The position numbers and the translations under genes are program-made. Below, piece after piece: positions 1-64,000 of a stretch of 64,000 nucleotides of DNA. How positions within the stretch are numbered: position 1 is the stretch's first letter; each line of letters begins with the position of its first letter. Origin of the DNA: an uncultured Gammaproteobacteria bacterium (GTDB taxonomy: Bacteria > Pseudomonadota > Gammaproteobacteria > Steroidobacterales > MnTg04). The stretch is from the NCBI GenBank assembly GCA_964568075.1, contig CAZMOM010000002.1, positions 32,398 to 96,397 on the forward strand. Reading direction: 5' to 3'. The notes beneath the pieces were generated by a model. That model saw only the letters and a list, made by a program, of their open reading frames with translations, was not told where the DNA came from and ran no database searches.

Positions 1-237
1 TTGCATGATTTTTATCAGCGCCTGGCCCGGGCTCAAGCTGCGATTGACCTCCTCACCGATGGCACGCTTTTTCACCTGTGACATGAAGTCCCTGACCACA
101 GGAAGGGCGACATCGGCCTCGAGCAGCGCCATCCGAACCTGGCGCAGGCTGTCCTTGATGTTTTCCTCGGTCAACCGGCCGCGGCCGATCAGGTCACGGG
201 TGGTCTGGACGAGTCGCTCATTCAGGCTGGCAAACAT
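1..237 (-). CDS. ffh: Signal recognition particle protein Ffh, N-terminal fragment (gene runs off the window start)
   Basis: Manual minus-strand translation from ATG 237-235 gives MFASLNERLVQTTRDLIGRGRLTEENIKDSLRQVRMALLEADVALPVVRDFMSQVKKRAIGEEV, the conserved Ffh N-domain. It is absent from the ORF track because it is truncated by the window edge. The divergent ffh/ypjD arrangement matches E. coli. Confidence 0.85.
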   Translation of the reverse strand, partial: MFASLNERLVQTTRDLIGRGRLTEENIKDSLRQVRMALLEADVALPVVRDFMSQVKKRAIGEEVNRSLSPGQALIKIMQ

Positions 238-320
238 CAGGCGAAGCCTCTCCACAATGCCGGAAGCAGGCAGTTTAACTGGCGTATGGCGGCGCGCAAG
301 CGCTTCTCATCCCACGCATC

Positions 321-1172
321 GTGTGCGATTATTTATCGGGTCTAAAGGATATCGACACGAATCTTGTGCTAACCGCCACCAGTCTCTTTGCCTATCTCGT
401 TTGTACGCTCCTGCTTTCCGGCAGAATCAGCGACCGAATCCACCGCAGCAGAACTTTCGGTGGTGTCTCCGGAGGCATCGCCTGGCTGCTGCATGGCTGG
501 ATGCTTTATTCGGCGATATTGGCCGCGCCGGGCATGATTTTGAACACCGGATCCGCTTTCTCATTTGTCGGCTGGATGATGGCGGCCATGGGCCTGATTT
601 TCATCGCCAAGCCGACTTTTTCGGGGTTGGCGATAATTCTGCTGGGCATCGGTGGCGTGAGCGTCCTCGCGACCGGGCTGGGCGGGCCTGGTTATAGCAG
701 CCCGGCGATGGACTGGCCTCTGAAGGCGCATATTCTTTTGTCGGCGGGGGCATATGGCCTGCTGAGTGTCGCGGCAGCTCTCGCTGTATTGCTGGCGATC
801 CAGGACAACCGATTACGCAGCCGCAAACCGACAGGCTGGCTAAGGCGTCTGCCGCCAATGGATGCAATGGAAGGCATGATGTTTGGCGCCATAACCATCG
901 GGTTTATCGGCCTGACCCTGGCAGTTTTTAGCGGATTGATCTTTGTCGAAAATTTATTTAGCCAGCACCTGGCCCATAAAACCGTACTTTCGCTGGTCAG
1001 CTGGCTTGTTTTTGGTGTTCTGGCACTGGGACGCTGGCGGTTCGGTTGGCGTGGCAGAATAGCGCTTCTTTGGGTCCTGGGCGGATTCACAATCCTGGCG
1101 CTCGCTTATTTCGGTAGCAAAATCGTACTGGAAGTTTTTTTGCACCGGCAGTGGAGCGTCAGTTTGCTATGA
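321..1172 (+). CDS. ypjD: Cytochrome c assembly family (CcsA/YpjD-like) inner membrane protein
   Basis: The 283-aa ORF is polytopic and hydrophobic. Its C-terminal HKTVLSLVSWLVFGVLALGRWRFGWRG...LAYFGSKIVLE resembles YpjD, and it is divergent from ffh as in E. coli. The start is uncertain: GTG 321 or GTG 366. Confidence 0.65.
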   Translation: MCDYLSGLKDIDTNLVLTATSLFAYLVCTLLLSGRISDRIHRSRTFGGVSGGIAWLLHGWMLYSAILAAPGMILNTGSAFSFVGWMMAAMGLIFIAKPTFSGLAIILLGIGGVSVLATGLGGPGYSSPAMDWPLKAHILLSAGAYGLLSVAAALAVLLAIQDNRLRSRKPTGWLRRLPPMDAMEGMMFGAITIGFIGLTLAVFSGLIFVENLFSQHLAHKTVLSLVSWLVFGVLALGRWRFGWRGRIALLWVLGGFTILALAYFGSKIVLEVFLHRQWSVSLL

Positions 1173-1258
1173 TTTACTGGCTCTAAGGTCTTTTTCTTGA
1201 CGATTCGCCACCAACTGGCCAACATGATCCTGATAAAAATACCGGAGGTGCTCACTCG

Positions 1259-2536
1259 TTGAGCGACGAATTTTCTCTCGGCACTCAGATCGGGATTCTG
1301 ATTGTCCTCTTGACGCTGTCTGCTTTTTTTTCCAGTACAGAAACCGCGTTGATGAGCCTCAATCGGTACCGCCTGCGGCATCGCTCGCGCTCTGGGCATC
1401 GCGGAGCGCAGCTTGCCGAGGCTTTGCTAAAAAGGCCGGATCGCATCATTAGTCTCATTCTGCTCGGTAATAACCTGACCCACATACTCGCGGCCTCGCT
1501 GACGACACTGATCGCTGTTCGCCAGTGGGGAGAACATTCGGTCGCGGTAGCAGCTCTGGTGCTGACTGTGATCATTCTGATTTTCGCCGAGGTCATTCCC
1601 AAGACCGCCGCGGCGATCAACCCGGAAAAAATCGCTTTGCCGGCGGCCTTCATTTACTACCCGTTGCTCAAGATTTTGCACCCGGTTGTATGGCTGTTGA
1701 ACGGTATATCCAATGGCGTGCTCTGGCTGATGGGGGTTCGAGGTCCAGACATTTACCAGCACCACCTGACCAAGGAGGAACTGCGGGTGGTGCTGACCGA
1801 GGCCGGAACGCGTATTCCCAGAAAAAGACAACAGATGATGACTCGTATACTGGATCTTGAAAAGGTCACAGTTGAAGACGTCATGGTACCAAGGGCCGAA
1901 GTCGTTGGTCTGGATCTCGCCCAGAACTGGGAGGATATTCTGCGCCAGATCCAAGACACGCAATACAGCAGGATACCGGTCTTCTCCGACGAGCTGGACA
2001 ATCTGCAGGGCGTTCTGCATTTGCGTTCGGTAATCAGGGACCTGGCGCACGGACGCCTCGAACGGGACGCACTGGCCAGAAGCCTGAGAGAGCCGTACTT
2101 CGTACACGAGGGAACGCCGTTAAACCGGCAATTGTTCCATTTTCAGAATGAGAAGCAACGCTTGGCGCTGGTCGTTGATGAATATGGCGATATTCAAGGG
2201 CTGGTCACTTTGGAGGATATCCTCGAGGAAATCGTCGGTGAATACACCACCGATCCCGCCGACATGGCTCGGGACGTACACCCCCAGAGGGACGGGACAT
2301 TTGTGGTCAATGGTGCCGCCAATGTGCGTGATTTGAATCGACTGATGAATTGGGATTTACCCGTCGATGGCCCGAAAACCCTGAACGGACTGATCGTGAA
2401 TTATCTTGAATCCATCCCGGAACCGGGAACTGGTCTGAAACTGGCCGGCTACCCGATCGAAATCCTGAATGTAGCCGACAACACCGTCAAGACCGTACGC
2501 ATACACCCGCGAAAAAATGCCGAACGGGGCGGCTAG
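1259..2536 (+). CDS. HlyC/CorC family transporter (DUF21/CNNM TM domain, CBS pair, CorC_HlyC domain)
   Basis: The 425-aa ORF starts at TTG with a GGAGGTG Shine-Dalgarno sequence upstream. The N-terminus LSAFFSSTETALMSLNRYRL is typical of DUF21. CBS-like repeats follow, then a C-terminal transporter-associated domain. Its position after ypjD matches E. coli yfjD. Confidence 0.85.
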   Translation: MSDEFSLGTQIGILIVLLTLSAFFSSTETALMSLNRYRLRHRSRSGHRGAQLAEALLKRPDRIISLILLGNNLTHILAASLTTLIAVRQWGEHSVAVAALVLTVIILIFAEVIPKTAAAINPEKIALPAAFIYYPLLKILHPVVWLLNGISNGVLWLMGVRGPDIYQHHLTKEELRVVLTEAGTRIPRKRQQMMTRILDLEKVTVEDVMVPRAEVVGLDLAQNWEDILRQIQDTQYSRIPVFSDELDNLQGVLHLRSVIRDLAHGRLERDALARSLREPYFVHEGTPLNRQLFHFQNEKQRLALVVDEYGDIQGLVTLEDILEEIVGEYTTDPADMARDVHPQRDGTFVVNGAANVRDLNRLMNWDLPVDGPKTLNGLIVNYLESIPEPGTGLKLAGYPIEILNVADNTVKTVRIHPRKNAERGG

Positions 2537-2709
2537 CCAGCGTGTCAAGAAGGACCTCCGGTCAGTATTGCGCCACGCTTCTTTTCGTCTCAATTCGGGC
2601 AAAGTGGTGGGTAGGACAGCGTCCCAGGTGAGCTCGAGGTCACTTTCCACTTTGTGGAGCTGTCTGCCGAAGCGGTCTTTTCCGCAAAGCTTCACAAACC
2701 ATGCTTGAA

Positions 2710-4071
2710 CTATGTCGTGTCGAGAAAAGCCGCCTTGATAGCCTGCGATAAGCGGCTGACCGGCACAATTTCGATACCGCCGAGCGGTTTTTTCGGCGCG
2801 TTCCTTGGCGAAACCAGCGCCCTGCGAAATCCGTGCTTTGCCGCCTCGGCCAGACGCTCTTCACCATAGGCGACGGGACGAACCTCACCGGCAAGACCGA
2901 CTTCGCCGAAACACACCAGATTCGAAGGTAACGGGCGGTCCCGGATACTGGATACGCAAGCCATCAGCACGGCAAGATCGGCCGCCGTATCGGCCACGCG
3001 CACGCCACCGACTACGTTGACAAAAACATCCTGGTCGGCGGCCGATATCCCTCCGTGGCGGTGCAACACCGCAAGGAGCAAGGCCAGGCGATTATGCTCC
3101 AGCCCGACACTGACCCTGCGCGGGTAGTTGCCCTGGCAGATGTCGACGAGAGACTGAATCTCAAGCAGCAGCGGCCGGCTGCCCTCCCGAGCAACCATGA
3201 CCACGCTGCCTGAAACCGGATCATCATGCCGCGAGACGAACATGGCGGACGGATCCAGGACTTCCTTCAATCCATCCGCGCCCATCGCGAAGACGCCCAG
3301 TTCATTGGCCGTGCCAAAGCGGTTCTTGACGGCCCGAATCAGCCGAAACCGGCTGCCAGGTTCATTTTCGAAATAAAGGACAGCGTCTACCATGTGTTCG
3401 AGCACGCGTGGCCCCGCAATATTGCCTTCTTTCGTCACGTGGCCAACGAGAAAAATAGCGCACCCGGATTGCTTCGCATAACGAACCAGCTGCGCACAAC
3501 AATCGCGTAACTGGGCAACCGATCCAGGAGTTGACTGCAATTCGTCGGAGACGAGTGTTTGAATCGAATCAACCACCAGCGCCCCGGGTTTTGAGCGCGC
3601 CGCGTGGGCCAGAACATTTTCCAGACTGGTATCCGCCAGAAGAGTCATTTCGCTGTGTTGCAGCCGCAGTCTTCTCGCCCTTATCCCCACCTGGCGCACC
3701 GATTCCTCGCCGGTCACATAAAGACAGGGAATTTCGGCGCTCAGGCCAGCCATCATTTGCAGCAGTAACGTGGACTTGCCGATCCCCGGATCGCCACCGA
3801 TCAGTGTTACCGACCCTTTGACAACGCCTCCGCCCAACACCCGATCGAATTCCTGCATTCCTGTCGCGATACGCTCCTCGTCTTCCGCTGCGGAATCGGT
3901 GAGCTTTTCCAGTCCGACATCGCCGGAATAGCCGGGAAGACGCGAAACCTTGGCAACTGCAGTCGCCTCGTCCAGTGAATTCCACGCCCCGCAATCGGGG
4001 CACTGACCCGCCCATTTCGGACTTTGCCCTCCGCAGGCGTTGCATACATAAACCGAACGCGTCTTCGCCAT
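2710..4071 (-). CDS. radA: DNA repair protein RadA/Sms
   Basis: The protein starts MAKTRSVYVCNACGGQSPKWAGQCPDCGAWNS (zinc ribbon). It has Walker A GDPGIGKST, a KNRFG motif and a Lon-like C-terminus. The ORF track extends to 4164, but the conserved start is ATG 4071. Confidence 0.95.
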   Translation of the reverse strand: MAKTRSVYVCNACGGQSPKWAGQCPDCGAWNSLDEATAVAKVSRLPGYSGDVGLEKLTDSAAEDEERIATGMQEFDRVLGGGVVKGSVTLIGGDPGIGKSTLLLQMMAGLSAEIPCLYVTGEESVRQVGIRARRLRLQHSEMTLLADTSLENVLAHAARSKPGALVVDSIQTLVSDELQSTPGSVAQLRDCCAQLVRYAKQSGCAIFLVGHVTKEGNIAGPRVLEHMVDAVLYFENEPGSRFRLIRAVKNRFGTANELGVFAMGADGLKEVLDPSAMFVSRHDDPVSGSVVMVAREGSRPLLLEIQSLVDICQGNYPRRVSVGLEHNRLALLLAVLHRHGGISAADQDVFVNVVGGVRVADTAADLAVLMACVSSIRDRPLPSNLVCFGEVGLAGEVRPVAYGEERLAEAAKHGFRRALVSPRNAPKKPLGGIEIVPVSRLSQAIKAAFLDTT

Positions 4072-4187
4072 TTCTGGCTCCGCCTTTGAACTGACGCGGA
4101 TATTAGCATGTGCCAGGAATACCGCCGGGAGTCGAAAATAGGCAAAAAGCTGCTTATACTTCATGCGACTTGGCCGTAAGGGACGCC

Positions 4188-6746
4188 ATGCCGGGACAAA
4201 ATGGAAAGTACTGGTCTGCGAACTGGACGACCGGATTCGGATTTACCGCTATTTTTTGTCTGTTCGCCTATTGGCTGGCGACCGGATTTTTCTATGCGCT
4301 GGAAGCGTATATCTATGACCGTGGCATTTTGCTGACCCAGGCGGAGTCCAGCGACCGGATCGCAGTCATCGCAATTGATGATCGAAGCATTCAGAACATC
4401 GGTCGCTGGCCATGGTCACGAAATATTATTGCCAGCCTTCTGGATCAACTCGCCGAGGCAAACACGCGGGTTATCGCCAGCACCATCCTGATGTCGGAAC
4501 CACAGCTTGACCCGGGCCTCGAGCAACTTGCCCAGCTGCGCAATCTGATCGGCGAACTCGAATCTTCGGACCAGGTCGGCGGCGGCAACGCCGACCTCGG
4601 CATCGCCCTCGAAGCACTGCGGGCCAGGCTCGATAAAAGTATCGAGGCGATCGACTATGACCGGCAACTCGTAGACAGCGTCCGCAGGGCCGGAAACATC
4701 ATTTTACCGATAGAGTTTCGCCTGGGAATGGCGCTCGGAAATCCGGACAACCCGCCCCCGGACTACGTTAGCAAAAACCAGCTATCAGAAATTGGCGCGG
4801 GTGCAAAACAGCAAGCTGGATTGCCGGCCAACGCGATGTCGCCTCCGATTGCAGAACTCGGTGAGGCCGCAATGGCGCTCGGGCACCTGAACCTGAATCT
4901 TGACCGGGACGGAAAGCTGCGCTCAGAGTTACTGGTATTGAATTACTTCGGGCAATTATATCCGTCGTTGGCACTCAGTATTGCCGCGAAAAGCCTGAAC
5001 ATGGACCACCGCGACATACGGGTACACGCCGACGGCGGCGTCAGCCTCGGAGGACTGTTTATTGGAACCCTGCCGGATTACAGCATGCTGAATTTTTTTT
5101 ATCCGGACAGGGGTTCACGGGCGGCATTCAGTGTCGATTCATTCTATGACGTCTGGACCGGCGTTATCCCGGCCGATAAATTCAAAGGCAAGATCGTGCT
5201 GATCGGACCGACGGCGACCGGAATCGGTGACTTTCAGTCGACTCCCATCGATGCCAGCACCGCGCCAATCCTGATACTTGCGCACACCGTGTCCAGTATT
5301 TTGCAGCAAAATTTCGTGGTTCGGCCGGACTGGGCCTGGGTTCTGGAATTCAGCGCGATCGCATTGATCGCACTTTATCTGGGCATGGTTTTACCACGCC
5401 TGCGAGCGGGAGCGGGTGCGTTGATCAGTTTATTGCTCGTCATGATCCTGATGGCCACCGAATACAGTTTGCTCGTGCTCGATGCAGAGTGGTTGCGCCT
5501 GGGAAGTCCCGCCCTGCTGATCATCAGCGGGCATCTCGTCATGACCGTGCGCAGTTTCCGGATAACGGAACGTCTTAGATTCAGGGCCGACGCCGAAGGC
5601 GCTGAAAGTAACAAGATGCTGGGCCTGGCTTTTCAGGGTCAGGGCCAGCTGGATATGGCATTCGAAAAATTCCGCCGCTGCCCGCACGACGATTCGATGA
5701 TGGACCTGCTGTACAACCTCGGGCTGGATTTTGAGCGCAAAAGACAATTCAATAAGGCGGGCGCGGTATATGGCCATATGGCCTCGCACGATATCGAATT
5801 CCGCGATATCCGGGAGCGAATGCAGCGCTCACAACAACTCGAGGAGACGATGATTTTCGGGGCGGGAAAATCCGCCGCCCGGGACTCATTGCTGATCGAG
5901 GGATCCGGTATTCAAAAACCGGTCCTGGGTCGCTATGAGATCGAAAAGGAAATAGGCAAAGGTGCCATGGGCGTCGTTTACCTGGGTCGTGACCCAAAGA
6001 TCAACCGGGTGGTTGCCATCAAAACGATTCCACTTGCGGATGAATTCGGGGAAGACGAGATAGACAGCGCCAAAGAAAGATTCTTCCGCGAAGCTGAAAC
6101 CGCTGGTCGCCTCAACCATCCGGATATTGTGACCGTTTACGATGCGGGTGAAGAACATGATCTCGCCTATATCGCGATGGAGTTCCTGGAGGGCGAGCAC
6201 TTAAATAAGTACACGGCACCAGAAAATTTGTTGCCGGTGGACACGGTACTGCGGATCATTTCCAGGGCGGCCGACGCACTGCATTATGCGCATGAACAAA
6301 ATGTCGTCCATCGTGATATAAAACCGGCCAATATCATCTATCTTGCGGAGAAAGACGAGCTGAAGATTACTGATTTTGGGATTGCCCGACTGACCGACTC
6401 ACATACGACCAAGACCGGCATTGTTCTGGGAACTCCGTCCTATATGTCGCCGGAACAGCTTGAAGGAAAAAATGTGACTGGTGCCTCGGACTTGTTTTCA
6501 CTTGGTGTTACGCTTTATCAGTTATTAACCGGCCAACTGCCATTTCAATCGGATTCTATGACTGGACTAATGTACAAGATTGCGAGCGCTGACCACTCAC
6601 CCGTTAGAACATATCGGCCGGAGTTACCCCAGTGCCTGGAAGATATCATCAGCCGCGCCCTGCAAAAGGAGACGGACCAGCGATTTGAAAACGGTGCCGC
6701 GATGGCCTCGGCCTTGCGTCAGTGCCAGGAGCAGTTGGGGGATTAG
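4188..6746 (+). CDS. CHASE2 sensor domain-containing serine/threonine protein kinase (Hanks type)
   Basis: The ORF spans 4110-6746 and the likely start is ATG 4188. An N-terminal TM is followed by a roughly 350-aa periplasmic CHASE2-like region and three TM helices. A TPR-like linker leads to a C-terminal kinase with VAIK, HRDIKPANI, DFGIARL and YMSPEQ motifs. Confidence 0.8.
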   Translation: MPGQNGKYWSANWTTGFGFTAIFCLFAYWLATGFFYALEAYIYDRGILLTQAESSDRIAVIAIDDRSIQNIGRWPWSRNIIASLLDQLAEANTRVIASTILMSEPQLDPGLEQLAQLRNLIGELESSDQVGGGNADLGIALEALRARLDKSIEAIDYDRQLVDSVRRAGNIILPIEFRLGMALGNPDNPPPDYVSKNQLSEIGAGAKQQAGLPANAMSPPIAELGEAAMALGHLNLNLDRDGKLRSELLVLNYFGQLYPSLALSIAAKSLNMDHRDIRVHADGGVSLGGLFIGTLPDYSMLNFFYPDRGSRAAFSVDSFYDVWTGVIPADKFKGKIVLIGPTATGIGDFQSTPIDASTAPILILAHTVSSILQQNFVVRPDWAWVLEFSAIALIALYLGMVLPRLRAGAGALISLLLVMILMATEYSLLVLDAEWLRLGSPALLIISGHLVMTVRSFRITERLRFRADAEGAESNKMLGLAFQGQGQLDMAFEKFRRCPHDDSMMDLLYNLGLDFERKRQFNKAGAVYGHMASHDIEFRDIRERMQRSQQLEETMIFGAGKSAARDSLLIEGSGIQKPVLGRYEIEKEIGKGAMGVVYLGRDPKINRVVAIKTIPLADEFGEDEIDSAKERFFREAETAGRLNHPDIVTVYDAGEEHDLAYIAMEFLEGEHLNKYTAPENLLPVDTVLRIISRAADALHYAHEQNVVHRDIKPANIIYLAEKDELKITDFGIARLTDSHTTKTGIVLGTPSYMSPEQLEGKNVTGASDLFSLGVTLYQLLTGQLPFQSDSMTGLMYKIASADHSPVRTYRPELPQCLEDIISRALQKETDQRFENGAAMASALRQCQEQLGD

Positions 6747-6748
6747 TT

Positions 6749-7582
6749 TTGGCACGCACGAAATTGGAAGACAAAATTCAGCACCTGGCAATCACTGATG
6801 TGGGCCGGGTTCGTGATCACAATGAAGACGCCATTGGTACAGACATGTCAGTGGGACTTTTAGTGCTTGCCGACGGCATGGGTGGTTATAATGCGGGAGA
6901 AGTGGCCAGCGGAATTGCGGTCAAAACGATTCTTGACCAGGTTCACGCGAGTATGGATAGTCTGGACCGGGGCGCGGTGGACTCGGAAACCGGCCTGATG
7001 CGCCAATCTATCGTATTGCGAGACGCCATTTCACGCGCCAACAAGATTATTAATCAGACCTCGGAAAGTCAGCCCCAATGCGAAGGAATGGGCACGACGA
7101 TTGTCGCGGCGCTATTTTACGACAATCGTGTTTCGATCGCCCACGTAGGCGACTCGAGGCTATACCGGCTCAGAAATGAGCGGTTTGAACAGATTACGAT
7201 GGATCATTCCCTTTTGCAGGAACTGGTCGATCGCGGATTTTACTCTGAAGATGAGGCGCAAAGATCGACCAACCGGAACTATGTGACCCGGGCGTTGGGT
7301 GTCGAGCAAAAGGTCGAAGTGGAGGTCCAGGAGGCGAAAGTCATGCCTGACGACTATTATATGCTCTGCTCGGACGGCCTTTCCGACATGGTCGAAGACG
7401 AAGATATTCACTTAACTATCAGCACTTTTAGTGCTAATCTTGACACAGTGGGTAAACAATTGGTCCAGCTCAGCAACGACAATGGCGGGCGGGATAACAT
7501 ATCTGTGATTGTTGCACACACAATGGAATGGTTCCCCGCCAAAACAGGGATGATGGATCGGATTAAGGGAATGTTCTCCTAA
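6749..7582 (+). CDS. PP2C-family serine/threonine phosphatase (Stp1/PppA-like)
   Basis: Motifs present are RVRDHNEDA, LADGMGGYNAGEVAS, GTTIV, AHVGDSRLY, CSDGLSD and GGRDNISVIV. The ORF opens at 6722 and overlaps the kinase stop. An in-frame TTG at 6749 sits just after that stop, so the exact start is uncertain. Confidence 0.85.
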   Translation: MARTKLEDKIQHLAITDVGRVRDHNEDAIGTDMSVGLLVLADGMGGYNAGEVASGIAVKTILDQVHASMDSLDRGAVDSETGLMRQSIVLRDAISRANKIINQTSESQPQCEGMGTTIVAALFYDNRVSIAHVGDSRLYRLRNERFEQITMDHSLLQELVDRGFYSEDEAQRSTNRNYVTRALGVEQKVEVEVQEAKVMPDDYYMLCSDGLSDMVEDEDIHLTISTFSANLDTVGKQLVQLSNDNGGRDNISVIVAHTMEWFPAKTGMMDRIKGMFS

Positions 7583-7616
7583 GCCGGTTTTATTGAGGAA
7601 TGACTCGAGGGACATA

Positions 7617-8378
7617 ATGGCGCGTTTGATTCTCAGCCTCGACGGGCAGGTGCTGGCCGAGTACAACATGACCAAAGAGCGGTATACCATCGGCCGGCTC
7701 CCGGACAACGATGTCCGTATCGATAATGCAGCTGTCAGCGGACATCATTCGCTGATCATCAACATTCTCAACGATTCATTCCTTGAAGATCTGAATAGCA
7801 CCAATGGAACCTACGTCAATGGCAAGCTGATCAAAAAGCATGCGCTTCAACATGACGACGTGATTACTGTCGGTCATCACCAGCTCAAGTTTGGCGATGA
7901 TGAGAGTGCGGAGCCAGACCTGGACGATTTCGAAAAAACCATGGTTATTCATCCCAGCTCGCAGAGCGAAGACGTCATTCGCAATGTCAATGTGGCTGTC
8001 GATGAGGCTGTCGGTGAAGTTGCAGGGGCAGCGCCTGCCGCCCGGGCAGATTCTGTAGAGGATCACACCAGCACCGTCGTCACGACTGGTGCGGCACCTT
8101 CGGCCGCCCTACCAAAAGCCAAAATTCAGGTGCTGAGCGGGCAATTCGCCGGACGCGAAATGGAACTGACCAAGGCCTTGACGACCCTTGGCCGCCCAGG
8201 AATCCAGGTGGCGGCGATCACGCGCAGGGCCGAAGGGTATTTCATCGTCAACGTGGACCCGGGCACCAAGGGGCACCCGAAAGTAAACGAGGAATCCATT
8301 GGGCCGCAGGCGCGTCAACTCAACGACAATGACGTTATCGAGCTGGCAGGCGTAAAGATGGGATTCTTTATCGACTAG
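7617..8378 (+). CDS. Tandem FHA domain protein
   Basis: The N-terminal FHA domain is canonical (YTIGRLPDNDVRIDNAAVSGHHSLI...NSTNGTYVNGKLI...DDVITVGHHQLKF). A low-complexity linker follows, then a second, more divergent FHA-like domain (LTTLGRPG...NDNDVIELAGVKMGF). The start is taken as ATG 7617. Confidence 0.8.
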   Translation: MARLILSLDGQVLAEYNMTKERYTIGRLPDNDVRIDNAAVSGHHSLIINILNDSFLEDLNSTNGTYVNGKLIKKHALQHDDVITVGHHQLKFGDDESAEPDLDDFEKTMVIHPSSQSEDVIRNVNVAVDEAVGEVAGAAPAARADSVEDHTSTVVTTGAAPSAALPKAKIQVLSGQFAGREMELTKALTTLGRPGIQVAAITRRAEGYFIVNVDPGTKGHPKVNEESIGPQARQLNDNDVIELAGVKMGFFID

Positions 8379-8392
8379 GCCCGCGCCCGGGA

Positions 8393-9466
8393 TCAATCAG
8401 ACCACTGCCTGCGAACACGCTGGGAAACCCCGCACAATAATTCATAGGCAACTGTATTCGCGGCCGCCGCGATACGCTCCACCGGCAGTTGATCCCCCCA
8501 CAGGATGACCTCGTCACCAGGACCGGCTGAGCTGCCGACACCGAGGTCAATCGCGATCAAATCCATCGATACACGTCCCACGAGAGCCGCTTCGGCCCCA
8601 TTCACCAGGACCGGAGTTCCATCTGGCAATGCCCACGGGTAGCCATCGCCATAACCGCAGGCGGCGATACCGATCACCGTCGATCCGGTCGCCTGCCAGC
8701 GTCGGCCATAACCGACTGTCTGCGCCGCGGTTAACGTCCTGGTGGCGACCAGGCTGGTCGAAAATTGCATTGCCGGCCGCAGTCCCAGTTCCAGCCCGGT
8801 TTTCCCCCTCAGCGACGATACGCCGTAGAGGCTGATACCGGGCCTCACCCAATCGAAGTGACTGTCGGGAATACCCAGTATCGCAGCCGAATTGGCGATG
8901 CTGCGTTCCGCGGGTATCTCCCGCGTTGAGTCCAGGAATTGCTTCAACTGCAGCGATGTAAATTCTGAATCAGAAGTCTCCGCATCCGCGAAATGACTCA
9001 TCAGACGAACCGGTTTTCTGACCGAAACCAGATCTTGCAGCCTTTGAAACGCAGCGGGAAAATCCCGGGGCGTGAACCCAAGCCTGTTCATCCCGGTATT
9101 CAGTTTCAGCCAGATTGCAACCTGGACATCCGGGGATTGTTCGAGAAGCTCCAGCTGGTTCGCGGAATGAACGACCAGTTCGAGTCGATGCTGGTGCGCG
9201 AGCCGTAAATTCTCCGCTGTCTGCACGCCCTGCAACAGGATGATCGCGGACTCGATGCCGGCATCCCGCAAGTGGATCCCCTCCTGAATCCTGGCGACTG
9301 CAAAACTGTCTGCTTCGTCCAGAGCCCGCGCCACGGGAATAATCCCATGGCCGTAGGCGTTCGCTTTGATCACTGCCATGATCTTGCTGGACGGCGCTAT
9401 TTTTCTTATTTGACGGAGGTTGTGGCGAATAGCTCCGGTATCAATCCGGGCCGTTGGCGAACTCAC
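8393..9466 (-). CDS. alr: Alanine racemase
   Basis: The 357-aa protein carries the PLP-lysine motif AVIKANAYGHG. The gene lies immediately downstream of dnaB, overlapping it by 4 nt, as in E. coli. Confidence 0.9.
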   Translation of the reverse strand: MSSPTARIDTGAIRHNLRQIRKIAPSSKIMAVIKANAYGHGIIPVARALDEADSFAVARIQEGIHLRDAGIESAIILLQGVQTAENLRLAHQHRLELVVHSANQLELLEQSPDVQVAIWLKLNTGMNRLGFTPRDFPAAFQRLQDLVSVRKPVRLMSHFADAETSDSEFTSLQLKQFLDSTREIPAERSIANSAAILGIPDSHFDWVRPGISLYGVSSLRGKTGLELGLRPAMQFSTSLVATRTLTAAQTVGYGRRWQATGSTVIGIAACGYGDGYPWALPDGTPVLVNGAEAALVGRVSMDLIAIDLGVGSSAGPGDEVILWGDQLPVERIAAAANTVAYELLCGVSQRVRRQWSD

Positions 9467-10866
9467 GTATAGTCGCCGAGCCCATATTCCTCGGCGACCA
9501 GGTTTTCGAACTTGGTGTATTCGCCGAGAAAGGTCAGGTGAAACTCACCAATGGGCCCGTTTCTTTGCTTGCCGATAATAATATCGGCCACGCCTTTTCT
9601 TGGTGTATCGGGGTCATAGACCTCTTCACGATAAATGAACGCGATCACGTCTGCATCCTGCTCAATCGCTCCGGATTCCCGCAGATCAGACATCACGGGC
9701 CTTTTGTCAGTGCGTTGCTCAACACTACGATTGAGCTGTGACAACGCGATGATTGGAATATTAAGTTCCTTGGCAAGCGATTTCAAAGAGCGCGAGATTT
9801 CCGATATCTCCGTCGCCCGATTTTCCCTGGTGCCTGTAATCACCATTAACTGCAAATAATCCAGGACTATCAAACCCAGGCCATGTTCTCGCTTCAGCCT
9901 TCTGGCGCGGGCGCGGATCTCGGTCGGGCTCAGCGAGGCTGTGTCGTCGATGAATATCGGTGCCTCCGACATGATCGCGACCGCGGAATTAATTCGCGTC
10001 CAGTCTTCATCTGAAAATCGCCCGGAACGCAAATTACTCTGATAAACCCGGCCGATAGAGCCGATCATCCTGAAGGCCAGTTGCTCCGCCGACATTTCCA
10101 TGCTGAAAAGAGCAGTCGGTACTCTACCGGCTATGGCTGCATTTTCGGCGATATTCAGCGCCAACGTTGTTTTGCCCATGGATGGCCTGCCGGCAATGAT
10201 AATCAGTTCACCGCCGTGCAAACCGGCAGTCATGGCATCCAGCTTCTGGAAACCCGTCGCGACGCCGGTAATATCGCCCTCTGAATGACTTAACTCGTCC
10301 AGCCGGTCGATGGCAGCCGGCAGTATTTTTTTCAGCCCCACAAAACCGGACCCGCTGCGTTGGCCCCGCTCTGCGATTTCAAAGACTTTCCTTTCCGCTT
10401 CGTCTACCAGCTCGCCGGCGCCACGGCCATCATTCGCATGCGCGCTGCTCGCGATCTCTCCGCCGACACGCATCAGTTCACGCAGCATTGAGCGTTCACG
10501 AACGATCTCGGCATAGGTCGTGATATTGGCGGCGCTGGGCGTGTCCTTCGCAAGACCGGCTATGTAGGCAAGGCCACCGGCGGCATCCAATTGACCGTTT
10601 TTCTCTAGGTGCTCCGAGACGGTCACCGCATCGCTGGGGATGCTTTTTTCGGACAATTCGCCGACAGCCGCATAGATCAGCTGATGGTCCCGGCGATAGA
10701 AATCACTGCTTTGAACCTGGTCGGCAATTCGATCCCAACCGCTGTTGTCCAGCAACAGCCCACCGAGTACCGCCTGTTCGGCCTCAACAGAGTGGGGAGG
10801 CAGTCGCAGGCTCTCCGCCGTTTGCGTACCGGGATATTGTGGCTGGACCGCTTCGACCATCGCCAT
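9463..10866 (-). CDS. dnaB: Replicative DNA helicase DnaB
   Basis: The 467-aa protein has PPHSVEAEQAVLGGLL, Walker A GRPSMGKTT and IVLDYLQLM motifs. Its length leaves no room for an intein. Confidence 0.95.
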   Translation of the reverse strand: MAMVEAVQPQYPGTQTAESLRLPPHSVEAEQAVLGGLLLDNSGWDRIADQVQSSDFYRRDHQLIYAAVGELSEKSIPSDAVTVSEHLEKNGQLDAAGGLAYIAGLAKDTPSAANITTYAEIVRERSMLRELMRVGGEIASSAHANDGRGAGELVDEAERKVFEIAERGQRSGSGFVGLKKILPAAIDRLDELSHSEGDITGVATGFQKLDAMTAGLHGGELIIIAGRPSMGKTTLALNIAENAAIAGRVPTALFSMEMSAEQLAFRMIGSIGRVYQSNLRSGRFSDEDWTRINSAVAIMSEAPIFIDDTASLSPTEIRARARRLKREHGLGLIVLDYLQLMVITGTRENRATEISEISRSLKSLAKELNIPIIALSQLNRSVEQRTDKRPVMSDLRESGAIEQDADVIAFIYREEVYDPDTPRKGVADIIIGKQRNGPIGEFHLTFLGEYTKFENLVAEEYGLGDYT

Positions 10867-10876
10867 ACTCTACACT

Positions 10877-11142
10877 AGTACTCCGTCAACGTGATATTGA
10901 TGGGTTCAGCGAGTCGTGAAACGGTTGACCGCACGGCGCGTCTCGCCGGCAATGGTGCAGTCCTTGCCAAGAGGCGCAACACCGCGGACGACCGTTTCAC
11001 GGCTCGCCCGAAGGGAGCTACCTGGATGATCCAATACGGCGTTGCAGCCCTTGCAAAGGGCGCGCCATTTCCTGCAGGCTGCGCCTTGTCTTGAATCATC
11101 CAGGTAGCTCTCAGCCCATCTATATCACCTCGACGGAGTACT
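10877..11142. other. Multi-stem palindromic element (candidate structured RNA or MITE-like element) between rplI and dnaB
   Basis: The closing helix pairs 10877-10897 (AGTACTCCGTCaacGTGATAT) with 11122-11142 (ATATCACctcGACGGAGTACT). An internal perfect 11-bp stem pairs 10915-10925 with 10991-11001. A perfect 16-bp stem pairs 11015-11030 with 11095-11110. Several smaller hairpins are also present. No credible coding frame exists here. Confidence 0.4.
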
Positions 11143-11181
11143 GGTTTACGGACGATTAAACTCGAGCTCAGACTGGCTGAT

Positions 11182-11718
11182 TCACTCGCTGGCCGGCGTT
11201 TCTTCGGTCGTATCCGCAGCATCGCTTTCAGTGGAATCCTCTTCGATTTCTTCAATACTGACCATCTCCGCACCATCACCGGTTACCCGAATAGTTATGT
11301 CCATATTGACCTCCGAGTGTAAATGCAGCGTTGCGCTGTGATCTCCGGCCACACGGATGGCGCCGTCCGCCATGCGAATTTCGCTGCGTTGAACTTCATG
11401 GCCCATCGCAGCAATAGCATCTGCCACGTCTATCGGACCAACCGAGCCAAACAATTTTCCTTCCGGCCCGACCCGGCTTTCGATCGTTACCACCAGCCCG
11501 GTAAGCCCGGCGGCTCTTTCCTGGGCCGTGCCCTGTTCAGCGTTTTCTTTCGCTTCCAGTTCCGCCCTTAACGCCTCCATTTTCGTCACGTTCTCGCTGG
11601 TCGCGAGTAAAGCTTTGCCCTGCGGCAAAAGAAAATTTCGCGCGTAACCAGATTTAACTTTGACCTGATCGCCAATTCCACCCAGGTTTTCGACTTTTTC
11701 GAGCAGTATTACATTCAT
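11182..11718 (-). CDS. rplI: 50S ribosomal protein L9 with acidic C-terminal extension
   Basis: The start MNVILLEKVENLGGIGDQVKVKSGYARNFLLPQGKA is canonical L9. About 30 extra acidic residues (EEIEEDSTESDAADTTEETPASE) follow the usual length of about 149 aa. Confidence 0.9.
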   Translation of the reverse strand: MNVILLEKVENLGGIGDQVKVKSGYARNFLLPQGKALLATSENVTKMEALRAELEAKENAEQGTAQERAAGLTGLVVTIESRVGPEGKLFGSVGPIDVADAIAAMGHEVQRSEIRMADGAIRVAGDHSATLHLHSEVNMDITIRVTGDGAEMVSIEEIEEDSTESDAADTTEETPASE

Positions 11719-11760
11719 TGTTTCACCATTTTATTGAGTATCCGGCCCGAGCCCGGCCTG

Positions 11761-12636
11761 TCACTTTCGCGAAAACAGTCTGCCACGCAGATCCAGCCAA
11801 TTATCCACCAGCCCCACTGCCAGTACCAAGGGTATTGCCAGCTGGGCTGCAAAAACGAGGGCCAGGTACATAATGATCAAGGGCGCGCGGCCCAGTCCGC
11901 TTTCCTTCACCACGGCATGTGCCACAGACAGCCCCTGAACCAAAAATACCGAGCCCGTCACCATGATCAGGCTGCCGGCGTTCGGTCCCTGCCAAAACAG
12001 GCCCGCCAAAAGACCCGCTGTGCTGATCAAACCGACGATCCTGCCGACGCGATATTGTCTGAACTCCGTGCCGAACTGATCGTTACCGATCAGCAATCCG
12101 TGCCAGTATCGCCCCAGCGCCAAACTGATTATCTGGGTGGCCAGTATGGCGCTTACCATAATTCCAGGCATCAGCTCCGCCATCCGCCGTATCAACTCCG
12201 GATCGGCCTGCAATGTGCCCTGACTGATCAGAGGACTCAGCCACTCGTGGACCTGCGGTTCAAAAGTGCTGCCCGGATCCGGTAAAAACAAACCCCATAC
12301 GACGATAACCACGACAGCGAGCAAACTGGCCAGCTGTAAAGCTATATTCAGCGAGCCAAATCGCTGCACCAGCCATGCCATGCCGATGACCATCGTCCAG
12401 CCGACCAAAGTGGCCGGAGCTTCCCAGATCTGATCTCCCGCGATCACCGCGAGCAATGCGAGAACCCCCGTAGCGGCCACCGCCGACAGGAGCGCCTGTC
12501 GCGGTGACTTCGCCAAACCGCACAACACCAGCAAGGCACTTGCAAAAGGGGCTGTCAGCTGCGACACCGCGAGCGCAACAGTCAACAAAACAACCCGCCA
12601 GCGATATGCCAGCGCCCACTTCAATATGTCCTGCAT
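11761..12636 (-). CDS. Polytopic membrane protein, DUF2232/YybS-like
   Basis: The 291-aa protein has about 8 predicted TM helices. The gene sits between rpsR and rplI, the same position as yybS in Bacillus. The family assignment rests on recollection and context, not a search. Confidence 0.5.
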   Translation of the reverse strand: MQDILKWALAYRWRVVLLTVALAVSQLTAPFASALLVLCGLAKSPRQALLSAVAATGVLALLAVIAGDQIWEAPATLVGWTMVIGMAWLVQRFGSLNIALQLASLLAVVVIVVWGLFLPDPGSTFEPQVHEWLSPLISQGTLQADPELIRRMAELMPGIMVSAILATQIISLALGRYWHGLLIGNDQFGTEFRQYRVGRIVGLISTAGLLAGLFWQGPNAGSLIMVTGSVFLVQGLSVAHAVVKESGLGRAPLIIMYLALVFAAQLAIPLVLAVGLVDNWLDLRGRLFSRK

Positions 12637-12667
12637 CGGATGCCGGGCAAATCAGCCCCGAAAATCC

Positions 12668-12892
12668 TCAGTGGCGATCGGTATATGGCAACAAAGCTAA
12701 ATATCGCGCCCGTTTGACCGCGGTTGCCAACTGCCGTTGATAATTCGACTTCGTGCCGGTAATACGGCTGGGCACTATTTTTCCCGTTTCCGTAATATAT
12801 GCCTTCAGCGTCACCAGGTCCTTGTAATCGATTTCCTTTACGCCATCGGCAGTAAACTTGCAGAATTTTCTGCGGCGATGAAATTTAGCCAT
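12668..12892 (-). CDS. rpsR: 30S ribosomal protein S18
   Basis: The 74-aa protein contains [42 protein letters not shown], which is canonical S18. Confidence 0.95.
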
Positions 12893-12918
12893 TTCTTTTC
12901 CTCAATTATCGATAGCGG

Positions 12919-13503
12919 TCAGGCGGTTTCAGCCGGGGCTTCATCATCGGATGCCTCGGCGGCTGCCGGCTCGACGGCTTCCGGCTCGACCGCTGCCGGC
13001 TCGACGGCTGCCGGCTCGACAGCTGCCGGTTCGACGGCTGCCGGCTCGACGGCTGCCGGCTCGATGGGCTCGTCTTCCACCGATTCAGCAGCTTCGACGA
13101 TATTCTCTTTGGTCTCGGCATCCGGAATTTTGTCTTCCGCATCCGGCTTTTCCGATCGGTGCTCCGGTTTGGCTTTGCTTTCTTCTTCAGCAATTGCCAT
13201 GAATGACGGCTCGCTAATCGCGGCTTCGCGATTAATTACCATGTGACGCAAAACCGCATCACTGAATCGAAAAGCGCCAACCAGCTCTTCCAACGCCGAT
13301 CGGTCGCACTCGATATTGAGCATCAGGTAGTGAGCCTTGTGGATTTTGTTGATCGGGTAGGCGAGCTGCCGCCTGCCCCAGTCTTCCTGCCGATGAATGG
13401 AGCCTCCGCTGGTTTCGATCATGGACCGATAGCGGTCCAGCATCGCAGGAACTTGTTCGCTCTGGTCGGGGTGGACCAGAAACACGATTTCGTAGTGTCT
13501 CAT
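12919..13503 (-). CDS. rpsF: 30S ribosomal protein S6 with long repeat-containing acidic C-terminal extension
   Basis: The start [25 protein letters not shown] is canonical S6, normally about 130 aa. This protein is 194 aa, with a tail containing (EPAAV)n and D/E-rich sequence. Confidence 0.9.
12961..13065. repeat. 15-bp tandem repeat x7 inside the rpsF 3' region
   Basis: Seven consecutive units of consensus GGCTGCCGGCTCGAC occur with 0-2 mismatches each. They are in frame and encode VEPAA/EPAAV repeats on the minus strand. Confidence 0.9.
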
Positions 13504-13644
13504 TTAATCTCCTTACGGATTAAACAGCCTCCCGGTTTTCCGGTGAGGCAAGGAGCCAGCGCTTTTTCGCGCGTTGTGTTTCTGCGCATTTCACAGCGGG
13601 CGGAATGCTATACAAATTGCTGTTTTCGGGCAAGCTTTTCCTGT

Positions 13645-14382
13645 TCAGGCGGAGCGCTGCCGCAGCGCCTCATACAGGCAGATCCCGGCGGCCACCGACA
13701 CATTAAGGCTGTCGACAGCGCCCAGCATCGGCAGAGACACCAGTTCCCCACAATGTTCCCTGGTCAGCCGCCGCAGGCCATGGCCCTCGCCTCCCAGTAC
13801 CAATGCCACCGGCCCCGTCAGAGTAGTGTCGAACAAGCTCCGCTCTCCTTCACCATCCAGGCCGATGATCTGGATGCCCTGCTCTGCCAACCAGCGCAGC
13901 ATGCGGGCGAGGTTGGTGACCTGAACCAGTGGAATCGTTTCGGCCGCTCCACTCGCGACCTTGCGCGTCGCCGGACTCAGTCCCGCAGATCTGCGACGGG
14001 GGGTAACAACAGCGGAAACGCCTGCGCCATCTGCAGACCTCAGGCAAGCCCCCAGATTATGCGGATCCTGGATTTCATCCAGAACGAGCAGGAATATCTT
14101 GCTGCCTGCGGCAAGTACCAGGTCTTTGAGGAATGCCTCGTTGTGCACCGTCTGCGGGCTGACCCAAGCCAGCAGACCCTGGTGGATAGCGTGATCGCTG
14201 ACCTGATCCAGCTGCGGCCGGCTCGCTCTCTCAACCGGTACGCCGAGCGACTCCGCCTGCCGCATCAGCTCGCCTGCGCGACGATCTTTGCGATCGCAAA
14301 TCAGGAGCTTCTCGATGCTGTGCGCCCGCGTCCGGAGTAGCGTTTCGATCGCGTGAAACCCATAGACGAAATTCCTGCTCAT
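13645..14382 (-). CDS. rlmB: 23S rRNA (guanosine-2'-O)-methyltransferase RlmB (SpoU/TrmH family)
   Basis: The 245-aa protein has SpoU motifs (LVLDEIQDPHNLGACLRSA, ALVLGGEGHGLR, LNVSVAAGICLYE). The gene lies directly downstream of rnr, overlapping it by 4 nt. Confidence 0.85.
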   Translation of the reverse strand: MSRNFVYGFHAIETLLRTRAHSIEKLLICDRKDRRAGELMRQAESLGVPVERASRPQLDQVSDHAIHQGLLAWVSPQTVHNEAFLKDLVLAAGSKIFLLVLDEIQDPHNLGACLRSADGAGVSAVVTPRRRSAGLSPATRKVASGAAETIPLVQVTNLARMLRWLAEQGIQIIGLDGEGERSLFDTTLTGPVALVLGGEGHGLRRLTREHCGELVSLPMLGAVDSLNVSVAAGICLYEALRQRSA

Positions 14383-16613
14383 CGTTTTCGTTTTCGATTT
14401 CGCGCCCGTGACTTTCTCGGTGGCGGATCGCCTACCAGTTCAAAATCGATCTTTCTTTGGTCCATATCGACGCGGCTGACACGCACCTGCAAGTGATCCG
14501 ACAGCCTGAATTCCGCGCGCTTTTTTTCACCAGTCAGCGTGTGGTGGGTTGGGTCGTGCTCATAATAATCCACCGGCAGTGCGCTGATGTGTACCAGGCC
14601 CTCGATCTGTTTTTCGGGAATCTGCACGAAAAGACCAAAATTGGTCACTCCTGATATTACCGCCGAAAACACCTGGCCAATTTTGTCCTGCATATACTCG
14701 CACTTGAGGTACTCCATGGCCTGACGCGTCGCGTCGTCCGCGCGCTGCTCTGCCTGCGAGCAGATTTGCCCCAGACCGATCATCTCTTTTTTCGAATAAG
14801 CGAATCGCCCCGCTTGGCCGCCAGCCAGAGCGTGCTTGATCGCCCGGTGCACCAGAAGATCAGGAAATCGGCGTATCGGCGACGTGAAATGTGCATATTC
14901 TGCCAGCGCCAAGCCAAAGTGACCGGCGTTGTCAGGTTCGTAAATCGCCTTGGACAAGGAACGCAGCAGAACCGTCTCGATCAGATCGGAATCGTCACGC
15001 GTCGTTACTTTCTCCAGCAAACGGCTGTAATCCATGGGCTTTGGCTTTTTCCCGCCACCCAGTGACAATCCCTCTGCTGCCAGAAACAATCGCAGACCTT
15101 CCATCTTTTCCTGGTCGGGCCCGGCATGGGAACGATAAAGAAAAGGAAGGCGTTTTCGATGAATAAAGCGGGCCGCTTCGATGTTGGCGGCGATCATGCA
15201 CTCTTCGATGATCCGGTGCGCGGCGTTGCGTGGATAGGCGACCAGGTTTTTCAGCGTCTTGTCGTTCGCAAAAACCGCCTTGACTTCGGGTATGTCGAAT
15301 TCCAGTGCTCCGCGCCGGTGGCGCGCACGGGCCATAGCGCGATAGGCTTCGTGCAAGGCCGAAAGAGGCGTCAACAGGCGCTGGTGCTTCCGTCGGCTCG
15401 CAGCACTCTTGTGAATCAGTATATCGGCCACCTCGGTGTAGGTCAGTCTCGCCGTCGATTGCATTACGGCTTCAAAAAAATCGGATGACAGTACCTTGCC
15501 CTGCTTCGACAGCTTCATCTCACAGACGAGGCACAGGCGGTCCACCTTGGGCTTGAGGCTGCACAGTCCATTGGAGAGGATTTCCGGCAACATCGGAATT
15601 ACCTCGCGCGGAAAATAGACCGACGTTCCGCGCCGCTGTGCTTCCCGGTCCAGCGCGGTGCCTGGTTTTACGTAGTGCGCGACATCGGCGATCGCCACCA
15701 GGATGGTCCAGCCTTCCCGATTTCTCTCACAATAAACCGCATCATCAAAATCCCTGGCATCGGCTCCGTCAATGGTGAGCAAGGGGGTGTCGCGCAGGTC
15801 GTAGCGGTCATATTTAGCGGCCTCCGGAACCCGCTTGCCATAGCGACTGAGCTCCTTTTCCACCGCTTCAGGCCAGACATTCGGCAGCCCATGCGCGCTG
15901 ATGGCGATCAGCGTTTCCATGCCGGGGTCGTCGACTTCGCCCAGGATTTGCTTCACCTGGCCGACCGCCGCGCTGTGCGCTGTTGGTTGTCCGGTAATCT
16001 TCAGGACAACGACCTGGCCTGGCCGGGCGCCTTTGCGGAATCTTGGCGCTACCGAAATGTAGCGGCTGTACCGGTTGTTATCCGGTATGACAAAACCCTT
16101 GCCCCGTTCAAGGTGAAATCCACCGACCAGCTCCGTTGTTTTACGTTCGAGAACTTCGACGATGACGCCCTCCGGCCTCCCCCGCCTGTCTTCGCCCCGT
16201 ACCCTGACCGCCACACGATCCCCGTGCATGACCTGGCGCATCTCGCGGGCCGTCAGAAAGATGTCTCGCGTACCTTCATTGTCCGGGATCAGGAATCCGA
16301 AACCGTCCGGGTGGCCCTGGATTCTCCCCGTAGTTAGCGGCAAATGGCCGGTCAGGCAGTACAACCCTTTACGGTTTTTGATTACCTGCCCGTCCCGGGC
16401 CATCGCTTCCATGCGTCTGGTCAGCGCCGACCGGGCACGTTGCCCTTTCAGCCCCAGCTGCGCATTGAGCTCCGTCAGGCTCAGCGGTCTGCCGACTTTC
16501 TCGAGGGACTGATTGATTAATGCTCTGCTGGGTATCGGAAAGCGATGGAGATTGGCTTCCCGAGCTGCTTCCGGATTACGATCCTTCCATTGTTTTTTCT
16601 TGACCATCTGCAC
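14379..16613 (-). CDS. rnr: Ribonuclease R
   Basis: The 744-aa protein has an RNB catalytic region (TIDGADARDFDDAV, HFGLALAEYAHFTSPIRRFPDLLVHR). It also has an S1 domain and a basic K/R C-terminal tail. Confidence 0.95.
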   Translation of the reverse strand: MQMVKKKQWKDRNPEAAREANLHRFPIPSRALINQSLEKVGRPLSLTELNAQLGLKGQRARSALTRRMEAMARDGQVIKNRKGLYCLTGHLPLTTGRIQGHPDGFGFLIPDNEGTRDIFLTAREMRQVMHGDRVAVRVRGEDRRGRPEGVIVEVLERKTTELVGGFHLERGKGFVIPDNNRYSRYISVAPRFRKGARPGQVVVLKITGQPTAHSAAVGQVKQILGEVDDPGMETLIAISAHGLPNVWPEAVEKELSRYGKRVPEAAKYDRYDLRDTPLLTIDGADARDFDDAVYCERNREGWTILVAIADVAHYVKPGTALDREAQRRGTSVYFPREVIPMLPEILSNGLCSLKPKVDRLCLVCEMKLSKQGKVLSSDFFEAVMQSTARLTYTEVADILIHKSAASRRKHQRLLTPLSALHEAYRAMARARHRRGALEFDIPEVKAVFANDKTLKNLVAYPRNAAHRIIEECMIAANIEAARFIHRKRLPFLYRSHAGPDQEKMEGLRLFLAAEGLSLGGGKKPKPMDYSRLLEKVTTRDDSDLIETVLLRSLSKAIYEPDNAGHFGLALAEYAHFTSPIRRFPDLLVHRAIKHALAGGQAGRFAYSKKEMIGLGQICSQAEQRADDATRQAMEYLKCEYMQDKIGQVFSAVISGVTNFGLFVQIPEKQIEGLVHISALPVDYYEHDPTHHTLTGEKKRAEFRLSDHLQVRVSRVDMDQRKIDFELVGDPPPRKSRARNRKRKR

Positions 16614-16719
16614 TCCATGCTTGTCGGTAGCCTGACAAGCTACCGGCAGATTGACAAGTATTTAGCGGGTGCATTACAGTGCGCGCCTCATTTCGTGGTG
16701 CATCGCGCCAGCCCTGCCT

Positions 16720-16806
16720 GCCCAGGTGGCGGAATTGGTAGACGCGCGGCGTTCAGGTCGCCGTGTCCTTACGGATGTGCGAGTTCGAGTCTCGCCCTGG
16801 GCACCA
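16720..16806 (+). tRNA. tRNA-Leu (anticodon CAG), CCA encoded
   Basis: GCCCAGGTGGCGGAATTGGTAGACGCG CGGCG TTCAGGT CGCCG ...long variable arm... GAGTTCGAGTCTCGCCCTGGGCACCA. The cloverleaf was folded by hand and is close to E. coli tRNA-Leu(CAG). Confidence 0.93.
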
Positions 16807-16842
16807 ATCTCTCTTTTTGCTTCTTTTTCTCTTGATTGGAAG

Positions 16843-17166
16843 AGAAAAAGAAGAAGACACTCCGTCCGCGCAGCGGACACCGACTTGTTACCACCATCCC
16901 CAACAAAACTGACGATATTGCAGCGGACATTGCCCCCTGTAGTCTGACGCAGGTGGCTTGACCTGCTCCCTCCCTTAGCTCAACCAGAAAAAGAAGAAGA
17001 CACTCCGTCCGCGCAGCGGACACCGACCTGTTACCACCATCCCCAACAAAATTGACGATATTGCAGCGGACATTGCCCCTTGTAGTCCGGCGCAGGTGGC
17101 TTGACCTGCTCCCTCCCTTAGCTCAACCAGAAAAAGAAGAAAGCAATTCGTCCGCGCAGCGGACAA
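16843..17166. repeat. 143-bp tandem repeat, about 2.25 copies, between tRNA-Leu and the 17172-17621 gene
   Basis: Copies start at 16843, 16986 and 17129. Copies 1 and 2 differ at about 5 positions. Each unit carries hairpins GTCCGC-gca-GCGGAC and GCAGGT-ggcttg-ACCTGC. A perfect 14-bp inverted repeat (16820-16833 / 16840-16853) joins the tRNA flank to the first unit. Confidence 0.85.
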
Positions 17167-17171
17167 CAGTT

Positions 17172-17621
17172 TCAGCCAGCAGCGTATTTTTCCGCGAACC
17201 ACCCCAGCGCTATGCAGCCAGCGAGATAATAGAAAATAGATTCCAGCGTCCACCAGCCCCAAAGCGCATCCGGAAGATTGAAAACTCCGGACCATCCCAG
17301 CGTTACCGTCGCAGCGATCAGGAACAGGACCAATCCGTACTTTGCGCCTTTGAGCCATCCGTCGCCGCCAAAGGATGCGCGAACCACGTCATAGACGCCC
17401 GCAATGACAAAGGACCCGATCAGTCCTGTGACGATCCATCGCGGCATCAAGGCCGCCATGTCGGGCGGCTCCTGGTTTAACTCCGGTCGCCAGAACTGCG
17501 CATGCATCTTGTAAAGTTCGTCCAGCACGCCCTCATGGATTAACGGGCCGCTAAAAATTGCGACTACCCATGCGGCTGCGTAGTAAACAATGCCGCCGAC
17601 AAATATCAGTTTCCAGTTCAT
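17172..17621 (-). CDS. Small integral membrane protein (about 4 TM, possibly DUF1761-like)
   Basis: The 149-aa ORF has hydrophobic helices separated by short loops. I recognised no diagnostic motif. Confidence 0.5.
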   Translation of the reverse strand: MNWKLIFVGGIVYYAAAWVVAIFSGPLIHEGVLDELYKMHAQFWRPELNQEPPDMAALMPRWIVTGLIGSFVIAGVYDVVRASFGGDGWLKGAKYGLVLFLIAATVTLGWSGVFNLPDALWGWWTLESIFYYLAGCIALGWFAEKYAAG

Positions 17622-17795
17622 TTTGGGTCTCCCAGGCTGTCCCAGCCATTAGTATAGTAAGCGTGTCGGACAATGCCATGCTGGGTCATGCGGGATGGGA
17701 CGGGCGGCCGGACTGGCTGAGTCTGCGTTTTTTCGTTTCGGCGTGGCATTTTGCTACGATGCAGACCTTCTCGGTCATGCTTGCGGGGAACGTAC

Positions 17796-19046
17796 ATGCA
17801 AAAACCGAACGGCACATTCACATTGTTACTCCTCGTCTCGTTTTTGGGGGCCTGCTCCGCTGATCCGGGCGGCAGTCTGCAACTGGAGATACTTGAATCG
17901 CCGGCGCTTGACCACAGCGGGGAACCGCATCTACAGGCCGGGCCAGACGGGAAAATAATCCTCAGCTGGCTTGAAAAAAAAGATCAGAGCGCGACGCTGC
18001 GTTACTCGGTATTCGCTCAGGACGAGTGGGGGAATCCCAGGACCGTGGCAAGCGGCGACAACTGGTTTGTCAACTGGGCTGATTATCCCTCGGTTACAGT
18101 TGTCGGTCCTGAGCTCTGGGCGGCCCACTGGCTGCAAAAAAAACCGGGCGGCACGTACGCCTATGACGTCAAAATCTCATTGTCACGGGATGGAATAAAC
18201 TGGCAGCCATCGATAAGTCCACACGATGACAATACGCCGACCGAGCACGGGTTTGTCAGCATGATTGGCCTGCGGGGAAAATTAGGCGCAGTCTGGCTGG
18301 ATGGCCGATACACCAGCGAAACGCAAAGCCACGAAACGGATCAAGGGTCCGGCGACCAGGACCATGACGGCATGACCTTGCGCTGGGCTGCCATCGGCGG
18401 CGATGGGCGGGTTGTCGAGTCAGTCGAACTTGATTCCCTGACCTGTGATTGCTGTCAGACCGATCTGGTCCAGGTTGGTGGCGGCGCAGCGGTGGTGTAT
18501 CGGGACCGTAGCCGAGATGAAACAAGGGACATCGGCATTATCCGCCTGACCAAAGACGGGTGGAGCGAACCGGCCATAGTTGCAAAAGATGACTGGAAGA
18601 TCGCCGGTTGCCCGGTCAACGGTCCGGCCATTGACAGCAGGCGTGATGAACTGGCGGTCGCCTGGTTTACCGCCGCCAATGATCAAAAGCGGGTCAAAGT
18701 TTCGTTTTCCGAAGATGGCGGGCATCACTTTTCGTCACCTGTCGATATCAGCCGCGGTGATCCCCTGGGAAGGGTAGACGTCAGCTGGGTCACCGATGAT
18801 CTTGTCGTCGTAAGCTGGCTGGAAGAACAGGATGACGGCAAGGCAGCGTTAACAATAAGATTCGTGTCGCGGGATGGAACGGCAGGCGCCGAAGAGACGA
18901 TCGCGGTGACCGGGAGCGAGCGCTCATCAGGTTTCCCGCAAATGCTGGCAACCGGGAATGAGTTGTTTTTTGCCTGGACCGATACCGGCGAGATACCGCG
19001 GGTTCTGACCGCTCGTCTTCCTCTGGCCGGCCTGATTGGCAGGTAG
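17796..19046 (+). CDS. Lipoprotein with BNR/Asp-box (sialidase-like beta-propeller) repeats
   Basis: The likely start ATG 17796 gives the signal MQKPNGTFTLLLLVSFLGAC, which contains a lipobox. Asp-box-like motifs SRDGINW and SEDGGHHF are present. Repeated W/beta-strand patterning is consistent with a propeller. Confidence 0.6.
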   Translation: MQKPNGTFTLLLLVSFLGACSADPGGSLQLEILESPALDHSGEPHLQAGPDGKIILSWLEKKDQSATLRYSVFAQDEWGNPRTVASGDNWFVNWADYPSVTVVGPELWAAHWLQKKPGGTYAYDVKISLSRDGINWQPSISPHDDNTPTEHGFVSMIGLRGKLGAVWLDGRYTSETQSHETDQGSGDQDHDGMTLRWAAIGGDGRVVESVELDSLTCDCCQTDLVQVGGGAAVVYRDRSRDETRDIGIIRLTKDGWSEPAIVAKDDWKIAGCPVNGPAIDSRRDELAVAWFTAANDQKRVKVSFSEDGGHHFSSPVDISRGDPLGRVDVSWVTDDLVVVSWLEEQDDGKAALTIRFVSRDGTAGAEETIAVTGSERSSGFPQMLATGNELFFAWTDTGEIPRVLTARLPLAGLIGR

Positions 19047-19056
19047 ATCCTGCGAC

Positions 19057-20136
19057 ATGACCGGCCACGGATTTCCCCGCGAGACGCCGGACACCGTTTG
19101 CATAGTCAGGCTGTCTGCGATAGGCGATTGTTGTCATGCCCTGCCGGTCATCCGAACGCTTCAGGACGCCTGGCCAGGGACAAACTTCACCTGGATTATT
19201 GGTGGCACCGAGTCCAAATTATTCGGCGGAATCCCTGATATCGAATTCCTGCCTCTAGATAAATCATCAGGTTTCAATGGCTTGAGAGAATTACGTAAAC
19301 AGTTACGTAACCGCCGATTTGATCTTCTTTTGCATATGCATCCGTCCATGCGGGCGAATCTGGCTAGCCTGTTTGTGCGCGTGGACCGCCGACTCGGCTT
19401 TGACAGAAAACGCGCCAGGGACCTGCAATGGTTGTTTTGCAATGAGCAAATCCCAGGGCGCAGCAGGCAGCATGTCATGGATTCGTTTTTCGGGTTTGCC
19501 GAGTCGCTCGGGATAACATCCCGTTCGATGCGCTGGGATATTCCCATTCCGGAACCAGACATCGAGTTTTCAGATCACACGATTCCGGACGACGTTCCGG
19601 CAGTCATCGTATCGCCATGCAGCAGCATGATGCGCGGCCGACAAAAAAATTATCGCAACTGGCTGCCGGATCGATACGCCGAAGTAATCGATCACGCGAA
19701 CGAACGGTGGCAGGCCAGCACTTTTTTGACCGGCGGCAGTTCCATGCAGGAAGAGGCCGTCGCGAACGCCATTATCGCAAAATGCAAAAACCCACCGGTT
19801 AACCTGATGGGCAAAACCACCCTGCTCCAGTTGCTGGCGATACTGAAAAAAGCCAGCGTGCTGGTCTGTCCCGATTCAGGCCCGGGTCACATGGCGACCG
19901 CGGTCGGCACCCCGGTCGTCGGCCTGTTTGCATCGACGAATCCTGCGCGCGCGGCGCCCTATCTGAGTACGGAGTGGCTGGTCAACGAATACCCGACCGC
20001 TTTGTTCGATGCTCATGGATTGTCCGTCGAACAAGCCAAATGGGGGAAACGCATCCACTCGCCTGAGGCCATGCAACTGGTACAGGTTGCCGATGTTTGT
20101 CACCAGCTGGATGCATTGCTCGACAAGTCGCAATAA
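19057..20136 (+). CDS. Glycosyltransferase family 9 (heptosyltransferase-like)
   Basis: The N-terminus ICIVRLSAIGDCCHALPVIRTLQDAWP and the C-terminus CPDSGPGHMATAVGTPVVGLF are typical of GT9. The gene overlaps the end of the upstream gene. Confidence 0.8.
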   Translation: MTGHGFPRETPDTVCIVRLSAIGDCCHALPVIRTLQDAWPGTNFTWIIGGTESKLFGGIPDIEFLPLDKSSGFNGLRELRKQLRNRRFDLLLHMHPSMRANLASLFVRVDRRLGFDRKRARDLQWLFCNEQIPGRSRQHVMDSFFGFAESLGITSRSMRWDIPIPEPDIEFSDHTIPDDVPAVIVSPCSSMMRGRQKNYRNWLPDRYAEVIDHANERWQASTFLTGGSSMQEEAVANAIIAKCKNPPVNLMGKTTLLQLLAILKKASVLVCPDSGPGHMATAVGTPVVGLFASTNPARAAPYLSTEWLVNEYPTALFDAHGLSVEQAKWGKRIHSPEAMQLVQVADVCHQLDALLDKSQ

Positions 20137-20163
20137 GACGTTGCCGGGGCAGCTGCTATCTCT

Positions 20164-21162
20164 TCAGGTTCGGTGATGCGGCAGTCCGACAAACGTGCCG
20201 CCGTTTTGCTCGCAAAGCAGGCGCATCAGTGTCGCGAATCGTATCGTGGTCGTCTGCAGGTGTGTTGGCAGCGTAAGAAGGGCCGGGAATCCGACCGCGT
20301 TGATCCGGACCAACCGCTTTCCATCGCGACCCTCCCGGTTAATCTGGCTTACTAAATTCAGAACCTGATCAATTGATCGGCCGGTAAATTCATCGCCAAA
20401 AACGTAGAGGCTGATTTTTTTGTCTGGCGAATAAAAAGTCTCTATGGCTTTGGTTATTCCTTCGACCGGACTGGAATTACTGAACGCGTTCCAGGTTTTG
20501 AGCCTGTCCATAATCGCTTTGCGCCGCCCGGGTGTATCGGGTATCCATTTTCCTGTGTAGCGGGTGAACATAAACTTACCCATATCGTTCATGACCTGGA
20601 TACCCTTGACCTTGGGATAAATTTCCAGCGTTTCCCGAAATTTCTCCAGCATCAGCGGCCAACTGTAGTTAATCATGCTCCCCGATGTATCGATGATGAA
20701 AATAATGTATTCGCTGTCGACGGGTATCCCGCCGATCAAATTGTCGTTTTCTGATTTCTGATAATCAGCCAGCAATCGCTTCATTTCGGACGTAAGCGAC
20801 TGGCGGGCGGCCGCCAGTTTTCCCTGGATGATATTGATCAACTCCGCGTCCTGACGGGAAGCGGCAAACTCGCCCTGAATTTTCGACATTTCCGCCTGCA
20901 GACGCGCCAGGCGTTGCCTGGCGACTGATAGCTGGTCTTCCCGGGAGATCATTTCCCGATTGAGAATACTGGTCTCGCCCCAGATCTCGTGCAAATCACG
21001 TTGCCGGTCCTCAAGCGCAGCCTGCAGATCGATGGCGGACTGCTCGATCACGACCGGCTCGAAAACCTTGGTCAGCACCAGCATCAGAATAACGGCGCCG
21101 AAACCACAGCAGATGACGTCAAGAAAGGACAGTGTGAGTCCTGTATCGCGCTTTCGCTTCAT
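20164..21162 (-). CDS. ExbD/TolR/MotB-like Asp-TM anchor, coiled coil and periplasmic vWA domain protein (paralogue 2)
   Basis: The N-terminus MKRKRDTGLTLSFLDVICCGFGAVILMLVL is a single TM with an embedded Asp (compare ExbD PFIDV, TolR PLLDV). A heptad-rich segment of about 100 aa follows. The vWA domain has MIDAS-like IIFIIDTSGSM and a later VFGDE. Confidence 0.7.
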   Translation of the reverse strand: MKRKRDTGLTLSFLDVICCGFGAVILMLVLTKVFEPVVIEQSAIDLQAALEDRQRDLHEIWGETSILNREMISREDQLSVARQRLARLQAEMSKIQGEFAASRQDAELINIIQGKLAAARQSLTSEMKRLLADYQKSENDNLIGGIPVDSEYIIFIIDTSGSMINYSWPLMLEKFRETLEIYPKVKGIQVMNDMGKFMFTRYTGKWIPDTPGRRKAIMDRLKTWNAFSNSSPVEGITKAIETFYSPDKKISLYVFGDEFTGRSIDQVLNLVSQINREGRDGKRLVRINAVGFPALLTLPTHLQTTTIRFATLMRLLCEQNGGTFVGLPHHRT

Positions 21163-21174
21163 GTCGCGCCTCCT

Positions 21175-22272
21175 CTACGGCCAGTCCCGGGAGGGGCTCA
21201 GAAAAGACCCCTTGGTGGCCATTGCCAGCTTCCAGTAATCGGACGATGCCGCCGGATCGCCTTCCATCGGAAACAGCACGATGTTGATGGGAATATTCAA
21301 AGGAAGATATCTCACCGCCCTGTCGAATAGTCTCTCTCTTTGTCGTCCTGTGACCGTTCCAGACGCCCTGATGTTCTCACCCTGGGTTGGTAAGCCATCG
21401 ACCAGCAAATAAACATTGTCCGGTTGGGGATGGAGCGATGTAATTACAGCAAACGCTGCGTGCAGGCTGGTGCCTTTCTCCGGGACCAGCCGCCGCAAAT
21501 TCTCGACCGCCCGGTTCAGGTCGCTGCCATCCCCCGCCTCCAGCCAGCGTCCAGCTGTGCCCTCCACCAACGGCGTTGCAGTCGTGTTAAACGCGTATAT
21601 CTGAAACTGGCTGGTTGGCGGAATCTGCGCGGTCAGCCAGTCAACCGTTTTAATCGCCCGTTGCCATTTCCTTGCCGCGAGCTTTTGCTCTGTCCGCATG
21701 TTCCGGCGTCGAATAACATTGACGATCGTTTCATCGAGCATGCTTGCCGACGCGTCAAGCAGAATCAATATGCGGTCGCCCCCCATCTGCATGCCCGTCA
21801 GATATTGCCTGTTTCCTTCGCCGATGAACGAACGCACGCTGTCTCCGCGCTGCTCGCCTTGTTCGACACCGCCTTCCAGTCTTCGGCGTTCCTCCTCGTT
21901 TGCCTGCAGGTCGGCTTTCAGTTTGTTGACGCTCTCTTTACTCGCCAACGTATCCTCATCCAGCCTCGCCAGTTCGACCCGGATTTTTTCCAGGTCCTGT
22001 GCGATCGAGTCGGCAAGACCATCGGTGACTGTTTCTTTCTCGTCCAGAATCGTGACGTTATTCCTGATTTGGACCAGGTATTCCTTACCTTCAAGAACCT
22101 GTTCTTCGAGCCGGGCAATTTCAGAAAGAAGATCGATGTTAGCTTCTTCTGTGCGCCGCTCTGTCGAATGATTGATAATCAGAAAAACAAGAATGACGGC
22201 GCCAAAACCACAGGACATACAATCCAGAAAAGACAAGTTAAAAACATTCATTTGTCGTTTTCTGAGAGCCAT
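21175..22272 (-). CDS. ExbD/TolR/MotB-like Asp-TM anchor, coiled coil and periplasmic vWA domain protein (paralogue 1)
   Basis: The TM segment NLSFLDCMSCGFGAVILVFLI is followed by a long coiled coil. The vWA domain carries ILILLDASASM, GTSLHAAF and YLLVDGLPTQG. ATG 22272 lies 1 nt after the upstream stop; an alternative TTG start is at 22284. Confidence 0.7.
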   Translation of the reverse strand: MALRKRQMNVFNLSFLDCMSCGFGAVILVFLIINHSTERRTEEANIDLLSEIARLEEQVLEGKEYLVQIRNNVTILDEKETVTDGLADSIAQDLEKIRVELARLDEDTLASKESVNKLKADLQANEEERRRLEGGVEQGEQRGDSVRSFIGEGNRQYLTGMQMGGDRILILLDASASMLDETIVNVIRRRNMRTEQKLAARKWQRAIKTVDWLTAQIPPTSQFQIYAFNTTATPLVEGTAGRWLEAGDGSDLNRAVENLRRLVPEKGTSLHAAFAVITSLHPQPDNVYLLVDGLPTQGENIRASGTVTGRQRERLFDRAVRYLPLNIPINIVLFPMEGDPAASSDYWKLAMATKGSFLSPSRDWP

Positions 22273-22273
22273 G

Positions 22274-23617
22274 TTAATCGCCAATACTGATCAGCTGAAC
22301 GGTCTCGCCCGGCGATCCCATGCGTATGACGTCGCCCAGCGCCAGTTCGGCGAACTCAGTGATCTTTCGCCCGTTGACGAACGTTCCATAACTCGAATGG
22401 TCTTCCACTGTCGTTCTTCCTTTCGCGCTTTTTACAGTACAGTGTTTCCGCGAAACGCCATCCAGCACACCGACCAGCTTTACGCCGCGCTCATTTTCGG
22501 GGGGGTCGATACCCAAAACCAGTGGGCCGTCGCTCAGAGAGTAGGCCCTGGCGCGGTAAAGCAAATGACTGGGCTTCGTATTCGACGACATCGCGATCCT
22601 GGCCGGGGACGATCCGCCGGACAACGGCAAACTGCTTAAAAAACCGACTTCGCCATTGCCCGGGCCGCTATTGCAAAGCCCTGGACGCGCAAGCACGCCG
22701 CGTGCCGCCGCGTTTTCATCCAGCCACCGCGATTCCAGCCCGTCTATCAAGCCCAGACTTTCTTTCAGGCCCGGAAATCCTGCCATTCGATGGCTAATCG
22801 CCATCAATCGGCCTTGCCGCGGTCGGACCTGCTGAACGATCTGCGGGTAAACAGCCGAACTTGCCGATAACAGATGATCGACGCCCAATTGCACCGTGTA
22901 GGTCTTGTCGTCTGCTTCAAGATCAATCGACGTGTTGCCACCGGATTCGACATCCGCCAGCCAGCTATCGAGCTTGTTAAACAGCTGTTGCTCCGTTGCC
23001 GCTTTGTGCAAGGGATCGAAGCGTGTCTGGCGGACGAATATATCTGCAACAATATTGGCCCAGTTTTCACGCAGCGCAGACAACCCCGTTTCACAGACGA
23101 CGAATACGCCGGCACGGGAAAGCTGGTCATCACTTTCCAACTCCGTCAATACGATTCGTTGTTGTTGAAGATCGAGATGCAGAGCGGGTAAATCAGGCTC
23201 GAGCGAAATGCCGGCTGCCACCGCCGCATCCACCATGCCCAGCACCGGGATATCCAGATCGGAAGCAATGCCCAGCATCAGCCCCATCTGTTCCTGATTC
23301 CAGGTTCCGGGTACCGCAACGATCAAGCCCGAATCGGGTTTGGCCAGTTGTTGCCAGATGTGCTCAAGATGGGCGTGAGCCAGATCGGCATTGGTTCGAA
23401 ATCGACCGGATGGATTCGACAACGGCTCCTGATTGAGTCCGCTCCAGAAACTGGTGTTTGTCCACAAGGGCTTCAGCCGTGATCTGTCGAACGCTTCCTG
23501 GCCAAGAAAAATATGCGGGCCATCCAGCACGGCACAGGCAGGGCTGCTAACGACTGTACGCTGGCCATCGCTGACCACGAGATCAACATCATTTATTTCC
23601 AGGACGAGATCAGACAA
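22274..23617 (-). CDS. Hsp70/actin-fold-like protein fused to a C-terminal FHA domain
   Basis: The central AVPGTWNQEQMGLMLGIASDLDIPVLGMVDAAVAAGI mirrors the Hsp70 motif ([32 protein letters not shown]). The N-terminal phosphate-1 region looks degenerate (LVLEINDVDLVV). The C-terminus has canonical FHA motifs (GVSRKHC...SSYGTFVNGRKI...GDVIRMG). Confidence 0.65.
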   Translation of the reverse strand: MSDLVLEINDVDLVVSDGQRTVVSSPACAVLDGPHIFLGQEAFDRSRLKPLWTNTSFWSGLNQEPLSNPSGRFRTNADLAHAHLEHIWQQLAKPDSGLIVAVPGTWNQEQMGLMLGIASDLDIPVLGMVDAAVAAGISLEPDLPALHLDLQQQRIVLTELESDDQLSRAGVFVVCETGLSALRENWANIVADIFVRQTRFDPLHKAATEQQLFNKLDSWLADVESGGNTSIDLEADDKTYTVQLGVDHLLSASSAVYPQIVQQVRPRQGRLMAISHRMAGFPGLKESLGLIDGLESRWLDENAAARGVLARPGLCNSGPGNGEVGFLSSLPLSGGSSPARIAMSSNTKPSHLLYRARAYSLSDGPLVLGIDPPENERGVKLVGVLDGVSRKHCTVKSAKGRTTVEDHSSYGTFVNGRKITEFAELALGDVIRMGSPGETVQLISIGD

Positions 23618-23631
23618 CGGCGTCTCCTGCT

Positions 23632-24429
23632 TTAGCGGACCTGTAAATGTCGAATCAGTTGTTCATCGACATAAGTTTGGGAATCCAGAACTAGCCCCTC
23701 TTGCGCCTCCTGCAACTGGTGCAACAAAAACATTACGATGATGCTGATGATCAGTGCGACAAATGTCGAATTGAAAGCGATACCGAGTGCCTGCGTGACC
23801 CCGGTAATGTCTCCGGCGACCGCTTCATTGGCACGGCCCAGGGCCTGACCGATCCCCCTTACCGTGCCGATAAATCCCACAGACGGTATCGCCCACGCCA
23901 GATAGCGCACCATGGACAGTTCGGTATCCATGCGTTCCGATTCCGTATCGCAAACCGCCTTGACCGCTGTGGATACATCCTGGATGCTCTTCGTCGCACG
24001 AAACCGGTGCAGGGCCGTCAACAGGGCTCGCGGTAACAACCGCCTTTGTTGCTCAATATTCATCGCCTGCAAGGGTCTCGCGTATTCCCGCGTGTCCTCC
24101 GGCAGCACGCTGGTTCCTTCACGGACGGAAATCAGTTTTTCCAACAGGAAACTGCGTTCGCGGTTCGTTACGATCGCCTTGTAACCCATCAGCGCGAACG
24201 CCCAGAGCATCAGGATAAAACAGGTTTCCTGTTCAAAGTCCCTGATAATGACGTAAAGGGATCGCTGTGGAACATAGTTTTCATCCTGCTCGAGCAGGAC
24301 AGCTCGTTCCAGAATTACGGCTTCAGCTCTTGGCCGGACCATCGAAACATAGATCGCGTGAACGATAATGACCGCAAGTATCAGGGAAAAGACCTGATAC
24401 AAAAATTCAACTGGATAGCGTCGCTGCAT
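23632..24429 (-). CDS. MotA/TolQ/ExbB family proton channel protein
   Basis: The 265-aa protein has N-terminal TM helices and a cytoplasmic insert. Its C-terminal signature is YLAWAIPSVGFIGTVRGIGQAL...GVTQALGIAFNSTFVALIISIIVMFLLHQL, which matches the MotA_ExbB core pattern. Confidence 0.8.
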   Translation of the reverse strand: MQRRYPVEFLYQVFSLILAVIIVHAIYVSMVRPRAEAVILERAVLLEQDENYVPQRSLYVIIRDFEQETCFILMLWAFALMGYKAIVTNRERSFLLEKLISVREGTSVLPEDTREYARPLQAMNIEQQRRLLPRALLTALHRFRATKSIQDVSTAVKAVCDTESERMDTELSMVRYLAWAIPSVGFIGTVRGIGQALGRANEAVAGDITGVTQALGIAFNSTFVALIISIIVMFLLHQLQEAQEGLVLDSQTYVDEQLIRHLQVR

Positions 24430-24447
24430 AACCTTCCTTTGGAAAAA

Positions 24448-24729
24448 TCAGATATCGACCGGGTATGAGATAGACAGGTCACTGGACACCTTTTCGCTGG
24501 GCACAAAACTGTCCAGATCATCGATGGTTTGCGGCCGTTCCTCGCGTGGTTCTACGACCTGGGCTGCAGCGGCCATATCGTCGGCAGCAACCGCTGGCGC
24601 CGGATCGGCTACTCCCTGCTGCTCAGCGGTCCGGTCGGCGTCTTCTTCCTGAGCAACGAGGGGCCCGGAAAACCAAAAACAAATGGACAAGAGTATTCCC
24701 TGCGCTATGTTTCCTGCGTGCCTGATCAC
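24448..24729 (-). CDS. Small secreted acidic protein (signal peptide)
   Basis: The 93-aa protein has the signal MIRHAGNIAQGILLSICFWFSGPLVAQ followed by an E/D/A/P-rich region. Its placement within the operon is tight (14- and 18-nt gaps). I recognised no domain. Confidence 0.5.
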   Translation of the reverse strand: MIRHAGNIAQGILLSICFWFSGPLVAQEEDADRTAEQQGVADPAPAVAADDMAAAAQVVEPREERPQTIDDLDSFVPSEKVSSDLSISYPVDI

Positions 24730-24743
24730 ATCAGAACCTCCAC

Positions 24744-27245
24744 TTATTCAAGATACCGCGCCAGCCGAAAGCCCAGATCGTCACGCGGGTCCTTGGCGTA
24801 ATCGCGAAAACCGACCCTCAATTCGCTGACACCGCCGGATGTCCAGCTGGACCCGCGAACAACATAATACTCCCCACTGGCCGGGCCTAGCGGATCCGTA
24901 GTAAGTTTTCCGGCCCGCAGAGGGTCTGCCGAGTAATAGTCATGCACCCACTCCGCGACGTTGCCAGCCAAATCAAAAAACCCGGTATCGGTGGCGTCAA
25001 ATGAGCCCGTGGGGGAGGTGGCCGCATATTTATCGTCGTAGCCTTCGATAACCACTGACACCATCATGCGTGCCGAGTTATCTGCGAAATTTCCGGAGCC
25101 ACTGAGCGGAGGCAGATTTTCGCCCCATGGATAGCGATTTTTCACGCCCTGCCTCGTTTGTCGTTGCGCCATGGCCCATTCCGCCTCGGTCGGCAGTCGA
25201 TAACCGGTAGTCATCGGGCTGGCGCCGACCAGCAGGTCATTCTCCGCAACATAGGCTGGCGGCAATCCGTCTTTTTCACTTAACCAGTTACAATATCTCG
25301 CGGCATCCTGCCAACTGATCTGGACAACCGGATGAGTATTTTGGTTCAAACTCGTTTTCTTGACGGCGCCGGAATTATGCTCCCGGCTAAACTTGCGAAA
25401 CTCCGCATTACTGACTTCATGAGTCCCCAGATAAAAAGGCTTCTCCAGTACTACAGGATGCTCGATCTCATTCGAGCGTCGCCCCGGTTGGCGACGCGGC
25501 GTTCCCATATCGATGCGTCCACCTTTGATTAAATTCAGTTTCTGCCCGGCCGCAGTCTCGATCGTCTTCGGAATCGACTCCCAGCGAGCCTGTTCAAGCG
25601 TTTTCAGATGCGCCACAAGCTGTTGCTCAAAGCCGGGCCGCGGCGTTACCCGGGCATGAAACGGCGCAAATCCTGGTTTGGAAAACTCGATCAGATGTGG
25701 CTGCGCGGATAATTTGAGCTGAAGATTGGTTTCGCCGCGATTGACTCCGTCAACTTTCACCGTAGCACCGGCTGGTTCGCTTTTGACTGTGACGAGGCCG
25801 ACCAGCGCCTGCAGGTTAACCAACACGCTGGCGTCCTGATCGGAACGCACTCGCAGATTGCGCGTTGCATTTCGGTGGCCTGCCAATGAAAACGCCAATT
25901 GATATTCGCGGTCGGGCGCCAACGCGATGCTCAATGGTGTTCGGCCCCGGTACTGCCGGTTTACGGTCACGCTCGCCCCGGGCGGGTTACTGCGAACCGA
26001 TACTTTTCCGTCGGCCTTGAGCAGCGTCACGGGCAGAAGCTGATGATTTCCGGCAATGACATCGATATTTTCCTGCCAGGTCTTGAACCCTTTTCTGCTA
26101 ATTTTCAGCTGCCGGCTACCCTGTAGCAATTCAACCGTCAGCGGGGTACTGCCGATTTCCAGATCATCGACAAAAACCCGCGCAACGGACGGCACGGACG
26201 TGAGTTCATAATTTGCCCAGGCGGGCAACATCTCTATTGTCAGGCTCAGTTCGTGTCCTCCGCCTTCCACCTGGATTGTCTGTCGATGATCGAGATAACG
26301 ATCCGCGCGTAACAGCAACTCATGTTCGCCAGATTCAAGATCGATATCGGACAGGGGCGTTACGCCGAGATCCCTGTCGTCCACCCGAACCGAAGAAATA
26401 GCGACCGGCGTACTTTGAATGCGAAAGTAATCCGGTAGCCTGTTGAGCTGAAACAGTACCTCCTGATTGGCTGACCCATCGACCCGGAACGTTTCCCGGA
26501 GCGGATGATATCCCTGCTTTTGTGCCGAAACCCTGGCATCGCCCTGTAACAGCAGGTAACGGCCACCCAATTCAAAACTCAACCATGCGCCGTCAACGTC
26601 AAATTTATCCGGCATCGGTTCGATGACAACGCGCACGGCTGTAGCCGAAAACATAAATGCTGCCAATGCTGCAAGGATCAAAAACCCGGCCACAATCGCC
26701 ATGGGCAACGGACGAAAACGGTCTTTGCGATCGAGCCTTTGCGTGCTCCGCGAAAATGAGCCGGGAACAATTTTCTGCGCGGAGATTTCGGTCGCTGACG
26801 GTTTGGCAGTCACGCTGAGATCGCCTGGAGTATCTGGCGACGTCAGTACCCATGACTTGACGCCATCCGACTCCTCTTCGCCCGGTGGCAAAGTCGAATT
26901 GGTGTCACGGGCCTGAAGATAGAGAATGCCGCCACGCCCGTCGGAGGCGAAATTTAGAATCAGCGGCCCCGCTCGTACGCGGTCACCATTACTCAGCAGG
27001 ACGGAGTCATCGATTTTTCGGCCGTTGACGAAAACACCCGGCGACCCGGACTCGATCTTCAGGGTCACTTTGCCGGCGTCGACGACAAAACTCGCTACCG
27101 GCTGCTGAACGTTGGTTGGCAAACTGCTCACCGGCAAGATCTCGCCGGTTTTGTCCAGAACCAGATAAAGCTCCGACTGGCTCTGTTGCTTATCGCCCGC
27201 TGACCGGTTGGTGTCAGTATGATTGGTCAAATCTTTTCCTCGCAC
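24744..27245 (-). CDS. FHA-like, TM, PEGA repeats and FGE-sulfatase (SUMF1/EgtB/PvdO-type) domain protein
   Basis: The cytoplasmic N-terminus has an FHA-like core (GVFVNGRKIDDSVLLSNGDRVRAGPLIL). A TM (MAIVAGFLILAALAAFMF) follows, then about 5 PEGA-like repeats (for example ARVFVDDLEIGSTPLTVELLQGSRQLKISRKGF). The C-terminus has FGE-type motifs (HPVVQISWQDAARYCNWL, GYRLPTEAEWAMA, GNVAEWVHDYY, VVRGSSW). The start is GTG 27245 or the TTG overlapping the upstream TGA. Confidence 0.8.
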   Translation of the reverse strand: MRGKDLTNHTDTNRSAGDKQQSQSELYLVLDKTGEILPVSSLPTNVQQPVASFVVDAGKVTLKIESGSPGVFVNGRKIDDSVLLSNGDRVRAGPLILNFASDGRGGILYLQARDTNSTLPPGEEESDGVKSWVLTSPDTPGDLSVTAKPSATEISAQKIVPGSFSRSTQRLDRKDRFRPLPMAIVAGFLILAALAAFMFSATAVRVVIEPMPDKFDVDGAWLSFELGGRYLLLQGDARVSAQKQGYHPLRETFRVDGSANQEVLFQLNRLPDYFRIQSTPVAISSVRVDDRDLGVTPLSDIDLESGEHELLLRADRYLDHRQTIQVEGGGHELSLTIEMLPAWANYELTSVPSVARVFVDDLEIGSTPLTVELLQGSRQLKISRKGFKTWQENIDVIAGNHQLLPVTLLKADGKVSVRSNPPGASVTVNRQYRGRTPLSIALAPDREYQLAFSLAGHRNATRNLRVRSDQDASVLVNLQALVGLVTVKSEPAGATVKVDGVNRGETNLQLKLSAQPHLIEFSKPGFAPFHARVTPRPGFEQQLVAHLKTLEQARWESIPKTIETAAGQKLNLIKGGRIDMGTPRRQPGRRSNEIEHPVVLEKPFYLGTHEVSNAEFRKFSREHNSGAVKKTSLNQNTHPVVQISWQDAARYCNWLSEKDGLPPAYVAENDLLVGASPMTTGYRLPTEAEWAMAQRQTRQGVKNRYPWGENLPPLSGSGNFADNSARMMVSVVIEGYDDKYAATSPTGSFDATDTGFFDLAGNVAEWVHDYYSADPLRAGKLTTDPLGPASGEYYVVRGSSWTSGGVSELRVGFRDYAKDPRDDLGFRLARYLE

Positions 27246-29611
27246 CGTATCAATACGGGCTCAGGCGATTCGCCAGGCCTGATGACGATTTGCTTTCTGA
27301 CATCGCGATACCCGTCACGAGTACCGATCAGGGTATACCGGCCAGGCAAAAGCTCCAGCGAATGATTGTTAAATGAACCCAGCCTGCCGATCTGGTAAAC
27401 GAAAACTTCGGTCATCGTGTCAGAGACCAGATCTATTTTTACCGGTATTCGGGCGAGCTGGAGTTGCAATTGCAACTGAACCAGTTGGCTGCTCAGCCGC
27501 GGACCAGGATTCGGCAAAAGATGTACCTGCTCGAGAAAACCCAGCGCCGCCTGGTAAACACCGTCTTCAGCCAGGCGCTCTGGCTTTTCTGTGTATAAAA
27601 CGAACTCCTCGTCCACGCCGATCATTTTTTGCGCCAGCGTTACGCCCTCGCGGCCAAACACGAGGTTGGGATCAAGTTTCAGCGCCGACTGGTACGCCAG
27701 CAGTGCTCGCTCCCATCGTTCATTGGCCGCATGGCCGTCGGCCTGTATACGGTATCGGCTGATTTCATTCAGCTTCATGACCTCATCGACCTGGTGCAGA
27801 CCATCCTTGGCGTCGACCGAGCCGGGATTAAGTCTTAGCGCCACCTGAAACGATTTCTTTGCCTGCTCCAGCTTGTTTTGGGCCAGGTAGGAAAATCCGT
27901 CGGACATCGACCGACTGAAATTCTGCCTGGCCAGACTTTTCTCCAAATCGCCAAGTGCGTTTATTGCCGGCTGCCAGGCTGGATTCAGATTTAGCACCTT
28001 GCGATAGGCGTCGCGCGCGGCAGAAATCTGATCTTCGTGCAAAAGGGATTCCGCGTCTGTCATCAACTGAAGTACCTGGTCGAGATTCTGCGCCCGAGCC
28101 AACCCTTGCCGAGCCCTGTTACTGTTCGAATAGATTGCAACCGCCAATTCATACTGCTGTTGGGCGCCGGTCGAATTACCGTCCGCCAAAGCGCTATCTC
28201 CGGCATCCAGCGCCGCTTCGAACACCGGGTTCACACGGTCGGTCAGCGCGTCGCTTTTTTCCAGCGCCGAGACATAGCTGGCCAGCGCAGCCAAATAATT
28301 TCCTTCGCGAAATAATGAATCTCCCTCGCGGGCCTGCTCAACTGCCGCGATAAACTCCTCGGCGGCCCAGAGATTGACGGCTCGATCTTCCAGTGCAATT
28401 TGCCGCCTCAACAATTGCGCAACCAGGCGCTCCGCCTGCTCGCGATTGCGCGCCGCTTCGGCAGACTCATAAGGGGCCAGCCTGGTCGCCTCTTGCACAT
28501 CGGCCAAGTCAGCAGCGGTTGAATTTAAGCTTTCTGGCGGCAACCCGGATTCGGGAGATGCGGTCAGCGTCTGATCGGGTTTTCTTTTAGCGACCTGCTC
28601 CGGTAAATACAAAAAAACGGCAGCAGCCAACAACAACAGGACGGCCATGATCAACCCGGGTATCCACGGTCGCCTGTCCAATAGATCCTGATCGACCGTG
28701 CCAGAGAGATCAGCGCTCACCGGCGCCACTGCGTGACGACGGATTTGTGTGATTTTGTCTGGCTCACTGTTTCCGGCGGCCGGTTGTTCTCCCGGCGGCA
28801 GCGTGGCTGTGCTGCCAAGACCGGTGGCATCGGCAAGCGCATTGCGTACCGCAGCGACCGATGAGGGCCTTTCAGCCGGAATCTTGGCCAGCATGCTCAT
28901 GATCAACGTGGTAAGGCCCGCCGGAAGCGGGTAGTCCGTCTGCGGCGGAACGGGTACCTCGTTCCGTATCTTGTCGTGATCGATGCTGGGATGAAACGGC
29001 GGCTTGCCCGTGAGCAGCTCGTAGATCATGACCCCCAATGCGTAGATGTCGTCGGCGACTGCGGCAGGATCGCCGTCAAGTTGCTGCGGACTGATCGAAT
29101 AGGGCGAGCCGCCTCCTTCGATTCCAGCGGAATCCCCGCTGAGCCCGCCGATCCCGAAGTCGCTGAGTTTGACCGTTCCATCGAGCGCAATCAGCACATT
29201 TTTGAGTTTGAGATCGCGGTGAACCATGCCCGCCTTGTGGGCATATTCCACCGCTTCGAGGACCGGAAACAGCATCGGCAGCCAATCTTTGTAGTGACGG
29301 CCAGCCATGGCCTCGAGATCGTCGCCTTCCACATATTCCATTGAGAAAAAGTGGCTATCGTCACTGCTGAAGAAATCCAGGACGCGAGTGATATTTGGAT
29401 GTACGAGCTTGCGAATGAGACTGCATTCCTTGCGCAGCCTTTCGACCATGTCCGGGTTGGCGGCGAGGGCAGGCTTTAGAATCTTGACAGCGACCCGGCT
29501 CGAAAACTCCTTGTCCTCAGCAAGCCAGACGTCGCCCATCCCCCCATGCCCCAATGGAGCGATCAGTGAAAAACGGCCGGATAATATTTGTCCCTTGTGG
29601 TATTCCTGCAT
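27227..29611 (-). CDS. Serine/threonine protein kinase (Hanks), TM, periplasmic TPR repeats and C-terminal PEGA-like domain
   Basis: Kinase motifs are GHGGMGDVW, VAVKILK, HRDLKLKNVLI and LSDFGIG. The TM is PGLIMAVLLLLAAAVFLYL. At least 5 TPR-like repeats follow, and the C-terminus (LELLPGRYTLIGTRDGYRDVRKQIVIRPG) is PEGA-like. Confidence 0.85.
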   Translation of the reverse strand: MQEYHKGQILSGRFSLIAPLGHGGMGDVWLAEDKEFSSRVAVKILKPALAANPDMVERLRKECSLIRKLVHPNITRVLDFFSSDDSHFFSMEYVEGDDLEAMAGRHYKDWLPMLFPVLEAVEYAHKAGMVHRDLKLKNVLIALDGTVKLSDFGIGGLSGDSAGIEGGGSPYSISPQQLDGDPAAVADDIYALGVMIYELLTGKPPFHPSIDHDKIRNEVPVPPQTDYPLPAGLTTLIMSMLAKIPAERPSSVAAVRNALADATGLGSTATLPPGEQPAAGNSEPDKITQIRRHAVAPVSADLSGTVDQDLLDRRPWIPGLIMAVLLLLAAAVFLYLPEQVAKRKPDQTLTASPESGLPPESLNSTAADLADVQEATRLAPYESAEAARNREQAERLVAQLLRRQIALEDRAVNLWAAEEFIAAVEQAREGDSLFREGNYLAALASYVSALEKSDALTDRVNPVFEAALDAGDSALADGNSTGAQQQYELAVAIYSNSNRARQGLARAQNLDQVLQLMTDAESLLHEDQISAARDAYRKVLNLNPAWQPAINALGDLEKSLARQNFSRSMSDGFSYLAQNKLEQAKKSFQVALRLNPGSVDAKDGLHQVDEVMKLNEISRYRIQADGHAANERWERALLAYQSALKLDPNLVFGREGVTLAQKMIGVDEEFVLYTEKPERLAEDGVYQAALGFLEQVHLLPNPGPRLSSQLVQLQLQLQLARIPVKIDLVSDTMTEVFVYQIGRLGSFNNHSLELLPGRYTLIGTRDGYRDVRKQIVIRPGESPEPVLIRCEEKI

Positions 29612-29626
29612 CGTTTGAAAGGCTAT

Positions 29627-30865
29627 TTATGGCCGGGCGCCATCCGGTTTCGGGACCCCACCCTGTTCGTCCACAATAAAACCGGTTTCCGCAGCGTAAA
29701 TTTCCCGCAGAATATCCCGCCACTCATCGAATTGCGCATCGACGGTACCGGTCAGCTCCACAGTCTGGCCCTCCACATCAACCACCAACGGTGCGACCTG
29801 GGCTTCCATGGATTCGCTCAACTCCTTGATCGCCTCGAAATGGAGCTTCGATTCTTTCGATTTATCCAGGCCGCTCTTAATTGCTGTTATGCCACCGATT
29901 ATGGCGCCGGTCGAGGCGAGCTGGCCTGCCTGGGTATGGGATTTCTGACTGGCTGCGATTCCGCCGATCACCATCAGCCCGCCCGCGAGCAACCGGTTTC
30001 TGGCGGATGCCTTAAGTTCTCTAAGCGCCTGCGCCTCTTCGAAGGTATATTTCCGCCACTCCGAATACGGCTGATCCATTTGCCGATACAGCCCCGCGTA
30101 ATACTCATCCAGCGTATCGACATACATATATTCACGTTGGCGGATACGCAACATCCTGCCGACCATCGGGTCGTCGGTCGATGGCAAACGTCGTACCCGG
30201 TATTTACCTCTTCGGTTTTCCAGGTAATCGCCAAATACTTCCGGTGACAGATCGCCGGCAAATCGCAATTCTGCAACCCGCCGCACGTTCGTCAACTGAT
30301 CTTCAGTCATTTTTTGACGTACCGCCAGCAAATCATTGGCGATGGCATGATATAAATCCTGGAACGGGTCGCCACGCGACGGAATATATTCCTTATAGGC
30401 GTACTTACTCGCCTTATCCTGATATCTTTTTTTCAGCCATTGCTGCCCCGTCGCATCAACTGCCTCAATTTCGAGTTTTAGTATCTCTCCATCTGACGAA
30501 ATAATTTCGCCAAATACGATCAAGTCCATGCCGGCCGTCACTTTTGGCAGAACACGAACAGCGCCCCAATTCCCGGTGTCCTCAAGAACGCGCTTCACCT
30601 GATACGCCATGTACCGGGCTTCGGCCTTGCGAACCTCAGGGAAAATGTTTCGACTGTCTTCCTCGGTCGCCTGCTCGTCCAGATTAGACTCCAGACCAGG
30701 ATCGAAGATCACGATACCGACATCCAGCACGGTCGAATCCTGTATCTCCGCTCCCGCCTTGATCAGTCGGGTTGGATTAGCCTTAATTATATTCTGCTGC
30801 ACACAACCGCTGACCAAAAGTACGATCAGTAACACGATCCCTGTGTAAAATTTTGTGTTCTGCAT
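29627..30865 (-). CDS. Lipoprotein with C-terminal glycine-zipper segments
   Basis: The signal plus lipobox is MQNTKFYTGIVLLIVLLVSGC. Gly-zipper-like segments LLAGGLMVIGGIAAS and GAIIGGITAIKSG occur near residue 300. The start overlaps the upstream stop (TAATG). Confidence 0.6.
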   Translation of the reverse strand: MQNTKFYTGIVLLIVLLVSGCVQQNIIKANPTRLIKAGAEIQDSTVLDVGIVIFDPGLESNLDEQATEEDSRNIFPEVRKAEARYMAYQVKRVLEDTGNWGAVRVLPKVTAGMDLIVFGEIISSDGEILKLEIEAVDATGQQWLKKRYQDKASKYAYKEYIPSRGDPFQDLYHAIANDLLAVRQKMTEDQLTNVRRVAELRFAGDLSPEVFGDYLENRRGKYRVRRLPSTDDPMVGRMLRIRQREYMYVDTLDEYYAGLYRQMDQPYSEWRKYTFEEAQALRELKASARNRLLAGGLMVIGGIAASQKSHTQAGQLASTGAIIGGITAIKSGLDKSKESKLHFEAIKELSESMEAQVAPLVVDVEGQTVELTGTVDAQFDEWRDILREIYAAETGFIVDEQGGVPKPDGARP

Positions 30866-32574
30866 TATTGTCCAGTCGCTTTCTTGTACGCCCGGTATTC
30901 GTCCCAGAGTTTATCTCTAAGAACCGGGTCAAGTTCGTTTTCCGCCGCCTCACGCAGCTGTCTCGCGACGATGTCATCATCGCTCCCATCAGGAATATCT
31001 TCCGGTGGCGGGCTGGGCTGGGCATTGCCGCCCTCTTTCCGGATCAATGAGGATTTATCCTGCCCGTTGCTCGCTTCACCCGCGGTTTGCCCCGCCTGCG
31101 CAATCAGGAGATCGTCTTCGCCCGCAATCGTGTCGCCATCGTCGGAACCGAATCCCCGGTCGTTTCCTTCGTCGCCAAACTCACCGCCACCGATAGCAAT
31201 TCCAATTTTTGAACCCCGACCGGCCAGTAACACACCGTCAAGAGTCGCCAGGGAACCGGACAATTGCGCATCCAGAACCACCACCCGGTCCGCTGACGTT
31301 CGCGCGCCGGGAATAACCAATATGACTCCGCTGCCACTAGAAGAACCGTCATCAAGGCCCGGCATTCCCGGCAGACCGAGTCCACCCGGCAGCATGATTC
31401 CACCCGGCAAGAGTATGCTTCCGGGAACGGTTGTGAGGTCACCGGCGAGAACCATCCTGACGCCTGCATTCTGTCCGTTTGCCTGGTCAGCGTCGGTGTC
31501 CACTGAGCGCATCCCCTCGTTTATTGCATTCATGACCTGCGCCAGACCTTGTAATGCGGCAAGCCTGACCTGCAATTCTTCTCCCGGTGAACCTTCACTC
31601 GACTCATCGGCGTCGGAACCCTGCTGCGGTTTCGAACCGCTTTCTAATTCTGCCGTTTCACCGCTTTGCGTTTTGGCTGCGCCGCTGGCCAAAGCCGCGC
31701 TGGCTTTTTCGACTTCCGCCGCAACCTCGACCAAAGCTTCGCCGACCGCTATCCTCAGTGCCTCCTGGTATTCCGGGCTGCCCATGTCCGGCAGGTCCCC
31801 TGCCCGATTGTCCGCATCAGCATCGGCTGATCGGACCGAATTCATTTGCGACTCTGCAACCGCGTCGATCAAGTCCTGAAGCGTCTGCCGCGCCCGCGCC
31901 ATGGCCTGGTCAGCGCTCTGCAGATCGGCCGCGGACGCAGCATCGGTCTGCTTTGCCGACTGGCCACCGGCGTTCCCGCTACTGCTGTCGGCTACCTGAG
32001 TCTCGTCGCTGGAGACAGAATCGCCCTGGGCACTCTCCGTCTTTTCCTGGTCATTCTGCTGGTCGGCGTCGGCGACCGCCTGGTCGGCTGCCTTCTGCTC
32101 GTCTTCGTCGTCTTCCTCCTCGTTCGAACTGGCCGCCGCCTCCGACTCGCTTAATTCCGGTTCTTGCTGCTCATCGGTAGCCTCGGCAACGGCTTCGGCC
32201 GCTTCATCCAGCGCCTCATTGGCAGCTTGTATCGCCTCGTCCGCAGCCTGCATGGCCTCGTCTCCGGACGCTGATTCAGATTCGTCGCTGCTGCTGTCGG
32301 CCGCGGCACTGCTCGCCGCTGCTGACGAGCTGCTTTGCTGACTGTATTCGGGACTGGAGGACGCGCTGCTCGATGAACTCTCCTGGCTTTGCGTCTGCAA
32401 CTCGGCCATGCTCTGACTCGCCGACGAAGTCTGCGTCTGGCTTTGACTTTGTGACTGCGACTGGCTTTGCGAAGACGATTCGGATTGCTGCTGCGGTGGC
32501 GTCACACAGCCGGCGATCAGGAAAACGCAAACAACCGGTATCCATCTGTGAATTCTGATATTTGTAGTCATCAT
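30865..32574 (-). CDS. Hyper-acidic, low-complexity (S/Q/E/D/A-rich) lipoprotein
   Basis: The likely start at 32574 gives MMTTNIRIHRWIPVVCVFLIAGC, which contains a lipobox. It is followed by SQSQSQSQSQSQTQT and long S/A/E/D tracts (EEDDEDEQ). The C-terminus is an ordered-looking helix, DDDIVARQLREAAENELDPVLRDKLWDEYRAYKK. Confidence 0.6.
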   Translation of the reverse strand: MMTTNIRIHRWIPVVCVFLIAGCVTPPQQQSESSSQSQSQSQSQSQTQTSSASQSMAELQTQSQESSSSSASSSPEYSQQSSSSAAASSAAADSSSDESESASGDEAMQAADEAIQAANEALDEAAEAVAEATDEQQEPELSESEAAASSNEEEDDEDEQKAADQAVADADQQNDQEKTESAQGDSVSSDETQVADSSSGNAGGQSAKQTDAASAADLQSADQAMARARQTLQDLIDAVAESQMNSVRSADADADNRAGDLPDMGSPEYQEALRIAVGEALVEVAAEVEKASAALASGAAKTQSGETAELESGSKPQQGSDADESSEGSPGEELQVRLAALQGLAQVMNAINEGMRSVDTDADQANGQNAGVRMVLAGDLTTVPGSILLPGGIMLPGGLGLPGMPGLDDGSSSGSGVILVIPGARTSADRVVVLDAQLSGSLATLDGVLLAGRGSKIGIAIGGGEFGDEGNDRGFGSDDGDTIAGEDDLLIAQAGQTAGEASNGQDKSSLIRKEGGNAQPSPPPEDIPDGSDDDIVARQLREAAENELDPVLRDKLWDEYRAYKKATGQ

Positions 32575-32803
32575 GAAACCTGCCTTTGGCTTTTTTTGGT
32601 GAGCCAGATCGAGCGAACCTACCGCAATTAATCGCGGTCCAAGGATACTCGCCCGCTCCTCGTGGTCACAACCATTCATTCGTGGCTGTTTTGGGGCACT
32701 CCCTTGATTAGACTGGCAATCCGGTTAAAGTTCTGCTATCCGGGGCGGAACTATTATCGCTCCTACCGCTCGTAACTGAACAGATACTGGAAGAAACGTA
32801 TTG

Positions 32804-33514
32804 ATGCATAACAACTCCGGGCCGTCGAGAAGTTTCGCTTATAACTATATGTTTTTTAAACATATTTATTTTTCCTCGTTTTTTCGGTGCGTCTTTCTGG
32901 CGATCGCCGGCACCTGCCTTGCCGGCTGCGTAAACATAATTAGCGCCGTGGGTAGCTTTCCTGTGCCGCCTGGCGAAAAAATGCCGTTGACCATCGCCCT
33001 GTATTTCGCCGAAGAATTCAGAAATTATGCGCCTGTCGAAGATCTATACCAAAAAAACGACTGGCAGGTAAATCTGGGAATAGCGAGTACCCAAATGTTT
33101 AGCCAGGTATTTAGCAACATCAGCCGCGACACCGTTATCCTGGATAAAAAGCCAGGCAGTGATTCTCAGGTCGCGGCGGATCTCATCGTCGTCCCGTCAA
33201 TAACCGATTTCGGACTGCTCGACCCGGCGGTGACTCCACTCGACTTTTTTTCCATGTCCTTCAAGTACAGGGTTGATATATTCACACCCGATGGGGCGTT
33301 GCTGGACGAATGGACTTTCAACGCTTATGGCAAGACAGCGTCCCGCGTATTTGGCGATAAGGAGTCAGTCAGACAAGCGCTGTTAATTGCCCTGCGCGAT
33401 GCTGCCGCTTCTCTGACACTCGATTTTTCGCGCCAGCCCGGGGTAAGGGGATTGCTCATGAAAACGAAATCGAAAACCATTGCCGAGGCAAATCAGGATG
33501 TCGCAAACAATTAA
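32804..33514 (+). CDS. Lipoprotein, unknown function
   Basis: The signal FFRCVFLAIAGTCLAGC contains a lipobox. The gene is divergent from the nine-gene operon. The start is uncertain (TTG 32801, ATG 32804 or ATG 32849). Confidence 0.5.
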   Translation: MHNNSGPSRSFAYNYMFFKHIYFSSFFRCVFLAIAGTCLAGCVNIISAVGSFPVPPGEKMPLTIALYFAEEFRNYAPVEDLYQKNDWQVNLGIASTQMFSQVFSNISRDTVILDKKPGSDSQVAADLIVVPSITDFGLLDPAVTPLDFFSMSFKYRVDIFTPDGALLDEWTFNAYGKTASRVFGDKESVRQALLIALRDAAASLTLDFSRQPGVRGLLMKTKSKTIAEANQDVANN

Positions 33515-34211
33515 ATATCCGAAAAACAGTTCCGCAGTAAGAATCCGGCTGGGGGCGGCACTGTTGCTTTTCGCGGTCGCGCTCGGCGGTTGCGTCAACT
33601 CGCAAGTCGAGGAATTTCGCCACCTGTCTGGCACGCAGCCCATCGAAGCTATTCAGGAATACGAATCAGTCGTCGTTTTAACGCGAAGGACCCATACGGG
33701 AAAAGAAACAGAGGAATCTTTTACCAATTGTGTGTCCGATAAATTAAAATCCGGTAAACGGTCGTTGCGGGTAACTGATCAAGCTCGTTTTGTCGATCTG
33801 ATGTTTCCGTATTTCGAACCGAGGCTTGCTCCGAACAACCTCTACGAATTGCCAACTTTACTGGCTCGACCGGGTGTCCTGGATCGAATGAACGATATCG
33901 GTGTTCGATATATGATCTGGATCGATGGAAGTACGCAGAGCCTGGACCAGGGCGGTACGATGACCTGCGCATTGAGTCCTGCCGGCGCCGGGTGCCTGGG
34001 CTTCACCTGGCGGGAAAAAGAGTCCAGTTACGAAGCATCCATCTGGGATCTGAAAACCCAGGAAATCAAAGGCACGATCAGTGCCGATGCCAAAGGCACG
34101 TCCTTTATGCCCGCGCTGATCATTCCCATCCCAATGATAGCTCGAACTGCGAAGGCCGCCTGCAACGGCCTGGCAAGCCAGATTCATGCCTTTCTGACGG
34201 AGCAGGGATAG
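33498..34211 (+). CDS. Lipoprotein, unknown function
   Basis: MSQTIKYPKNSSAVRIRLGAALLLFAVALGGC contains a lipobox. The gene overlaps the end of the previous gene. I recognised no domain. Confidence 0.5.
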   Translation: MSQTIKYPKNSSAVRIRLGAALLLFAVALGGCVNSQVEEFRHLSGTQPIEAIQEYESVVVLTRRTHTGKETEESFTNCVSDKLKSGKRSLRVTDQARFVDLMFPYFEPRLAPNNLYELPTLLARPGVLDRMNDIGVRYMIWIDGSTQSLDQGGTMTCALSPAGAGCLGFTWREKESSYEASIWDLKTQEIKGTISADAKGTSFMPALIIPIPMIARTAKAACNGLASQIHAFLTEQG

Positions 34212-34223
34212 GTCGCCGGATAA

Positions 34224-35768
34224 TCAGTTTACCGGGGAAACGGTGTCGGAAAATTCTTCCCGGAACAGTTCCGGCGTTGCGACCGGCTTCCCATCGATAA
34301 ATCGAGGCCGATAAATAGAGCGACGAACCTCTTTTCTGAACTGCGTGAGCATCGAGGCCGGCGCAGTCGACTGAGTGACTTCCACATTATCGACATGACC
34401 GTTGGACATGACCACAAAAGACGCCTCCGCGAACGTGCCGTCGTATTTGGTATATCGCCCTGCTGCATTGATCCTTGGCCTGGGCTTTATATACCGCAGT
34501 CGTTTTGGCCGGCCAAAAAACAGGTCGGCTAACTCAAGCGAATTGGTTTCCGCCTCAATGATTTCCAGGGCTTTCTGATAGGTCTCGATGCCCAGGTCCG
34601 TTTTTCCTATCTTCAAGTACAGATCACCCAGTCGGATATGAACCCTCATCCTTTCGGCCGCTGTGACCGTATCCTCGTGCATGTCAACGATCCGTAAGGC
34701 TCGCATGAGCGCTTCCAAAGCCTGATTCGTCGTTGCGCCCTGCACTCTGTCCGGTCCAATCCGTCGATTCGCAGTCTGTCTTGAGATAAAGGCCGGATCA
34801 ATTCTGGGATCGTAAAACCCCGTGGCTGATAAGGTCGCCGCTTCGTTCATGCGTCGTTGTCGAACTTCGCGTACCTGTTGTTCAAATTGTCGAACCGACG
34901 CCACCCCAAGCAAAAGATCGATAAGCGCGATATCGTTTTCGCCCAGACTGTTTTCGGTGACGTGTATGGCTGCAAAGTAAAGGTTCTTGGCGTCGTCAAG
35001 CATGCGGACGCTGGCCTTGAACCTGGCCAGCCTGACCATCGAAGGAACCGCCAATACCGAATTCCTGCCATAACGATGGATATCGACATTATTTAGAAGC
35101 TCTTGTGCTTTGTTCGCACTATCCAGATCGCGCCCTGCCAGGTGGCTGACCGTCATCAGTTCCAACGCTGCAGCTTGGTCGGGGCTATACACGCCATCGT
35201 GGCGATGGCTGATATGCTGGGAGCGAAAAAACAAGTTTATGGCTTCGTCGTGATTACCGGCATTTTGCAAAGTCCTGCCCCAGCCGTTAATCACTTCGAC
35301 CAGACGGGCATCATAAATTCCGCCGTCTCTTTCAATCAGGTCGGTCGCGCGTCGGTAGTTCCCGAGTGCCTCCGCCTCATTACCAGTTAGCGCCTGGATT
35401 GACGCCAGGTTGGCTATTGGCCTGATCAGTGCCGGGTCGAAAGGATTCTCGGGATCGCCAGCCCGTTCAATCCCCATCCGGGCCAGCGCCAAAGCATCCG
35501 GGTGACGCTTCGCCAACAACATTTTCTGCGACTCTTCGATCAGCTGATCGCTGGCCAGATCACCCGGAATAATCAGTGGCGCCGGTTCCGTGTCAGTCTC
35601 GCCCGATGCCGGAAAATCGTCCGTTGATGACTGAACCAATGAAAGGTCATCGGCTCCCGTTGCGGCATTTTCAGAAGGATCGGCGGTCCGCCCCGTCTCA
35701 GGCAGATTTTGCGCAAACACAGCCAGCGGGGAAAAAAGAACAGCCAGAAAAAATAAATTGCGCGGCAT
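34224..35768 (-). CDS. Secreted TPR-repeat protein with TonB C-terminal-like domain (no TM anchor)
   Basis: The cleavable-looking signal is MPRNLFFLAVLFSPLAVFAQ. Multiple TPR-like helical repeats follow. The C-terminus (GTFAEASFVVMSNGHVDNVEVTQSTAPASMLTQFRKEVRRSIYRPRFIDGKPV) fits the TonB_C pattern. Confidence 0.65.
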   Translation of the reverse strand: MPRNLFFLAVLFSPLAVFAQNLPETGRTADPSENAATGADDLSLVQSSTDDFPASGETDTEPAPLIIPGDLASDQLIEESQKMLLAKRHPDALALARMGIERAGDPENPFDPALIRPIANLASIQALTGNEAEALGNYRRATDLIERDGGIYDARLVEVINGWGRTLQNAGNHDEAINLFFRSQHISHRHDGVYSPDQAAALELMTVSHLAGRDLDSANKAQELLNNVDIHRYGRNSVLAVPSMVRLARFKASVRMLDDAKNLYFAAIHVTENSLGENDIALIDLLLGVASVRQFEQQVREVRQRRMNEAATLSATGFYDPRIDPAFISRQTANRRIGPDRVQGATTNQALEALMRALRIVDMHEDTVTAAERMRVHIRLGDLYLKIGKTDLGIETYQKALEIIEAETNSLELADLFFGRPKRLRYIKPRPRINAAGRYTKYDGTFAEASFVVMSNGHVDNVEVTQSTAPASMLTQFRKEVRRSIYRPRFIDGKPVATPELFREEFSDTVSPVN

Positions 35769-36128
35769 TTTAGACAGTGAATATCCCTTTTGTAGAATCA
35801 GCCCAACCTGGCGGGTCGTCGGACGTGCGTTTGTCTAAAGTGACCCACAGTTATTGGTAAAAGTTCAGCTTGTCTTGTGTTGCGTCGCGCCATGTTCCCT
35901 CTGTCGGGATCAGCCGCAGTCGCTCTCCAATCGGTTGTACACCACGAGTGCCGGCCGCTGCAAGAGCAGCGAGTCGAAGCCTTTTGCGCCGGATGATGCC
36001 ATAGTGCCCGGACATCGGGGTGCCGCGCACATCGAGCAAAAACTTGAAGGGCGGACCGGTCCAGGTATAGATTTGGAGCGTTGCCGATCCGAGCGTTCGG
36101 CGTTCGCTTGCGCAACTGATCGGACCCC

Positions 36129-37652
36129 ATGCTGTCAAAACCACTGGAGATATCAGCCATGCCAGAAAATTACGCCGGGATTGGATGCGCGTACACGTTG
36201 CGCCCAATGCTCTGCCTTGCACTCGTCGGGCTTTTGCTGACTTCCTGCGCGTCGAACCCCACCGGCGGCACTGATTTCGTCCTGATGTCCGAAGAGAAAG
36301 AACTGCAGATCGGTGCCGAAATGCATCCGCAGATCATTAGACAATATGGCGTTTACCGAGATCAGAATTTGCAGGGCTATGTCAACCGGATCGGTCAAAA
36401 ACTGGCGGCAGTGAGCCACAGGCCAGAGCTCACCTATCATTTTACCGTGCTTGATGACGACACGGTCAACGCCTTCGCGACGCCTGGTGGATACATTTAT
36501 ATCACGCGAGGAATAATGGCCTATCTCGGTTCCGAAGCGGAGCTGGCTGCAATCATCGGCCATGAAATCGCTCATGTCACCGCACGGCACGCGGTACAGC
36601 AACATGGGAAGTCATCTATTCTCAGAGTGCTGAGTACTGTGGTTGGATTGGCAACACCTTTTCAGACCGGCGGTGTTTTGACCGACTATGTCGGTGGCGC
36701 ATTGTTAAGTGGCTTTGGCAGAAAAGCGGAACTTGAAGCGGATGAACTGGGAGCGGAATACATAGCGAAGGCCGGGTATCAGCCGGAGTCTTTGCTGAAG
36801 ACCCTCGGTGTGATGAAGCAATTAGAGTTGTTCGAACTGGAACAGGCGAAGCAGGAAGGGCGTGAGGCGCAGGTTTACCACGGGATTTTCGCCACTCATC
36901 CTGACCACGACACACGGTTGCAGGAGGTTGTCAGGTCCGCGGACAAACTGCAGGTGCGCTCGGACGCGATAGTTAAATCCGAGGTTTATCTGCGCCAGAT
37001 CAGGGGCCTGGCGTATGGCGATTCAAGCGCCAACCGGGTCATCCGGGACAACCGCTTTTATGACCGGACGCTGGGAATAAAGGTTGCGTTTCCCGATGGC
37101 TGGGTAGTCAGAAATTTGAAGAATAGAGTTATTGCGACTTCGGAAAACGGCGATGCCACGTTGTATTTTAGTTCGATCCGTATTGGTGATAATCCCGTTC
37201 CAAAAACCATTCTTCGGCAAAAAATGGGTGCGAAAAATACTCGCGACACCCGTAACATTACGATTGACGGGTTGCGGTCCTATCTCGCTATATCCGATTT
37301 TACAGAATCCCTTTACGGGAAACGGCCAGTTCGCTATGCGCTTATCATGGATGGGCGAAGAAAAATAGGGTACATATTTGCCGGGGCCGGCCGCAACGAC
37401 CGGCACAATATTTCTGCCGATGCTGATTTTATCAAGACCATTTTTAGTTTTGACCGCATGACAAGAGATGACTATCGACTGGCCAGAGTTCCGGTAATCG
37501 GCCTCCTGCGAGCGGATGGCGTCGCCGGGTACGCCGCAATTTCGGAAGACTCCCCTTTGCAGTCGCATGCCGAGGATCAGATTCGCTTACTCAATCGCGC
37601 TTATCCAACCGGTGAGCCCGAGGCAGGCAGTATTATCAAAGTTGTTGAATGA
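36129..37652 (+). CDS. M48 family metalloprotease (lipoprotein) with long C-terminal extension
   Basis: It has the HExxH motif IIGHEIAHVTARH and the lipobox region LALVGLLLTSCAS. The start is ambiguous (36129, 36159 or 36207). Confidence 0.8.
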   Translation: MLSKPLEISAMPENYAGIGCAYTLRPMLCLALVGLLLTSCASNPTGGTDFVLMSEEKELQIGAEMHPQIIRQYGVYRDQNLQGYVNRIGQKLAAVSHRPELTYHFTVLDDDTVNAFATPGGYIYITRGIMAYLGSEAELAAIIGHEIAHVTARHAVQQHGKSSILRVLSTVVGLATPFQTGGVLTDYVGGALLSGFGRKAELEADELGAEYIAKAGYQPESLLKTLGVMKQLELFELEQAKQEGREAQVYHGIFATHPDHDTRLQEVVRSADKLQVRSDAIVKSEVYLRQIRGLAYGDSSANRVIRDNRFYDRTLGIKVAFPDGWVVRNLKNRVIATSENGDATLYFSSIRIGDNPVPKTILRQKMGAKNTRDTRNITIDGLRSYLAISDFTESLYGKRPVRYALIMDGRRKIGYIFAGAGRNDRHNISADADFIKTIFSFDRMTRDDYRLARVPVIGLLRADGVAGYAAISEDSPLQSHAEDQIRLLNRAYPTGEPEAGSIIKVVE

Positions 37653-37713
37653 ATTGGCCGGTTGCCAAACTCTCCCATTCAGTCAAATCCGATCACTTTA
37701 TCAGGGTCAAATA

Positions 37714-38844
37714 ATGCACATTTTTTGCTCGACTTTTCGAACACGCCTGCTGGTCTTTGTGTTGCTGCTTCTTTTTAACATGGCAGGCATAGCCCAGGGA
37801 CAAGGCACAGATACGGACGAACAAGACGAAGCATTGTGGAAAGTATTCGAAGACATCCGGCCTTCGGTGGTCACGTTGAGAGCGTTCGACGCCAACGACA
37901 GGCTGCGAAACGTCAGCAGCGGCTTCATCGTATCCGACGACGGTCTGATCGCAACAAATCTGAAACTTCTGGACGGAATTTCCCGCATCGAAATGCAGAC
38001 CGCCGATGAGCGCACCCGGGACATCCATCTAATTGCGGCTACGGACTCAAACTGGGGTATTGCGTTATTGCGATCCGCTGACAAGATATCGCCGCGGTTA
38101 ACGTTGAAATCTGACAGCAGAGCAAATATTGGCGACGACATCATTGTCATTGGCAGCCCGCAGGGCATTAATGTCACATTGTCCCAGGGATCCGTAGTCT
38201 CGTTTATCGAGCATCGTGGCAACGATCGGCTGATGCAGATTTCCAACGATTTTAGTCCGGGCATGATTGGAGGACCGGTACTCAACGAATCGGGAGAAGT
38301 GGTTGGAATATTGACATTCGTTATGAGATCCGGTCGACCGGCGCATTTGGCCGTCCCCGTCGATGTTGTGCTGGGCATGATGGAAACCAGTCTGACATCG
38401 GCTACCGAGCGGGATCTCAAGCCATTGCAAAGAAGAATCGCAGAATTAAAAACCCAGCTAGACGAACTTCGCCAGGGACTCGAAGCACAATGCAGCGATG
38501 ACGATATCGCACTGATCGATTCGGTTATCCGCAATGCGATCAAGTCAGGCGCAGTCATCTTCAATAAGGGCGATACTTTGGCGTGTTTCAGAATTTATGA
38601 AGGCGCGAGTTACCAGATACTTTACCGCATCCACGACAGGTGCAAGATCGCGAGTCGCTTTCTGGAAAAAACGCTGTTTGAAGCGGCTACAATACGCGAC
38701 CCGGGACAATACGATTCACTGTCAGCCGCCCGGGCCTGGATCATGCGCGGCGCGTTTGACTCACTGACCGGGGACCGAAACCGGCCAATTGAGGGACAAC
38801 AAGCCATTTCCGGGACGCGAACGGACGACGAAACCGGGACCTGA
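37714..38844 (+). CDS. Secreted trypsin-fold (S1C/HtrA-like) pseudoprotease with coiled-coil/helical C-terminal domain
   Basis: The start ATG 37714 gives the signal MHIFCSTFRTRLLVFVLLLLFNMAGIAQG. The fold motifs align to HtrA, but the catalytic positions read TNLKLL (His to Lys), GIALLR (Asp to Gly) and PGMIGGP (Ser to Ile). Confidence 0.65.
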   Translation: MHIFCSTFRTRLLVFVLLLLFNMAGIAQGQGTDTDEQDEALWKVFEDIRPSVVTLRAFDANDRLRNVSSGFIVSDDGLIATNLKLLDGISRIEMQTADERTRDIHLIAATDSNWGIALLRSADKISPRLTLKSDSRANIGDDIIVIGSPQGINVTLSQGSVVSFIEHRGNDRLMQISNDFSPGMIGGPVLNESGEVVGILTFVMRSGRPAHLAVPVDVVLGMMETSLTSATERDLKPLQRRIAELKTQLDELRQGLEAQCSDDDIALIDSVIRNAIKSGAVIFNKGDTLACFRIYEGASYQILYRIHDRCKIASRFLEKTLFEAATIRDPGQYDSLSAARAWIMRGAFDSLTGDRNRPIEGQQAISGTRTDDETGT

Positions 38845-38871
38845 CACCCAGTTGTTTATGCCACCCGGAAA

Positions 38872-41091
38872 CTAAAAGACCTGGCCCACGTAGAAAAAGG
38901 CATTTCCTTTTCCGCCTTCGGCGAGTCCATATCCGAGATACACAGGCCCGAAAAAAGAATCCAGACCAAAATACAGGCTGCCGGCCCAGAGGCCATTATC
39001 GAACCGAAAATCGCTCCTGGTCTGCCACACGTTCCCGTACTCCAGACTGAGACCGAGATACATCGGCAGCAAATTGAATCGACCGATTCGGCGACGATAG
39101 TCCGCGGATAACAAGCCCGAGTGTTGCCCGCTCAGCTCGTCGATCTGATACCCGGACAACCGACCGAAACCGCCCAGGCGGAATAGATTATGAATCGGCG
39201 CATCGTCATCCTTTGTTGAATTCAGTATCACCTTCAGGGTGAGCGTATTTCGCCCTCGCGGTAGCGCGACGCCCGCTTCCAGGCCGATCTGCTCGAAAGA
39301 ATCATCGGACCCCAAAGATTGCCTTGATCCAAGGTACTGAATCGAGCCCCATGTACCTGACAGCGGGAAAAAAAGATTGTCCAGCTCATCCCAGGCAAAG
39401 CGGACCAAAAACTCGCCGCCGTCAAACTTCTGTTGAGGAGTCAGCGGATCTCCAATTCTGATCTGGGTATGCCCATGAAATCTGCGGATGCCGGCGCTCA
39501 GCGCGCCCCAGGTTCCGAATTCGCGTCCGGCGAACAACGATCCTTGTTTGCCCGATAACTGAAACTGAGACGTAATCTCGCCCTGCGTGTCAAACACGTT
39601 GACGAAACGCTCCAGCAAACTAATGCGGGAATGGAAAAAATACTCTCCGGCATAATCCAGCGGCTGGTGGAGCTCGGTCGCTATCTGTGATTGATCGCCA
39701 AACCTGGCAATCGTTCGCCATTCTCCGCCTCGCGAATTGATTGGCATCCTGGTGTAGGCAACTGTCAGGCTGAATTTGTTATCGCCCCCAAAGTCGTCGG
39801 CGAAGGAGGCTCCAAATTGCAGGTAGTTCGGTCCCCACGATCGCTCTTTTGCTCTGATTACCAGCGTATTGACTGCGCCCTGTTCAATGACCTCATAAGT
39901 GACCGACGAGAAAAGCTCGAGACCATAAACTCGCGAAAGATCCCGGGAAAGCGCATCTGAATCCAGCGGCTCGCCCATTTCCACATTCAAATAGCTTTCG
40001 ATAAGACGGTCGGCTACGGTGGACTCGTTATCGATCCGCATCGCGTGAATGACCGGCATGCCCGACCTCGAATCGAGCCGGGCTCTAAGTTTTAAATCGT
40101 AACCGCTTGCATCCATTGCCAGTTCCTGCAAACGACGTCGATATCCACTGGCCGCGATGCGACCTCTTTCGACGATCGAACTGGTCTTGCCGAATGTTGA
40201 GCTGGTAATACCGTCCAGCTCCGGAACGATTAATATATCGCCATCGCCAAGCGTGGCTATTTGTCGTTCGGTGCTGCGTCTCGTCACGAGGATACTCAAT
40301 TGCTCTGTGATCGAAATTATTGAGTCCAATTCCTCCCTTGGCATCAGCGGCGTACTGACATCCACGGCGATAACGATGTCTGCTCCCATATCGCGAACGA
40401 CGTCGACTGGCAGGTTGTTCGCAATCCCGCCATCGACGAGCAATCGTCCATCGGTATTCGCCGGCGCGATCAACACAGGTATCGACATGCTCGCCCGTAT
40501 CGCCTCCGCGAGGCTCCCTTCTTTCAAAACCACCTGCTCGCCGGTCGCAAGGTCCGTCGCAACCGCCCGAAACGGAATGGCAAGCTGGCTAAAATCACCA
40601 GGCACCCGGCGGGCGCCAAAATGACGTTTAAAAAGCAGGTCTATCTTCTGGCCATCGAGAATACCCGGCGGAAACTTTAGTTCGCCAGCGGAAAACCCCG
40701 GACGACTTTTGATCAAAAACAGATCGTCGTCCCGCTTGCGCCGGAATGAGCGATCCTTTCGCGGGATGCGGTCATCATAGGCATCTTCCCAGCTGACACC
40801 GGCGACGACATCCTCGATTTGCTCAACGGAAAGACCAGCGGCATAAAACCCGCCAACGATGGCTCCCATGCTGGTGCCGGCAATGTAATCGATCGGTACG
40901 TGGTACTCCTCCAGGAATCTTAATACGCCGATGTGAGCTGCGCCCCTGGAACCGCCTCCGCTCAGCGCCAGCCCTATCCTGGGTCTGTCGGCGCTGTCCG
41001 CTATCCCGGTCTGATCGACTGCGTTTTGCGCGGCCAGTGTCTGCGAAGCAGCCCAGCCGGCCAGCAGGATAACGGTACAAATCGTCTTCAT
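38872..41091 (-). CDS. Patatin-like phospholipase fused to POTRA/Omp85-type beta-barrel (PlpD-like, type Vd secretion architecture)
   Basis: A signal peptide is followed by the patatin motifs GLALSGGGSRGAAHIGV and GTSMGAIVGG (GxSxG). The C-terminal half is rich in beta-strands and ends GNAFFYVGQVF, an aromatic terminus typical of outer-membrane barrels. Confidence 0.8.
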   Translation of the reverse strand: MKTICTVILLAGWAASQTLAAQNAVDQTGIADSADRPRIGLALSGGGSRGAAHIGVLRFLEEYHVPIDYIAGTSMGAIVGGFYAAGLSVEQIEDVVAGVSWEDAYDDRIPRKDRSFRRKRDDDLFLIKSRPGFSAGELKFPPGILDGQKIDLLFKRHFGARRVPGDFSQLAIPFRAVATDLATGEQVVLKEGSLAEAIRASMSIPVLIAPANTDGRLLVDGGIANNLPVDVVRDMGADIVIAVDVSTPLMPREELDSIISITEQLSILVTRRSTERQIATLGDGDILIVPELDGITSSTFGKTSSIVERGRIAASGYRRRLQELAMDASGYDLKLRARLDSRSGMPVIHAMRIDNESTVADRLIESYLNVEMGEPLDSDALSRDLSRVYGLELFSSVTYEVIEQGAVNTLVIRAKERSWGPNYLQFGASFADDFGGDNKFSLTVAYTRMPINSRGGEWRTIARFGDQSQIATELHQPLDYAGEYFFHSRISLLERFVNVFDTQGEITSQFQLSGKQGSLFAGREFGTWGALSAGIRRFHGHTQIRIGDPLTPQQKFDGGEFLVRFAWDELDNLFFPLSGTWGSIQYLGSRQSLGSDDSFEQIGLEAGVALPRGRNTLTLKVILNSTKDDDAPIHNLFRLGGFGRLSGYQIDELSGQHSGLLSADYRRRIGRFNLLPMYLGLSLEYGNVWQTRSDFRFDNGLWAGSLYFGLDSFFGPVYLGYGLAEGGKGNAFFYVGQVF

Positions 41092-41274
41092 TTCAGACCC
41101 TTGAGAAAATGGTTGTGCGGCTCACAATCGAACCCGAGCGCAATCATACCTGCATTGCTAAATGTAAATACTTGAACCACTCGGACTTCCCCCGCACATT
41201 TGGCCTGCGTATGATTCACAGACTTGGTCTCCTGCCACACACACTTCGCTATTAACTGACGGAACACTGTATCG

Positions 41275-43875
<2,601 letters not shown>

Positions 43876-43902
43876 TTGTCAGTTCCTGAATGAATCCCGG
43901 GT

Positions 43903-44772
43903 TTATTGTGCGCCGCGGGCTGATTTCAGATAATCGAAAAACTCGCTATCCGGATCGATAACGAAGAGATCTCTCTGTCCACTAAACGCCGAACGGTACG
44001 CCTGGAGGCTCCGATGGAAAGAATAAAATTCCGCATCCTGACGAAAGGCGTCCGCGTAAATCGCCGCAGCTTTGGCATCGCCTTCACCACGGATGATTTC
44101 CGACTGCTTGTAGGCTTCCGCCAGCAATATGGTTCTTTCGCGATCGGCATTCGATTTGATTTCTTCTGCCCGTTCCGCACCTTCGGCCCTGAGTTGCTTG
44201 GCGATACGGACTCTCTCCTGACGCATGCGTTCGAATACCGACCCGCTGACTTCATCGGGCAGATCGATTCGCTTGACGCGAACATCGATTAACTTGATGC
44301 CCAGTTCCGACGCAACTTCCGTCGTGTCGACCAGCATGGCATCCATAAAATCGGATCGCTCAGCGGAAACCAGTTGTTGAATACTTCTCTCCGCAACCGC
44401 CCTGCGCAAACCGTCGGTAATGATCGAAAGCAGGCGTGTGACCGCAATCTGCTCGCTGCCACCCGTGGCCCGATAAAAAAGACCGACATCGGTAATGCGC
44501 CATTTGACGAAGAAATCGACCAGCACGTACTTCGTGCCAGCGGTCAAAAATCGCTCCGGTCGTTTGTCGACGGTCATCAGACGTTTTTCAAATTTTATCA
44601 CGTTGTCGATCGGCCACTTGAAATGCAGGCCTGGCTCATGATCGGACTGGATAATTTCACCAAACCGGAACCGCAGCGCCAGTTCGGTTTCCAAGACCGT
44701 AAAGAAAGACATGCTGGCAACCAGCGCACCAACCAAAAGAACCATAACGGCGCCAATACCTCTGAAATTCAT
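43903..44772 (-). CDS. hflC: Protease modulator HflC (SPFH/band-7)
   Basis: The 289-aa protein has an N-terminal TM and an SPFH domain. The gene is downstream of hflK, overlapping it by 4 nt. Confidence 0.9.
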   Translation of the reverse strand: MNFRGIGAVMVLLVGALVASMSFFTVLETELALRFRFGEIIQSDHEPGLHFKWPIDNVIKFEKRLMTVDKRPERFLTAGTKYVLVDFFVKWRITDVGLFYRATGGSEQIAVTRLLSIITDGLRRAVAERSIQQLVSAERSDFMDAMLVDTTEVASELGIKLIDVRVKRIDLPDEVSGSVFERMRQERVRIAKQLRAEGAERAEEIKSNADRERTILLAEAYKQSEIIRGEGDAKAAAIYADAFRQDAEFYSFHRSLQAYRSAFSGQRDLFVIDPDSEFFDYLKSARGAQ

Positions 44773-45881
44773 CGCCTTGTCCTCCCGCTGCGCTCCTCAT
44801 CCCTTTGTGAGCCCGGGCCATTGTTGTCTGTCGCCGGTCCCAGATTTATCGTCCCCGCGCCTCCCTGACGCCGCTGCTCCATCAGTTTATCCACCGGCAG
44901 ATAAAGCAAATTGCCACTGGCCGCCGCGTCCAGAAAAACCTTGCTGACTGACCCGTAAACTTCCTCGATGGTCTGCAGGTACAACCGTTTTCGAGTCACG
45001 TCGGGCGCCTTGCGATATTCGGCAAGCAGGGCCAGGAAGCGGCTGGATTCACCTTCGGCGTCTGCCACCACGCGGGCCTTGTGTGCTTCGGCATCCTGAA
45101 TCTGCCTGACCGCCTTGCCGCGGGCCCGGGGCAGGATATCGTTCTCGTAAGCTTCCGCTTCGAGGATCAGGCGTTCCTGGTCTTCGCCCGCTCGGGTCGC
45201 GTCATCCACCGCTGCCTGGACCTGGGCCGGCGGCGTCGCGTTCACCAGGTTGACGACCATGATTTCTATGCCGGTGCCATACTGATCCAGCGTTTGTTGC
45301 AACAGTTGTTTGGTTCTGTCGACAATTTCAGCCCGGCCGAAACCCATGACTTTTTGCGCGGTGCTGGTGCCGACCACTTCACGAATAGCGCTCTGGCTGA
45401 CTTCGGAAAGAGACAGGCTCGGGTTTCTGACGTTGAAGACCCACGCTTTGGCATCGCTGCGCCGGTACTGCACCGACATCTCGATAGAGACGATATTTTC
45501 ATCGGTGGTCAGCATCTGCGTCTGGTGGTCGTACTCCTCGGTATTGGCGATGTTGACCTTGATGACTTCGTCGATCAGAGGAATCCGCCAATGCAGTCCT
45601 GGTTGAGTCGTGGTCGTGTATTTCCCGAAACGAAGAATGACGCCTTGCTCGGGCGCATCGATTTTATAAAAACCGCCCGCCAACAGCGCGCCGATGATCA
45701 GCGCTGCGATCAATCCGAAACTGAACCCACCCAGGCCCGATCTACCGCCACCACCGGATCCCCCGAACAGACTGCCCAAACGTTCCTGCATTTTTTTAAC
45801 GACCTCGTCCAGATCGGGCGGACCTTGCTGAGGATCCTTATTCCATGGACTCTTGCCGTTTCCCGAGTCATTCCACGCCAT
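44769..45881 (-). CDS. hflK: Protease modulator HflK (SPFH/band-7)
   Basis: The start MAWNDSGNGKSPWNKDPQQGPPDLDEVVKK is a typical HflK N-terminus. An SPFH domain and a coiled coil follow. Confidence 0.9.
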   Translation of the reverse strand: MAWNDSGNGKSPWNKDPQQGPPDLDEVVKKMQERLGSLFGGSGGGGRSGLGGFSFGLIAALIIGALLAGGFYKIDAPEQGVILRFGKYTTTTQPGLHWRIPLIDEVIKVNIANTEEYDHQTQMLTTDENIVSIEMSVQYRRSDAKAWVFNVRNPSLSLSEVSQSAIREVVGTSTAQKVMGFGRAEIVDRTKQLLQQTLDQYGTGIEIMVVNLVNATPPAQVQAAVDDATRAGEDQERLILEAEAYENDILPRARGKAVRQIQDAEAHKARVVADAEGESSRFLALLAEYRKAPDVTRKRLYLQTIEEVYGSVSKVFLDAAASGNLLYLPVDKLMEQRRQGGAGTINLGPATDNNGPGSQRDEERSGRTRR

Positions 45882-45901
45882 ATGACACCATTCCTGATAA
45901 A

Positions 45902-47236
45902 TTAGTGCGCGACACCAGCGCGCAATTGTAGAAACCCCGCATCCGGTTCACAAGAAGATATCTTCAGTGCACCGGGGTCCAATTCCAGTCGCCTGCAAAG
46001 GCGCTCAAATTCTCTTATTTGCAACTCGATTTCCAGCTCGTAACCGCCACCATCAATACCGGCCTCAGCCAACACGCAGTCGAGCTCGTACAAACGTGCC
46101 CTCACGTCCGCCCGCTCGACACCTAGCGTCAACACGCCACGCACCTGATCCCGCAGGAAATGGTCCTGCAAAGCCTGGGCAACCAGATGCAGGCCGTCAC
46201 CGGTAATCGACGATAGCCACACGTTCGCTGTTCTATCGGCCAGCGCACGATCCAGTTTCGGGGGTTGATCACAAAGATCCGTCTTGTTAAAGACCCTGAT
46301 CTGAGGCACCCGATCGGCCCCTATCTCGGCCAGAATTTCGTTGACCTGTTGTTCTTTCTCGTCCCTGCTGGGATCGGCACCATCTATGACGTGCAACAGC
46401 AGGTCCGCTTCCCGCGTCTCGGTCAGCGTTGACCTGAACGCGGCAACGAGCTCGTGAGGCAAGTCGCGAACGAAACCCACAGTATCAGCCAGCACGATAT
46501 CGCCAGCCCCGCCCAGCGAATATTTTCGCAAGGTCGGGTCCAGCGATGCGAAAAGTTGGTCGGCAACGTAAACGCTTTCATTTGTAAGCGCGTTAAACAA
46601 GGTCGACTTTCCGGCGTTGGTGTAGCCAACCAATGCTACGGTTGGCACTTGGGAACGCCGTCTGTTTCGCCGGCTCATCGAACGGCGCCTTTGCACTTTA
46701 TCGAGCCGCCGGCGCAATTGTTTTATTCGTCCAGCGAGCAGGCGCCGGTCTGTCTCCAGCTGGGTTTCACCCGGTCCTCGCAAACCGATACCGCCTTTTT
46801 GTCTTTCGAGGTGGGTCCACCCACGGACGAGCCGGGTCGATAAATGTCTTAACTGCGCAAGTTCAACCTGGAGTTTGCCTTCCGAGCTCCGGGCGCGGTT
46901 GGCAAATATATCCAGGATCAAACCGGTGCGGTCCAGAACCCGGCACTCGATCGATCGCTCCAGATTTCTCTCCTGCGAAGGGCTGAGCGCGACGCTAAAC
47001 AACACGAGTTCCGCTTTTGCGGCCCTCACGGCATCGCCAATTTCCGCAACCTTTCCTGACCCAATGAAATAGCGTGAAGCCGGTGTTGAGCGGTTAATGA
47101 TCAACTCCGCTACGATTTGCGCACCAGCCGAGTCGGCAAGCGCTTTGAACTCATCTGTATCATGGTCGGACAGCGGGCTGCCGAGACCGATATGGACCAG
47201 ACAGGTTTTTTCACCTGATCTAGGGCGATCTATCAC
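45902..47236 (-). CDS. hflX: GTPase HflX
   Basis: GTPase motifs VALVGYTNAGKSTLFN, DTVGF and NKTD are present. The gene lies between hfq and hflK. Confidence 0.9.
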   Translation of the reverse strand: MIDRPRSGEKTCLVHIGLGSPLSDHDTDEFKALADSAGAQIVAELIINRSTPASRYFIGSGKVAEIGDAVRAAKAELVLFSVALSPSQERNLERSIECRVLDRTGLILDIFANRARSSEGKLQVELAQLRHLSTRLVRGWTHLERQKGGIGLRGPGETQLETDRRLLAGRIKQLRRRLDKVQRRRSMSRRNRRRSQVPTVALVGYTNAGKSTLFNALTNESVYVADQLFASLDPTLRKYSLGGAGDIVLADTVGFVRDLPHELVAAFRSTLTETREADLLLHVIDGADPSRDEKEQQVNEILAEIGADRVPQIRVFNKTDLCDQPPKLDRALADRTANVWLSSITGDGLHLVAQALQDHFLRDQVRGVLTLGVERADVRARLYELDCVLAEAGIDGGGYELEIELQIREFERLCRRLELDPGALKISSCEPDAGFLQLRAGVAH

Positions 47237-47254
47237 ACTACTCCTGCAAACCGT

Positions 47255-47539
47255 TCATTCCGTGGAATCGGTATCACCGGCATCGCCAGCACCATCGCCG
47301 CCATCCTTATGTTGGTCGTCGCTCATCGGGAGCTTGACGTTGCGAGCCGGCACCACGGTCGATATGGCATGTTTATAGACCATCTGGTTCACACTGTTTC
47401 GCAGTAGAACCACAAACTGGTCAAAAGAATCGATCTGGCCCTGCAATTTGATACCGTTTACCAGGTAGACGGAAACGGGCACTCTCTCCTTGCGCAGGGC
47501 GTTTAAGAAAGGATCCTGTAAAGATTGTCCCTTGGCCAT
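47255..47539 (-). CDS. hfq: RNA chaperone Hfq
   Basis: [48 protein letters not shown] is canonical Hfq. The C-terminal tail is acidic and Gly/Asp-rich. Confidence 0.95.
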
Positions 47540-47660
47540 TTATTTCTCCTTATTATTCAAGGCCTTCGTATTGTTTTTGTCGCCACATACGCCCGGCCGC
47601 CAGTCGCATAGCGGGCAGATAGTCGGGCGGATACCTAAATTTTAGCACAGTGGCGGAGAC

Positions 47661-48611
47661 TTACCCGTGAATTTCAAGCCATTGACTCACCATGCAATTA
47701 ATGGGGTCAAGTGGCGAATCTTCAAGGACTGGCACCATTTCGAGTGTCTCGTCCGCCCTGAGCCAGGTCATCTGGCGTTTTGCCAGCCGTCGCGTTGCGA
47801 CTCTCGCTTCGTCAATCGCCTGCTTGAATCCGATCTCGCCACTTAAATAGCGCCACAACTGACGATATCCGACAGCACGAATAGCCGGCAGGTCCGGGTG
47901 CAGGTCGTCCCGCCGATACAACGTTTCGACTTCTTTCAGAAATCCACGTTCGAGCATCGAATCGAGACGCTCGTCGATGCGCCCACTCAGTCGCTCACGG
48001 TCGTCCGGCCACAACGCTATGCGCAGGTAGCCGATCCGTTGTTCACCGACAGACTGGTTTTGCAAGTCGGTGATGTTCCGGCCGGTCAATTCAAATACCT
48101 CCAGCGCGCGCTGAATGCGTTGCGCATCGGTTGGCTTGATCCGGGCCGCTGCGACCGGGTCAATTTTCTTTAACCGCTGATGCATTGCCGGCCATCCGCT
48201 GCGCGCCGCCTCCGCGTCCAGGTTCTGTCTAATTTCGGTATTCGCGCCGGGTAAGTCAGCCAGCCCCTTTGTCAATGCACTGAAATATAACATCGTGCCA
48301 CCGACGAGGAGTGGCAGGCGATCGCGGCTTCGAATTTCACCGATCAATTGCAGGGAATCGCGGCGAAACTCGCCGGCCGAATAAGCATCCGCCGGGTCCC
48401 TGATATCGATCAGGTGGTGTATGGTCGACGCTCTTTCCGCAGCCGTTGGTTTTGCCGTCCCAATATCCATTCCGCGATACACCATCGCAGAATCCACGCT
48501 GATAATTTCGATTGGAAAACGCTTCGCCAGCCCAAGCGCGACAGCAGTTTTTCCGGTCGCGGTTGGGCCCATCAGCAAAATTGCAGACGATGCCGGTTGT
48601 GGCCTGGTCAT
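47661..48611 (-). CDS. miaA: tRNA dimethylallyltransferase
   Basis: The P-loop [14 protein letters not shown] is present. The synteny mutL-miaA-hfq is conserved, and the gene overlaps mutL by 4 nt. Confidence 0.9.
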
Positions 48612-50365
48612 TGTCCACGCAGAAACAGGCGATCCAACTCGGCCATGCTGATGCCGGTCCAGGTCGGTCTGCCATGATTACATTGATCGCTGCGCTCGGT
48701 TTTCTCCATATCCCTGAGTAACGCGTTCATCTCCGGAATCGTCAGCTGCCGGTTTGCACGTACCGATGTATGGCAAGCCATCGTGGCGAGCAGTTCGTCG
48801 AGCAGATTCTCGATCCGCTGGCTCTGGCCATGTTCGCGAAGGTCAGCCAGCACATCGCGTACCAACGTTTCGGCGTCGGCGCCTTGCAATATCGCTGGAA
48901 TTTGTCTGAGCGCCAGACTCTCCGGACCATTGCGATCGATTTCCATGCCCAGACTTGTAAATAACTCACTCTTTTGTTCGGCCAATTCAGCCTCCTCCTG
49001 CGACACCTTTATGCTGACGGGCACCAGCAGAGGCTGTGTCTTTAACTGCCCTTCTGACAACGCATTTTTCATCCGTTCATAGGTAACTCTTTCGTGGGCA
49101 GAATGAATATCGACCAGAACCATCCCCCGGCGATTCTCGGCGAGAATATAGACGCCATGGAGTTGGGCGAGCGCAAATCCCAGCGGTGCGTCTGCATCGA
49201 CGGACTCATCAACACCTGTTTGGGTCTCCCGGTAAAGCGCCAGGTACGCAGCGCCGGCGTCGGCGGTTCCCAGGCCGAGTCCCGCCTGGCGCAGCGGACC
49301 ATGATCACCGCCAGATACGGTTATTCCGGCAGGTTTTGGCGCCGACCCTTGCGCCGCGACCCCGCCGGGGCGTGTATTCGAGAGTAGCTGGTGCAAGCTT
49401 CGATAAATAAAATCATGCACCAGCCGGCTGTCGCGAAATCGCACTTCGTGCTTTGTCGGGTGCGCGTTGACATCCAGATCGCCCGGATCCATTTCAAGGT
49501 AGATAACGAAGGCCGGGTATCGGCCATGAAAAAGAACGTCCTGGAAACCCTGCCGAACGGCATGAGCGACCAGTTTGTCCCTGACCATGCGGCCATTGAC
49601 ATAAAAGTACTGCATATCCGGCTGACTTCGTGAAAACGTGGGTTGCGCAACCCAGCCCCACAAATGTAACCCTGAAGACCGGTGATCCAGTTGCAGCAAA
49701 CTTTCGACGAAAGTTTCACCGCAGATCGAAGACAAGCGCCCACGATGATCCGAATCGCCTTTGGCGGCAGTCCAGTGAGCGATGTTTCTGCGGTTATGAC
49801 GGATTCGAAATCCGGTCGAAAACCGACTCAGCGCAACGCGCTTGATCAGGCGGTCAATATGTTGCCACTCGGTTCTTTCGGCACGCAGAAACTTGCGGCG
49901 GGCGGGTGTGTTGTAAAAAAGATCGCGAACCTCAACCGTCGTGCCCGGCGTATGCGGAATGGGTTCCGGCGCACTGATCTGCCCATCCCTCGCTTCGACT
50001 TGCCATCCGCGATCGTTTTTTTCGGTCCTCGATGACAGCCTCAGGCGGCTGACCGACGCGATGCTCGGTAAAGCCTCTCCACGGAAACCGAGGCTGGCAA
50101 TGTGCTCCAGGTCTTCCAACGATTCAATTTTGCTGGTCGCATGACGCGACAACGCCAGAATCAATTCCTCCTGAGAAATTCCGCAACCATTGTCCCGGAC
50201 TCTGATCAGCCCGGCCCCGCCTTTTTCAATATCGACTTCGATCTGGCTCGCGCCAGAATCGAGGCTGTTTTCCAGCAATTCCTTGACTACCGATGCCGGG
50301 CGCTCGATGACTTCGCCAGCCGCGATCTGGTTGATCAGCTGGGTGGGGAGCTCGCGTATGGGCAT
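48608..50365 (-). CDS. mutL: DNA mismatch repair protein MutL
   Basis: The start [39 protein letters not shown] is the GHKL ATPase N-terminus. The protein is 585 aa. Confidence 0.95.
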
Positions 50366-50447
50366 GGGTTATCCTTTCATCAGTAACCGGTACAAGCGAT
50401 CTGCGATCGCAGGCACCCGACAAAGGATTATATGACGATAAAGGGAA

Positions 50448-51779
50448 TCAGTAACGAACGGGTATCTGCAGGACCTGTCCGACCATGATCCGGTCACCGC
50501 GCAGGCTATTATGATCTCGCAGCCGGCTTAGCGGGACACGGTAATGGCTGGCGATACCACTCAGGGTTTCGCCCCGCCGGATGACGTGAGCAGTTTGTAT
50601 TTTCGATTTGGGCACATTGCCCTGGGCGATCAATGTTCCGGCAGGCGGGTTGTCATGCAGGTATATCGACACGCCGCTCAGTATCGCCCCGGCCAGCCGG
50701 CGCTGATGCGACTGGTCACGGAGTTTCTTCTCCTCCTGAGAATTGGAAATGAACGCGATTTCAACAAGGATCGACGGGATATCCGGTGATTTAAGCACCA
50801 GAAAGTTCGCCTGCTGGACCTTTTGCTTGTGTACGGACCCAACTGCAGCCAGCTCATCCAGTATGCTGTCGGCAGCATGCATGCTGGCGCTGATCGCATA
50901 CGATTGTGACAGGTCGAGCAACACCGAAGCCAATACATCGTCCTTATCGGCCAGCGAAACCCCGCCAATCAGATCAGAAGCATTTTCTCTTTCAGCCAGA
51001 CGGCGGGCGGCCTCGTCGCTGGCCCCTTTTTCAGACAACACATAAACCGAGGCCCCATGTGCTTTCCGGTTGTTAAACGAATCCGCATGTATCGAAACGA
51101 ACAGGTCGGCCCTGTGCTGACGTGCTTTTTCCATTCTCTGTGCATGGGGCAGAAAATAATCCCCATCGCGAACCAAAAAGGCACGCATCCCCGGCCGGTC
51201 GTCAATCATTTTTGCCACACGTCTGGCGACTTGCAGGACGACGTCTTTTTCCCGGGTACCGCGTCTCCCGATAGCGCCAGGGTCCTCACCACCATGACCG
51301 GGATCAATGGCTACGATTACGTCGCGGCCAGGCTGGTTGGCCGGTCTCAGTTCACGCACCGGCTTTTGCGACTCAATAGCGGCGAGATCGATAACCAGCC
51401 GGTAACCATATTTTTCGTTCGGTTTTAACAGGAAACTTTTTGGGCGCACCCGCCGGTCCAAATCCAGTACTACGCGCAGAGTTCCGTCCCTTTGTATTCC
51501 ACTGCGAATATTGGCGACAAACCCCTGCGCCGCCGGCAGGCTGACCTTGTCCCTGTTCAGCGCGCCCCTTTTGATATCGATGACCACACGATCAGGAGAT
51601 TTGAGAATCAGCAGGTCGTATTCCGCGGGGCGGTCGAGATCGAGCACGACCCGCGTGTTGTCCGGTGCGGCCCACAGACGCAAGCCGTGAATGTTGACAG
51701 TCGCTATTGATTGCACGGCCCAGAGCATCCCTGCTATGCCGATCAGAATTACCCGGTAAATGGCGGTCAAAAAACGCAT
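50448..51779 (-). CDS. amiB: N-acetylmuramoyl-L-alanine amidase (AMIN, Amidase_3 and LysM domains)
   Basis: An AMIN-like N-terminus is followed by VIAIDPGHGGEDPGA and a C-terminal LysM (HVIRRGETLSGIASHYRV). ATG 51779 is preferred because it has an AAGGA Shine-Dalgarno sequence. The synteny mutL-amiB-tsaE matches E. coli. Confidence 0.85.
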   Translation of the reverse strand: MRFLTAIYRVILIGIAGMLWAVQSIATVNIHGLRLWAAPDNTRVVLDLDRPAEYDLLILKSPDRVVIDIKRGALNRDKVSLPAAQGFVANIRSGIQRDGTLRVVLDLDRRVRPKSFLLKPNEKYGYRLVIDLAAIESQKPVRELRPANQPGRDVIVAIDPGHGGEDPGAIGRRGTREKDVVLQVARRVAKMIDDRPGMRAFLVRDGDYFLPHAQRMEKARQHRADLFVSIHADSFNNRKAHGASVYVLSEKGASDEAARRLAERENASDLIGGVSLADKDDVLASVLLDLSQSYAISASMHAADSILDELAAVGSVHKQKVQQANFLVLKSPDIPSILVEIAFISNSQEEKKLRDQSHQRRLAGAILSGVSIYLHDNPPAGTLIAQGNVPKSKIQTAHVIRRGETLSGIASHYRVPLSRLRDHNSLRGDRIMVGQVLQIPVRY

Positions 51780-51809
51780 ATGACCCGATCCTTGCAAAAT
51801 CTGGCTTCA

Positions 51810-51838
51810 TATATAAAACGGATCGCTCAATTGTTCAA
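51810..51838 (-). promoter_or_regulatory. Candidate sigma70 promoter with AT-rich UP-like tract upstream of amiB
   Basis: On the minus strand the sequence reads TTGAAC (51838-51833), a 17-nt spacer, then TATATA (51815-51810). It is preceded by AAAAGAAAAATATTAAAAAAAA within an unusually AT-rich 180-bp gap. Confidence 0.45.
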
Positions 51839-51976
51839 CTTTTTTTTAATATTTTTCTTTTATTAAACATCTAATTAGCAGTGATATTTAAAACTGTTCT
51901 GCTCGCAGGGTGGCGGAAGCTCGGCGTCTGGACCTCGACTGATTCAACCGTGAACGGAAAACTTTATGTGCCGGGA

Positions 51977-52480
51977 TTAGTCGCCAGGTGACAGCGGAAG
52001 CCTGGCCAGTAGCGTCTTCCCTCGCTCGCCTGGACCGGTGAGGACCGCCGTCCGCTCTTCGCCTGAGTAATCAAGCGATACGATGCAATCCATTCGCCGC
52101 ATCAATAGCGGCGCTTTCTCCGGCCATTCGACCAGCGTCAGACCGGGCTCATCAAGAAAGTCAGATAACCCAAGGAATTCCAGCTCGCCCGGGTCAGCCA
52201 GCCGATACAGGTCGAGATGATAAACCGGGCCAAAATCGGTCTGGTACGGTTCGACCAGCGTATAGCTTGGGCTTTTGACCCGGTCTTTCACGCCCAGTGC
52301 CTGCAGCAGTCCTCTCGCGAGCGTGGTCTTCCCTGCCCCCAGTGGCCCGACCAGCCCGACGAGAACGGGCCGGTCGAATGGTGTCAGGCCACCGGCAAGC
52401 AAAGCGCCGGCCGCCAGTGTTTCTTCCGTATTCGCCAGTTTCCAGTTCAGGCTTTCGGGTTGACCCATTGCCTTATCCAA
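51977..52480 (-). CDS. tsaE: tRNA threonylcarbamoyladenosine biosynthesis ATPase TsaE
   Basis: The motif GPLGAGKTTLARGLLQALG is followed by VKSPSYTLVEPY. The start is uncertain (52480 or 52468), and the gene overlaps the 3' end of nnr. Confidence 0.85.
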   Translation of the reverse strand: MDKAMGQPESLNWKLANTEETLAAGALLAGGLTPFDRPVLVGLVGPLGAGKTTLARGLLQALGVKDRVKSPSYTLVEPYQTDFGPVYHLDLYRLADPGELEFLGLSDFLDEPGLTLVEWPEKAPLLMRRMDCIVSLDYSGEERTAVLTGPGERGKTLLARLPLSPGD

Positions 52481-53928
52481 TACATGAGGTCGCCGGCTAC
52501 AACCCCGCGCTCACCTTCGCTCGCCGCTTGATCGCCTGCCAATGCATGAATCAGCACGCCGCTCCGTGCACTGCGATACAGATCGCCGGTCTGCGCCAGC
52601 AATCCACCGACCAGGCCTGTCAGTACGTCACCCATACCGGGCGCAGCCATGCCCGGATTGCCGTAGCGGCAAAGCGCGGGCACCTCGCTTTCGTCCTGAA
52701 CCAAGGTGCCAGCACCTTTCAAAATAACGATCCCGCCATACTTTTCCTGAACCGACCGCACGGCCGCAAGGCGATCCATTTGCACCGCCTTATTGTCGAT
52801 ACCCAGCAGTCGGGCGGCTTCACCCGGATGGGGGGTCAAAATCCAGTCGTCTCGCCGAATCGGGTTCCTGGCGAGCCAGTTCAGGCCATCCGCGTCGATA
52901 ACCATGGGCAGTTCGATTGCGGTCGCAGCCCGCCAGATCTGGTCGGCCCATTCGCTTTGGCCCAGCCCGGGACCCAAGGCGATAACGTCTGCTTTGTCGG
53001 CCATCGCCAGCACATGGTCAGCCCGATCCACACCGTGGCACATCAGCTCCGGCCGCGCCGCAAAGTAATCGAGATGATCCGGATGGGTTGCAACGCTGAC
53101 CAGACCGGCTCCGCTGCGCAAGGCGGCTTCGCCCGCCAGGCAGACGGCGCCGGGCATTCCGGGTCCGCCGCCGACGATCAGCAAATGACCAAAATCCCCC
53201 TTGTGGGCTGTTTTGCGTCGCGGCGGCAACAGTTCCCGGATTTCATCCCGCTTTAACAGGCGCACCCGTGGCTCTGCCCCCGCGTAGACACCGTCCGGGA
53301 CATTCAGATTGTCGAAAAAAATCTCGCCGCAGTATTCACTGCCCTGCCCGAGAAAAAGACCGGCTTTCAGTGCGACGAAACTGATGGTCGAAGTCGCCTT
53401 GACGGCGACGCCCAGCGGTTGACCCGAATCGGCGGACAGTCCGCTGGGAATATCCAGCGCGACTACCGGGCATCGCTGTTCGTTTATCGCCACGATGGCA
53501 GCGGCGAAATCGCCGCTGACTTCCCGGTCCAGCCCGGTTCCAAGAATACCGTCCACGATGAGGTCAGCGCCATCCAGTCCCGAGTCAGTGTAGTCGTCAG
53601 CCGTGCCGCCAGCGGCCAGATAATCCTGCCAGGCGGTTGCGGCATCGCCCTGCAGCAAATTACCAGGACGTAACATCATGACCCGAACTTGCCTGTCTGC
53701 CGCGATGGCAAGCGTCGCGATGACCAGCGCATCACCTGCATTGTTGCCGGCGCCGCATACGACGACTATTCGCTGCGCATCCGGCCAGGTTTCGTCAAGC
53801 AACCGAAACGCAGCGGTACCTGCCCTGCACATCAGCGTATAACCCGGTATCGCGTGCTGTTTGATCGCCCGCCTGTCGAACTCTCGAACCTGGCTCGCCA
53901 GATACAAATTTCCCGGAAGCGATTGCAT
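52447..53928 (-). CDS. nnr: Bifunctional NAD(P)H-hydrate repair enzyme Nnr (epimerase/dehydratase, YjeF)
   Basis: The 493-aa protein has a YjeF_N domain (VVCGAGNNAGDA) and a carbohydrate-kinase-like C-terminus (HKGDFGHLLIVGG, GMGDVLTG). Confidence 0.9.
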   Translation of the reverse strand: MQSLPGNLYLASQVREFDRRAIKQHAIPGYTLMCRAGTAAFRLLDETWPDAQRIVVVCGAGNNAGDALVIATLAIAADRQVRVMMLRPGNLLQGDAATAWQDYLAAGGTADDYTDSGLDGADLIVDGILGTGLDREVSGDFAAAIVAINEQRCPVVALDIPSGLSADSGQPLGVAVKATSTISFVALKAGLFLGQGSEYCGEIFFDNLNVPDGVYAGAEPRVRLLKRDEIRELLPPRRKTAHKGDFGHLLIVGGGPGMPGAVCLAGEAALRSGAGLVSVATHPDHLDYFAARPELMCHGVDRADHVLAMADKADVIALGPGLGQSEWADQIWRAATAIELPMVIDADGLNWLARNPIRRDDWILTPHPGEAARLLGIDNKAVQMDRLAAVRSVQEKYGGIVILKGAGTLVQDESEVPALCRYGNPGMAAPGMGDVLTGLVGGLLAQTGDLYRSARSGVLIHALAGDQAASEGERGVVAGDLMYWIRQWVNPKA

Positions 53929-53954
53929 GGTGCTGATTATAATGTCAGCGACAC

Positions 53955-55025
53955 ATGATTACCTCGGCAAAAAAAAATTTAGCTCTGCCCGAAAAGATCC
54001 GTACCTGGGGCCGCGAACTGGGGTTTCAGCAGGTGGGCTTTGGCAGCCTGAATCTTGCTGAAGACGAGGAACACCTGGCGCGCTGGCTGGAGGCTGGTCA
54101 TCACGGGTCGATGGAGTACATGGAAAGACACGGCGCGAAAAGGAGTCGCCCTCGGGAACTGGTACCGGGATCGGTCAGTGTAATCAGCGTTCGTATGGAC
54201 TATCTGCCGGACGCAGCCGATAGCTGGCAAAATCTGCGAGACAATGAGCTCGCCTATGTGTCCCGTTACGCGCTCGGTCGCGATTATCACAAATTGTTAA
54301 GGCCGCGCCTTGCGAAGCTCGCGGAAAAAATCCGCGAGTCGGTCGGAGAATTCGGCTACCGGGTATTTGTGGACAGCGCTCCCGTGATGGAAAAAGCGCT
54401 GGCGAGAAATTCAGGCCTGGGATGGATCGGCAAGCACAGCAACCTGATCAACCGAACAGCCGGTTCCTGGTTTTTCCTCGGTGAGATATTCGTCGATATA
54501 CCGTTGCCACCTGCCTCACCGGTTACCGATCATTGCGGATCTTGCACAGCCTGCCTGGACGTTTGCCCGACACAAGCGATCATCGCGCCATACCAGGTGG
54601 ACGCAAGACGGTGCATCTCGTATCTGACCATCGAAAATAAGGGCGCGATACCCGTAGAACTGAGATCGGCGATTGGTAATCGCGTTTTCGGTTGCGATGA
54701 CTGCCAGCTGATCTGCCCGTGGAACAAATTCGCCAAAATTACTGCGGAAAAAGACTTTCAGCCTCGCCATGAACTCGACCAGAGAAAACTGACCGACCTG
54801 TTTTCGTGGAGCGAAGAAAAATTTCTGCGCAGCACGCTTGGCAGCGCAATCCGGAGGACGGGCTATTCGGGCTGGCTAAGAAATCTTGCTGTCGCGTTGG
54901 GTAACTCAAAGCCAGCGCAAGATGTGGTTAACAGTCTGCACGCACGCAAGGACTACCCTGACGCGATGGTCAGAGAACACATCATCTGGGCTCTCGAACA
55001 GCTCAGCGCCAGGAAAGTCAAGTGA
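53955..55025 (+). CDS. queG: Epoxyqueuosine reductase
   Basis: 4Fe-4S motifs CGSCTACLDVCP and CDDCQLICPWNKF are present, with a HEAT-like C-terminus. The gene is divergent from nnr as in E. coli. Confidence 0.9.
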   Translation: MITSAKKNLALPEKIRTWGRELGFQQVGFGSLNLAEDEEHLARWLEAGHHGSMEYMERHGAKRSRPRELVPGSVSVISVRMDYLPDAADSWQNLRDNELAYVSRYALGRDYHKLLRPRLAKLAEKIRESVGEFGYRVFVDSAPVMEKALARNSGLGWIGKHSNLINRTAGSWFFLGEIFVDIPLPPASPVTDHCGSCTACLDVCPTQAIIAPYQVDARRCISYLTIENKGAIPVELRSAIGNRVFGCDDCQLICPWNKFAKITAEKDFQPRHELDQRKLTDLFSWSEEKFLRSTLGSAIRRTGYSGWLRNLAVALGNSKPAQDVVNSLHARKDYPDAMVREHIIWALEQLSARKVK

Positions 55026-55184
55026 AAACAGTCCCGTGATATGTAAAAAACGGAACTGCTTCAAAGTAATACGCTGAAATCCCTTTATTCTTAACCTTAT
55101 AGTGATGTGTTGATTGTTCGGGGGCCGACCCTTGGATATGACATAAGACGCTCTTGTACTTACCTACACGGTCAGGAGGATCGG

Positions 55185-56141
55185 GTGGCCACTTCGACCA
55201 GTGCATTATACCGAATGCTGACAAGCGATATGCAGCTGTTCCATGGCGTCGATCCGGAACTGGTTGCGTCCTTTCTAGGCGACACCGAGCGGCTGGATAT
55301 CAAGGCCGATGATCTGTTGCTATCGCCTGACAAGGAAAACAAGAATCTCTATCTCGTACTGAGCGGCTGCCTGCAGGTTCACCTTGATAGCCTGAGCAAC
55401 GCTCCATTGACAAAACTTCCGCAAGGCTCGTGTGCGGGCGAAATGTCGATCATTGAAGACAGGGACCCATCCGCCTACGTCGTTGCTACCGAAGACAGTC
55501 ATCTGATTGTGATGGGGCACGACCTGCTCTGGTCAATTATAAATACGTCACACGCATTTGCGAGAAATCTGCTGGTCTTGTTGTCAGCACGGGTCCGCTT
55601 TGACAACAAGATAATCGTCGACAATGTTGGTGCTTTGAAACAATTTGAACGTAACGCCGTCACCGATGCCTTGACCGATCTGAAAAACCGCCACTGGATG
55701 GAGGATATGTTCCGACGCAAGATAAAGCGTTGCCAGACCGATGCGGAATCGCTCTGTCTCGGAATTGCGGATGTCGATTATTTCAAGCGATTCAATGACA
55801 GTTATGGTCACCTGGCGGGCGACGAAGCGCTGGTTTTTGTTGCGGGTTCCTTGCGCGGCCAATTCAGGCCAACCGACCTGCTTGCCCGTTATGGTGGCGA
55901 CGAGTTTGTCGTTTTATTGCCGGATACCAACCTCGAAGAAGCCCGGCAATCGGCAGAGCGGGTTCGCAAAGCCGTTGAAGAAGGCGACCCGTTGGGCGAC
56001 CAGGGTCCCCCGTTCAAAATCACCATCTCTATCGGTATCGCACAAATGCAGCCCGGCGACGTGCTGGAAACACTGTTGCAGCGCGCAGATTCTGCGCTCT
56101 ACCAGGCGAAACTCAGCGGTCGAAACCGCGTATCAGGATAA
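55185..56141 (+). CDS. Cyclic-nucleotide-binding domain and GGDEF diguanylate cyclase
   Basis: The N-terminal cNMP-binding-like region contains GSCAGEMSIIEDRDPSAYVVA. The GGDEF domain has the active site RYGGDEF and the I-site RPTD five residues upstream. The start is uncertain: GTG 55185 after an AGGAGGA Shine-Dalgarno sequence, or ATG 55215. Confidence 0.8.
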   Translation: MATSTSALYRMLTSDMQLFHGVDPELVASFLGDTERLDIKADDLLLSPDKENKNLYLVLSGCLQVHLDSLSNAPLTKLPQGSCAGEMSIIEDRDPSAYVVATEDSHLIVMGHDLLWSIINTSHAFARNLLVLLSARVRFDNKIIVDNVGALKQFERNAVTDALTDLKNRHWMEDMFRRKIKRCQTDAESLCLGIADVDYFKRFNDSYGHLAGDEALVFVAGSLRGQFRPTDLLARYGGDEFVVLLPDTNLEEARQSAERVRKAVEEGDPLGDQGPPFKITISIGIAQMQPGDVLETLLQRADSALYQAKLSGRNRVSG

Positions 56142-56161
56142 TCCGGAATTACCGTCGCTGC

Positions 56162-56542
56162 TCAGGCGGCTTGAACCGGAGTGGTAAGGACGCTTCGTGT
56201 AATCTCATTTTTTTCGTTTAGATAAATGAGGCGAGGCTTATGCAGGGCGGCAGCCTGTTCTGACATCCCGGCATAGGCGCATATGATCAGGCGATCCCCC
56301 GGGGAAGCCTTGTGCGCCGCCGCTCCATTGATCGATATCACATGCGACCCACGCTCAGCACGTATCGCGTATGTGGTAAAGCGTTCACCGTTGGCCACGT
56401 TATAAATCTGGATCTGCTCGTACTCGATGATGCCTGCGGCATCCAGCAGGTCTGTATCGATGGCACAGGAACCCTCATAGTCCAGTTCAGCATGCGTGAC
56501 GCTGGCGCGATGTAGTTTTGCTTTCAGCAGGATCAGCTGCAT
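56162..56542 (-). CDS. panD: Aspartate 1-decarboxylase
   Basis: [29 protein letters not shown] includes the self-processing Gly-Ser site. The ORF track extends 24 codons further upstream. Confidence 0.9.
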
Positions 56543-56636
56543 CCTGTTTTCCCTGGTGGTTAATCCGCGGCGCCGGAATGCGGTCCGGCTGGGCTGGTGC
56601 GAAATTTTACCCACCGGCCTGCGCTTCTACAAGCCA

Positions 56637-57485
56637 TTATAACGAAAACAAAAGGTTATCAATCAGTCGTGTAGACCCCAGGCGTGCTGCGGCCAGCAAG
56701 ACCAGGTTCCTGTCGCCGGGAGCGGGAACCGCCAGGTCCTCCGCCCGGCGCAGTTCAAAATAATCCAATCTGAAACCGGCATCTGTCAGCTTTGCTCGCG
56801 ATTGTTGCAACAGCGTATCGGTCTCTTGCCCCCCCAGCATGACTGCCTCGCCGGCCGTCTGTAATTCAGCGAACAGCCGCGGCGCCAGCGCACGCTCCTC
56901 TTCGCTCAAATATCGATTGCGCGAGCTTATCGCCAGGCCATCGGGTCCACGGCAGGTTGGACGGTCAATGATTGCAACAGGGATACCTCGCTCTTTGACG
57001 AGACGACGAATCACCAGCAACTGCTGGTAATCTTTCTGGCCAAAAACTGCGAAATCCGGCCTGACGATCCGAAAAAGTCGTTCGACGACGGTAGCGACGC
57101 CGTCGAAATGACCTGGCCGGCCTGCGCCACACAGCACGGCACCCAATTCGCCTGCCGACACGGTTTCCGCAGCCTCCCGGCCACCCGGATACATTGTCTC
57201 GACGTCGGGCGAGAAAGCGACATCGACCCGTTCCCGTTCGAGCAGTATCAAATCCTGCTCGAGCTGTCTCGGGTAACGATCGAAGTCTTCTGACGGTCCA
57301 AATTGCAACGGATTGACAAAAATACTGACCACCAGACAATCCGCTTTCTCGCGTGCCAACCTGATCAGGCTCAGATGCCCTTCATGCAGATCGCCCATCG
57401 TGGGCACAAATCCGACTGCAAGTCCCCTATCTTTACAACGGTCGACCCGAACCGTCAGCGGTTCAACAGAACTGTAGGTCTGCAT
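56637..57485 (-). CDS. panC: Pantoate-beta-alanine ligase
   Basis: Motifs GFVPTMGDLHEGHLSL and VSIFVNPLQF are present in a 282-aa protein. Confidence 0.9.
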   Translation of the reverse strand: MQTYSSVEPLTVRVDRCKDRGLAVGFVPTMGDLHEGHLSLIRLAREKADCLVVSIFVNPLQFGPSEDFDRYPRQLEQDLILLERERVDVAFSPDVETMYPGGREAAETVSAGELGAVLCGAGRPGHFDGVATVVERLFRIVRPDFAVFGQKDYQQLLVIRRLVKERGIPVAIIDRPTCRGPDGLAISSRNRYLSEEERALAPRLFAELQTAGEAVMLGGQETDTLLQQSRAKLTDAGFRLDYFELRRAEDLAVPAPGDRNLVLLAAARLGSTRLIDNLLFSL

Positions 57486-58315
57486 TAACTGAAACAGTGC
57501 TCCGGCGCCGGGTATGCGCCGCTGCGTACCGCTTCCACATAGGCTTTTACCGCGTCGATCGGGCTGCGGCCACCATCAGTAAAATCCTGCGCAAAGCGGG
57601 GTTTGCGTCCGATCGTGATATTCAGAATGTCATACAAAACCAAAATCTGGCCGTCCGCATCCGGACCCGCTCCGATCCCGATGACAGGTATCTTGAGTTC
57701 ACTGGTAATTTTCGCGCCCAACTCATTGGGAATGCATTCGAGCAAAACGATGTCAGCCCCGGCGCGTTCGAGCGCCTTGGCATCCAGGAGCATCTGTTTC
57801 GCCGTCGCACGGTCGCGCCCCTGGATCTTGTAGCCGCCCAGCTTGTGCACGGATTGTGGCTTCAAGCCGATGTGAGCACAGACCGGTACATCCCTGGATG
57901 CCAGGTATTCGACGACATCGACCTGCATCGCGCCACCTTCGAGCTTGACCATCTTGGCCCGTCCTTCCTGCATCAGGCGCCGGGCATTGCCCATCGCCTC
58001 CATGGGCGTCGTGTAACTGAGAAACGGCATATCGGCGACCAGGAAAGACCGAGTCAGGCCGCGGGCGACTGCCTTGCAATGATAAACCACGTCGTCCACG
58101 GTCACCGGCACGGTCGTCGGGTGACCCTGGATTACCATGCCCAGCGAATCTCCTACCAGCACCAGGTCGATGCCAGCTTCATCAACCAGATTGGCAAAAC
58201 TGGCATCATAGGCGGTCAGACAGGCGATCGCTTTCCCCTCCGCCTTCATGCCGACCAGCGTCGTGATCGTTACCGGCGGCTGATCAGAATCTCTTTGCTG
58301 CAGATGTGTGTACAT
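57485..58315 (-). CDS. panB: 3-methyl-2-oxobutanoate hydroxymethyltransferase
   Basis: Motifs CLTAYDASFA, VGDSLGMV and VKLEGG are present. The conserved start is at 58315; the ORF track extends to 58381. Confidence 0.9.
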   Translation of the reverse strand: MYTHLQQRDSDQPPVTITTLVGMKAEGKAIACLTAYDASFANLVDEAGIDLVLVGDSLGMVIQGHPTTVPVTVDDVVYHCKAVARGLTRSFLVADMPFLSYTTPMEAMGNARRLMQEGRAKMVKLEGGAMQVDVVEYLASRDVPVCAHIGLKPQSVHKLGGYKIQGRDRATAKQMLLDAKALERAGADIVLLECIPNELGAKITSELKIPVIGIGAGPDADGQILVLYDILNITIGRKPRFAQDFTDGGRSPIDAVKAYVEAVRSGAYPAPEHCFS

Positions 58316-58325
58316 AGTCGTCCTT

Positions 58326-58979
58326 TCAGGCGATGCTGCGGCTGACCGGGTTGTAAAAGTGCCGACCGCTGCGAATGGCACTGACCTGTTCGAACAATTG
58401 CCGATAATCGGTTTCGTCGCCGACCGGATCTATATCCGCAGTATTAACTATCAATAGCGGCGAGTCGTCGTAATGGTGAAAAAACCGTGCATAGGCTTCC
58501 ATCAGGCTCTCCAGATAATCGCGCCGGATCATTCGTTCGAATTTTACGCCGCGCTTGGCGATACGTTCCAACAGGACCTTGACCGGTGCCTGCAGGTAGA
58601 TCACCAGATCCGGCGTTGGCGCCTGGATATCCAGCCGGTCGTAAATTTGCTGATATAAATCCCATTCCTGGGGGCCCAGCGTCAACTCGGCAAACAGCCG
58701 GTCCTTTGCCATCAGGTAATCGGCCACCTTTACGGGGCTGAACAGATCACGCTGACGCTCGATCTCGAGCTGCCTCGCGCGCTGAAACAGGAAAAACAAC
58801 TGGGCCGGCAACGCACCGCTGCGCGGGTCCTCGTAAAACCTTTCGAGAAAAGGATTATCCCACGGCTGCTCCTCGACCAGCGCACAATCAAAGCTGTCTG
58901 CCAGCCGTCTGGCCAGGCTGGTTTTGCCGACGCCGATCGGGCCTTCCACGACAATATAGCGGGGACTGGCGGCAATCAT
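58326..58979 (-). CDS. Deoxynucleoside kinase family protein
   Basis: The P-loop YIVVEGPIGVGKTSLARRLA is followed by the pattern NPFLERFYEDP...LPAQLFFL. The protein is 217 aa and the gene lies between folK and panB. Confidence 0.75.
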   Translation of the reverse strand: MIAASPRYIVVEGPIGVGKTSLARRLADSFDCALVEEQPWDNPFLERFYEDPRSGALPAQLFFLFQRARQLEIERQRDLFSPVKVADYLMAKDRLFAELTLGPQEWDLYQQIYDRLDIQAPTPDLVIYLQAPVKVLLERIAKRGVKFERMIRRDYLESLMEAYARFFHHYDDSPLLIVNTADIDPVGDETDYRQLFEQVSAIRSGRHFYNPVSRSIA

Positions 58980-59482
58980 GCGTTGCTATCTCCTGCATCG
59001 GCATATCGCTTCAGACCCTGTCGTCCACAAGCGGCTGCGAGTTGGCTGACTCGTCCCCGCCCTGGCACTATCAGCTCGGGAGCGATTTCCTTCAAAGGAT
59101 ACAGGACAAAACTTCGTTCATGAACACCGGGATGCGGCAGTGTCAAATGATCGCCGGCGACACGCAAACGACCGTAAATCAGCAAGTCGAGATCAAGGAC
59201 CCTCGGCCCCCAGTGTGTCGTGCGTTGCCGGCCACGCCGGTCTTCCAACGAACGCAAATAAGCCAGCAGATTTTCCGCGACCATCGTGGTCAGAAATCCA
59301 CAGGCGGCGTTGACAAAGTCGGGCTGGTCCCCGGGGCCCATCGGTGGACCGATATACAGGCTGGAAATCGCCAGATCCCTGATTTTATTGCATTTTTTTA
59401 ATTCCTCGATCGCCCACTCGACCTGGCGGGCCGGATCATCGAGATTGCTTCCGATGCCGACATAAGCTGGATGCCAGACCAC
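58976..59482 (-). CDS. folK: 2-amino-4-hydroxy-6-hydroxymethyldihydropteridine diphosphokinase
   Basis: AYVGIGSNLDDP...QPDFVNAA...WGPRVLDLDLLIYG...LTLPHP aligns to E. coli FolK. The start is taken as GTG 59482, just after the pcnB stop; the longer ORF to 59659 overlaps pcnB. Confidence 0.8.
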   Translation of the reverse strand: MVWHPAYVGIGSNLDDPARQVEWAIEELKKCNKIRDLAISSLYIGPPMGPGDQPDFVNAACGFLTTMVAENLLAYLRSLEDRRGRQRTTHWGPRVLDLDLLIYGRLRVAGDHLTLPHPGVHERSFVLYPLKEIAPELIVPGRGRVSQLAAACGRQGLKRYADAGDSNA

Positions 59483-59495
59483 GCCGTCTACGTCC

Positions 59496-60920
59496 TTACT
59501 CTTTGTTATCCGCAACGGCAAACCGCTTTTGCCGCCCGCGTCGCCTTGGCCGACGTCTGCCCTTGCCTTGTTTGGCGCCCCCCGCGACCTGCGCCATTTC
59601 CCGCTGACCTTTTTCGTCCCGAGTCTGAATCTGTGTCCACCACTGAGCCGCTTCGTCACCGAAATCGCCGCTCGACGCCCTGAGCAACATGAAATCGTAA
59701 GCGGCCCGGAATCTTGGATGATGCAAAAAACGCAGGCTGCGCACGCCTTTTCGGGTGTTGAATCTCGATTGCAGCGCCAGCATTTCTTTTAGCGGCGTGA
59801 TCGTGCGGCGCGGAATGGAGACATGACTCTGTTGTGCTTTTACCACGTCTTCCACCGCTTGTTGCGTAGCCGGTACCGGCGCCTTGCCAGCGGCGATCAA
59901 CCGATCGGCGCGTGTCTTGATCGGCCCCCACAAAAGCACGGCGAACAAAAAGAACGTGGTTACCGGTTTTTCCTCGTCGACCCGGGCATCGGTGCTCGCC
60001 ACACCGCCGTCGATCAGTCGGCGTAGTTTTCCGTCGGTGTCGCTGGCCAGCTCTGCGCTCAACGAGGGAAACAAATACGTCAACAGGTCGTAATGCTCGA
60101 GCAACCGCAGACTCTCGGTCGCGCAGCCGGTCAGAAACATTTTGCTCAGTTCGTCGAAAAGGCGCGCCGGCGGAACATCCGCCAACAGATCGCCCAGTTG
60201 CCAAAGCGGCTGTTCCGATAATTCATCGATCGTAAAACCCAGTTTCGCCGAGAACCGCACGGCCCTGAGCATGCGAACCGGGTCCTCACGATAGCGTGTC
60301 TCCGGATCGCCGATCACTTTCAGCAAGCGCTGTTCGATATCCTTAACGCCGCCGACATAGTCCCAGATGCTGTAACCATCCAGCGTGTAATACAGCGCAT
60401 TGGCCGTAAAATCGCGACGCCAGACATCGTCTTCGAGTTTACCGTAGCGATTGTCACGGAGAATCCTGCCCCCGGCGTCGGTCTGGCCCCTGACATCGTC
60501 GCCGTCCAGTGCGTCATGCGTCGCCCTGAATGTTGCCACTTCGATGATTTCGCGCCCGAAGTGAATATGCGCCAGGCGAAACCGCCGCCCGATCAGCCGG
60601 CAGTTCCTGAACAGCTGGCGAACCTCTTCCGGGCGCGCATCGGTTGCCACATCGAAATCCTTTGGCTGATGCCCAAGCAACAAATCGCGGACACAGCCGC
60701 CGACCAGGAAAGACTGATAGCCGCCACGATGCAGCCGGTGCAGGACCTTGATCGCGTTATCCGAAATATTGGCGCGCGATACCGTGTGATCGGCTCGTGG
60801 AATGATGGACGGACGATGGCTCGCCCGCCGTTTGTCGTCACTCAAATGGGATGCTCCGGTTGAGCAATTCAGGTGGGGCCGTATAATACCACCCCCCACC
60901 ATCAGTGGTATTACAAGCAC
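59496..60920 (-). CDS. pcnB: Poly(A) polymerase I
   Basis: Motifs LVGGCVRDLLLGHQPKDFDVAT and RDFTANALYY are present, with a basic C-terminal tail. The true start is probably downstream of 60920, which abuts the tRNA-Glu gene; it may be non-canonical as in E. coli. Confidence 0.85.
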   Translation of the reverse strand: MLVIPLMVGGGIIRPHLNCSTGASHLSDDKRRASHRPSIIPRADHTVSRANISDNAIKVLHRLHRGGYQSFLVGGCVRDLLLGHQPKDFDVATDARPEEVRQLFRNCRLIGRRFRLAHIHFGREIIEVATFRATHDALDGDDVRGQTDAGGRILRDNRYGKLEDDVWRRDFTANALYYTLDGYSIWDYVGGVKDIEQRLLKVIGDPETRYREDPVRMLRAVRFSAKLGFTIDELSEQPLWQLGDLLADVPPARLFDELSKMFLTGCATESLRLLEHYDLLTYLFPSLSAELASDTDGKLRRLIDGGVASTDARVDEEKPVTTFFLFAVLLWGPIKTRADRLIAAGKAPVPATQQAVEDVVKAQQSHVSIPRRTITPLKEMLALQSRFNTRKGVRSLRFLHHPRFRAAYDFMLLRASSGDFGDEAAQWWTQIQTRDEKGQREMAQVAGGAKQGKGRRRPRRRGRQKRFAVADNKE

Positions 60921-60923
60921 CGT

Positions 60924-60998
60924 GCTCCCTTCGTCTAGCGGTCAGGACGTCGGCCTCTCACGCCGAAAACAGGGGTTCGATTCCCCTAGGGAGCGCCA
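60924..60998 (+). tRNA. tRNA-Glu (anticodon CUC), CCA encoded
   Basis: GCTCCCT TC GTCT AGCGGTCA GGAC G TCGGC CTCTCAC GCCGA AAAC AGGGG TTCGATT CCCCT AGGGAGC G CCA. The cloverleaf was folded by hand and is similar to E. coli tRNA-Glu apart from the anticodon. Confidence 0.9.
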
Positions 60999-61276
60999 AA
61001 AAAAGAACGGTGAACACCACCTGTCGGGGGCGATCTATTAGTTGCTGTCGGTGCATAACCCGTAAAAACTGACAGATTCTTCCCAGCTGTGCTCATTATC
61101 ACGGAGAATGGGAGAAAGGAGACGGTGATCAAGAATTATTAATCATTGGCTTACGGAGACTTTCTTATGTAATTTCTAGAAAATGTTTCCGCGGAAATAT
61201 TTCTGGCGATATCTGGAATCAAGTTAGCGCTATGCCGTCTGCTTCCGGCCATAATCGGACAAATTGCTGAACGGCG

Positions 61277-61876
61277 CTATGGCCGAATCTGTCGCTCCTC
61301 TGATTGAGCCTTTGCACCCACAATCAAAAGCCAAAAGATAATCGGCAATTCCCCCATCTCAAGAAGCGTGATGAGCGGGGAAATAGCAGCCTTGTATTGC
61401 GGCAACACCAAGAACATAAAACTACTCAGCAAATAGGCGAAGCCTGCAATTATGAGCAAGACACCCAGAATCTTGGGAATGAAGCGAGATTTATATACAA
61501 GAAGTCCGAAGGGAAAAAGCCAGAGCCCCCAAAATATCTGGATGATCTGTAACCCCTGGCTATGCAAACGGAGAAATACATATGCAGCGGATTCCAGCTG
61601 AGGATATTCGAATACGGACAAAAAGTCAGCGCCACTCAAGATTATCAAAGCGGCAATTTGATTGAACGCGTTAACAAATCCTGTAGAGACGCTAATCACC
61701 ACCAATGTCACCATGAGTATCGCTTGCTTGTGGCTAATGTCTTTTAGTAAACGGTATAAAGCCAGAACCAGAAACACAAATATGACGTTTGAAATGAGAC
61801 CACTAAGAATGCCCGTGCGAAAAAGCAGTTCAGAAGACGTAATGTTGTTGGCAGTAGCCGCGGCATCTCCAAACAC
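61277..61876 (-). CDS. DUF4386-like membrane protein, possibly 5'-truncated or using a non-canonical start
   Basis: The protein is hydrophobic and the gene is AT-richer than its surroundings. The frame stays open upstream to about 61975 (TRPREQQESQGGYIYILALTGIFNLIYVPSTLIV) but contains no ATG. The GTG at 61876 would remove the first TM helix. Confidence 0.5.
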   Translation of the reverse strand: MFGDAAATANNITSSELLFRTGILSGLISNVIFVFLVLALYRLLKDISHKQAILMVTLVVISVSTGFVNAFNQIAALIILSGADFLSVFEYPQLESAAYVFLRLHSQGLQIIQIFWGLWLFPFGLLVYKSRFIPKILGVLLIIAGFAYLLSSFMFLVLPQYKAAISPLITLLEMGELPIIFWLLIVGAKAQSEERQIRP

Positions 61877-62262
61877 GATAAGCGTGGAGGGAACATAGAT
61901 AAGATTAAAAATGCCGGTTAGGGCCAGTATGTAGATATAGCCACCCTGCGATTCTTGCTGTTCTCTTGGTCGAGTTCACGTCCGTAATCCTTTCGATTGA
62001 TTTCGCCTGAGATGCGGCAAGGGTCAGCTCAGGGTCGTTTGCTGTCGTTCAAAACTCTACCACCCCAACGTCCGCTTTAGGGTCAAAAGCGGACATATTA
62101 TTTGGCACCAAAACCGCGTTCAAAGTCAGTGTATCTACCGGTTTCAAAAGTTTTTGATGAATGATGCCGCCCCGTAGCTTATCGGACGCGTGTCGGCAGT
62201 TTGCCGCCCGATCGAGTCCCTTTTTCTCCGCGAAAACCTCGCGATTCGATTAAACTCAGCGC

Positions 62263-62637
62263 ATGGAAATCTTCAAAGCCTTTCAGATCGAAGCCGCGCA
62301 TCGATTGCCCAATGTGCCGGAAGATCACAAGTGCCACCGCCTGCACGGGCATTCTTTCCGGATCGAGGTGCATGTGTCCGGTAAGGTTGGCGAAAACAGC
62401 GGCTGGGTCATGGATTTTGCCGATCTCAAAAAAGCATTCCAGCCATTATTCGACCAACTCGATCACCGTTATCTGAACGAGATCCCGGGACTGGAGAATC
62501 CGACCAGCGAAAACATGGCGCGCTGGATCTGGGTACGCTTGGTTGAAGAACTCCCCGGCCTGTGCCGGGTAGTGGTTTGCGAAACCTGTAACTCCGGTTG
62601 CAGTTATTCGGTCACGGGCCTGGCTGCCGGCTCATAG
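62263..62637 (+). CDS. queD: 6-carboxy-5,6,7,8-tetrahydropterin synthase
   Basis: MEIFKAFQIEAAHRLPNVPEDHKCHRLHGHSF...GWVMDFADLK...LDHRYLN is the typical QueD/PTPS pattern. Confidence 0.85.
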   Translation: MEIFKAFQIEAAHRLPNVPEDHKCHRLHGHSFRIEVHVSGKVGENSGWVMDFADLKKAFQPLFDQLDHRYLNEIPGLENPTSENMARWIWVRLVEELPGLCRVVVCETCNSGCSYSVTGLAAGS

Positions 62638-62756
62638 CCCGAGTCGGATCTGTATTGAGAGATCAAATTTACCGGTTTTTTGAGAATTCTGCTCAGACAG
62701 GCCACGGCCACCCGTCGCCCACAGGATAAAACCTGACTCTGAATCAGGGCAGCAAG

Positions 62757-63065
62757 CTACAGATTCTTGCTCCGCGATGCAGCCAGTTCACCAAAAAGGC
62801 TGACGATGGTCTCGGCTGCCTGGTCCGCCTCTTCTGCCGACATCTTGCGGACGGTAGCAAATACAGGACCTTCCCCGTTGCTCGGCCTGATCCGGGTCAG
62901 GTCACCCGTCAGACGCTTAAATTTGCCCCTGGCGGTTTTGGGAAGCTGATCCGGATCCAGATCATCGAGATAGTCTGTATAGGCCCCGATCAAACGCTGC
63001 TTGATGTCACCCGATCCGGCCAACTCCAGGGTGGCCCGGAAAAATCGCTCTTTCGTCTCCGACAT
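62757..63065 (-). CDS. Hypothetical protein (102 aa)
   Basis: This is an ORF of plausible composition with no recognised motif. Confidence 0.4.
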   Translation of the reverse strand: MSETKERFFRATLELAGSGDIKQRLIGAYTDYLDDLDPDQLPKTARGKFKRLTGDLTRIRPSNGEGPVFATVRKMSAEEADQAAETIVSLFGELAASRSKNL

Positions 63066-63395
63066 GTTGTCCCCTTAGTTCTTTTCGGACCATTTATCGT
63101 GGATTCCGAATATTTTGAGGCTCTTTGGCGTGCGGCCAAAACCTGTATTTGCAAATCCGTATGCAATTCAACAGGCTGAAGAAACAATATATACATATTT
63201 GTGGCCGATGCAACCTGCCTCCGCCGGAAGGAAAACAGATCGAAACAATATACCCGGACACAAATCCAGGCCCTGCTCAGGATATCCGGGCGAATCGTAC
63301 AGCCGGACTCTCAGTCGCACACTAAAGAAACACTGGCCTCAAATAAAAAAGTCGCGGTGTATCCGGCATGGTCGCTGCCGTAAGATAGCGGCGCG

Positions 63396-63836
63396 ATGGA
63401 ATTGCCAGAAGAGAAGCCCGGCCTGCTACGGCGGTTTGCGGTCATGTTTTATGAACTGCTTATTCTGCTCGCCTTGATGATGATGGCGACTGCAGCGCTG
63501 ATGCCGGTTGCCCGCGCCGCCATCGTGACTGACAACCTCGCGTACCAGATTTATCTGCTCGCCATTATCGTTGGCTACTTCAGTTTCTTCTGGATAAGGC
63601 GTGGCCGGACTTTGCCGATGCAGACCTGGCACCTCCGGCTGGTTCGCTTTGACCGGCGCCCGTTGACCGCAATCGATGCGCTCCGGCGGCTCCTGTATTC
63701 GCTTCTTTCCTGGCTGCCGCTCGGGCTCGGCTACTTTTGGGTTTTGTTCGACAAGGACAAGCTGGCCTGGCATGACCACTTGTCGCGTACCTGCCTGGTG
63801 CTGGACCCGCCGCAGAAGGACCGTGCCGCGGATTAA
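63396..63836 (+). CDS. RDD family membrane protein
   Basis: RRFAVMFYELLILLALMMM, two or three TM helices and a C-terminal WHDHLSRTCLV fit the RDD pattern. The gene is adjacent to an LptF/G-like gene, as is often seen. Confidence 0.6.
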   Translation: MELPEEKPGLLRRFAVMFYELLILLALMMMATAALMPVARAAIVTDNLAYQIYLLAIIVGYFSFFWIRRGRTLPMQTWHLRLVRFDRRPLTAIDALRRLLYSLLSWLPLGLGYFWVLFDKDKLAWHDHLSRTCLVLDPPQKDRAAD

Positions 63837-64000
63837 TGAACCCGGCTCAAACCGACCGCCAGGACCAGGGCCAGCAAAACGACCGGGCCCCAACCCACCA
63901 GCAGCGGATCCAGATCAAAAACGTCGCCTGAATAATAAAGGCTCCGCGACCCGAGCCGGTAAATCATCCCGATGACGACGCCGGCCACCAGCCGAGTGCC
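63833..64000 (-). CDS. LptF/LptG family permease, C-terminal fragment (gene continues beyond window end)
   Basis: Manual minus-strand translation gives GTRLVAGVVIGMIYRLGSRSLYYSGDVFDLDPLLVGWGPVVLLALVLAVGLSRVH followed by a stop. This resembles the last TM region of LptG/LptF. It is a partial gene, so confidence is low. Confidence 0.4.
   Translation of the reverse strand, partial: GTRLVAGVVIGMIYRLGSRSLYYSGDVFDLDPLLVGWGPVVLLALVLAVGLSRVH

Follow-up and report, generated by a model that had tools for sequence, protein, structure and literature searches.

A gene cluster conserved in mostly marine bacteria and encoding a candidate trans-envelope machine with a MotA/ExbB-type channel subunit and two paralogous vWA proteins

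A cluster of nine minus-strand genes in the window (the whole 64,000-nucleotide stretch of DNA analyzed) may encode, at about even confidence in our estimate, a trans-envelope machine of the Tol/Ton/MotAB “5:2 motor” kind that is driven by the proton-motive force (PMF) and plays a housekeeping role in the envelope. The earlier note on this DNA had proposed an undescribed system. This description holds for the full gene set, for which no match to an experimentally characterized system has been found, and for that only, since the motor core, a TolQ-like protein with paired Asp-helix vWA proteins, has already been reported as a computational prediction in 2025 (PMC12204202). The genes of the cluster (g1–g9) and three adjacent genes (u1–u3) are as follows.

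g1, 30865..32574, minus strand: hyper-acidic lipoprotein (ORF 30865-32679; ATG 32574 is the probable start)
g2, 29627..30865, minus strand: lipoprotein, 412 aa
g3, 27227..29611, minus strand: Hanks Ser/Thr kinase-TM-TPR-PEGA-like protein
g4, 24744..27245, minus strand: protein with a weak FHA domain, a TM helix, five PEGA repeats and an FGE-sulfatase-like head
g5, 24448..24729, minus strand: small secreted acidic protein
g6, 23632..24429, minus strand: MotA/TolQ/ExbB-family channel subunit (presumed to form the pentamer of a 5:2 motor)
g7, 22274..23617, minus strand: Hsp70-NBD-like protein with a C-terminal FHA domain, 447 aa
g8, 21175..22272, minus strand: Asp helix-coiled coil-vWA protein, paralog A (ORF 21175-22284; ATG 22272 is the probable start)
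g9, 20164..21162, minus strand: Asp helix-coiled coil-divergent vWA protein, paralog B, 332 aa
u1, 32801..33514, plus strand: lipoprotein of ~200 aa, lipobox LAGC
u2, 33480..34211, plus strand: lipoprotein of ~220 aa, in a divergent position here
u3, 34224..35768, minus strand: secreted TPR protein with a signal peptide, 514 aa, upstream of the operon on the same strand

The nine ORFs (20164-32574) overlap or lie at most 18 nt apart. The junctions TAATG at 30863-30867, TTG/TGA (overlapping) at 27227-30 and TAAcATG at 22270-76 were read directly in the sequence, as the earlier note had listed them, and the gaps at the other junctions are 12-18 nt. Gene order is colinear in 46 of the 48 species-level genome loci with enough flanking sequence, so the order is not due to chance; it is also conserved in Desulfobacteraceae and in 41 metagenome loci, and the loci sharing it include Desulfobacterota and MAGs labelled Acidobacteriota. 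The proposal of a single co-inherited operon, which had been made to depend on co-occurrence of the genes in other genomes, is thus backed by independent loci. Relatives of the motor protein g6 are found in at least 597 species, and the carriers are mostly marine, with planktonic or sediment Gammaproteobacteria predominating. The proposed nine genes stand, but not the boundary drawn around them: the lipoproteins u1 and u2 (32801-34211) and u3 travel along, and the conserved unit comprises about 12 genes here. In many loci, the u2 homolog follows g9 immediately and on the same strand; in loci resembling that of the window, it is situated upstream. Accordingly, u2 belongs to the system and has moved to a divergent position here. 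It is paired with u1, and both co-occur beside the cluster. By tblastn, 26 of 48 genome loci have a TPR gene weakly similar to u3, in most cases immediately 5' of g1 and on the same strand.

The motor assignment starts from g6, which matches MotA_ExbB (PF01618) at 3.4e-14, scoring 53 bits against a cut-off of 22.9, and thereby confirms the family originally read for 23632-24429. It has more than 7600 homologs, and 162 clusters at 50% identity score below 1e-30. Two pore-lining motifs, GF(I/L)GTVRGI and AFNST(F/L)VAL, sit in TM3 and TM4 and are kept among the homologs, with one Thr in each; T189 is present in at least 90% of homologs and T222 is invariant. A crude hydropathy scan yields four hydrophobic segments, the MotA-like count, versus three in TolQ/ExbB. 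From its sequence, g6 is presumed to be the channel subunit that forms the pentamer of a 5:2 motor.

Both g8 (369 aa) and g9 combine an Asp-bearing trans-pore helix with a coiled coil (~130 aa and ~120 aa, respectively) and a vWA domain, which carries a complete MIDAS motif in g8 and is divergent in g9. The two proteins are full-length paralogs (hhalign probability 99.8%, E 1e-27, 316 columns), and the N-terminal SFLD..CGFGA helix motif and the MIDAS motif DxSxS are invariant in both families. Among g8 homologs, D177-x-S-x-S, the GTS motif and D296 are kept, while D15 and D158-x-S160-x-S162 are invariant among those of g9. The Pfam profile VWA_2 matches g8 at 4e-5, slightly under the cut-off, and is detected in 37 of 38 g8 homologs; g9 itself has no Pfam match, and VWA_2 is detected in 13 of its 37 homologs. 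These results uphold the original description of two paralogous Asp-TM-coiled-coil-vWA proteins. In Pfam searches, no ExbD, TolR or MotB was found in the cluster or its flanks, and sequence evidence supports a role of the two paralogs as putative stand-ins for these proteins. No peptidoglycan-binding or TonB/TolA-like domain was found in the cluster.

The motor genes are accompanied by a conserved set of envelope proteins. A cytoplasmic kinase, one TM helix (316-334), periplasmic TPRs (TPR_2, 5e-13) and a C-terminal PEGA-like domain (730-787, by family HMM) make up g3, the periplasmic part of which is conserved in all loci. A weak cytoplasmic FHA domain is followed in g4 by one TM helix (180-198), five PEGA repeats (202-548) and an FGE-sulfatase-like head (Pfam PEGA, 9e-49; FGE-sulfatase, 2e-43); the five repeats were recovered by family HMM in 76 of 80 homologs. 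Both domain architectures had been predicted correctly from the open reading frames. The g4 head lacks the FGE cysteines, as no Cys pair can be read in the C-terminal 'RGSSWTSGG..' stretch. The small acidic protein g5 has a signal peptide and an invariant extreme C-terminus, F-x-P-S-E-x-I-x-x-D-x-x-V-x-F-P-V-D-I-COOH; 78 of 81 loci have a small ORF at this place, whose middle varies and whose C-terminal motif is kept. In u3, TPR_12/TPR_1 matches follow a signal-peptide-like N-terminus.

The extended cluster encodes four lipoproteins (g1, g2, u1, u2). The hyper-acidic g1 (lipobox IAGC; 107 D+E versus 36 K+R), whose start codon is preceded by an AGG-containing stretch, consists of a long low-complexity tether and a C-terminal block of ~45 aa, ..DIPDGxDDDIVARQLREAAxxExDPELREKLWEEYRKYK. 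Conservation is restricted to this block (55-80% identity), and total length ranges from 166 to 801 aa. In g2 (lipobox VSGC), which is present in 47 of 48 loci, an N-terminal alpha/beta domain precedes a long helical hairpin with a Gly-zipper and a small C-terminal domain. None of its 3043 homologs has a Pfam domain, and in an AF2 model (pLDDT 77) Foldseek pairs the N-domain with the TolB N-terminal domain and with LptE (E 5e-4, probability 0.98-1.0), a modest similarity with a whole-chain TM of ~0.2. The N-terminus of u2 ends in LGGC, and the protein has four conserved non-lipobox cysteines (C84/C163/C172/C228); neither u1 nor u2 has a Pfam or PDB relative. The earlier description of lipoboxes, signal peptide and TM topology is borne out.

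Some of these components would also suit a surface-adhesion, gliding or secretion device modelled on Myxococcus Agl-Glt, with its TolQR-like motor and vWA adhesin CglB, or on the T9SS GldKLMN, with its 5:2 motor and FGE-fold GldK ring. In such a device the motor would displace or expose an adhesin or power a ring in the periplasm. Intact-MIDAS vWA domains are typical adhesion modules, the FHA-TMH, TPR and lipoprotein components are common to Agl-Glt, and GldK/PorK is the best NCBIfam match of the FGE-like head (2e-26); this match, however, stays below the cut-off (93 versus 350 bits). The cluster also encodes no outer-membrane beta-barrel, secretin, GldL/M/N, PorN or T9SS substrate signal, the g8/g9 vWA domains are predicted to be tethered to the inner membrane rather than surface-exposed, and gliding is not known for the planktonic or sediment marine Gammaproteobacteria that make up most of the carriers. 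We regard such a device as quite unlikely.

The cytoplasmic parts vary among loci. The g3 kinase (Pkinase, 6e-41; HRD, DFG and VAVK motifs readable) is present in 28 and absent in 30 of 58 genome loci, and is confined to loci whose g7 bears an FHA domain, a nested distribution that links the kinase to FHA. An Hsp70-NBD-like domain (1 to ~330) and a C-terminal FHA domain (~350-447; 3e-11) form g7. Its profile matches Hsp70 NBDs, those of SSB1 and DnaK, and its AF2 model (pLDDT 90) matches Hsp70 NBDs in Foldseek at 1e-15, in line with the Hsp70/actin-fold-FHA protein first proposed. No glycine-rich phosphate loops of the usual kind can be made out by eye in the Hsp70-like domain, which makes ATP use doubtful. 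Of the 41 metagenome loci, 13 have no g7 gene. The weakest domain call is the N-terminal FHA of g4 (20.0 bits, cut-off 20.7), which is limited to long (~800 aa) forms of the protein. Given these absences of the kinase and g7, the cytoplasmic layer forms a nested accessory to the machine: the domains of the phosphothreonine reader/writer layer put forward in the earlier note are present here, but the layer is not a defining part of the system. Always present are g1, g2, the periplasmic parts of g3 and g4, g5, g6, g8 and g9, an invariant core that lies wholly in the envelope.

This distribution bears on another reading, that of a sensor for envelope damage or envelope state, comparable to the threonine-phosphorylation pathway TagQRST-PpkA-Fha1 of the Pseudomonas H1-T6SS, in which the FGE-like head, vWA, TPR and lipoproteins would detect a perturbation, the kinase would signal to FHA, and the motor would act only as an energized probe or mechanosensor. 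The domain vocabulary is the same (Hanks kinase, FHA, the FGE-family TagR, which is COG1262, periplasmic vWA and outer-membrane lipoproteins), and a second cassette, encoding a CHASE2-kinase, PP2C and FHA, lies 12 kb away within the window. Yet the envelope parts and the motor stay where kinase or g7 is lost, a sensor without cytoplasmic output is hard to picture, and the cluster has no phosphatase, TagS/T-like ABC component or downstream effector. We therefore consider a sensor unlikely.

The genomic setting favours a housekeeping force transducer. The cluster resides in the core chromosome, between rnr-rlmB and purA-hflCK-hflX-miaA-mutL, with unremarkable GC content and vertical-looking synteny across orders. 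A search of 72,556 plasmids and 50,697 phage records gave no homolog, the cluster encodes no effector genes, and domain and model searches of the cluster and flanks bore out the noted absence of flagellar, Tol-Pal, TonB, T6SS, T9SS and Zorya partner genes. A Zorya-type anti-phage or conflict system, whose MotAB-like motor would sense a phage breach of the envelope and trigger a response, has a precedent in Zorya itself for 5:2 motors in defence, a weak PADLOC match to ZorA2 (1.2e-3) and a kinase generically like defence kinases. However, the ZorA2 match is restricted to the MotA domain of g6 shared by both, no ZorB/C/D/E or nuclease is encoded, and the genes do not sit in a variable island. 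The phage-sensing role once suggested is accordingly disfavoured and in our view very improbable.

For the housekeeping machine, sequence and precedent suggest the following mechanism. Five g6 copies would form an inner-membrane channel holding the N-terminal helices of g8 and g9 as a heterodimer, each with its invariant Asp, in place of MotB, ExbD and TolR, whose Asp binds protons. Ion flow would turn or pull the dimer, and the ~120-130-residue coiled coil would take two metal-binding vWA heads across the periplasm, where they would contact cell-wall or outer-membrane partners. Candidates for these partners are g1, the TolB-N/LptE-like g2, the C-terminal peptide of g5 and the FGE-like head that g4 carries on a stalk of five PEGA repeats, with the TPR proteins g3 and u3 as possible scaffolds; as a precedent, the periplasmic vWA domain of PpkA is a target of the FGE-like TagR (PMC3224232, PMC13584744). 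In the lineage of the window, a cytoplasmic control layer may have been added, in which the g3 kinase would phosphorylate threonine, the FHA domains of g7 and g4 would read it, and the Hsp70-like body of g7 might gate or localize the motor; the FHA-TMH protein GltG has been modelled docked on the TolQ-like AglR pentamer (PMC11761067). As a guess, the machine might tether the outer membrane, maintain the envelope, or handle a surface polymer or lipoprotein.

Among known systems, Zorya (ZorAB) shares a MotA-family pentamer with a non-canonical dimer partner, whereas the cluster lacks the long ZorA tail, the ZorB peptidoglycan-binding domain and the ZorC/D/E effectors and has a core-genome context. 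The Pseudomonas aeruginosa H1-T6SS pathway (TagQRST-PpkA-PppA-Fha1) likewise comprises a Hanks kinase that has a periplasmic sensor part, together with FHA readers, the FGE-family periplasmic protein TagR, a periplasmic vWA and outer-membrane lipoproteins; T6SS genes, the PppA phosphatase and TagS/T are absent here, the vWA is on the motor partners rather than on the kinase, and many homologous clusters do without the kinase/FHA layer. Agl-Glt and GldKLMN/PorKLMN also couple a 5:2 motor to a multi-protein periplasmic/outer-membrane assembly: Myxococcus Agl-Glt has GltG, with its FHA-TMH modelled on the motor, TPR proteins, lipoproteins and a vWA adhesin, and Bacteroidetes GldK is an FGE-fold protein like the g4 head. 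There is no family-level match to any Glt, Gld or Por protein and no outer-membrane barrel or ring partner. Tol-Pal and ExbBD-TonB have in common with the cluster a PMF-driven MotA/TolQ/ExbB channel with an Asp-bearing helix partner and an elongated periplasmic element towards outer-membrane lipoproteins, and the g2 N-domain is TolB-N-like. The cluster lacks TolR/ExbD, TolA/TonB (no SHLS helix), the TolB beta-propeller, a Pal/OmpA-like domain and a TonB-dependent receptor, and carries the distal vWA on the dimer itself, in contrast to a separate transducer bound at the motor side.

The closest counterpart is the second vWA family in [quoted passage not shown] (Mol Biol Evol 2025, Fig. 4c-d; PMC12204202), for which AF3 models of an exemplar from Idiomarina place two Asp helices inside a TolQ-like pentamer. 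The main and supplementary text covers the motor and vWA pair only, from AF3 models and synteny, with no mention of the lipoproteins, PEGA-FGE, TPR(-kinase), small secreted and Hsp70-FHA proteins found here, and no function is assigned to the vWA-pair motor there. The likeness to the Idiomarina exemplar is one of defining features: in both, a TolQ/ExbB-type gene of Proteobacteria adjoins genes for two different vWA proteins, without tolR/exbD, and the N-terminal helix carries a conserved, presumably proton-binding Asp and no SHLS motif.

The nine genes g1 to g9 correspond to nine successive minus-strand ORFs in the ORF table, at 20164-32679, and the tight packing reported in the earlier note, with its junctions and domains, was confirmed. 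Direct reading of the sequence gives 'caaTAATGcag' at 30863-30867 (the proposed TAATG junction), 'gatTTGAcc' at 27227-27230 (the TTG/TGA overlap) and 'gatTAAcATGgct' at 22270-22276 (the TAAcATG junction), and the remaining intergenic gaps measure 12-18 nt. The start of g1, which encodes a hyper-acidic lipoprotein, is most likely the ATG at 32574, from which translation yields a signal peptide with the lipobox IAGC at its end; that of g8 is most likely the ATG at 22272, in agreement with its homologs, which begin with 'MA(R/K)(R/K)R'. The topology also stands as first described, with g1 and g2 as lipoproteins, g3 and g4 as single-pass proteins with cytoplasmic N-termini, g5 as a secreted protein, and one N-terminal helix each in g8 and g9. 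A promoter and terminator scan gave counts no higher than in shuffled sequence and does not inform the transcript structure. The interpretation of the operon holds in part: the genes do form a conserved unit built on a MotA/TolQ-type motor, but the core of this motor is of a kind already known from computational work.

The channel protein g6 (23632-24429, minus strand) falls, as anticipated, in the MotA_ExbB family (PF01618; 53.1 bits against a cut-off of 22.9, E 3.4e-14, residues 134-248, Pfam). Its homologs number more than 7,600 in a database clustered at 90%, and 162 clusters score below 1e-30 at 50% clustering. Four hydrophobic segments are predicted (13-31, 69-87, about 175-197 and 210-228), a MotA-like count that differs from the three TM helices of TolQ and ExbB, and an invariant E66-Q67 pair lies just ahead of the second segment. 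Among 47 diverse homologs, the last two TM helices carry the motifs GF(I/L)GTVRGI (T189 in at least 90%) and AFNST(F/L)VAL (T222 invariant); by analogy with T145 and T178 of TolQ, we take T189 and T222 to be pore residues.

The paralogous proteins g8 (369 aa) and g9 (332 aa) are the putative partners of this channel, each apparently combining an invariant Asp helix, a coiled coil and a vWA head with an intact MIDAS. Because sequence-profile searches of the PDB with these two proteins yielded nothing beyond coiled-coil noise and an integrin I-domain at E 0.24, the vWA identity was established through Pfam scans of homologs and through paralogy. The VWA_2 match of g8 is slightly sub-threshold (E 4e-5, 24.6 bits against a cut-off of 27), and the family is matched by 37 of 38 g8 homologs, the best at 1.7e-9; g9 itself has no Pfam VWA match, and 13 of its 37 homologs do. 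The DxSxS of the MIDAS is invariant in both families, with D177/S179/S181, a GTS motif and D296 conserved in g8 and D158/S160/S162 and D257 invariant in g9. The two family profiles align over 316 columns (hhalign probability 99.8%, E 1e-27), making the proteins full-length paralogs. Together, these lines of evidence bear out the vWA domains predicted for both proteins. The N-terminal helix SFLD..CGFGA, including its Asp, is invariant in both families; direct reading of the sequence shows neither a His nor an SHLS motif in these helices, and the predicted coiled coil spans about 120-130 residues. No motB, exbD or tolR was found in the cluster or in the related loci examined.

The gene set is widespread and its order is conserved. 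With one genome scanned for each species, at least 597 species were found to encode a motor-protein relative; the carriers are mostly Gammaproteobacteria, namely Pseudomonadales (including Azotimanducaceae, Porticoccus and Pseudohongiella), Woeseiaceae, Halioxenophilus and Spectribacter, and some carrier MAGs are labelled Acidobacteriota or Rhodospirillaceae. Co-occurrence in other genomes is clear, with g1-g4 and g6-g9 colinear on one strand in 46 of the 48 loci with sufficient flank. The order is also kept in one Desulfobacteraceae genome, in one unrelated 5.1-Mb genome and in 41 metagenome contigs for which distant motor sequences served as the seed.

Within this constant order, the cytoplasmic components vary. 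In the window, g3 combines a protein kinase domain (Pkinase, E 6e-41) with matches to several TPR models in Pfam and a C-terminal PEGA-like domain at 730-787, detected with a family-specific HMM built for PEGA repeats, and g7 ends in an FHA domain (E 3e-11, Pfam). Among complete genome loci, 28 of 58 have a g3 with the kinase domain; in the other 30, g3 lacks it and measures about 500 aa, with TPR and PEGA besides a TM helix. FHA on g7 accompanies the kinase in all 28 loci, and it is retained in 25 and gone in 5 of the 30 loci without the kinase. In the metagenome loci, the kinase is confined to those with FHA on g7; g7 is wholly missing from 13 of 41, and g6 then abuts g8. The kinase/FHA/Hsp70-like layer is thus accessory and nested, and this pattern speaks for signalling from the g3 kinase to the g7 FHA domain. 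The invariant core lies entirely in the envelope and comprises g1, g2, the periplasmic parts of g3 and g4, g5, g6, g8 and g9.

The Hsp70 fold proposed for the body of g7 is supported by a 50-sequence profile that matches Hsp70 nucleotide-binding domains (SSB1 6e-5, DnaK 7.5e-4) and by the predicted structure: the top Foldseek PDB matches of the AF2 model (pLDDT 90) are all Hsp70 NBDs (1e-15), with a TM-score of about 0.68 normalised to NBD-only targets. In the consensus, inspected by eye without superposition of the ligand site, D10 and D149 are invariant and the glycine-rich loops (DxG[ST].., DxGGG) are not evident. The Hsp70-like body may be a scaffold or clutch and not an ATPase.

The periplasmic part of g4 matches two Pfam families (PEGA, E 9e-49; FGE-sulfatase PF03781, E 2e-43). 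A family-specific HMM places five PEGA repeats at 202-548, and five are also present in 76 of 80 homologs. The N-terminal FHA match is borderline (E 9e-4, 20.0 bits against a Pfam cut-off of 20.7); with a family HMM for it, this weak domain is seen only in long forms of g4 (about 800 aa) and not in short ones (about 690 aa), and tblastn with it found no homologs. Since the catalytic cysteine pair was not found in the FGE-like domain, the C-terminal segment of which ('VVRGSSWTSGGVSELRVGFRD') is without cysteines, this domain is probably a non-catalytic binding module, as in GldK or TagR. In two Gammaproteobacteria MAGs (loci L063 and L081), the g3/g4 region is covered by an ORF of about 1470-1550 aa, which in L081 contains a kinase domain, a weak FHA match and five PEGA repeats. 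The kinase-TPR and FHA-PEGA-FGE proteins seem to be fused in L081, and L063 looks similar; alternatively, these ORFs are frameshift or assembly artefacts. The L081 fusion, if real, would support a physical interaction of g3 with g4.

The smaller envelope proteins are diverse in sequence. The length of g1 ranges from 166 to 801 aa across species, with a constant C-terminal block of about 45 aa, ..DDDIVARQLREAA..E.DPELREKLWEEYRKYK (30865-31000, minus strand), that matched no Pfam family. Searches for homologs and profile searches of Pfam and the PDB found no relatives of known function for g2 (412 aa); its modelled N-domain resembles the N-terminal domain of TolB and LptE (Foldseek E 5e-4). The position of g5 is filled by a small ORF in 78 of 81 loci, and comparison of homologous positions in the genome loci L001-L166 shows a variable acidic middle and an invariant extreme C-terminus, F-x-P-S-E-x-I-x-x-D-x-x-V-x-F-P-V-D-I-COOH, which looks like a docking peptide, possibly for periplasmic TPR domains. 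None of the nine proteins has an equivalog in NCBIfam. Three further genes, missed in the earlier note, belong to the system:

32801-33514, opposite strand to the operon and immediately upstream of it: lipoprotein u1
33480-34211, opposite strand to the operon and immediately upstream of it: lipoprotein u2
34224-35768: secreted TPR protein u3, often immediately ahead of g1

The unit here is therefore one of about 12 genes. In many genomes, u1 and u2 lie on the same strand directly past g9, and in genomes resembling the window they are divergent and upstream; PDB sequence-profile searches with either returned nothing.

The window is a piece of core chromosome (radA, alr, dnaB, rnr, rlmB, purA, hflKC, hflX, miaA, mutL, amidase, queG, pcnB) with unremarkable GC content. 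The only Rfam/ARAGORN matches in it are tRNA-Leu(CAG) at 16720-16806 and tRNA-Glu(CTC) at 60924-60998, both on the plus strand. Past u3, at 36129-41091, lie genes for three envelope-associated proteins, an M48 peptidase of 507 aa, a trypsin-like peptidase of 442 aa and a patatin-Omp85 protein of 739 aa; other genomes do not keep them beside the cluster. A separate Ser/Thr signalling cassette at 4110-8378 (plus strand) has genes for a kinase with a CHASE2 domain (878 aa), for a PP2C phosphatase (286 aa, at 6722-7582) and for an FHA protein (261 aa). Since the operon itself encodes no phosphatase, the PP2C is a candidate partner that would act in trans.

This setting bears on what the system is for. 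That it defends against phages or acts in other conflicts was set aside as very improbable: PADLOC gives generic kinase matches and a weak ZorA match on the MotA domain and nothing specific, no effector domain is encoded in the cluster, tblastn found no g9 homologs in plasmid or phage collections, and the gene order is kept across orders in a core chromosomal context of ordinary GC. Given the same evidence, a pure sensor is unlikely, and a device for adhesion, gliding or secretion slightly more so.

Our preferred reading is a motor in which g6 and the g8/g9 heterodimer would form a 5:2 assembly driven by ion flow, with the vWA heads reaching the outer periplasm and the load to be sought among the co-inherited envelope proteins. 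The FGE-like head of g4 would be an attractive partner for the vWA heads; its five-PEGA stalk might span the periplasm about as far as the g8/g9 coiled coil. A precedent is TagR (COG1262), a protein of the FGE family that acts on a periplasmic vWA domain, that of the kinase PpkA (PMC13584744, PMC3224232). Further candidate loads are g1 and g5, as acidic ligands of the MIDAS metal, and the TolB-N/LptE-like g2. Long g4 resembles GltG in its FHA-TMH layout, and GltG has been modelled docked on the TolQ-like AglR pentamer (PMC11761067). In the cytoplasm, the g3 kinase would act on the FHA domain of g7.

Proton-driven 5:2 motors are the power source of flagella as well as of nutrient import, outer-membrane stabilisation, gliding, secretion and phage defence, and to our knowledge each newly recognised coupling of such a motor has opened a field. 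Distinctive here are the adhesin-type vWA heads on the motor's own inner dimer and the fixed set of eight accompanying envelope proteins, which has not been described as a system and is abundant in marine and sediment bacteria, with thousands of metagenomic homologs. Identifying the load on the heads would uncover a new route by which Gram-negative bacteria put energy from the inner membrane to work in the outer envelope, and the natural versions with and without the kinase/FHA/Hsp70-like layer provide a ready-made experiment on motor regulation.

Known machines with related parts were compared and rejected. For Tol-Pal, the TolQ model reaches 24 bits where its cut-off is 221, and the TolR, TolA, TolB and Pal models are unmatched; for the T9SS/gliding GldKLMN proteins, the GldK model matches only the FGE domain, at 93 bits (cut-off 350), and GldL, GldM and GldN are absent. 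The TagH/Fha model of the T6SS threonine phosphorylation pathway reaches 18.8 bits against 120; no PP2C was found in the cluster, nor were any T6SS genes in the searched flanks. Zorya is represented by a single ZorA2 match in PADLOC (1.2e-3, on the MotA domain) and by no other Zor protein, and the long C-terminal tail of ZorA, the PG-binding domain of ZorB and the ZorC/D or ZorE effectors are lacking here. The conflict systems of Kaur et al. 2020 (PMC7159879) have some domain types in common with the cluster (vWA, FHA, PEGA and Hsp70), but these systems are centred on MoxR or GTPases, with no mention of MotA/ExbB; a match to a Ferrigenium preprint was judged irrelevant.

The one directly relevant paper in a full-text literature search (PMC12204202, Mol Biol Evol 2025) describes vWA proteins in heterologous pairs with a TolR/ExbD-like trans-pore helix carrying a conserved Asp, placed by AF3 models within a TolQ-like pentamer, and reports no phenotype. 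All the defining features of that motor are shared here, namely a tolQ-like gene adjoining the vWA genes, the absence of tolR, exbD and motB, and two heterologous vWA paralogs, each with an Asp-bearing N-terminal trans-pore helix and no SHLS motif; the match to the exemplar of that paper, a cluster of Idiomarina loihiensis, is at the level of these features. Neither the main nor the supplementary text of that paper mentions the lipoproteins, PEGA-FGE, TPR(-kinase), g5 or Hsp70-FHA proteins, and the full gene set was not found in any other paper searched. Thus, the claim of an undescribed machine does not extend to the motor core, of a kind known computationally, but holds for the complete conserved system; newly recognised is this complete system of an invariant envelope core, two putative docking motifs and a modular regulatory layer. 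We propose tentatively, with somewhat less than even confidence, that it represents a further uncharacterised class of energised trans-envelope machine beside Ton, Tol-Pal, the flagellar stator, GldLM and Zorya, in which a TolQ-like/vWA-heterodimer motor with its own outer-membrane lipoproteins and a periplasmic PEGA/FGE/TPR scaffold serves, in no fewer than several hundred gammaproteobacterial species and also in Desulfobacterota and Acidobacteriota-labelled MAGs, an envelope function as yet assigned to no system, with a modular Hsp70-like/FHA/kinase clutch added in some lineages.

Follow-up and report, generated by a model that had tools for sequence, protein, structure and literature searches.

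A conserved nine-gene envelope operon encodes paired vWA-headed proteins, candidate B subunits of a MotA/TolQ-type proton motor

The window, a stretch of 64,000 nucleotides of DNA from an uncultured Gammaproteobacteria bacterium, carries on its minus strand, to which all coordinates below refer, a nine-gene operon that is conserved across phyla. The first gene (30865..32679) encodes an acidic, low-complexity lipoprotein with the lipobox LIAGC, its stop codon overlapping the start of the gene that follows; its conserved C-terminal motif of ~45 aa is found, 70-80% identical, just upstream of that second gene in 54 of 80 loci. The second gene (29627..30865) specifies a 412-aa lipoprotein (lipobox LVSGC) that is present in 57/58 loci and gave no match in Pfam or NCBIfam; one of the clusters that we call kinase-less encodes its orthologue (E = 1.5e-57). 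The third product, a Ser/Thr protein kinase of 794 aa (27227..29611; Pfam Pkinase 6e-41, TPR), has a cytoplasmic kinase joined by a TM helix (316-334) to periplasmic TPR repeats, which are followed by a PEGA-like C-terminus, and kinase-less clusters hold a homologue of its periplasmic part only (E = 5e-13). It is followed by an 833-aa protein (24744..27245; Pfam PEGA 9e-49, FGE-sulfatase 2e-43, FHA 9e-4) with a cytoplasmic FHA domain and, beyond a TM helix (180-198), four PEGA domains in the periplasm and a domain of FGE-sulfatase fold. This protein was found in 58/58 loci, and the kinase-less clusters keep it without the FHA domain. The fifth gene (24448..24729) encodes a small secreted protein of 93 aa that starts with a signal peptide, varies in its acidic middle part and ends in a conserved stretch (SSDLSISYPVDI-COOH; consensus SE(E/Q)IS(E/A)DLSVSFP(V/T)DI). 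A small ORF occupies this place just upstream of the MotA-like gene in 62 of the 64 loci examined, with P-x-D-I as the last four residues in 61, and the versions in kinase-less clusters, 39-53 aa long, end in PSDI or PTDI.

The sixth gene (23632..24429) encodes a 265-aa channel subunit of the MotA/TolQ/ExbB family (Pfam MotA_ExbB 53.1 bits, cut-off 22.9). Its second hydrophobic segment (69-87) and basic N-terminus suggest a MotA-like, four-helix topology. When the protein was aligned to TolQ (8odt) and MotA (8gqy), T189 and T222 fell on the pore threonines T145 and T178 of TolQ; conservation of T189 is 97% or more, and N220-S221-T222 is invariant in 68/68 sequences. A MotA-like gene accompanies the terminal gene pair, B2 and B1, in all 65 loci with enough flanking sequence. 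The original prediction implied that it lies next to the pair, which is the arrangement of kinase-less clusters, where it directly adjoins B2; in the window a gene for a cytoplasmic Hsp70-like/FHA protein of 447 aa intervenes (22274..23617). This protein combines an Hsp70-like nucleotide-binding-domain fold (1 to ~315; AlphaFold2 pLDDT 88.9, Foldseek matches to Ssb/DnaK at 1e-16 to 1e-14, family profile matches to the SSB1 and DnaK NBDs) with a C-terminal FHA domain (~360-445; Pfam E = 3e-11), and its phosphate- and ATP-binding motifs are degenerate, in the family consensus and on direct reading. Its gene is present in 58/58 full loci of the window's clade and absent from kinase-less clusters, which retain MotA-B2-B1. 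The operon core comprises two lipoproteins, a TM-TPR protein, a TM-PEGA-FGE-sulfatase protein, a secreted FPxDI peptide, MotA, B2 and B1, to which the window's clade adds the kinase domain on the TPR protein, the FHA domain on the FGE protein and the Hsp70-like/FHA protein. In this clade the core has acquired a cytoplasmic phospho-signalling layer of a kinase, two FHA domains and an Hsp70-like protein. The original prediction overlooked this much larger conserved system, of which the pair is the end.

B1 (20164..21162) is a bitopic protein of 332 aa with an ATG start preceded by an AGGAGG ribosome-binding site. A basic tail leads into a TM helix (residues 11-31, 21070..21132; hydropathy 2.43; LTLSFLDVICCGFGAVIL, motif SFLDVICCGFGA) that bears Asp15 (codon 21118-21120), followed by a helical, coiled-coil-like stalk (residues ~32-140, 20743..21069) and a vWA domain (residues ~150-330, 20173..20715). 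The AlphaFold2 model shows helices at 11-100 and 106-138 and an alpha/beta domain at 150-330 with pLDDT ~90. Over the stalk, the family profile matched only coiled-coil proteins in the PDB. B1 itself has no Pfam match; top Foldseek matches of the model were all vWA domains (4fx5 at E = 2e-6, CMG2, ITIH1, alpha2delta), and 28 of 34 family members matched VWA_2 at E <= 0.1. The MIDAS residues (DTSGS, D158-x-S160-x-S162, 20677-20691, with S228/S230 and D257) are invariant in 81/81 B1 sequences, as are F13, L14, D15, C19, G20, G22 and A23. More than 8000 homologues were found, the family has 1191 clusters at 50% identity, and a family of this size with invariant motif residues places the B1-type feature far from chance.

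B2 (21175..22284) reads as 369 aa from a TTG, but the internal ATG at 22272, which orthologues use as their start, is probably the true one and would give 365 aa. It repeats the architecture of B1: a basic tail and a TM helix (FNLSFLDCMSCGFGAVIL) bearing Asp21 (codon 22222-22224) precede the stalk, and the vWA domain has a canonical MIDAS (DASAS, D177-x-S179-x-S181, 21742-21756, with T272 and D296). Asp21, the MIDAS residues, T272 and D296 are invariant in 72/72 sequences, and Pfam VWA_2 falls just under threshold (E = 4e-5, 24.6 bits against 27). B1 and B2, 26% identical across the N-terminal 180 aa (BLASTP E = 6e-11), are by this comparison paralogues, and a Pfam search detected neither an OmpA-like nor an ExbD domain in either. 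The original prediction had described just this: paralogous proteins with a basic tail, an Asp-bearing helix, about 100 aa of stalk and a DxSxS-containing vWA domain in place of those two domains.

It had also placed the vWA domain in the periplasm, and two indicators agree. The mean number of Lys and Arg residues in the 15 aa before the helix was 3.9 (B1) and 3.4 (B2), and 0.5 and 1.6 after it. Furthermore, in homologues of the vWA part with 48-60% identity (P0172, P0176, P0200, P0236), a Sec or lipoprotein signal peptide replaces the TM helix and stalk. Because of this charge bias and these signal peptides, B1 and B2 are predicted to sit in the inner membrane with a cytoplasmic N-terminus and a periplasmic C-terminal vWA head.

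The Asp motif is conserved in 80/80 B1 and 71/71 B2 orthologues, D15 and C19 are invariant among 34 family members with identity down to 31%, and the N-terminally complete members of the 150 representatives listed hold one D-to-S exception. In both paralogues the Asp sits three residues into the helix and is followed by a small-residue face, C-G-F-G-A; residue, position and face are invariant across phyla. A likeness to the Asp helix of ExbD, TolR and MotB had been proposed, and it stands for motif and register, with a short basic cytoplasmic tail and the Asp placed as in PFIDV, PLLDV and, here, SFLDV. It does not extend to detectable homology: hhalign placed D15 on TolR D23 and ExbD D25 with probabilities of 1.4% and 0.3%, Pfam ExbD and MotB_plug gave no match to the B helices even at E <= 10, and by these searches relatedness is statistically undemonstrable and the likeness one of motif only. 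When the ORFs encoded in 80 loci were searched by phmmer with TolR, ExbD and MotB of E. coli as queries, no conventional B-subunit gene was found; the distant locus L089, with a conventional MotA_ExbB-ExbD pair ~3.7 kb upstream of B2, shows that a canonical B subunit can at times lie nearby.

A class of motor partners with vWA heads has previously been proposed on computational grounds (TPH-vWA; Mol Biol Evol 2025, msaf138; PMC12204202), so that the stator-driven vWA output module, put forward as novel in the original prediction, is not a new idea. That class, with Idiomarina loihiensis as reference species, comprises vWA proteins that are tethered by a TM segment and have a conserved Asp; their genes are paired and lie next to tolQ-like ones, with tolR and exbD missing (PMC12204202, section 8, Fig. 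4c-d), and in an AlphaFold 3 5:2 model the helices lie inside the tolQ-like pentamer, where the two Asp residues face the Thr ring. Compared by description rather than by sequence, B1/B2 agree with it in every described feature. Proteins of either set have a conserved Asp in an N-terminal trans-pore helix, lack the SHLS motif and end in a vWA domain; they are encoded by a heterologous gene pair tightly linked to a tolQ-like gene, without tolR, exbD or motB, the Thr ring of the partner is conserved, and most occurrences are Proteobacterial.

We therefore consider it likely that B1 and B2 are the inner B-type dimer of a MotA/TolQ-type proton motor with a stalk and vWA/MIDAS output. Their helices would most likely fill the central pore of the MotA/TolQ-like pentamer, perhaps as a B1/B2 heterodimer rather than as two homodimers, at the position of ExbD, TolR or MotB in 5:2 proton motors. 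The Asp would take up and release protons against the conserved threonine ring T189/T222 as the pentamer of A subunits turns relative to the B dimer. Where other B subunits have an ExbD-type or OmpA-like domain, B1 and B2 have the ~100-residue helical stalk and the MIDAS-intact vWA head, and the mechanical output would be a head for metal-dependent binding, placed some 15 nm into the periplasm and presumably engaging a ligand through its MIDAS; this head would also have to supply the fixed point that a 5:2 motor needs. Counting against this reading are the lack of significant homology of the helices to ExbD, TolR or MotB, the gene between MotA and B2 in the window, and the conventional pair near B2 in L089.

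Alternatively, B1/B2 could be membrane-anchored vWA adaptors that act with the MotA-like channel without entering its pore, akin to peripheral partners of the TonB/TolA type or to anchored vWA proteins of the BatA/BatB type, with the Asp serving helix packing or metal/ion binding and no proton relay. The lack of significant homology to ExbD, TolR and MotB is in keeping with this, and a separate vWA family has been proposed to bind at the motor edge (PMC12204202). The true pore subunit would then be encoded elsewhere, for example by the small gene directly upstream of MotA, whose product has an N-terminal hydrophobic segment; however, that segment contains no conserved acidic residue and resembles a cleavable signal peptide in most loci. 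Since B1/B2 on direct reading also miss the SHLS/His motif of TonB/TolA-type partners, and the invariant Asp and small-residue face exceed the needs of simple anchoring, we regard peripheral adaptors as unlikely.

A different proposal concerns role only and is compatible with the B-subunit mechanism: the cluster might be a Zorya-like conflict or anti-phage system, in which a MotA-type motor senses envelope perturbation, the vWA and FGE-sulfatase (C-type-lectin-fold) domains bind invader molecules and kinase/FHA signalling is the output. The distribution is patchy across phyla, yet the B1 proteins of Gammaproteobacteria, Acidobacteriota and Desulfobacterales share ~60% identity, and this points to horizontal spread; conservation does not extend to the flanking genes, in locus L088 a restriction-modification/AAA gene group abuts the cluster, and PADLOC returned a weak ZorA match (E = 0.0012). 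vWA, FGE-sulfatase, FHA, kinase and Hsp70 domains recur in predicted conflict systems (PMC7159879), although that eLife survey does not describe a MotA-linked version. Moreover, the cluster encodes no nuclease, protease, NTPase or other effector, its order and content are very stable and its proteins strongly conserved, unlike fast-evolving defence loci, and PADLOC gave no ZorB, ZorC or ZorD match, its matches to the kinase being generic. A defence role accordingly appears improbable. Least plausible is an inverted topology with cytoplasmic vWA domains as co-chaperone-like partners of the Hsp70-like/FHA protein, like the vWA co-chaperones of MoxR systems (PMC7159879), and MotA mechanistically unrelated: the Hsp70-like gene does lie between MotA and B2, but the positive-inside bias of both paralogues, the signal-peptide-bearing vWA homologues, the kinase-less clusters without that gene and its product's degenerate ATP-binding motifs all speak against it.

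Returning to the B-dimer reading, the nearest characterized motors share parts of the plan. The A subunit resembles ExbB and TolQ in family and in both pore threonines, whereas its apparent four-helix topology, the stalk and vWA domain replacing the ExbD fold, the two different B genes and the absence of an evident TonB/TolA-type partner set the system apart from ExbB-ExbD and TolQ-TolR. One A-type gene with two different B-type genes is also the arrangement of Myxococcus AglR with AglQ and AglS, which are small, resemble TolR and have no vWA domain. That gliding motor has its vWA adhesin, CglB, as a lipoprotein of its own in the outer membrane (PMC9946355); here vWA domains are built into the B subunits. 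With Zorya ZorA-ZorB the cluster has in common a non-flagellar MotAB-type motor in an accessory gene cluster, and differs in having no ZorA tail, ZorB peptidoglycan-binding domain or ZorC/D effectors, the PADLOC match to ZorA being marginal. In the GldKLMN/PorKLMN type IX secretion and gliding apparatus, GldM/PorM is a B-type subunit of a 5:2 motor that extends a long periplasmic arm towards the outer-membrane-associated, FGE-sulfatase-fold GldK/PorK. By analogy only, the order of FGE-fold, A and B subunits here parallels gldK-gldL-gldM; the GldK model scored 93 bits against the FGE protein (cut-off 350), which is anchored in the inner membrane through its TM helix and PEGA repeats, and the B subunits are unrelated to GldM.

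Taken together, these results partly support the original prediction: the parts of its biological reading that the analysis covered are borne out, with reservations over novelty and over the likeness of the helix, and the complex with the MotA-like protein stays a prediction. The TPH-vWA paper is silent on the lipoproteins, the TPR protein, the PEGA/FGE-sulfatase protein and the FPxDI peptide, as well as on the kinase/FHA/Hsp70-like layer and the occurrence in Acidobacteriota and Desulfobacterales. What is new here is the nine-gene envelope operon around the pair, together with the kinase, FHA and Hsp70-like additions of the window's clade, a phospho-signalling layer that probably gates assembly or activity.

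The two proposed genes were found in tandem on the minus strand. B1 (20164-21162) encodes 332 residues from an ATG seven bases 3' of an AGGAGG, and B2 (21175-22284) encodes 369 residues when counted from a TTG. Because B2 orthologues start at the position of an internal ATG at 22272, which comes directly 3' of the upstream gene's stop, the true length of B2 is probably 365 residues. The helices and the DTSGS and DASAS motifs quoted in the original prediction were present in the two translations, hydropathy indicated a single N-terminal transmembrane (TM) helix in each protein, and their paralogy was evident by BLASTP (E = 6e-11).

For B1, AlphaFold2 with 43 sequences as input (mean pLDDT 76) predicted a single long helix spanning residues 11-100, TM segment included, a second helix at 106-138, and an alpha/beta domain at 150-330 with a pLDDT of about 90. 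Foldseek matched this domain to vWA domains only (4fx5, E = 2e-6; probability 1.00 to many vWA structures), with further matches to CMG2/ANTXR2, ITIH1, calcium-channel alpha2delta and integrin I domains. By sequence, B1 as a whole had no Pfam or NCBIfam match and B2 scored 24.6 bits against Pfam VWA_2, slightly below the cut-off of 27, so that both window proteins lie under the Pfam gathering threshold for vWA; a VWA_2 match at E <= 0.1 was found in 28 of 34 diverse B1-family members. When searched by sequence against PDB chains, the two proteins gave nothing but noise or coiled-coil matches. As had been predicted, there was no Pfam match to an OmpA-like or ExbD domain in either protein, and the periplasmic part consists of a helical stalk and a vWA domain.

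The pair is real and strongly conserved. A word-indexed search retrieved more than 8000 proteins of the B1 family; an exhaustive HMMER search gave 1191 clusters (50% identity) at E <= 1e-3, 315 of them at E <= 1e-30, and when one genome per species was scanned, at least 565 species had a confirmed relative. In the 80 best loci the B2-B1 tandem was present every time, and among the orthologues with a covered N-terminus the motif [SA]F[LM]D-x3-C-[GA]-F-G-A was retained in 80/80 B1 and 71/71 B2 proteins. The expectation that the TM aspartate would be kept in orthologues is thus borne out. Residues F13, L14, D15, C19, G20, G22 and A23 of B1 were invariant in these loci, as were their counterparts in B2, and D15 and C19 remained so in a 34-sequence alignment reaching down to 31% identity. 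Among the N-terminally complete members of 150 listed cluster representatives, the lone exception at the aspartate was P0128, which has FLS for FLD. The helices of B1 and B2 read SFLDVICCGFGAVIL and SFLDCMSCGFGAVIL, and contain neither a histidine nor an SHLS/His motif. The metal site was equally constant: D158, S160, S162, S228, S230 and D257 of B1 were invariant in 81/81 sequences, and D177, S179, S181, T272 and D296 of B2 in 72/72. In the B1 model they sit where a MIDAS is normally formed: the beta1-alpha1 loop, the loop leading into helix 232-243, and the position following beta4.

Two indicators bear on the side of the membrane on which the vWA head resides. The mean number of Lys and Arg residues was 3.9 (B1) and 3.4 (B2) in the 15 residues before the helix and 0.5 and 1.6 in the 15 residues after it, the positive-inside pattern predicted for an N-in/C-out protein. 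In several close homologues of the vWA part only (48-60% identity; cluster representatives P0172, P0176, P0200 (LVTGC) and P0236), a Sec signal peptide or a lipobox replaces the TM helix and stalk. From this charge bias and these homologues, the vWA head is most likely periplasmic, and the cytoplasmic location that would have contradicted the original prediction was not borne out.

The putative channel partner is a 265-residue protein (23632-24429, minus strand) that scored 53.1 bits on Pfam PF01618 MotA_ExbB (cut-off 22.9). With 24 bits on the NCBIfam TolQ equivalog, where 221 are needed, it is not a TolQ orthologue. When it was aligned to TolQ (8odt), GFIGT189VRGI coincided with the segment of TolQ T145, and N220-S221-T222 with that of T178; T189 was at least 97% conserved, and N220, S221 and T222 were invariant in 68/68 orthologues. 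The protein has a basic N-terminus, a second hydrophobic segment at 69-87 and a PDB match that is slightly better to MotA than to TolQ, features that together hint at the four-helix topology of a MotA-like channel subunit. A MotA-like ORF was present in all 65 loci having more than 3.7 kb of sequence upstream of B1. Searches with E. coli TolR, ExbD and MotB (phmmer) gave 0 matches among all ORFs of at least 50 residues in 80 loci; a search with TolQ did find the MotA-like genes. In L089, a distant locus, a separate, conventional ExbB-ExbD pair lies about 3.7 kb upstream of B2.

The original prediction had likened the B1 and B2 helix to that of ExbD, TolR and MotB, and here the outcome was divided. 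The layout agrees: B1 shares with ExbD and TolR a basic cytoplasmic tail and one N-in TM helix with an aspartate three residues in, as seen in the sequences of E. coli TolR (NIVPLLDVLLVLLLIF) and ExbD (NVTPFIDVMLVLLIIF) and of B1 (LTLSFLDVICCGFGAV). Significant homology, however, was not found. A 16-sequence B1/B2 N-terminal profile compared by hhalign placed D15 on TolR D23 with a probability of 1.4% and on ExbD D25 with 0.3%, and the 50-residue N-terminal segments of B1 and B2 had no match to Pfam ExbD (PF02472) or MotB_plug (PF13677) even at E <= 10. Membership of the ExbD/TolR/MotB family thus fails at the level of sequence, and we do not claim homology, since hhalign aligned the aspartates without significance. 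The families also differ beyond the helix, ExbD, TolR and MotB carrying an ExbD-type fold or an OmpA-like peptidoglycan-binding domain where B1 and B2 have the helical stalk and vWA domain. We infer from position, conservation and context that B1 and B2 work like a B subunit.

A B-subunit-like vWA protein is not a new idea, having already appeared in print as a computational hypothesis under the name TPH-vWA (Mol Biol Evol 2025 msaf138; PMC12204202). TPH-vWA proteins were described there as mostly heterologous pairs with a TolR/ExbD-like trans-pore helix that has a conserved Asp and no SHLS motif (PMC12204202), and as co-occurring tightly with tolQ homologues and without tolR/exbD genes (PMC12204202, section 8). 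AlphaFold 3 models for the reference species placed them inside a tolQ-like pentamer, with the Asp pair facing a threonine ring (PMC12204202). The sequence features of this description, a TM helix with a vWA domain, the Asp and the absence of SHLS/His, are all found in B1 and B2, and so is the gene context: a pair, a MotA_ExbB gene, no tolR/exbD/motB, and a threonine ring. Compared with the description, the reference sequences not being in the paper, the B1/B2 family is very likely the TPH-vWA family at the sequence level. The published reference proteins are from Idiomarina loihiensis (PMC12204202); the top 120 homologues of the Pseudoalteromonas orthologue included no Idiomarina protein. In the literature we found no experimental work on the B1/B2 family; an eLife 2020 survey of vWA conflict systems contains no MotA-linked system, and an mBio 2025 MotAB phylogeny and a 2026 Ton/Tol review do not mention vWA partners.

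B2 and B1 come last in an operon of nine genes on the minus strand, whose junctions are short or overlap. The first two genes encode lipoproteins, of 604 residues (acidic, low-complexity, with a conserved 45-residue C-terminus; 30865-32679) and 412 residues (29627-30865). They are followed by a Ser/Thr kinase that has a TM helix and, in its periplasmic part, TPR repeats (27227-29611), an FHA-TM-4xPEGA-FGE-sulfatase protein (24744-27245), a 93-residue secreted protein (24448-24729), the MotA-like protein, a 447-residue cytoplasmic Hsp70-like/FHA protein (22274-23617), and finally B2 and B1. The gene set and its order were kept in 57-58 of the 58 loci having more than 9.3 kb of upstream sequence, in Halieaceae, Pseudoalteromonas, other Gammaproteobacteria, Acidobacteriota and Desulfobacterales. 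The first lipoprotein consists almost entirely of acidic Ser/Glu/Asp/Ala low-complexity sequence, and its C-terminal motif of about 45 residues (…DDIVARQLREAAENELDPVLRDKLWDEYRAYKK) is 70-80% identical in 54/80 loci. A glycosyltransferase gene downstream of the operon is not conserved. Elsewhere in the window a tRNA-Leu(CAG) gene (16720-16806, plus strand) is followed by a 143-nt tandem repeat (16843-17165), with two full copies of 97% identity and the start of a third.

The 447-residue protein has the fold of an Hsp70-like nucleotide-binding domain followed by a C-terminal FHA domain; its profile matched SSB1 and DnaK, and its AlphaFold2 model (pLDDT 88.9) matched Ssb/DnaK by Foldseek at 1e-16 to 1e-14. 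In the family consensus the counterparts of the phosphate-binding loops read ELNDxxL and LHLDLQ, by our own reading degenerate loops in place of the Gly/Thr-rich loops of Hsp70, and because of this replacement the protein is probably a pseudo-ATPase rather than an ATPase. In the FGE domain of the 24744-27245 protein, the C-terminal segment (…RGSSWTSGGVSELRVGFRD…) is without cysteines where the counterparts of the catalytic pair of human FGE (Cys336/Cys341) would lie; the FGE-sulfatase domain is probably a binding module, as in GldK/PorK, and not an enzyme. The small ORF at 24448-24729 is a real gene. Across phyla its product ended in P-x-D-I in 61 of 64 loci examined, and the only conserved part is the C-terminal consensus SE(E/Q)IS(E/A)DLSVSFP(V/T)DI-COOH, which comes after a signal peptide and a variable acidic region. 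This FPxDI secreted peptide is a speculative candidate for the MIDAS ligand. The small ORF upstream of MotA was rejected as a pore subunit: no acidic residue is conserved in its hydrophobic segment, which usually resembles a cleavable signal peptide.

Simpler versions of the operon were found in four distant loci, L081 (2231-10954), L083 (4225-10990), L088 (510-8948) and L089 (3274-11937), in which B1 is about 32% identical. These kinase-less clusters encode a low-complexity protein and an orthologue of the 412-residue lipoprotein (E = 1.5e-57), a TM-TPR-PEGA-like protein whose homology to the kinase is confined to the latter's periplasmic part, a TM-PEGA-FGE-sulfatase protein without an FHA domain, and a protein of 39-53 residues ending in PSDI or PTDI, then MotA, B2 and B1. 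The Hsp70-like/FHA gene is absent from all four, being found between MotA and B2 in the kinase-bearing clade only. The L089 version is divided between two convergent operons. The make-up of these clusters argues that the core is an envelope apparatus, to which the window clade added a cytoplasmic layer by fusing kinase and FHA domains onto two membrane proteins and inserting one gene.

Other known systems resemble the operon in part. The order of an FGE-fold protein, an A subunit and a long B subunit resembles gldK-gldL-gldM, by analogy only: the FGE-sulfatase protein scored 93.2 bits on the GldK/PorK equivalog (TIGR03525) against a cut-off of 350, and GldK/PorK is an FGE-sulfatase-fold lipoprotein, whereas the protein here is TM-anchored. 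PADLOC assigned the operon to no defence system; in Zorya (ZorABCD) ZorA has a long tail, ZorB a PG-binding domain, and ZorC/D are effectors, a set not found here, where of the four PADLOC matched ZorA alone, over the channel region (E = 0.0012). At one locus, L088, a restriction-modification or defence island (9653-15121) comes directly after the cluster, with HNH, a NotI-like gene, an AAA protein and two DNA methyltransferase genes; this is not a general feature.

Taken together, the mechanistic reading of B1 and B2 as B-like subunits withstood each attempt at refutation that was made. We propose that a B1/B2 dimer, perhaps a heterodimer, would fill the pore of a MotA-like pentamer, where D15/D21 would take up and release protons against the T189/T222 ring and so drive relative rotation. 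A helical stalk of roughly 100 residues, at most about 15 nm long if extended, would bear two MIDAS heads into the periplasm, where they may bind an acidic ligand, the obvious candidates being the acidic lipoprotein and the invariant Asp-Ile-COOH end of the secreted peptide that the operon itself encodes. The PEGA/FGE-sulfatase protein, the TPR protein and the lipoproteins would form the rest of a trans-envelope assembly; its assembly or gating might be controlled by autophosphorylation of the kinase, with the two FHA domains as readers and the Hsp70-like domain possibly docked on the cytoplasmic face of the motor. Our overall picture, which we offer tentatively and regard as rather doubtful in its full extent, is that MotA-B1-B2 forms the engine of a nine-component, horizontally spread, envelope-spanning machine. 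Its rotating coiled-coil stalk would present two different MIDAS heads that capture an operon-encoded acidic ligand (most plausibly the FPxDI-COOH peptide or the acidic lipoprotein), which, with the PEGA/FGE-sulfatase and TPR proteins, would couple proton flow to pulling or remodelling at the peptidoglycan or outer membrane. Ser/Thr phosphorylation would act as the switch in one clade, read out by two FHA domains and, on the cytoplasmic face of the motor, a pseudo-Hsp70 clamp. The output may be adhesion, envelope remodelling, surface movement or defence.

The 5:2 ion-driven motors (MotAB, ExbBD, TolQR, GldLM and ZorAB) are a small set of machines through which energy from the inner membrane reaches other parts of the envelope, and every output module added to them is a further use of rotation. 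Here the putative B subunit itself ends in a stalked metal-dependent adhesion domain, and the motor is set within a fixed complement of envelope proteins. The pair appears to belong to a recently proposed class; apparently undescribed are the conserved nine-gene context, the FPxDI peptide and the phospho-signalling layer grafted onto it. Since the basic idea is in print, it is this extended system and its accessibility to experiment, rather than priority, that give the finding its value. Members of the family are found in marine bacteria already in culture (Pseudoalteromonas denitrificans, Parahaliea, Congregibacter, Thalassotalea and Microbulbifer), which makes genetics feasible, and the operon's own peptide, with its invariant acidic C-terminus, offers a concrete candidate for the MIDAS ligand. 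The kinase-less and kinase-bearing versions together constitute a natural experiment on the grafting of a cytoplasmic phospho-switch onto a motor.

Follow-up and report, generated by a model that had tools for sequence, protein, structure and literature searches.

Gene organization of the locus

The window analysed here, the whole 64,000-nucleotide stretch of a contig from an uncultured gammaproteobacterium, carries on its minus strand an operon in which one gene encodes a protein combining a nucleotide-binding domain (NBD) of Hsp70 type with an FHA domain (Table 1). The interval named in the first-pass annotation corresponds exactly to one open reading frame including its stop codon. The frame reads from a TTG at position 23617, and the AGGAG ahead of it falls within the 14-nt gap behind the stop codon (23632-23634) of the upstream gene. 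The N-terminus, MSDLVLEIND, is common to homologues of 445-480 aa. The Shine-Dalgarno sequence and TTG start, more than 250 homologues and the presence of relatives in 388 species genomes, cultured Steroidobacter species among them, indicate that this is not a chance frame. The family comprises ~1,475 clusters at 50% identity and is widespread, unstudied and unannotated. Members of 340-355 aa were considered as variants consisting of the NBD-like domain only, a reading that is not adopted here: all of them stop within the interdomain linker, and they are possibly genes truncated at contig ends.

Table 1. Features of the Hsp70-NBD-like/FHA gene and its operon in the window
Feature	Coordinates	Strand	Evidence
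Hsp70-NBD-like/FHA gene, 447 aa (stop codon 22274-22276)	22274..23617	-	ORF list, homologues, AF2 model
Predicted divergent Hsp70-type nucleotide-binding domain, residues 1-312, degenerate ATP site	22682..23617	-	Foldseek, profile, hhalign, motif counts
Variable low-confidence interdomain linker, residues 313-348	22574..22681	-	AF2 pLDDT, column counts
Atypical FHA domain, residues 349-447	22277..22573	-	Pfam, Rv0020c FHA alignment, column counts
Shine-Dalgarno AGGAG, 6 nt before TTG start	23624..23628	-	Read from sequence
MotA/ExbB/TolQ-family protein, 265 aa, upstream neighbour	23632..24429	-	Pfam MotA_ExbB E 3.4e-14
TM(Asp)-coiled-coil-vWA protein, downstream neighbour 1	21175..22272	-	Pfam VWA_2 E 4e-5
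Paralogous TM(Asp)-coiled-coil-vWA protein, MIDAS DTSGS, downstream neighbour 2	20164..21162	-	Sequence comparison across loci
Small acidic protein, 93 aa, signal peptide	24448..24729	-	
Protein with one TM helix, an FHA-like cytoplasmic domain at the N-terminus, four PEGA domains and an FGE-sulfatase (GldK/PorK-like) domain	24744..27245	-	
Hanks-type Ser/Thr kinase, one TM helix, TPR repeats	27227..29611	-	Pfam Pkinase E 6e-41
First two genes of the operon: 604-aa low-complexity Ser/Gln/Glu-rich protein and 412-aa putative lipoprotein	29627..32679	-	

The Hsp70-NBD-like/FHA gene is co-directional with a channel ('A') gene and plug ('B') genes and tightly abutted between them. The TolQ-like protein encoded upstream, a putative pentameric 'A' subunit, has four predicted TM helices; the pore Thr residues of its GFIGTVRG and AFNSTF motifs are conserved (74 orthologues), and its cytoplasmic loop contains a conserved LPEDTREY in which the Thr is near-invariant. 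The first downstream neighbour, whose likely ATG start at 22272 lies 1 nt past the stop codon of the Hsp70-NBD-like/FHA gene, begins with a TolR/ExbD-like TM helix carrying the Asp of an LSFLD motif and continues with a coiled coil and a vWA domain (MIDAS motif DASAS). No other protein of the operon is as conserved as its paralogue further downstream. Conservation of the LSFLD Asp and the MIDAS motifs extends across 78 and 64 orthologues, respectively, and the short N-terminal tail of each B-like protein contains a conserved RR. At the position of the small acidic protein, other loci have a gene of 86-131 aa. The kinase gene lies three to four genes upstream of the Hsp70-NBD-like/FHA gene, and neither of the first two proteins of the operon matches a Pfam family.

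The placement between a stator-like gene and B-like genes, pointed out in the first-pass annotation, proved to be a conserved feature: one and the same order of genes recurs in each of the 84 related loci examined, which cover Gammaproteobacteria, Desulfobacterales, Acidobacteriota and Nitrospinaceae and at least four phyla. The junction upstream of the Hsp70-NBD-like/FHA gene has a median length of 12 nt (81 loci), and the downstream junctions abut or overlap. Over the same loci, the median identity is 35% for the Hsp70-NBD-like/FHA protein, whereas the A subunit reaches 56% and the two B subunits 50% and, for downstream neighbour 2, 59%, which argues that the protein is accessory rather than part of the core. 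Its constant position between channel and plug genes makes it a probable accessory or regulatory subunit, acting in the cytoplasm, of a recently proposed proton-driven envelope motor.

The protein has no match among the PADLOC defence models (e.g. Zorya). The operon as a whole was also considered as a PADLOC defence system and rejected, as the similarity of the TolQ-like protein to ZorA is weak (E 1e-3, in the generic MotA region) and the kinase matches are generic. Nor does it belong to the conflict systems with vWA/MoxR and GTPase/Hsp70 described by Kaur et al. 2020.

The N-terminal domain has an Hsp70-like predicted fold

The AF2 model of the Hsp70-NBD-like/FHA protein has a pLDDT of 89.6 and a pTM of 0.73. 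In a Foldseek search against the PDB the best 50 matches are all Hsp70s (best E 2e-15); matches to NBD-only chains have target-normalised TM scores of 0.62-0.69 and rmsd of 4.1-5.1 A, and alignments to full-length Hsp70 cover ~540 columns. A profile of the family recovers SSB1 (1.3e-4), DnaK (6e-4), Sse1 and Ssz1 from the PDB, where Hsp70s are the sole actin-fold proteins that it matches. Comparison of the family with the NBDs of E. coli DnaK, HscA, HscC and YegD by hhalign yields an E-value of 7e-5 over 266 columns. Proteins of the PilM/FtsA/MreB type are absent both from the best 50 Foldseek matches and, up to E = 10, from the PDB search with the family profile. On the predicted structure, residues 1-312 thus form an Hsp70-type nucleotide-binding domain, in agreement with the actin/Hsp70 fold originally proposed, with Hsp70s closer than the bacterial actin-like proteins. 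In sequence the domain is divergent: PF00012 (HSP70) matches 0 of 45 family members even at E <= 1, and neither Pfam nor NCBIfam has a model for the N-terminal 312 residues.

All strings quoted in the first-pass annotation are found in the protein, with LVLEINDVDLVVSDG at residues 4-18 and AVPGTWNQEQMGLMLGIASDLDIPVLGMVDAAVAAGI at residues 101-137. Residues 100-140 had been likened to the connect and adenosine motifs of Hsp70. They do correspond to the connect-1 segment (DnaK 139-180); they are not the adenosine motif.

Degeneration of the ATP site

The family is characterised by the motifs E7-x-x-D10, AVPG(103), D130-AAVAA, H147-L-D149 and T198-R-F-D-P...E209-Q210. The last of these, the invariant TRFDP...EQ, was gained by the family. 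From the Hsp70 ATP site three acids survive family-wide: D10 is kept in 242 of the 244 members, D149 in 228 (with Glu in 14 more), and D130, the equivalent of DnaK E171, in 223. The remaining elements are largely gone. Only 2 of the 244 members have at least two Gly in the phosphate-2 loop, the adenosine GG is likewise confined to 2, and the phosphate-1 signature DxG[TS] is present in only one. The phosphate-1 hairpin is shorter than that of Hsp70 and is without Thr/Ser; its DxG remains in 179 of 244 members, and the protein of the window has D-V-D at this place. The region of DnaK K70 is an alignment gap, with no conserved Lys. R154 and V156 align with DnaK T199 and D201, and the adenosine contacts E267, K270 and S274 of DnaK have no conserved counterparts. 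Judging by these motifs, the N-terminal domain is probably no longer an Hsp70-type ATPase. The nucleotide-binding N-terminus had been called degenerate from this single sequence; the losses hold across the family, whose members lack an intact ATPase site, and they make the suggested pseudo-ATPase scaffold the best-fitting reading.

The near-invariance of D10, D130 and D149, together with the DxG in 179 of 244 members, suggests that a nucleotide, a metal or another ligand could still bind. The domain might then act as a nucleotide-sensing switch, binding ATP/ADP, another phosphorylated ligand or a metal without Hsp70-type hydrolysis, with occupancy setting a conformation that the FHA domain or the linker shows to the motor. 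PilM and Ssz1 are known to bind ligands in this manner. The three acids and the DxG are in line with such a switch, as are the conserved residues S275, R277, H147 and H153 and a conserved element in the linker that recalls the Hsp70 linker, which docks in the ATP state. Against it stand the near-complete absence of the Gly-rich phosphate-2 loop and of the adenosine GG, the shortened phosphate-1 hairpin, the missing counterparts of the DnaK adenosine contacts, and the D-V-D of the protein encoded in the window. We consider a switch of this kind unlikely.

The linker and the FHA domain

The linker element in question, F-V-T-x-L-P at residues 326-331, appears to resemble the Hsp70 interdomain linker LLLDVTPL. 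It lies in a variable region with a median identity of 15%, where the pLDDT of successive ten-residue blocks over residues 311-350 is 64, 81, 59 and 61 and the AF2 model has short strands at residues 326-327 and 329-331.

The C-terminal domain scores 43.9 bits with the Pfam FHA model (PF00498), well above the gathering score of 20.7 (E 3.2e-11), and the same model matches 44 of 45 family members. The strings GVSRKHC, SSYGTFVNG and GDVIRMG, from which a textbook FHA domain had been recognised, are present at residues 387-393, 408-416 and 428-434. The assignment to the FHA family stands, but the domain is not canonical. The canonical phosphothreonine-site residues, in the numbering of Rad53 FHA1, are G69-R70, S85, H88 and N107. 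We aligned the corresponding residues against the Rv0020c FHA domain (PDB 3po8). Kept in the protein are G369, S389-R390-x-H392 and N415. The GR motif is found in 0 of 244 members: the R70 position, residue 370, is hydrophobic (A/L/V/I/W/C). The N107 position (the NG asparagine, Asn of S-x-N-G-T) is occupied by Y/H/F/Q, with Y410 in the window. Of the five residues that make up the classical phosphothreonine site, two are thus replaced. The Pfam match is limited to model positions 17-67, and since it begins at position 17, the GR motif lies before the matched region.

Relation to the operon kinase

In the first-pass annotation the protein was proposed to couple kinase phosphorylation to stator activity. 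The kinase motifs HRDLK, DFG and VAVK are intact, and a kinase domain is present in 46 of the 56 loci that could be evaluated. In the other 10 it is absent, and the Hsp70-NBD-like/FHA protein is retained in every one of them together with its FHA domain. Kinase-stator coupling therefore cannot be the general function of the family, and the proposal does not hold as a general role; coupling is at most lineage-specific, and possible in kinase-bearing lineages including that of the window. What disappears from all 10 kinase-less operons is the N-terminal FHA-like domain of the PEGA/FGE-sulfatase protein.

The stronger form of the proposal, in which the FHA domain obligatorily reads phosphothreonine placed by the operon's Hanks kinase either on the loop of the TolQ-like protein or on the juxtamembrane segment of the kinase itself, and so couples periplasmic sensing to stator activity, is in our view doubtful. 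It would be helped by the apparently active kinase, by the retention of S389, R390 and H392 in the FHA domain, and by the near-invariant Thr of LPEDTREY as a candidate acceptor. The missing GR arginine could be replaced by a basic residue of the beta3-beta4 loop, R377, which is Arg in 29 of 41 kinase-plus loci and Lys in 7 of 10 kinase-minus loci. These points are outweighed by the kinase-less operons and by the observation that the FHA-like domain lost with the kinase in 10 of 10 cases is that of the PEGA/FGE protein and not that of the Hsp70-NBD-like/FHA protein, whose GR Arg and NG Asn are moreover replaced. The kinase juxtamembrane region is not conserved in sequence and has no conserved phospho-acceptor motif, and neither the operon nor the flanking genes scanned yielded a PP2C phosphatase. 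Kinase-less operons, too, conserve the S-R/K-x-H loop of the FHA domain, so that phosphothreonine might be recognised through a kinase encoded elsewhere.

A proposed accessory subunit of an envelope motor

Motors of the 5:2 type driven by proton motive force (PMF) include MotAB, ExbBD, TolQR, GldLM, ZorAB and AglRQS. On the basis of synteny, translational coupling and analogy, we propose with moderate confidence that the Hsp70-NBD-like/FHA protein belongs to a TolQ-like/TM(Asp)-vWA '5:2-type' PMF-driven envelope machine as a soluble accessory subunit in the cytoplasm, where it would act as adaptor or regulator. Its Hsp70-like module would serve as a non-catalytic protein- or peptide-binding clamp, and the FHA domain would dock the protein either on the motor, at its cytoplasmic face, or on phosphothreonine. 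Docking could let the protein control the assembly or activity of the motor, and in kinase-bearing lineages such as that of the window it may be modulated by the Ser/Thr kinase of the operon.

Two other readings appear highly improbable. A working Hsp70 paralogue, that is an ATP-driven remodeller acting on phosphoproteins with an FHA domain swapped for the substrate-binding domain, would agree with the closest fold, with the ~540-column alignments to full-length Hsp70 and with the order of NBD, linker and C-terminal beta-sandwich; it conflicts with the absence of equivalents of K70, T199, D201 and the Gly loops, with the failure of Pfam HSP70 to match any of the 45 members, and with the operon, in which no J-domain or GrpE-like partner was found. 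That the protein is an FHA signalling protein merely riding in the operon, physically unconnected with the motor, would suit its faster evolution relative to the motor core and a link to the motor that comes from gene context, but every context inspected speaks against it, with an invariant A-B position in 84 of 84 loci from at least four phyla and tight or overlapping junctions.

A more specific version of the accessory-subunit proposal, which we put forward as speculation and judge improbable as it stands, would make the protein the first subunit recognised to regulate a non-flagellar 5:2 ion-driven motor from the cytoplasm, as a 'clutch' or assembly factor, and one derived from a repurposed Hsp70 NBD. 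The former Mg-ATP cleft keeps only the acids E7, D10, D130, D149, D201 and E209. This acidic cleft might clamp the Arg-Arg N-terminal tails of the two vWA plugs, or a loop of the TolQ-like pentamer, while the atypical FHA domain would bind either the pentamer, at its cytoplasmic face, or a phosphosite; clamping and docking together would gate proton-driven rotation.

To our knowledge, the cytoplasmic control of non-flagellar 5:2 PMF-driven motors is almost unknown, and a conserved soluble subunit whose gene lies between those of A and B in a newly proposed class of motors would offer a handle on it. For the evolution of Hsp70, the family would provide a clear case of an ATPase domain that lost its catalytic machinery and was put to new use as a scaffold. 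Cultured carriers of the family include Steroidobacter agaridevorans, S. gossypii and Peristeroidobacter soli, and genetics is feasible in the Steroidobacter species.

Comparison with known systems

With the NBD of Hsp70/DnaK the protein shares the two-lobed actin-like fold in its Hsp70-specific arrangement, the connect-1 segment (AVPGTWNQEQ...VDAAVAA, corresponding to TVPAYFNDAQ...NEPTAAA in DnaK), the acids equivalent to D8, E171 and D194, and the order of NBD, linker and C-terminal beta domain. It differs in that its domain is ~75 residues shorter than the Hsp70 NBD and lacks K70, the GGGT loop, the adenosine GG, T199 and D201, in carrying an FHA domain in place of a substrate-binding domain, in having no J-protein or GrpE partner in the operon, and in the invariant TRFDP...EQ motif peculiar to its family. 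Non-hydrolysing relatives of Hsp70 are known in Ssz1 and Hsp110/Sse1. PilM, GspL (EpsL) and FtsA are soluble or peripheral modules of the ASKHA fold at the cytoplasmic base of envelope machines; they are often catalytically inert and clamp short cytoplasmic tails of bitopic partners (PilN, GspM/GspE and FtsN, respectively). The analogy of our protein with these three is functional only, its fold being derived from that of Hsp70.

An Hsp70-like protein beside a Hanks-type kinase and a vWA protein is also seen in the E. coli cluster of yegD (Hsp70-family), yegI (Ser/Thr kinase), pphC (PP2C) and yegL (vWA). In this cluster, unlike in the window, no FHA-domain or TolQ-like gene is annotated, and YegD was rejected as a specific relative of the family (hhalign E 0.31, not significant). 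FHA proteins are encoded with a transmembrane Hanks kinase in envelope-machine operons in T6SS Fha1/TagH-PpkA and in mycobacterial FhaA/GarA. The operon of the window has this pairing as well, with weak NCBIfam matches at the level of domains. Those systems have the full GR/SxxH/NG set and a PP2C phosphatase, whereas the Hsp70-NBD-like/FHA protein is without the GR Arg and the NG Asn, and its kinase is dispensable in some lineages.

Literature on FHA domains in combination with Hsp70, ASKHA, MotA or vWA does not describe the Hsp70-NBD-like/FHA architecture. The association of an FHA domain with a TolQ/MotA-like 5:2 motor has a parallel in GltG of the Myxococcus Agl-Glt gliding machine. AlphaFold predictions place its juxtamembrane FHA domain against the TolQ-like AglR pentamer, at the cytoplasmic face, and have its N-terminal FHA domain bind a TPR protein (PMC11761067). 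Among the products of the operon of the window there are likewise a TPR protein and a membrane protein whose N-terminal domain is FHA-like. GltG itself is bitopic in the membrane, of TonB/TolA-like type, and has no Hsp70-like domain, whereas our protein is soluble, and the comparison concerns the FHA fold only.

A counterpart of the motor itself is the pair of tolQ-like and heterologous TPH-vWA genes proposed to encode new 5:2 motors (Mol Biol Evol 2025, PMC12204202). Common to both are a TolQ-like gene and, in the window, two different flanking TM-vWA genes with the conserved proton-binding Asp; a tolR/exbD gene is absent from the operon of the window. The main text and supplementary text of that study mention no FHA or Hsp70-like gene, and there may be versions of the motor that function in the absence of the Hsp70-NBD-like/FHA protein. 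The genes that match those motors are its neighbours, and the protein itself represents an undescribed extra component.

Results

The 447-aa protein, which comprises an Hsp70-NBD-like N-terminal domain (residues 1-312), a linker (313-348) and an FHA domain (349-447), is clearly the product of a real gene. AGGAG stands 6 nt upstream of its TTG start codon at 23617, in the 14-nt gap after the stop codon of the MotA/ExbB/TolQ-family gene, and the likely ATG of the next gene begins 1 nt past its own stop codon. All peptide strings quoted in the first-pass annotation are found in this ORF. A word-indexed search recovered more than 250 homologues of 445-480 aa with a common N-terminus, the best annotation among them being 'FHA domain-containing protein'. 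In an exhaustive HMMER scan, residues 1-335 alone matched 1,475 cluster representatives at E <= 1e-3, of which 574 reached E <= 1e-30. The 150 matches listed are mostly 400-500 aa long and carry the domain N-terminally in every case; about 20 of them, of 340-360 aa, end within the linker region, and such members of 340-355 aa may stem from truncated gene calls. Relatives also turned up in 388 genomes of a one-genome-per-species pattern scan, with Gammaproteobacteria (including cultured Steroidobacter and Peristeroidobacter), Desulfobacterales, Acidobacteriota and Nitrospinaceae represented.

That the N-terminal domain has the Hsp70-type fold is close to certain. Pfam and NCBIfam give no match in residues 1-340, and Pfam HSP70 matches none of 45 diverse family members, even at E <= 1. 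Searched against PDB sequences, a family profile built from 45 members matched SSB1 (E 1.3e-4; profile positions 80-316 against chain residues 126-381), DnaK (E 6e-4), Sse1 and Ssz1, and no actin-fold family other than Hsp70 up to E = 10. The AlphaFold2 model from the 45-member alignment is confident (mean pLDDT 89.6, pTM 0.73), and its top 50 Foldseek matches in the PDB are exclusively Hsp70s (best E 2e-15). Against NBD-only chains (e.g. Hsc70 1kaz and Mtb DnaK 6w6e_I) Foldseek aligned ~360-380 columns with an rmsd of 4.1-5.1 A and a target-normalised TM of 0.62-0.69. Foldseek and the PDB profile search both bear out the Hsp70-like fold claimed in the first-pass annotation, as opposed to one like PilM, FtsA or MreB, and kinship with these three was rejected. 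The register was set by hhalign against E. coli DnaK and against an alignment of DnaK, HscA, HscC and YegD (E 7e-5 across 266 columns for the latter). In this register G39..A42, AVPGTWNQEQ, V-D130-AAVAA, H-L-D149-L-Q-Q-Q-R and TRFDPLH correspond to G51..A54, TVPAYFNDAQ, N-E171-PTAAA, V-Y-D194-L-G-G-G-T199 and LRNDPLA of DnaK, respectively; it places the segment earlier called 'connect/adenosine' in connect-1, and the adenosine label is dropped. Orthology with YegD was rejected, the match between the family and YegD not being significant (hhalign E 0.31). The domain is an Hsp70 NBD at the level of fold, but not in family sequence or catalytic motifs.

The ATP site was followed through alignments of 45 and 244 family sequences. 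D10, the Asp of phosphate-1, is kept in 242/244 members, D130 (E171 equivalent) in 223/244, and D149 (D194 equivalent) is Asp in 228/244 and Glu in 14 more. The phosphate-1 Thr/Ser is lost (DxG[TS] in 1/244, DxG in 179/244), and the window's own protein reads D-V-D. Q/H-L-H-R/Q replaces the Gly-rich phosphate-2 turn, with at least two Gly in only 2/244 loops, and R154 and V156 stand in the places of T199 and D201. Only two of the 244 members have the adenosine-motif GG, at which the family carries S275-H-R277...P282; no conserved Lys appears in the region of catalytic Lys70, which falls in a gap of the family alignments. Nothing in the whole protein is as conserved as T198-R199-F200-D201-P202...H204...E209-Q210, a motif peculiar to this family at the beginning of subdomain IIB, in which R199 and D201 are invariant (244/244). 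With ATP-site elements lost family-wide, the 'pseudo-ATPase' of the first-pass annotation fits the sequence best, and loss of Hsp70-type catalysis is probable. A fold unlike Hsp70 or an intact ATPase site in orthologues had been named as evidence against that reading; the fold is Hsp70-like and the site degenerate throughout the family, and therefore neither was found. We infer a pseudo-ATPase and claim nothing firmer, because the acidic cleft could still bind nucleotide, metal or peptide. A ligand-sensing, non-hydrolysing switch would draw on this cleft; set against the lost phosphate and adenosine motifs, we consider it unlikely.

Pfam scores the FHA domain at 43.9 bits against a cutoff of 20.7 (E 3.2e-11), in a match that spans only model positions 17-67, past the GR motif. 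Alignment to the M. tuberculosis Rv0020c FHA domain (PDB 3po8) and family column counts indicate that G369, S389, R/K390, H392 and N415 are kept. The GR Arg (Rad53 R70 / Rv0020c R459), a principal phosphate ligand of FHA domains, gives way to a hydrophobic or small residue, with GR in 0/244 members, and the Asn of S-x-N-G-T (Rad53 N107) to Tyr, His, Phe or Gln. The domain first described as a 'textbook FHA' is thus an FHA domain, but not a canonical one. With these two residues replaced and the other site residues kept, phosphothreonine binding is possible but cannot be assumed. R377, a basic residue of the extended beta3-beta4 loop, might compensate for the missing GR Arg; this position is Arg in 29/41 kinase-plus loci and Lys in 7/10 kinase-minus loci. 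Conservation is lowest in the 36-residue linker, where median identity is 15%; the NBD has 37% and the FHA domain 42%. The F-V-T-x-L-P element of the linker may recall the Hsp70 interdomain linker (VLLLDVTPL), which in the ATP state is docked on the NBD.

Of the 56 operons evaluable for the kinase domain, 46 have it and 10 do not. The kinase-less operons (related loci L003, L013, L031, L032, L039, L040, L052, L053, L056 and L057) come mainly from Desulfobacterales, with one Nitrospinaceae locus and two MAGs labelled Gammaproteobacteria. The TPR protein persists in all ten, and in all ten the PEGA/FGE protein is without its N-terminal FHA-like cytoplasmic domain. Absent together, the kinase and FHA-like domains thus appear to form one optional signalling module, separate from the 447-aa protein. 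No PP2C phosphatase was found in the operon or the scanned flanking genes. The 447-aa protein is kept in 10/10 kinase-less operons, with S389, K390 and H392 conserved there, so the coupling of kinase to stator first proposed for it is not a general role. An obligatory kinase-reader would suit the 46 operons with a kinase but not these ten, and is improbable.

The operon was read from Pfam, NCBIfam and direct inspection of sequences.

Operon genes in transcription order, and a conserved linker element (window positions)
Feature	Position	Strand	Remark
604-aa low-complexity protein	30865-32679	minus	operon gene 1
412-aa putative lipoprotein	29627-30865	minus	operon gene 2
Hanks Ser/Thr kinase + TM helix + TPR repeats	27227-29611	minus	operon gene 3
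FHA-like domain + TM helix + four PEGA domains + FGE-sulfatase domain	24744-27245	minus	operon gene 4
Small secreted acidic protein, 93 aa	24448-24729	minus	operon gene 5
MotA/ExbB/TolQ-like protein (A)	23632-24429	minus	precedes the 447-aa protein
447-aa protein	22274-23617	minus	single ORF, stop codon at 22274-22276
Conserved F-V-T-x-L-P element	22625-22642 (aa 326-331)		short beta strands in model
Two paralogous TM-vWA proteins (B)	21175-22272 + 20164-21162	minus	after the 447-aa protein

In both B proteins, a TolR/ExbD-like TM helix bearing a conserved Asp (LSFLDxxCGFGA) is combined with a coiled coil and a vWA domain whose MIDAS motif is intact (DASAS or DTSGS). A tolQ-like gene with a heterologous TM-vWA pair and a proton-binding Asp, without tolR/exbD, was proposed in 2025 as a new 5:2 PMF motor (Mol Biol Evol, PMC12204202). 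The flanking genes at 20164-24429 match its 'TPH-vWA' putative 5:2 motor class, and this interval contains no tolR, exbD or motB. From the sequence reading of the neighbours and this match, the 'stator gene' and 'B-like genes' of the first-pass annotation are correctly labelled as MotA/ExbB/TolQ-like and TM(Asp)-vWA genes, in an order kept in related loci. No FHA or Hsp70-like gene is mentioned in the text and text-form supplementary files of PMC12204202, and literature searches otherwise did not find the architecture. Encoded between the A and B genes, the 447-aa protein is a third component that has not been described.

In tblastn of the operon proteins against 84 related loci, gene order and strand are identical in every locus long enough to judge. 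The A gene ends a median of 12 nt before the start of the gene for the 447-aa protein, which abuts or overlaps the vWA gene start at its other end. Over these loci the 447-aa protein is the fastest-evolving of the four central operon proteins (median identity 35%, compared with 56% in A and 50% and 59% in the B proteins), a pattern more in keeping with an accessory or regulatory subunit than with a core one.

Upstream, most of the sufficiently long related loci also have the lipoprotein gene and a partial match to the 604-aa protein. The 604-aa protein is extremely Ser/Gln/Glu/Ala-rich, with a conserved region at its C-terminus; the 93-aa, 412-aa and 604-aa operon proteins received no family assignment. 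In the 833-aa PEGA/FGE protein the FHA-like domain is sub-threshold (Pfam 20.0 bits against a cutoff of 20.7) and without GR or SxxH, and the best NCBIfam match of the FGE-sulfatase domain is the T9SS ring lipoprotein GldK/PorK. On the downstream side of the operon, 13645-20136 holds a SpoU-family rRNA methyltransferase (possibly RlmB), RNase R, a family-9 heptosyltransferase and a weakly BNR-repeat-like protein (sub-threshold Pfam match). With ordinary chromosomal housekeeping genes downstream, the locus has the look of neither a mobile element nor a defence island; membership of a PADLOC defence system was rejected. Outside the operon and unrelated to the 447-aa protein, 38872-41091 encodes a 739-aa protein with patatin-like phospholipase and Omp85-superfamily domains.

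Discussion

Neither domain of the protein is of a new kind, and a 2025 proposal already covers the surrounding motor. What appears to be undescribed is the architecture, the decay of the catalytic site throughout the family and the fixed place inside a motor operon. The analysis establishes an Hsp70-derived fold without the Hsp70 catalytic site, an atypical FHA domain and an obligate genetic coupling to the A and B genes. A working Hsp70 paralogue, for all the likeness in fold, and an unrelated passenger gene, for all the rapid divergence, are both very hard to square with these features.

We suggest that the protein acts as a cytoplasmic adaptor or regulator of the motor, a model to which we give, as a whole, an even chance; its physical association with the motor is somewhat more probable. 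The NBD would serve as a non-catalytic clamp. Possible ligands for its acidic cleft are the N-termini of the B proteins (window 22230-22272 and 21120-21162), cytoplasmic tails of ~10-15 aa with a conserved Arg-Arg right before the LSFLD TM Asp. For its part, the FHA domain would dock on a phosphosite or on the TolQ-like pentamer, the latter at its cytoplasmic face. A candidate docking or phospho-site is the conserved LPEDTREY of the cytoplasmic TM2-TM3 loop of the A protein (aa ~108-116), in which L-P-E-D is at least 95% conserved and Thr is the consensus. In kinase-bearing lineages, the window included, phosphorylation may tune FHA docking, conceivably at Ser/Thr-rich cytoplasmic linkers or at the Thr of this loop.

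PilM, GspL and FtsA offer parallels for the suggested clamp role: PilM binds the PilN tail, and FtsA the basic FtsN tail. The E. coli K-12 cluster (NC_000913.3 2147674-2153128, locus L087) of yegD (Hsp70-family), yegI (Ser/Thr kinase), pphC (PP2C) and yegL (vWA) is a thematic parallel to the operon, and the pairing of an FGE-sulfatase-fold protein with a 5:2-type motor brings to mind that of GldK with GldLM. In Myxococcus, the juxtamembrane FHA domain of GltG is predicted by AlphaFold to attach to the AglR pentamer, and the other FHA domain of GltG binds a TPR protein (PMC11761067). By analogy, the GltG-AglR attachment would be a direct precedent for the docking of FHA domain on motor proposed here.
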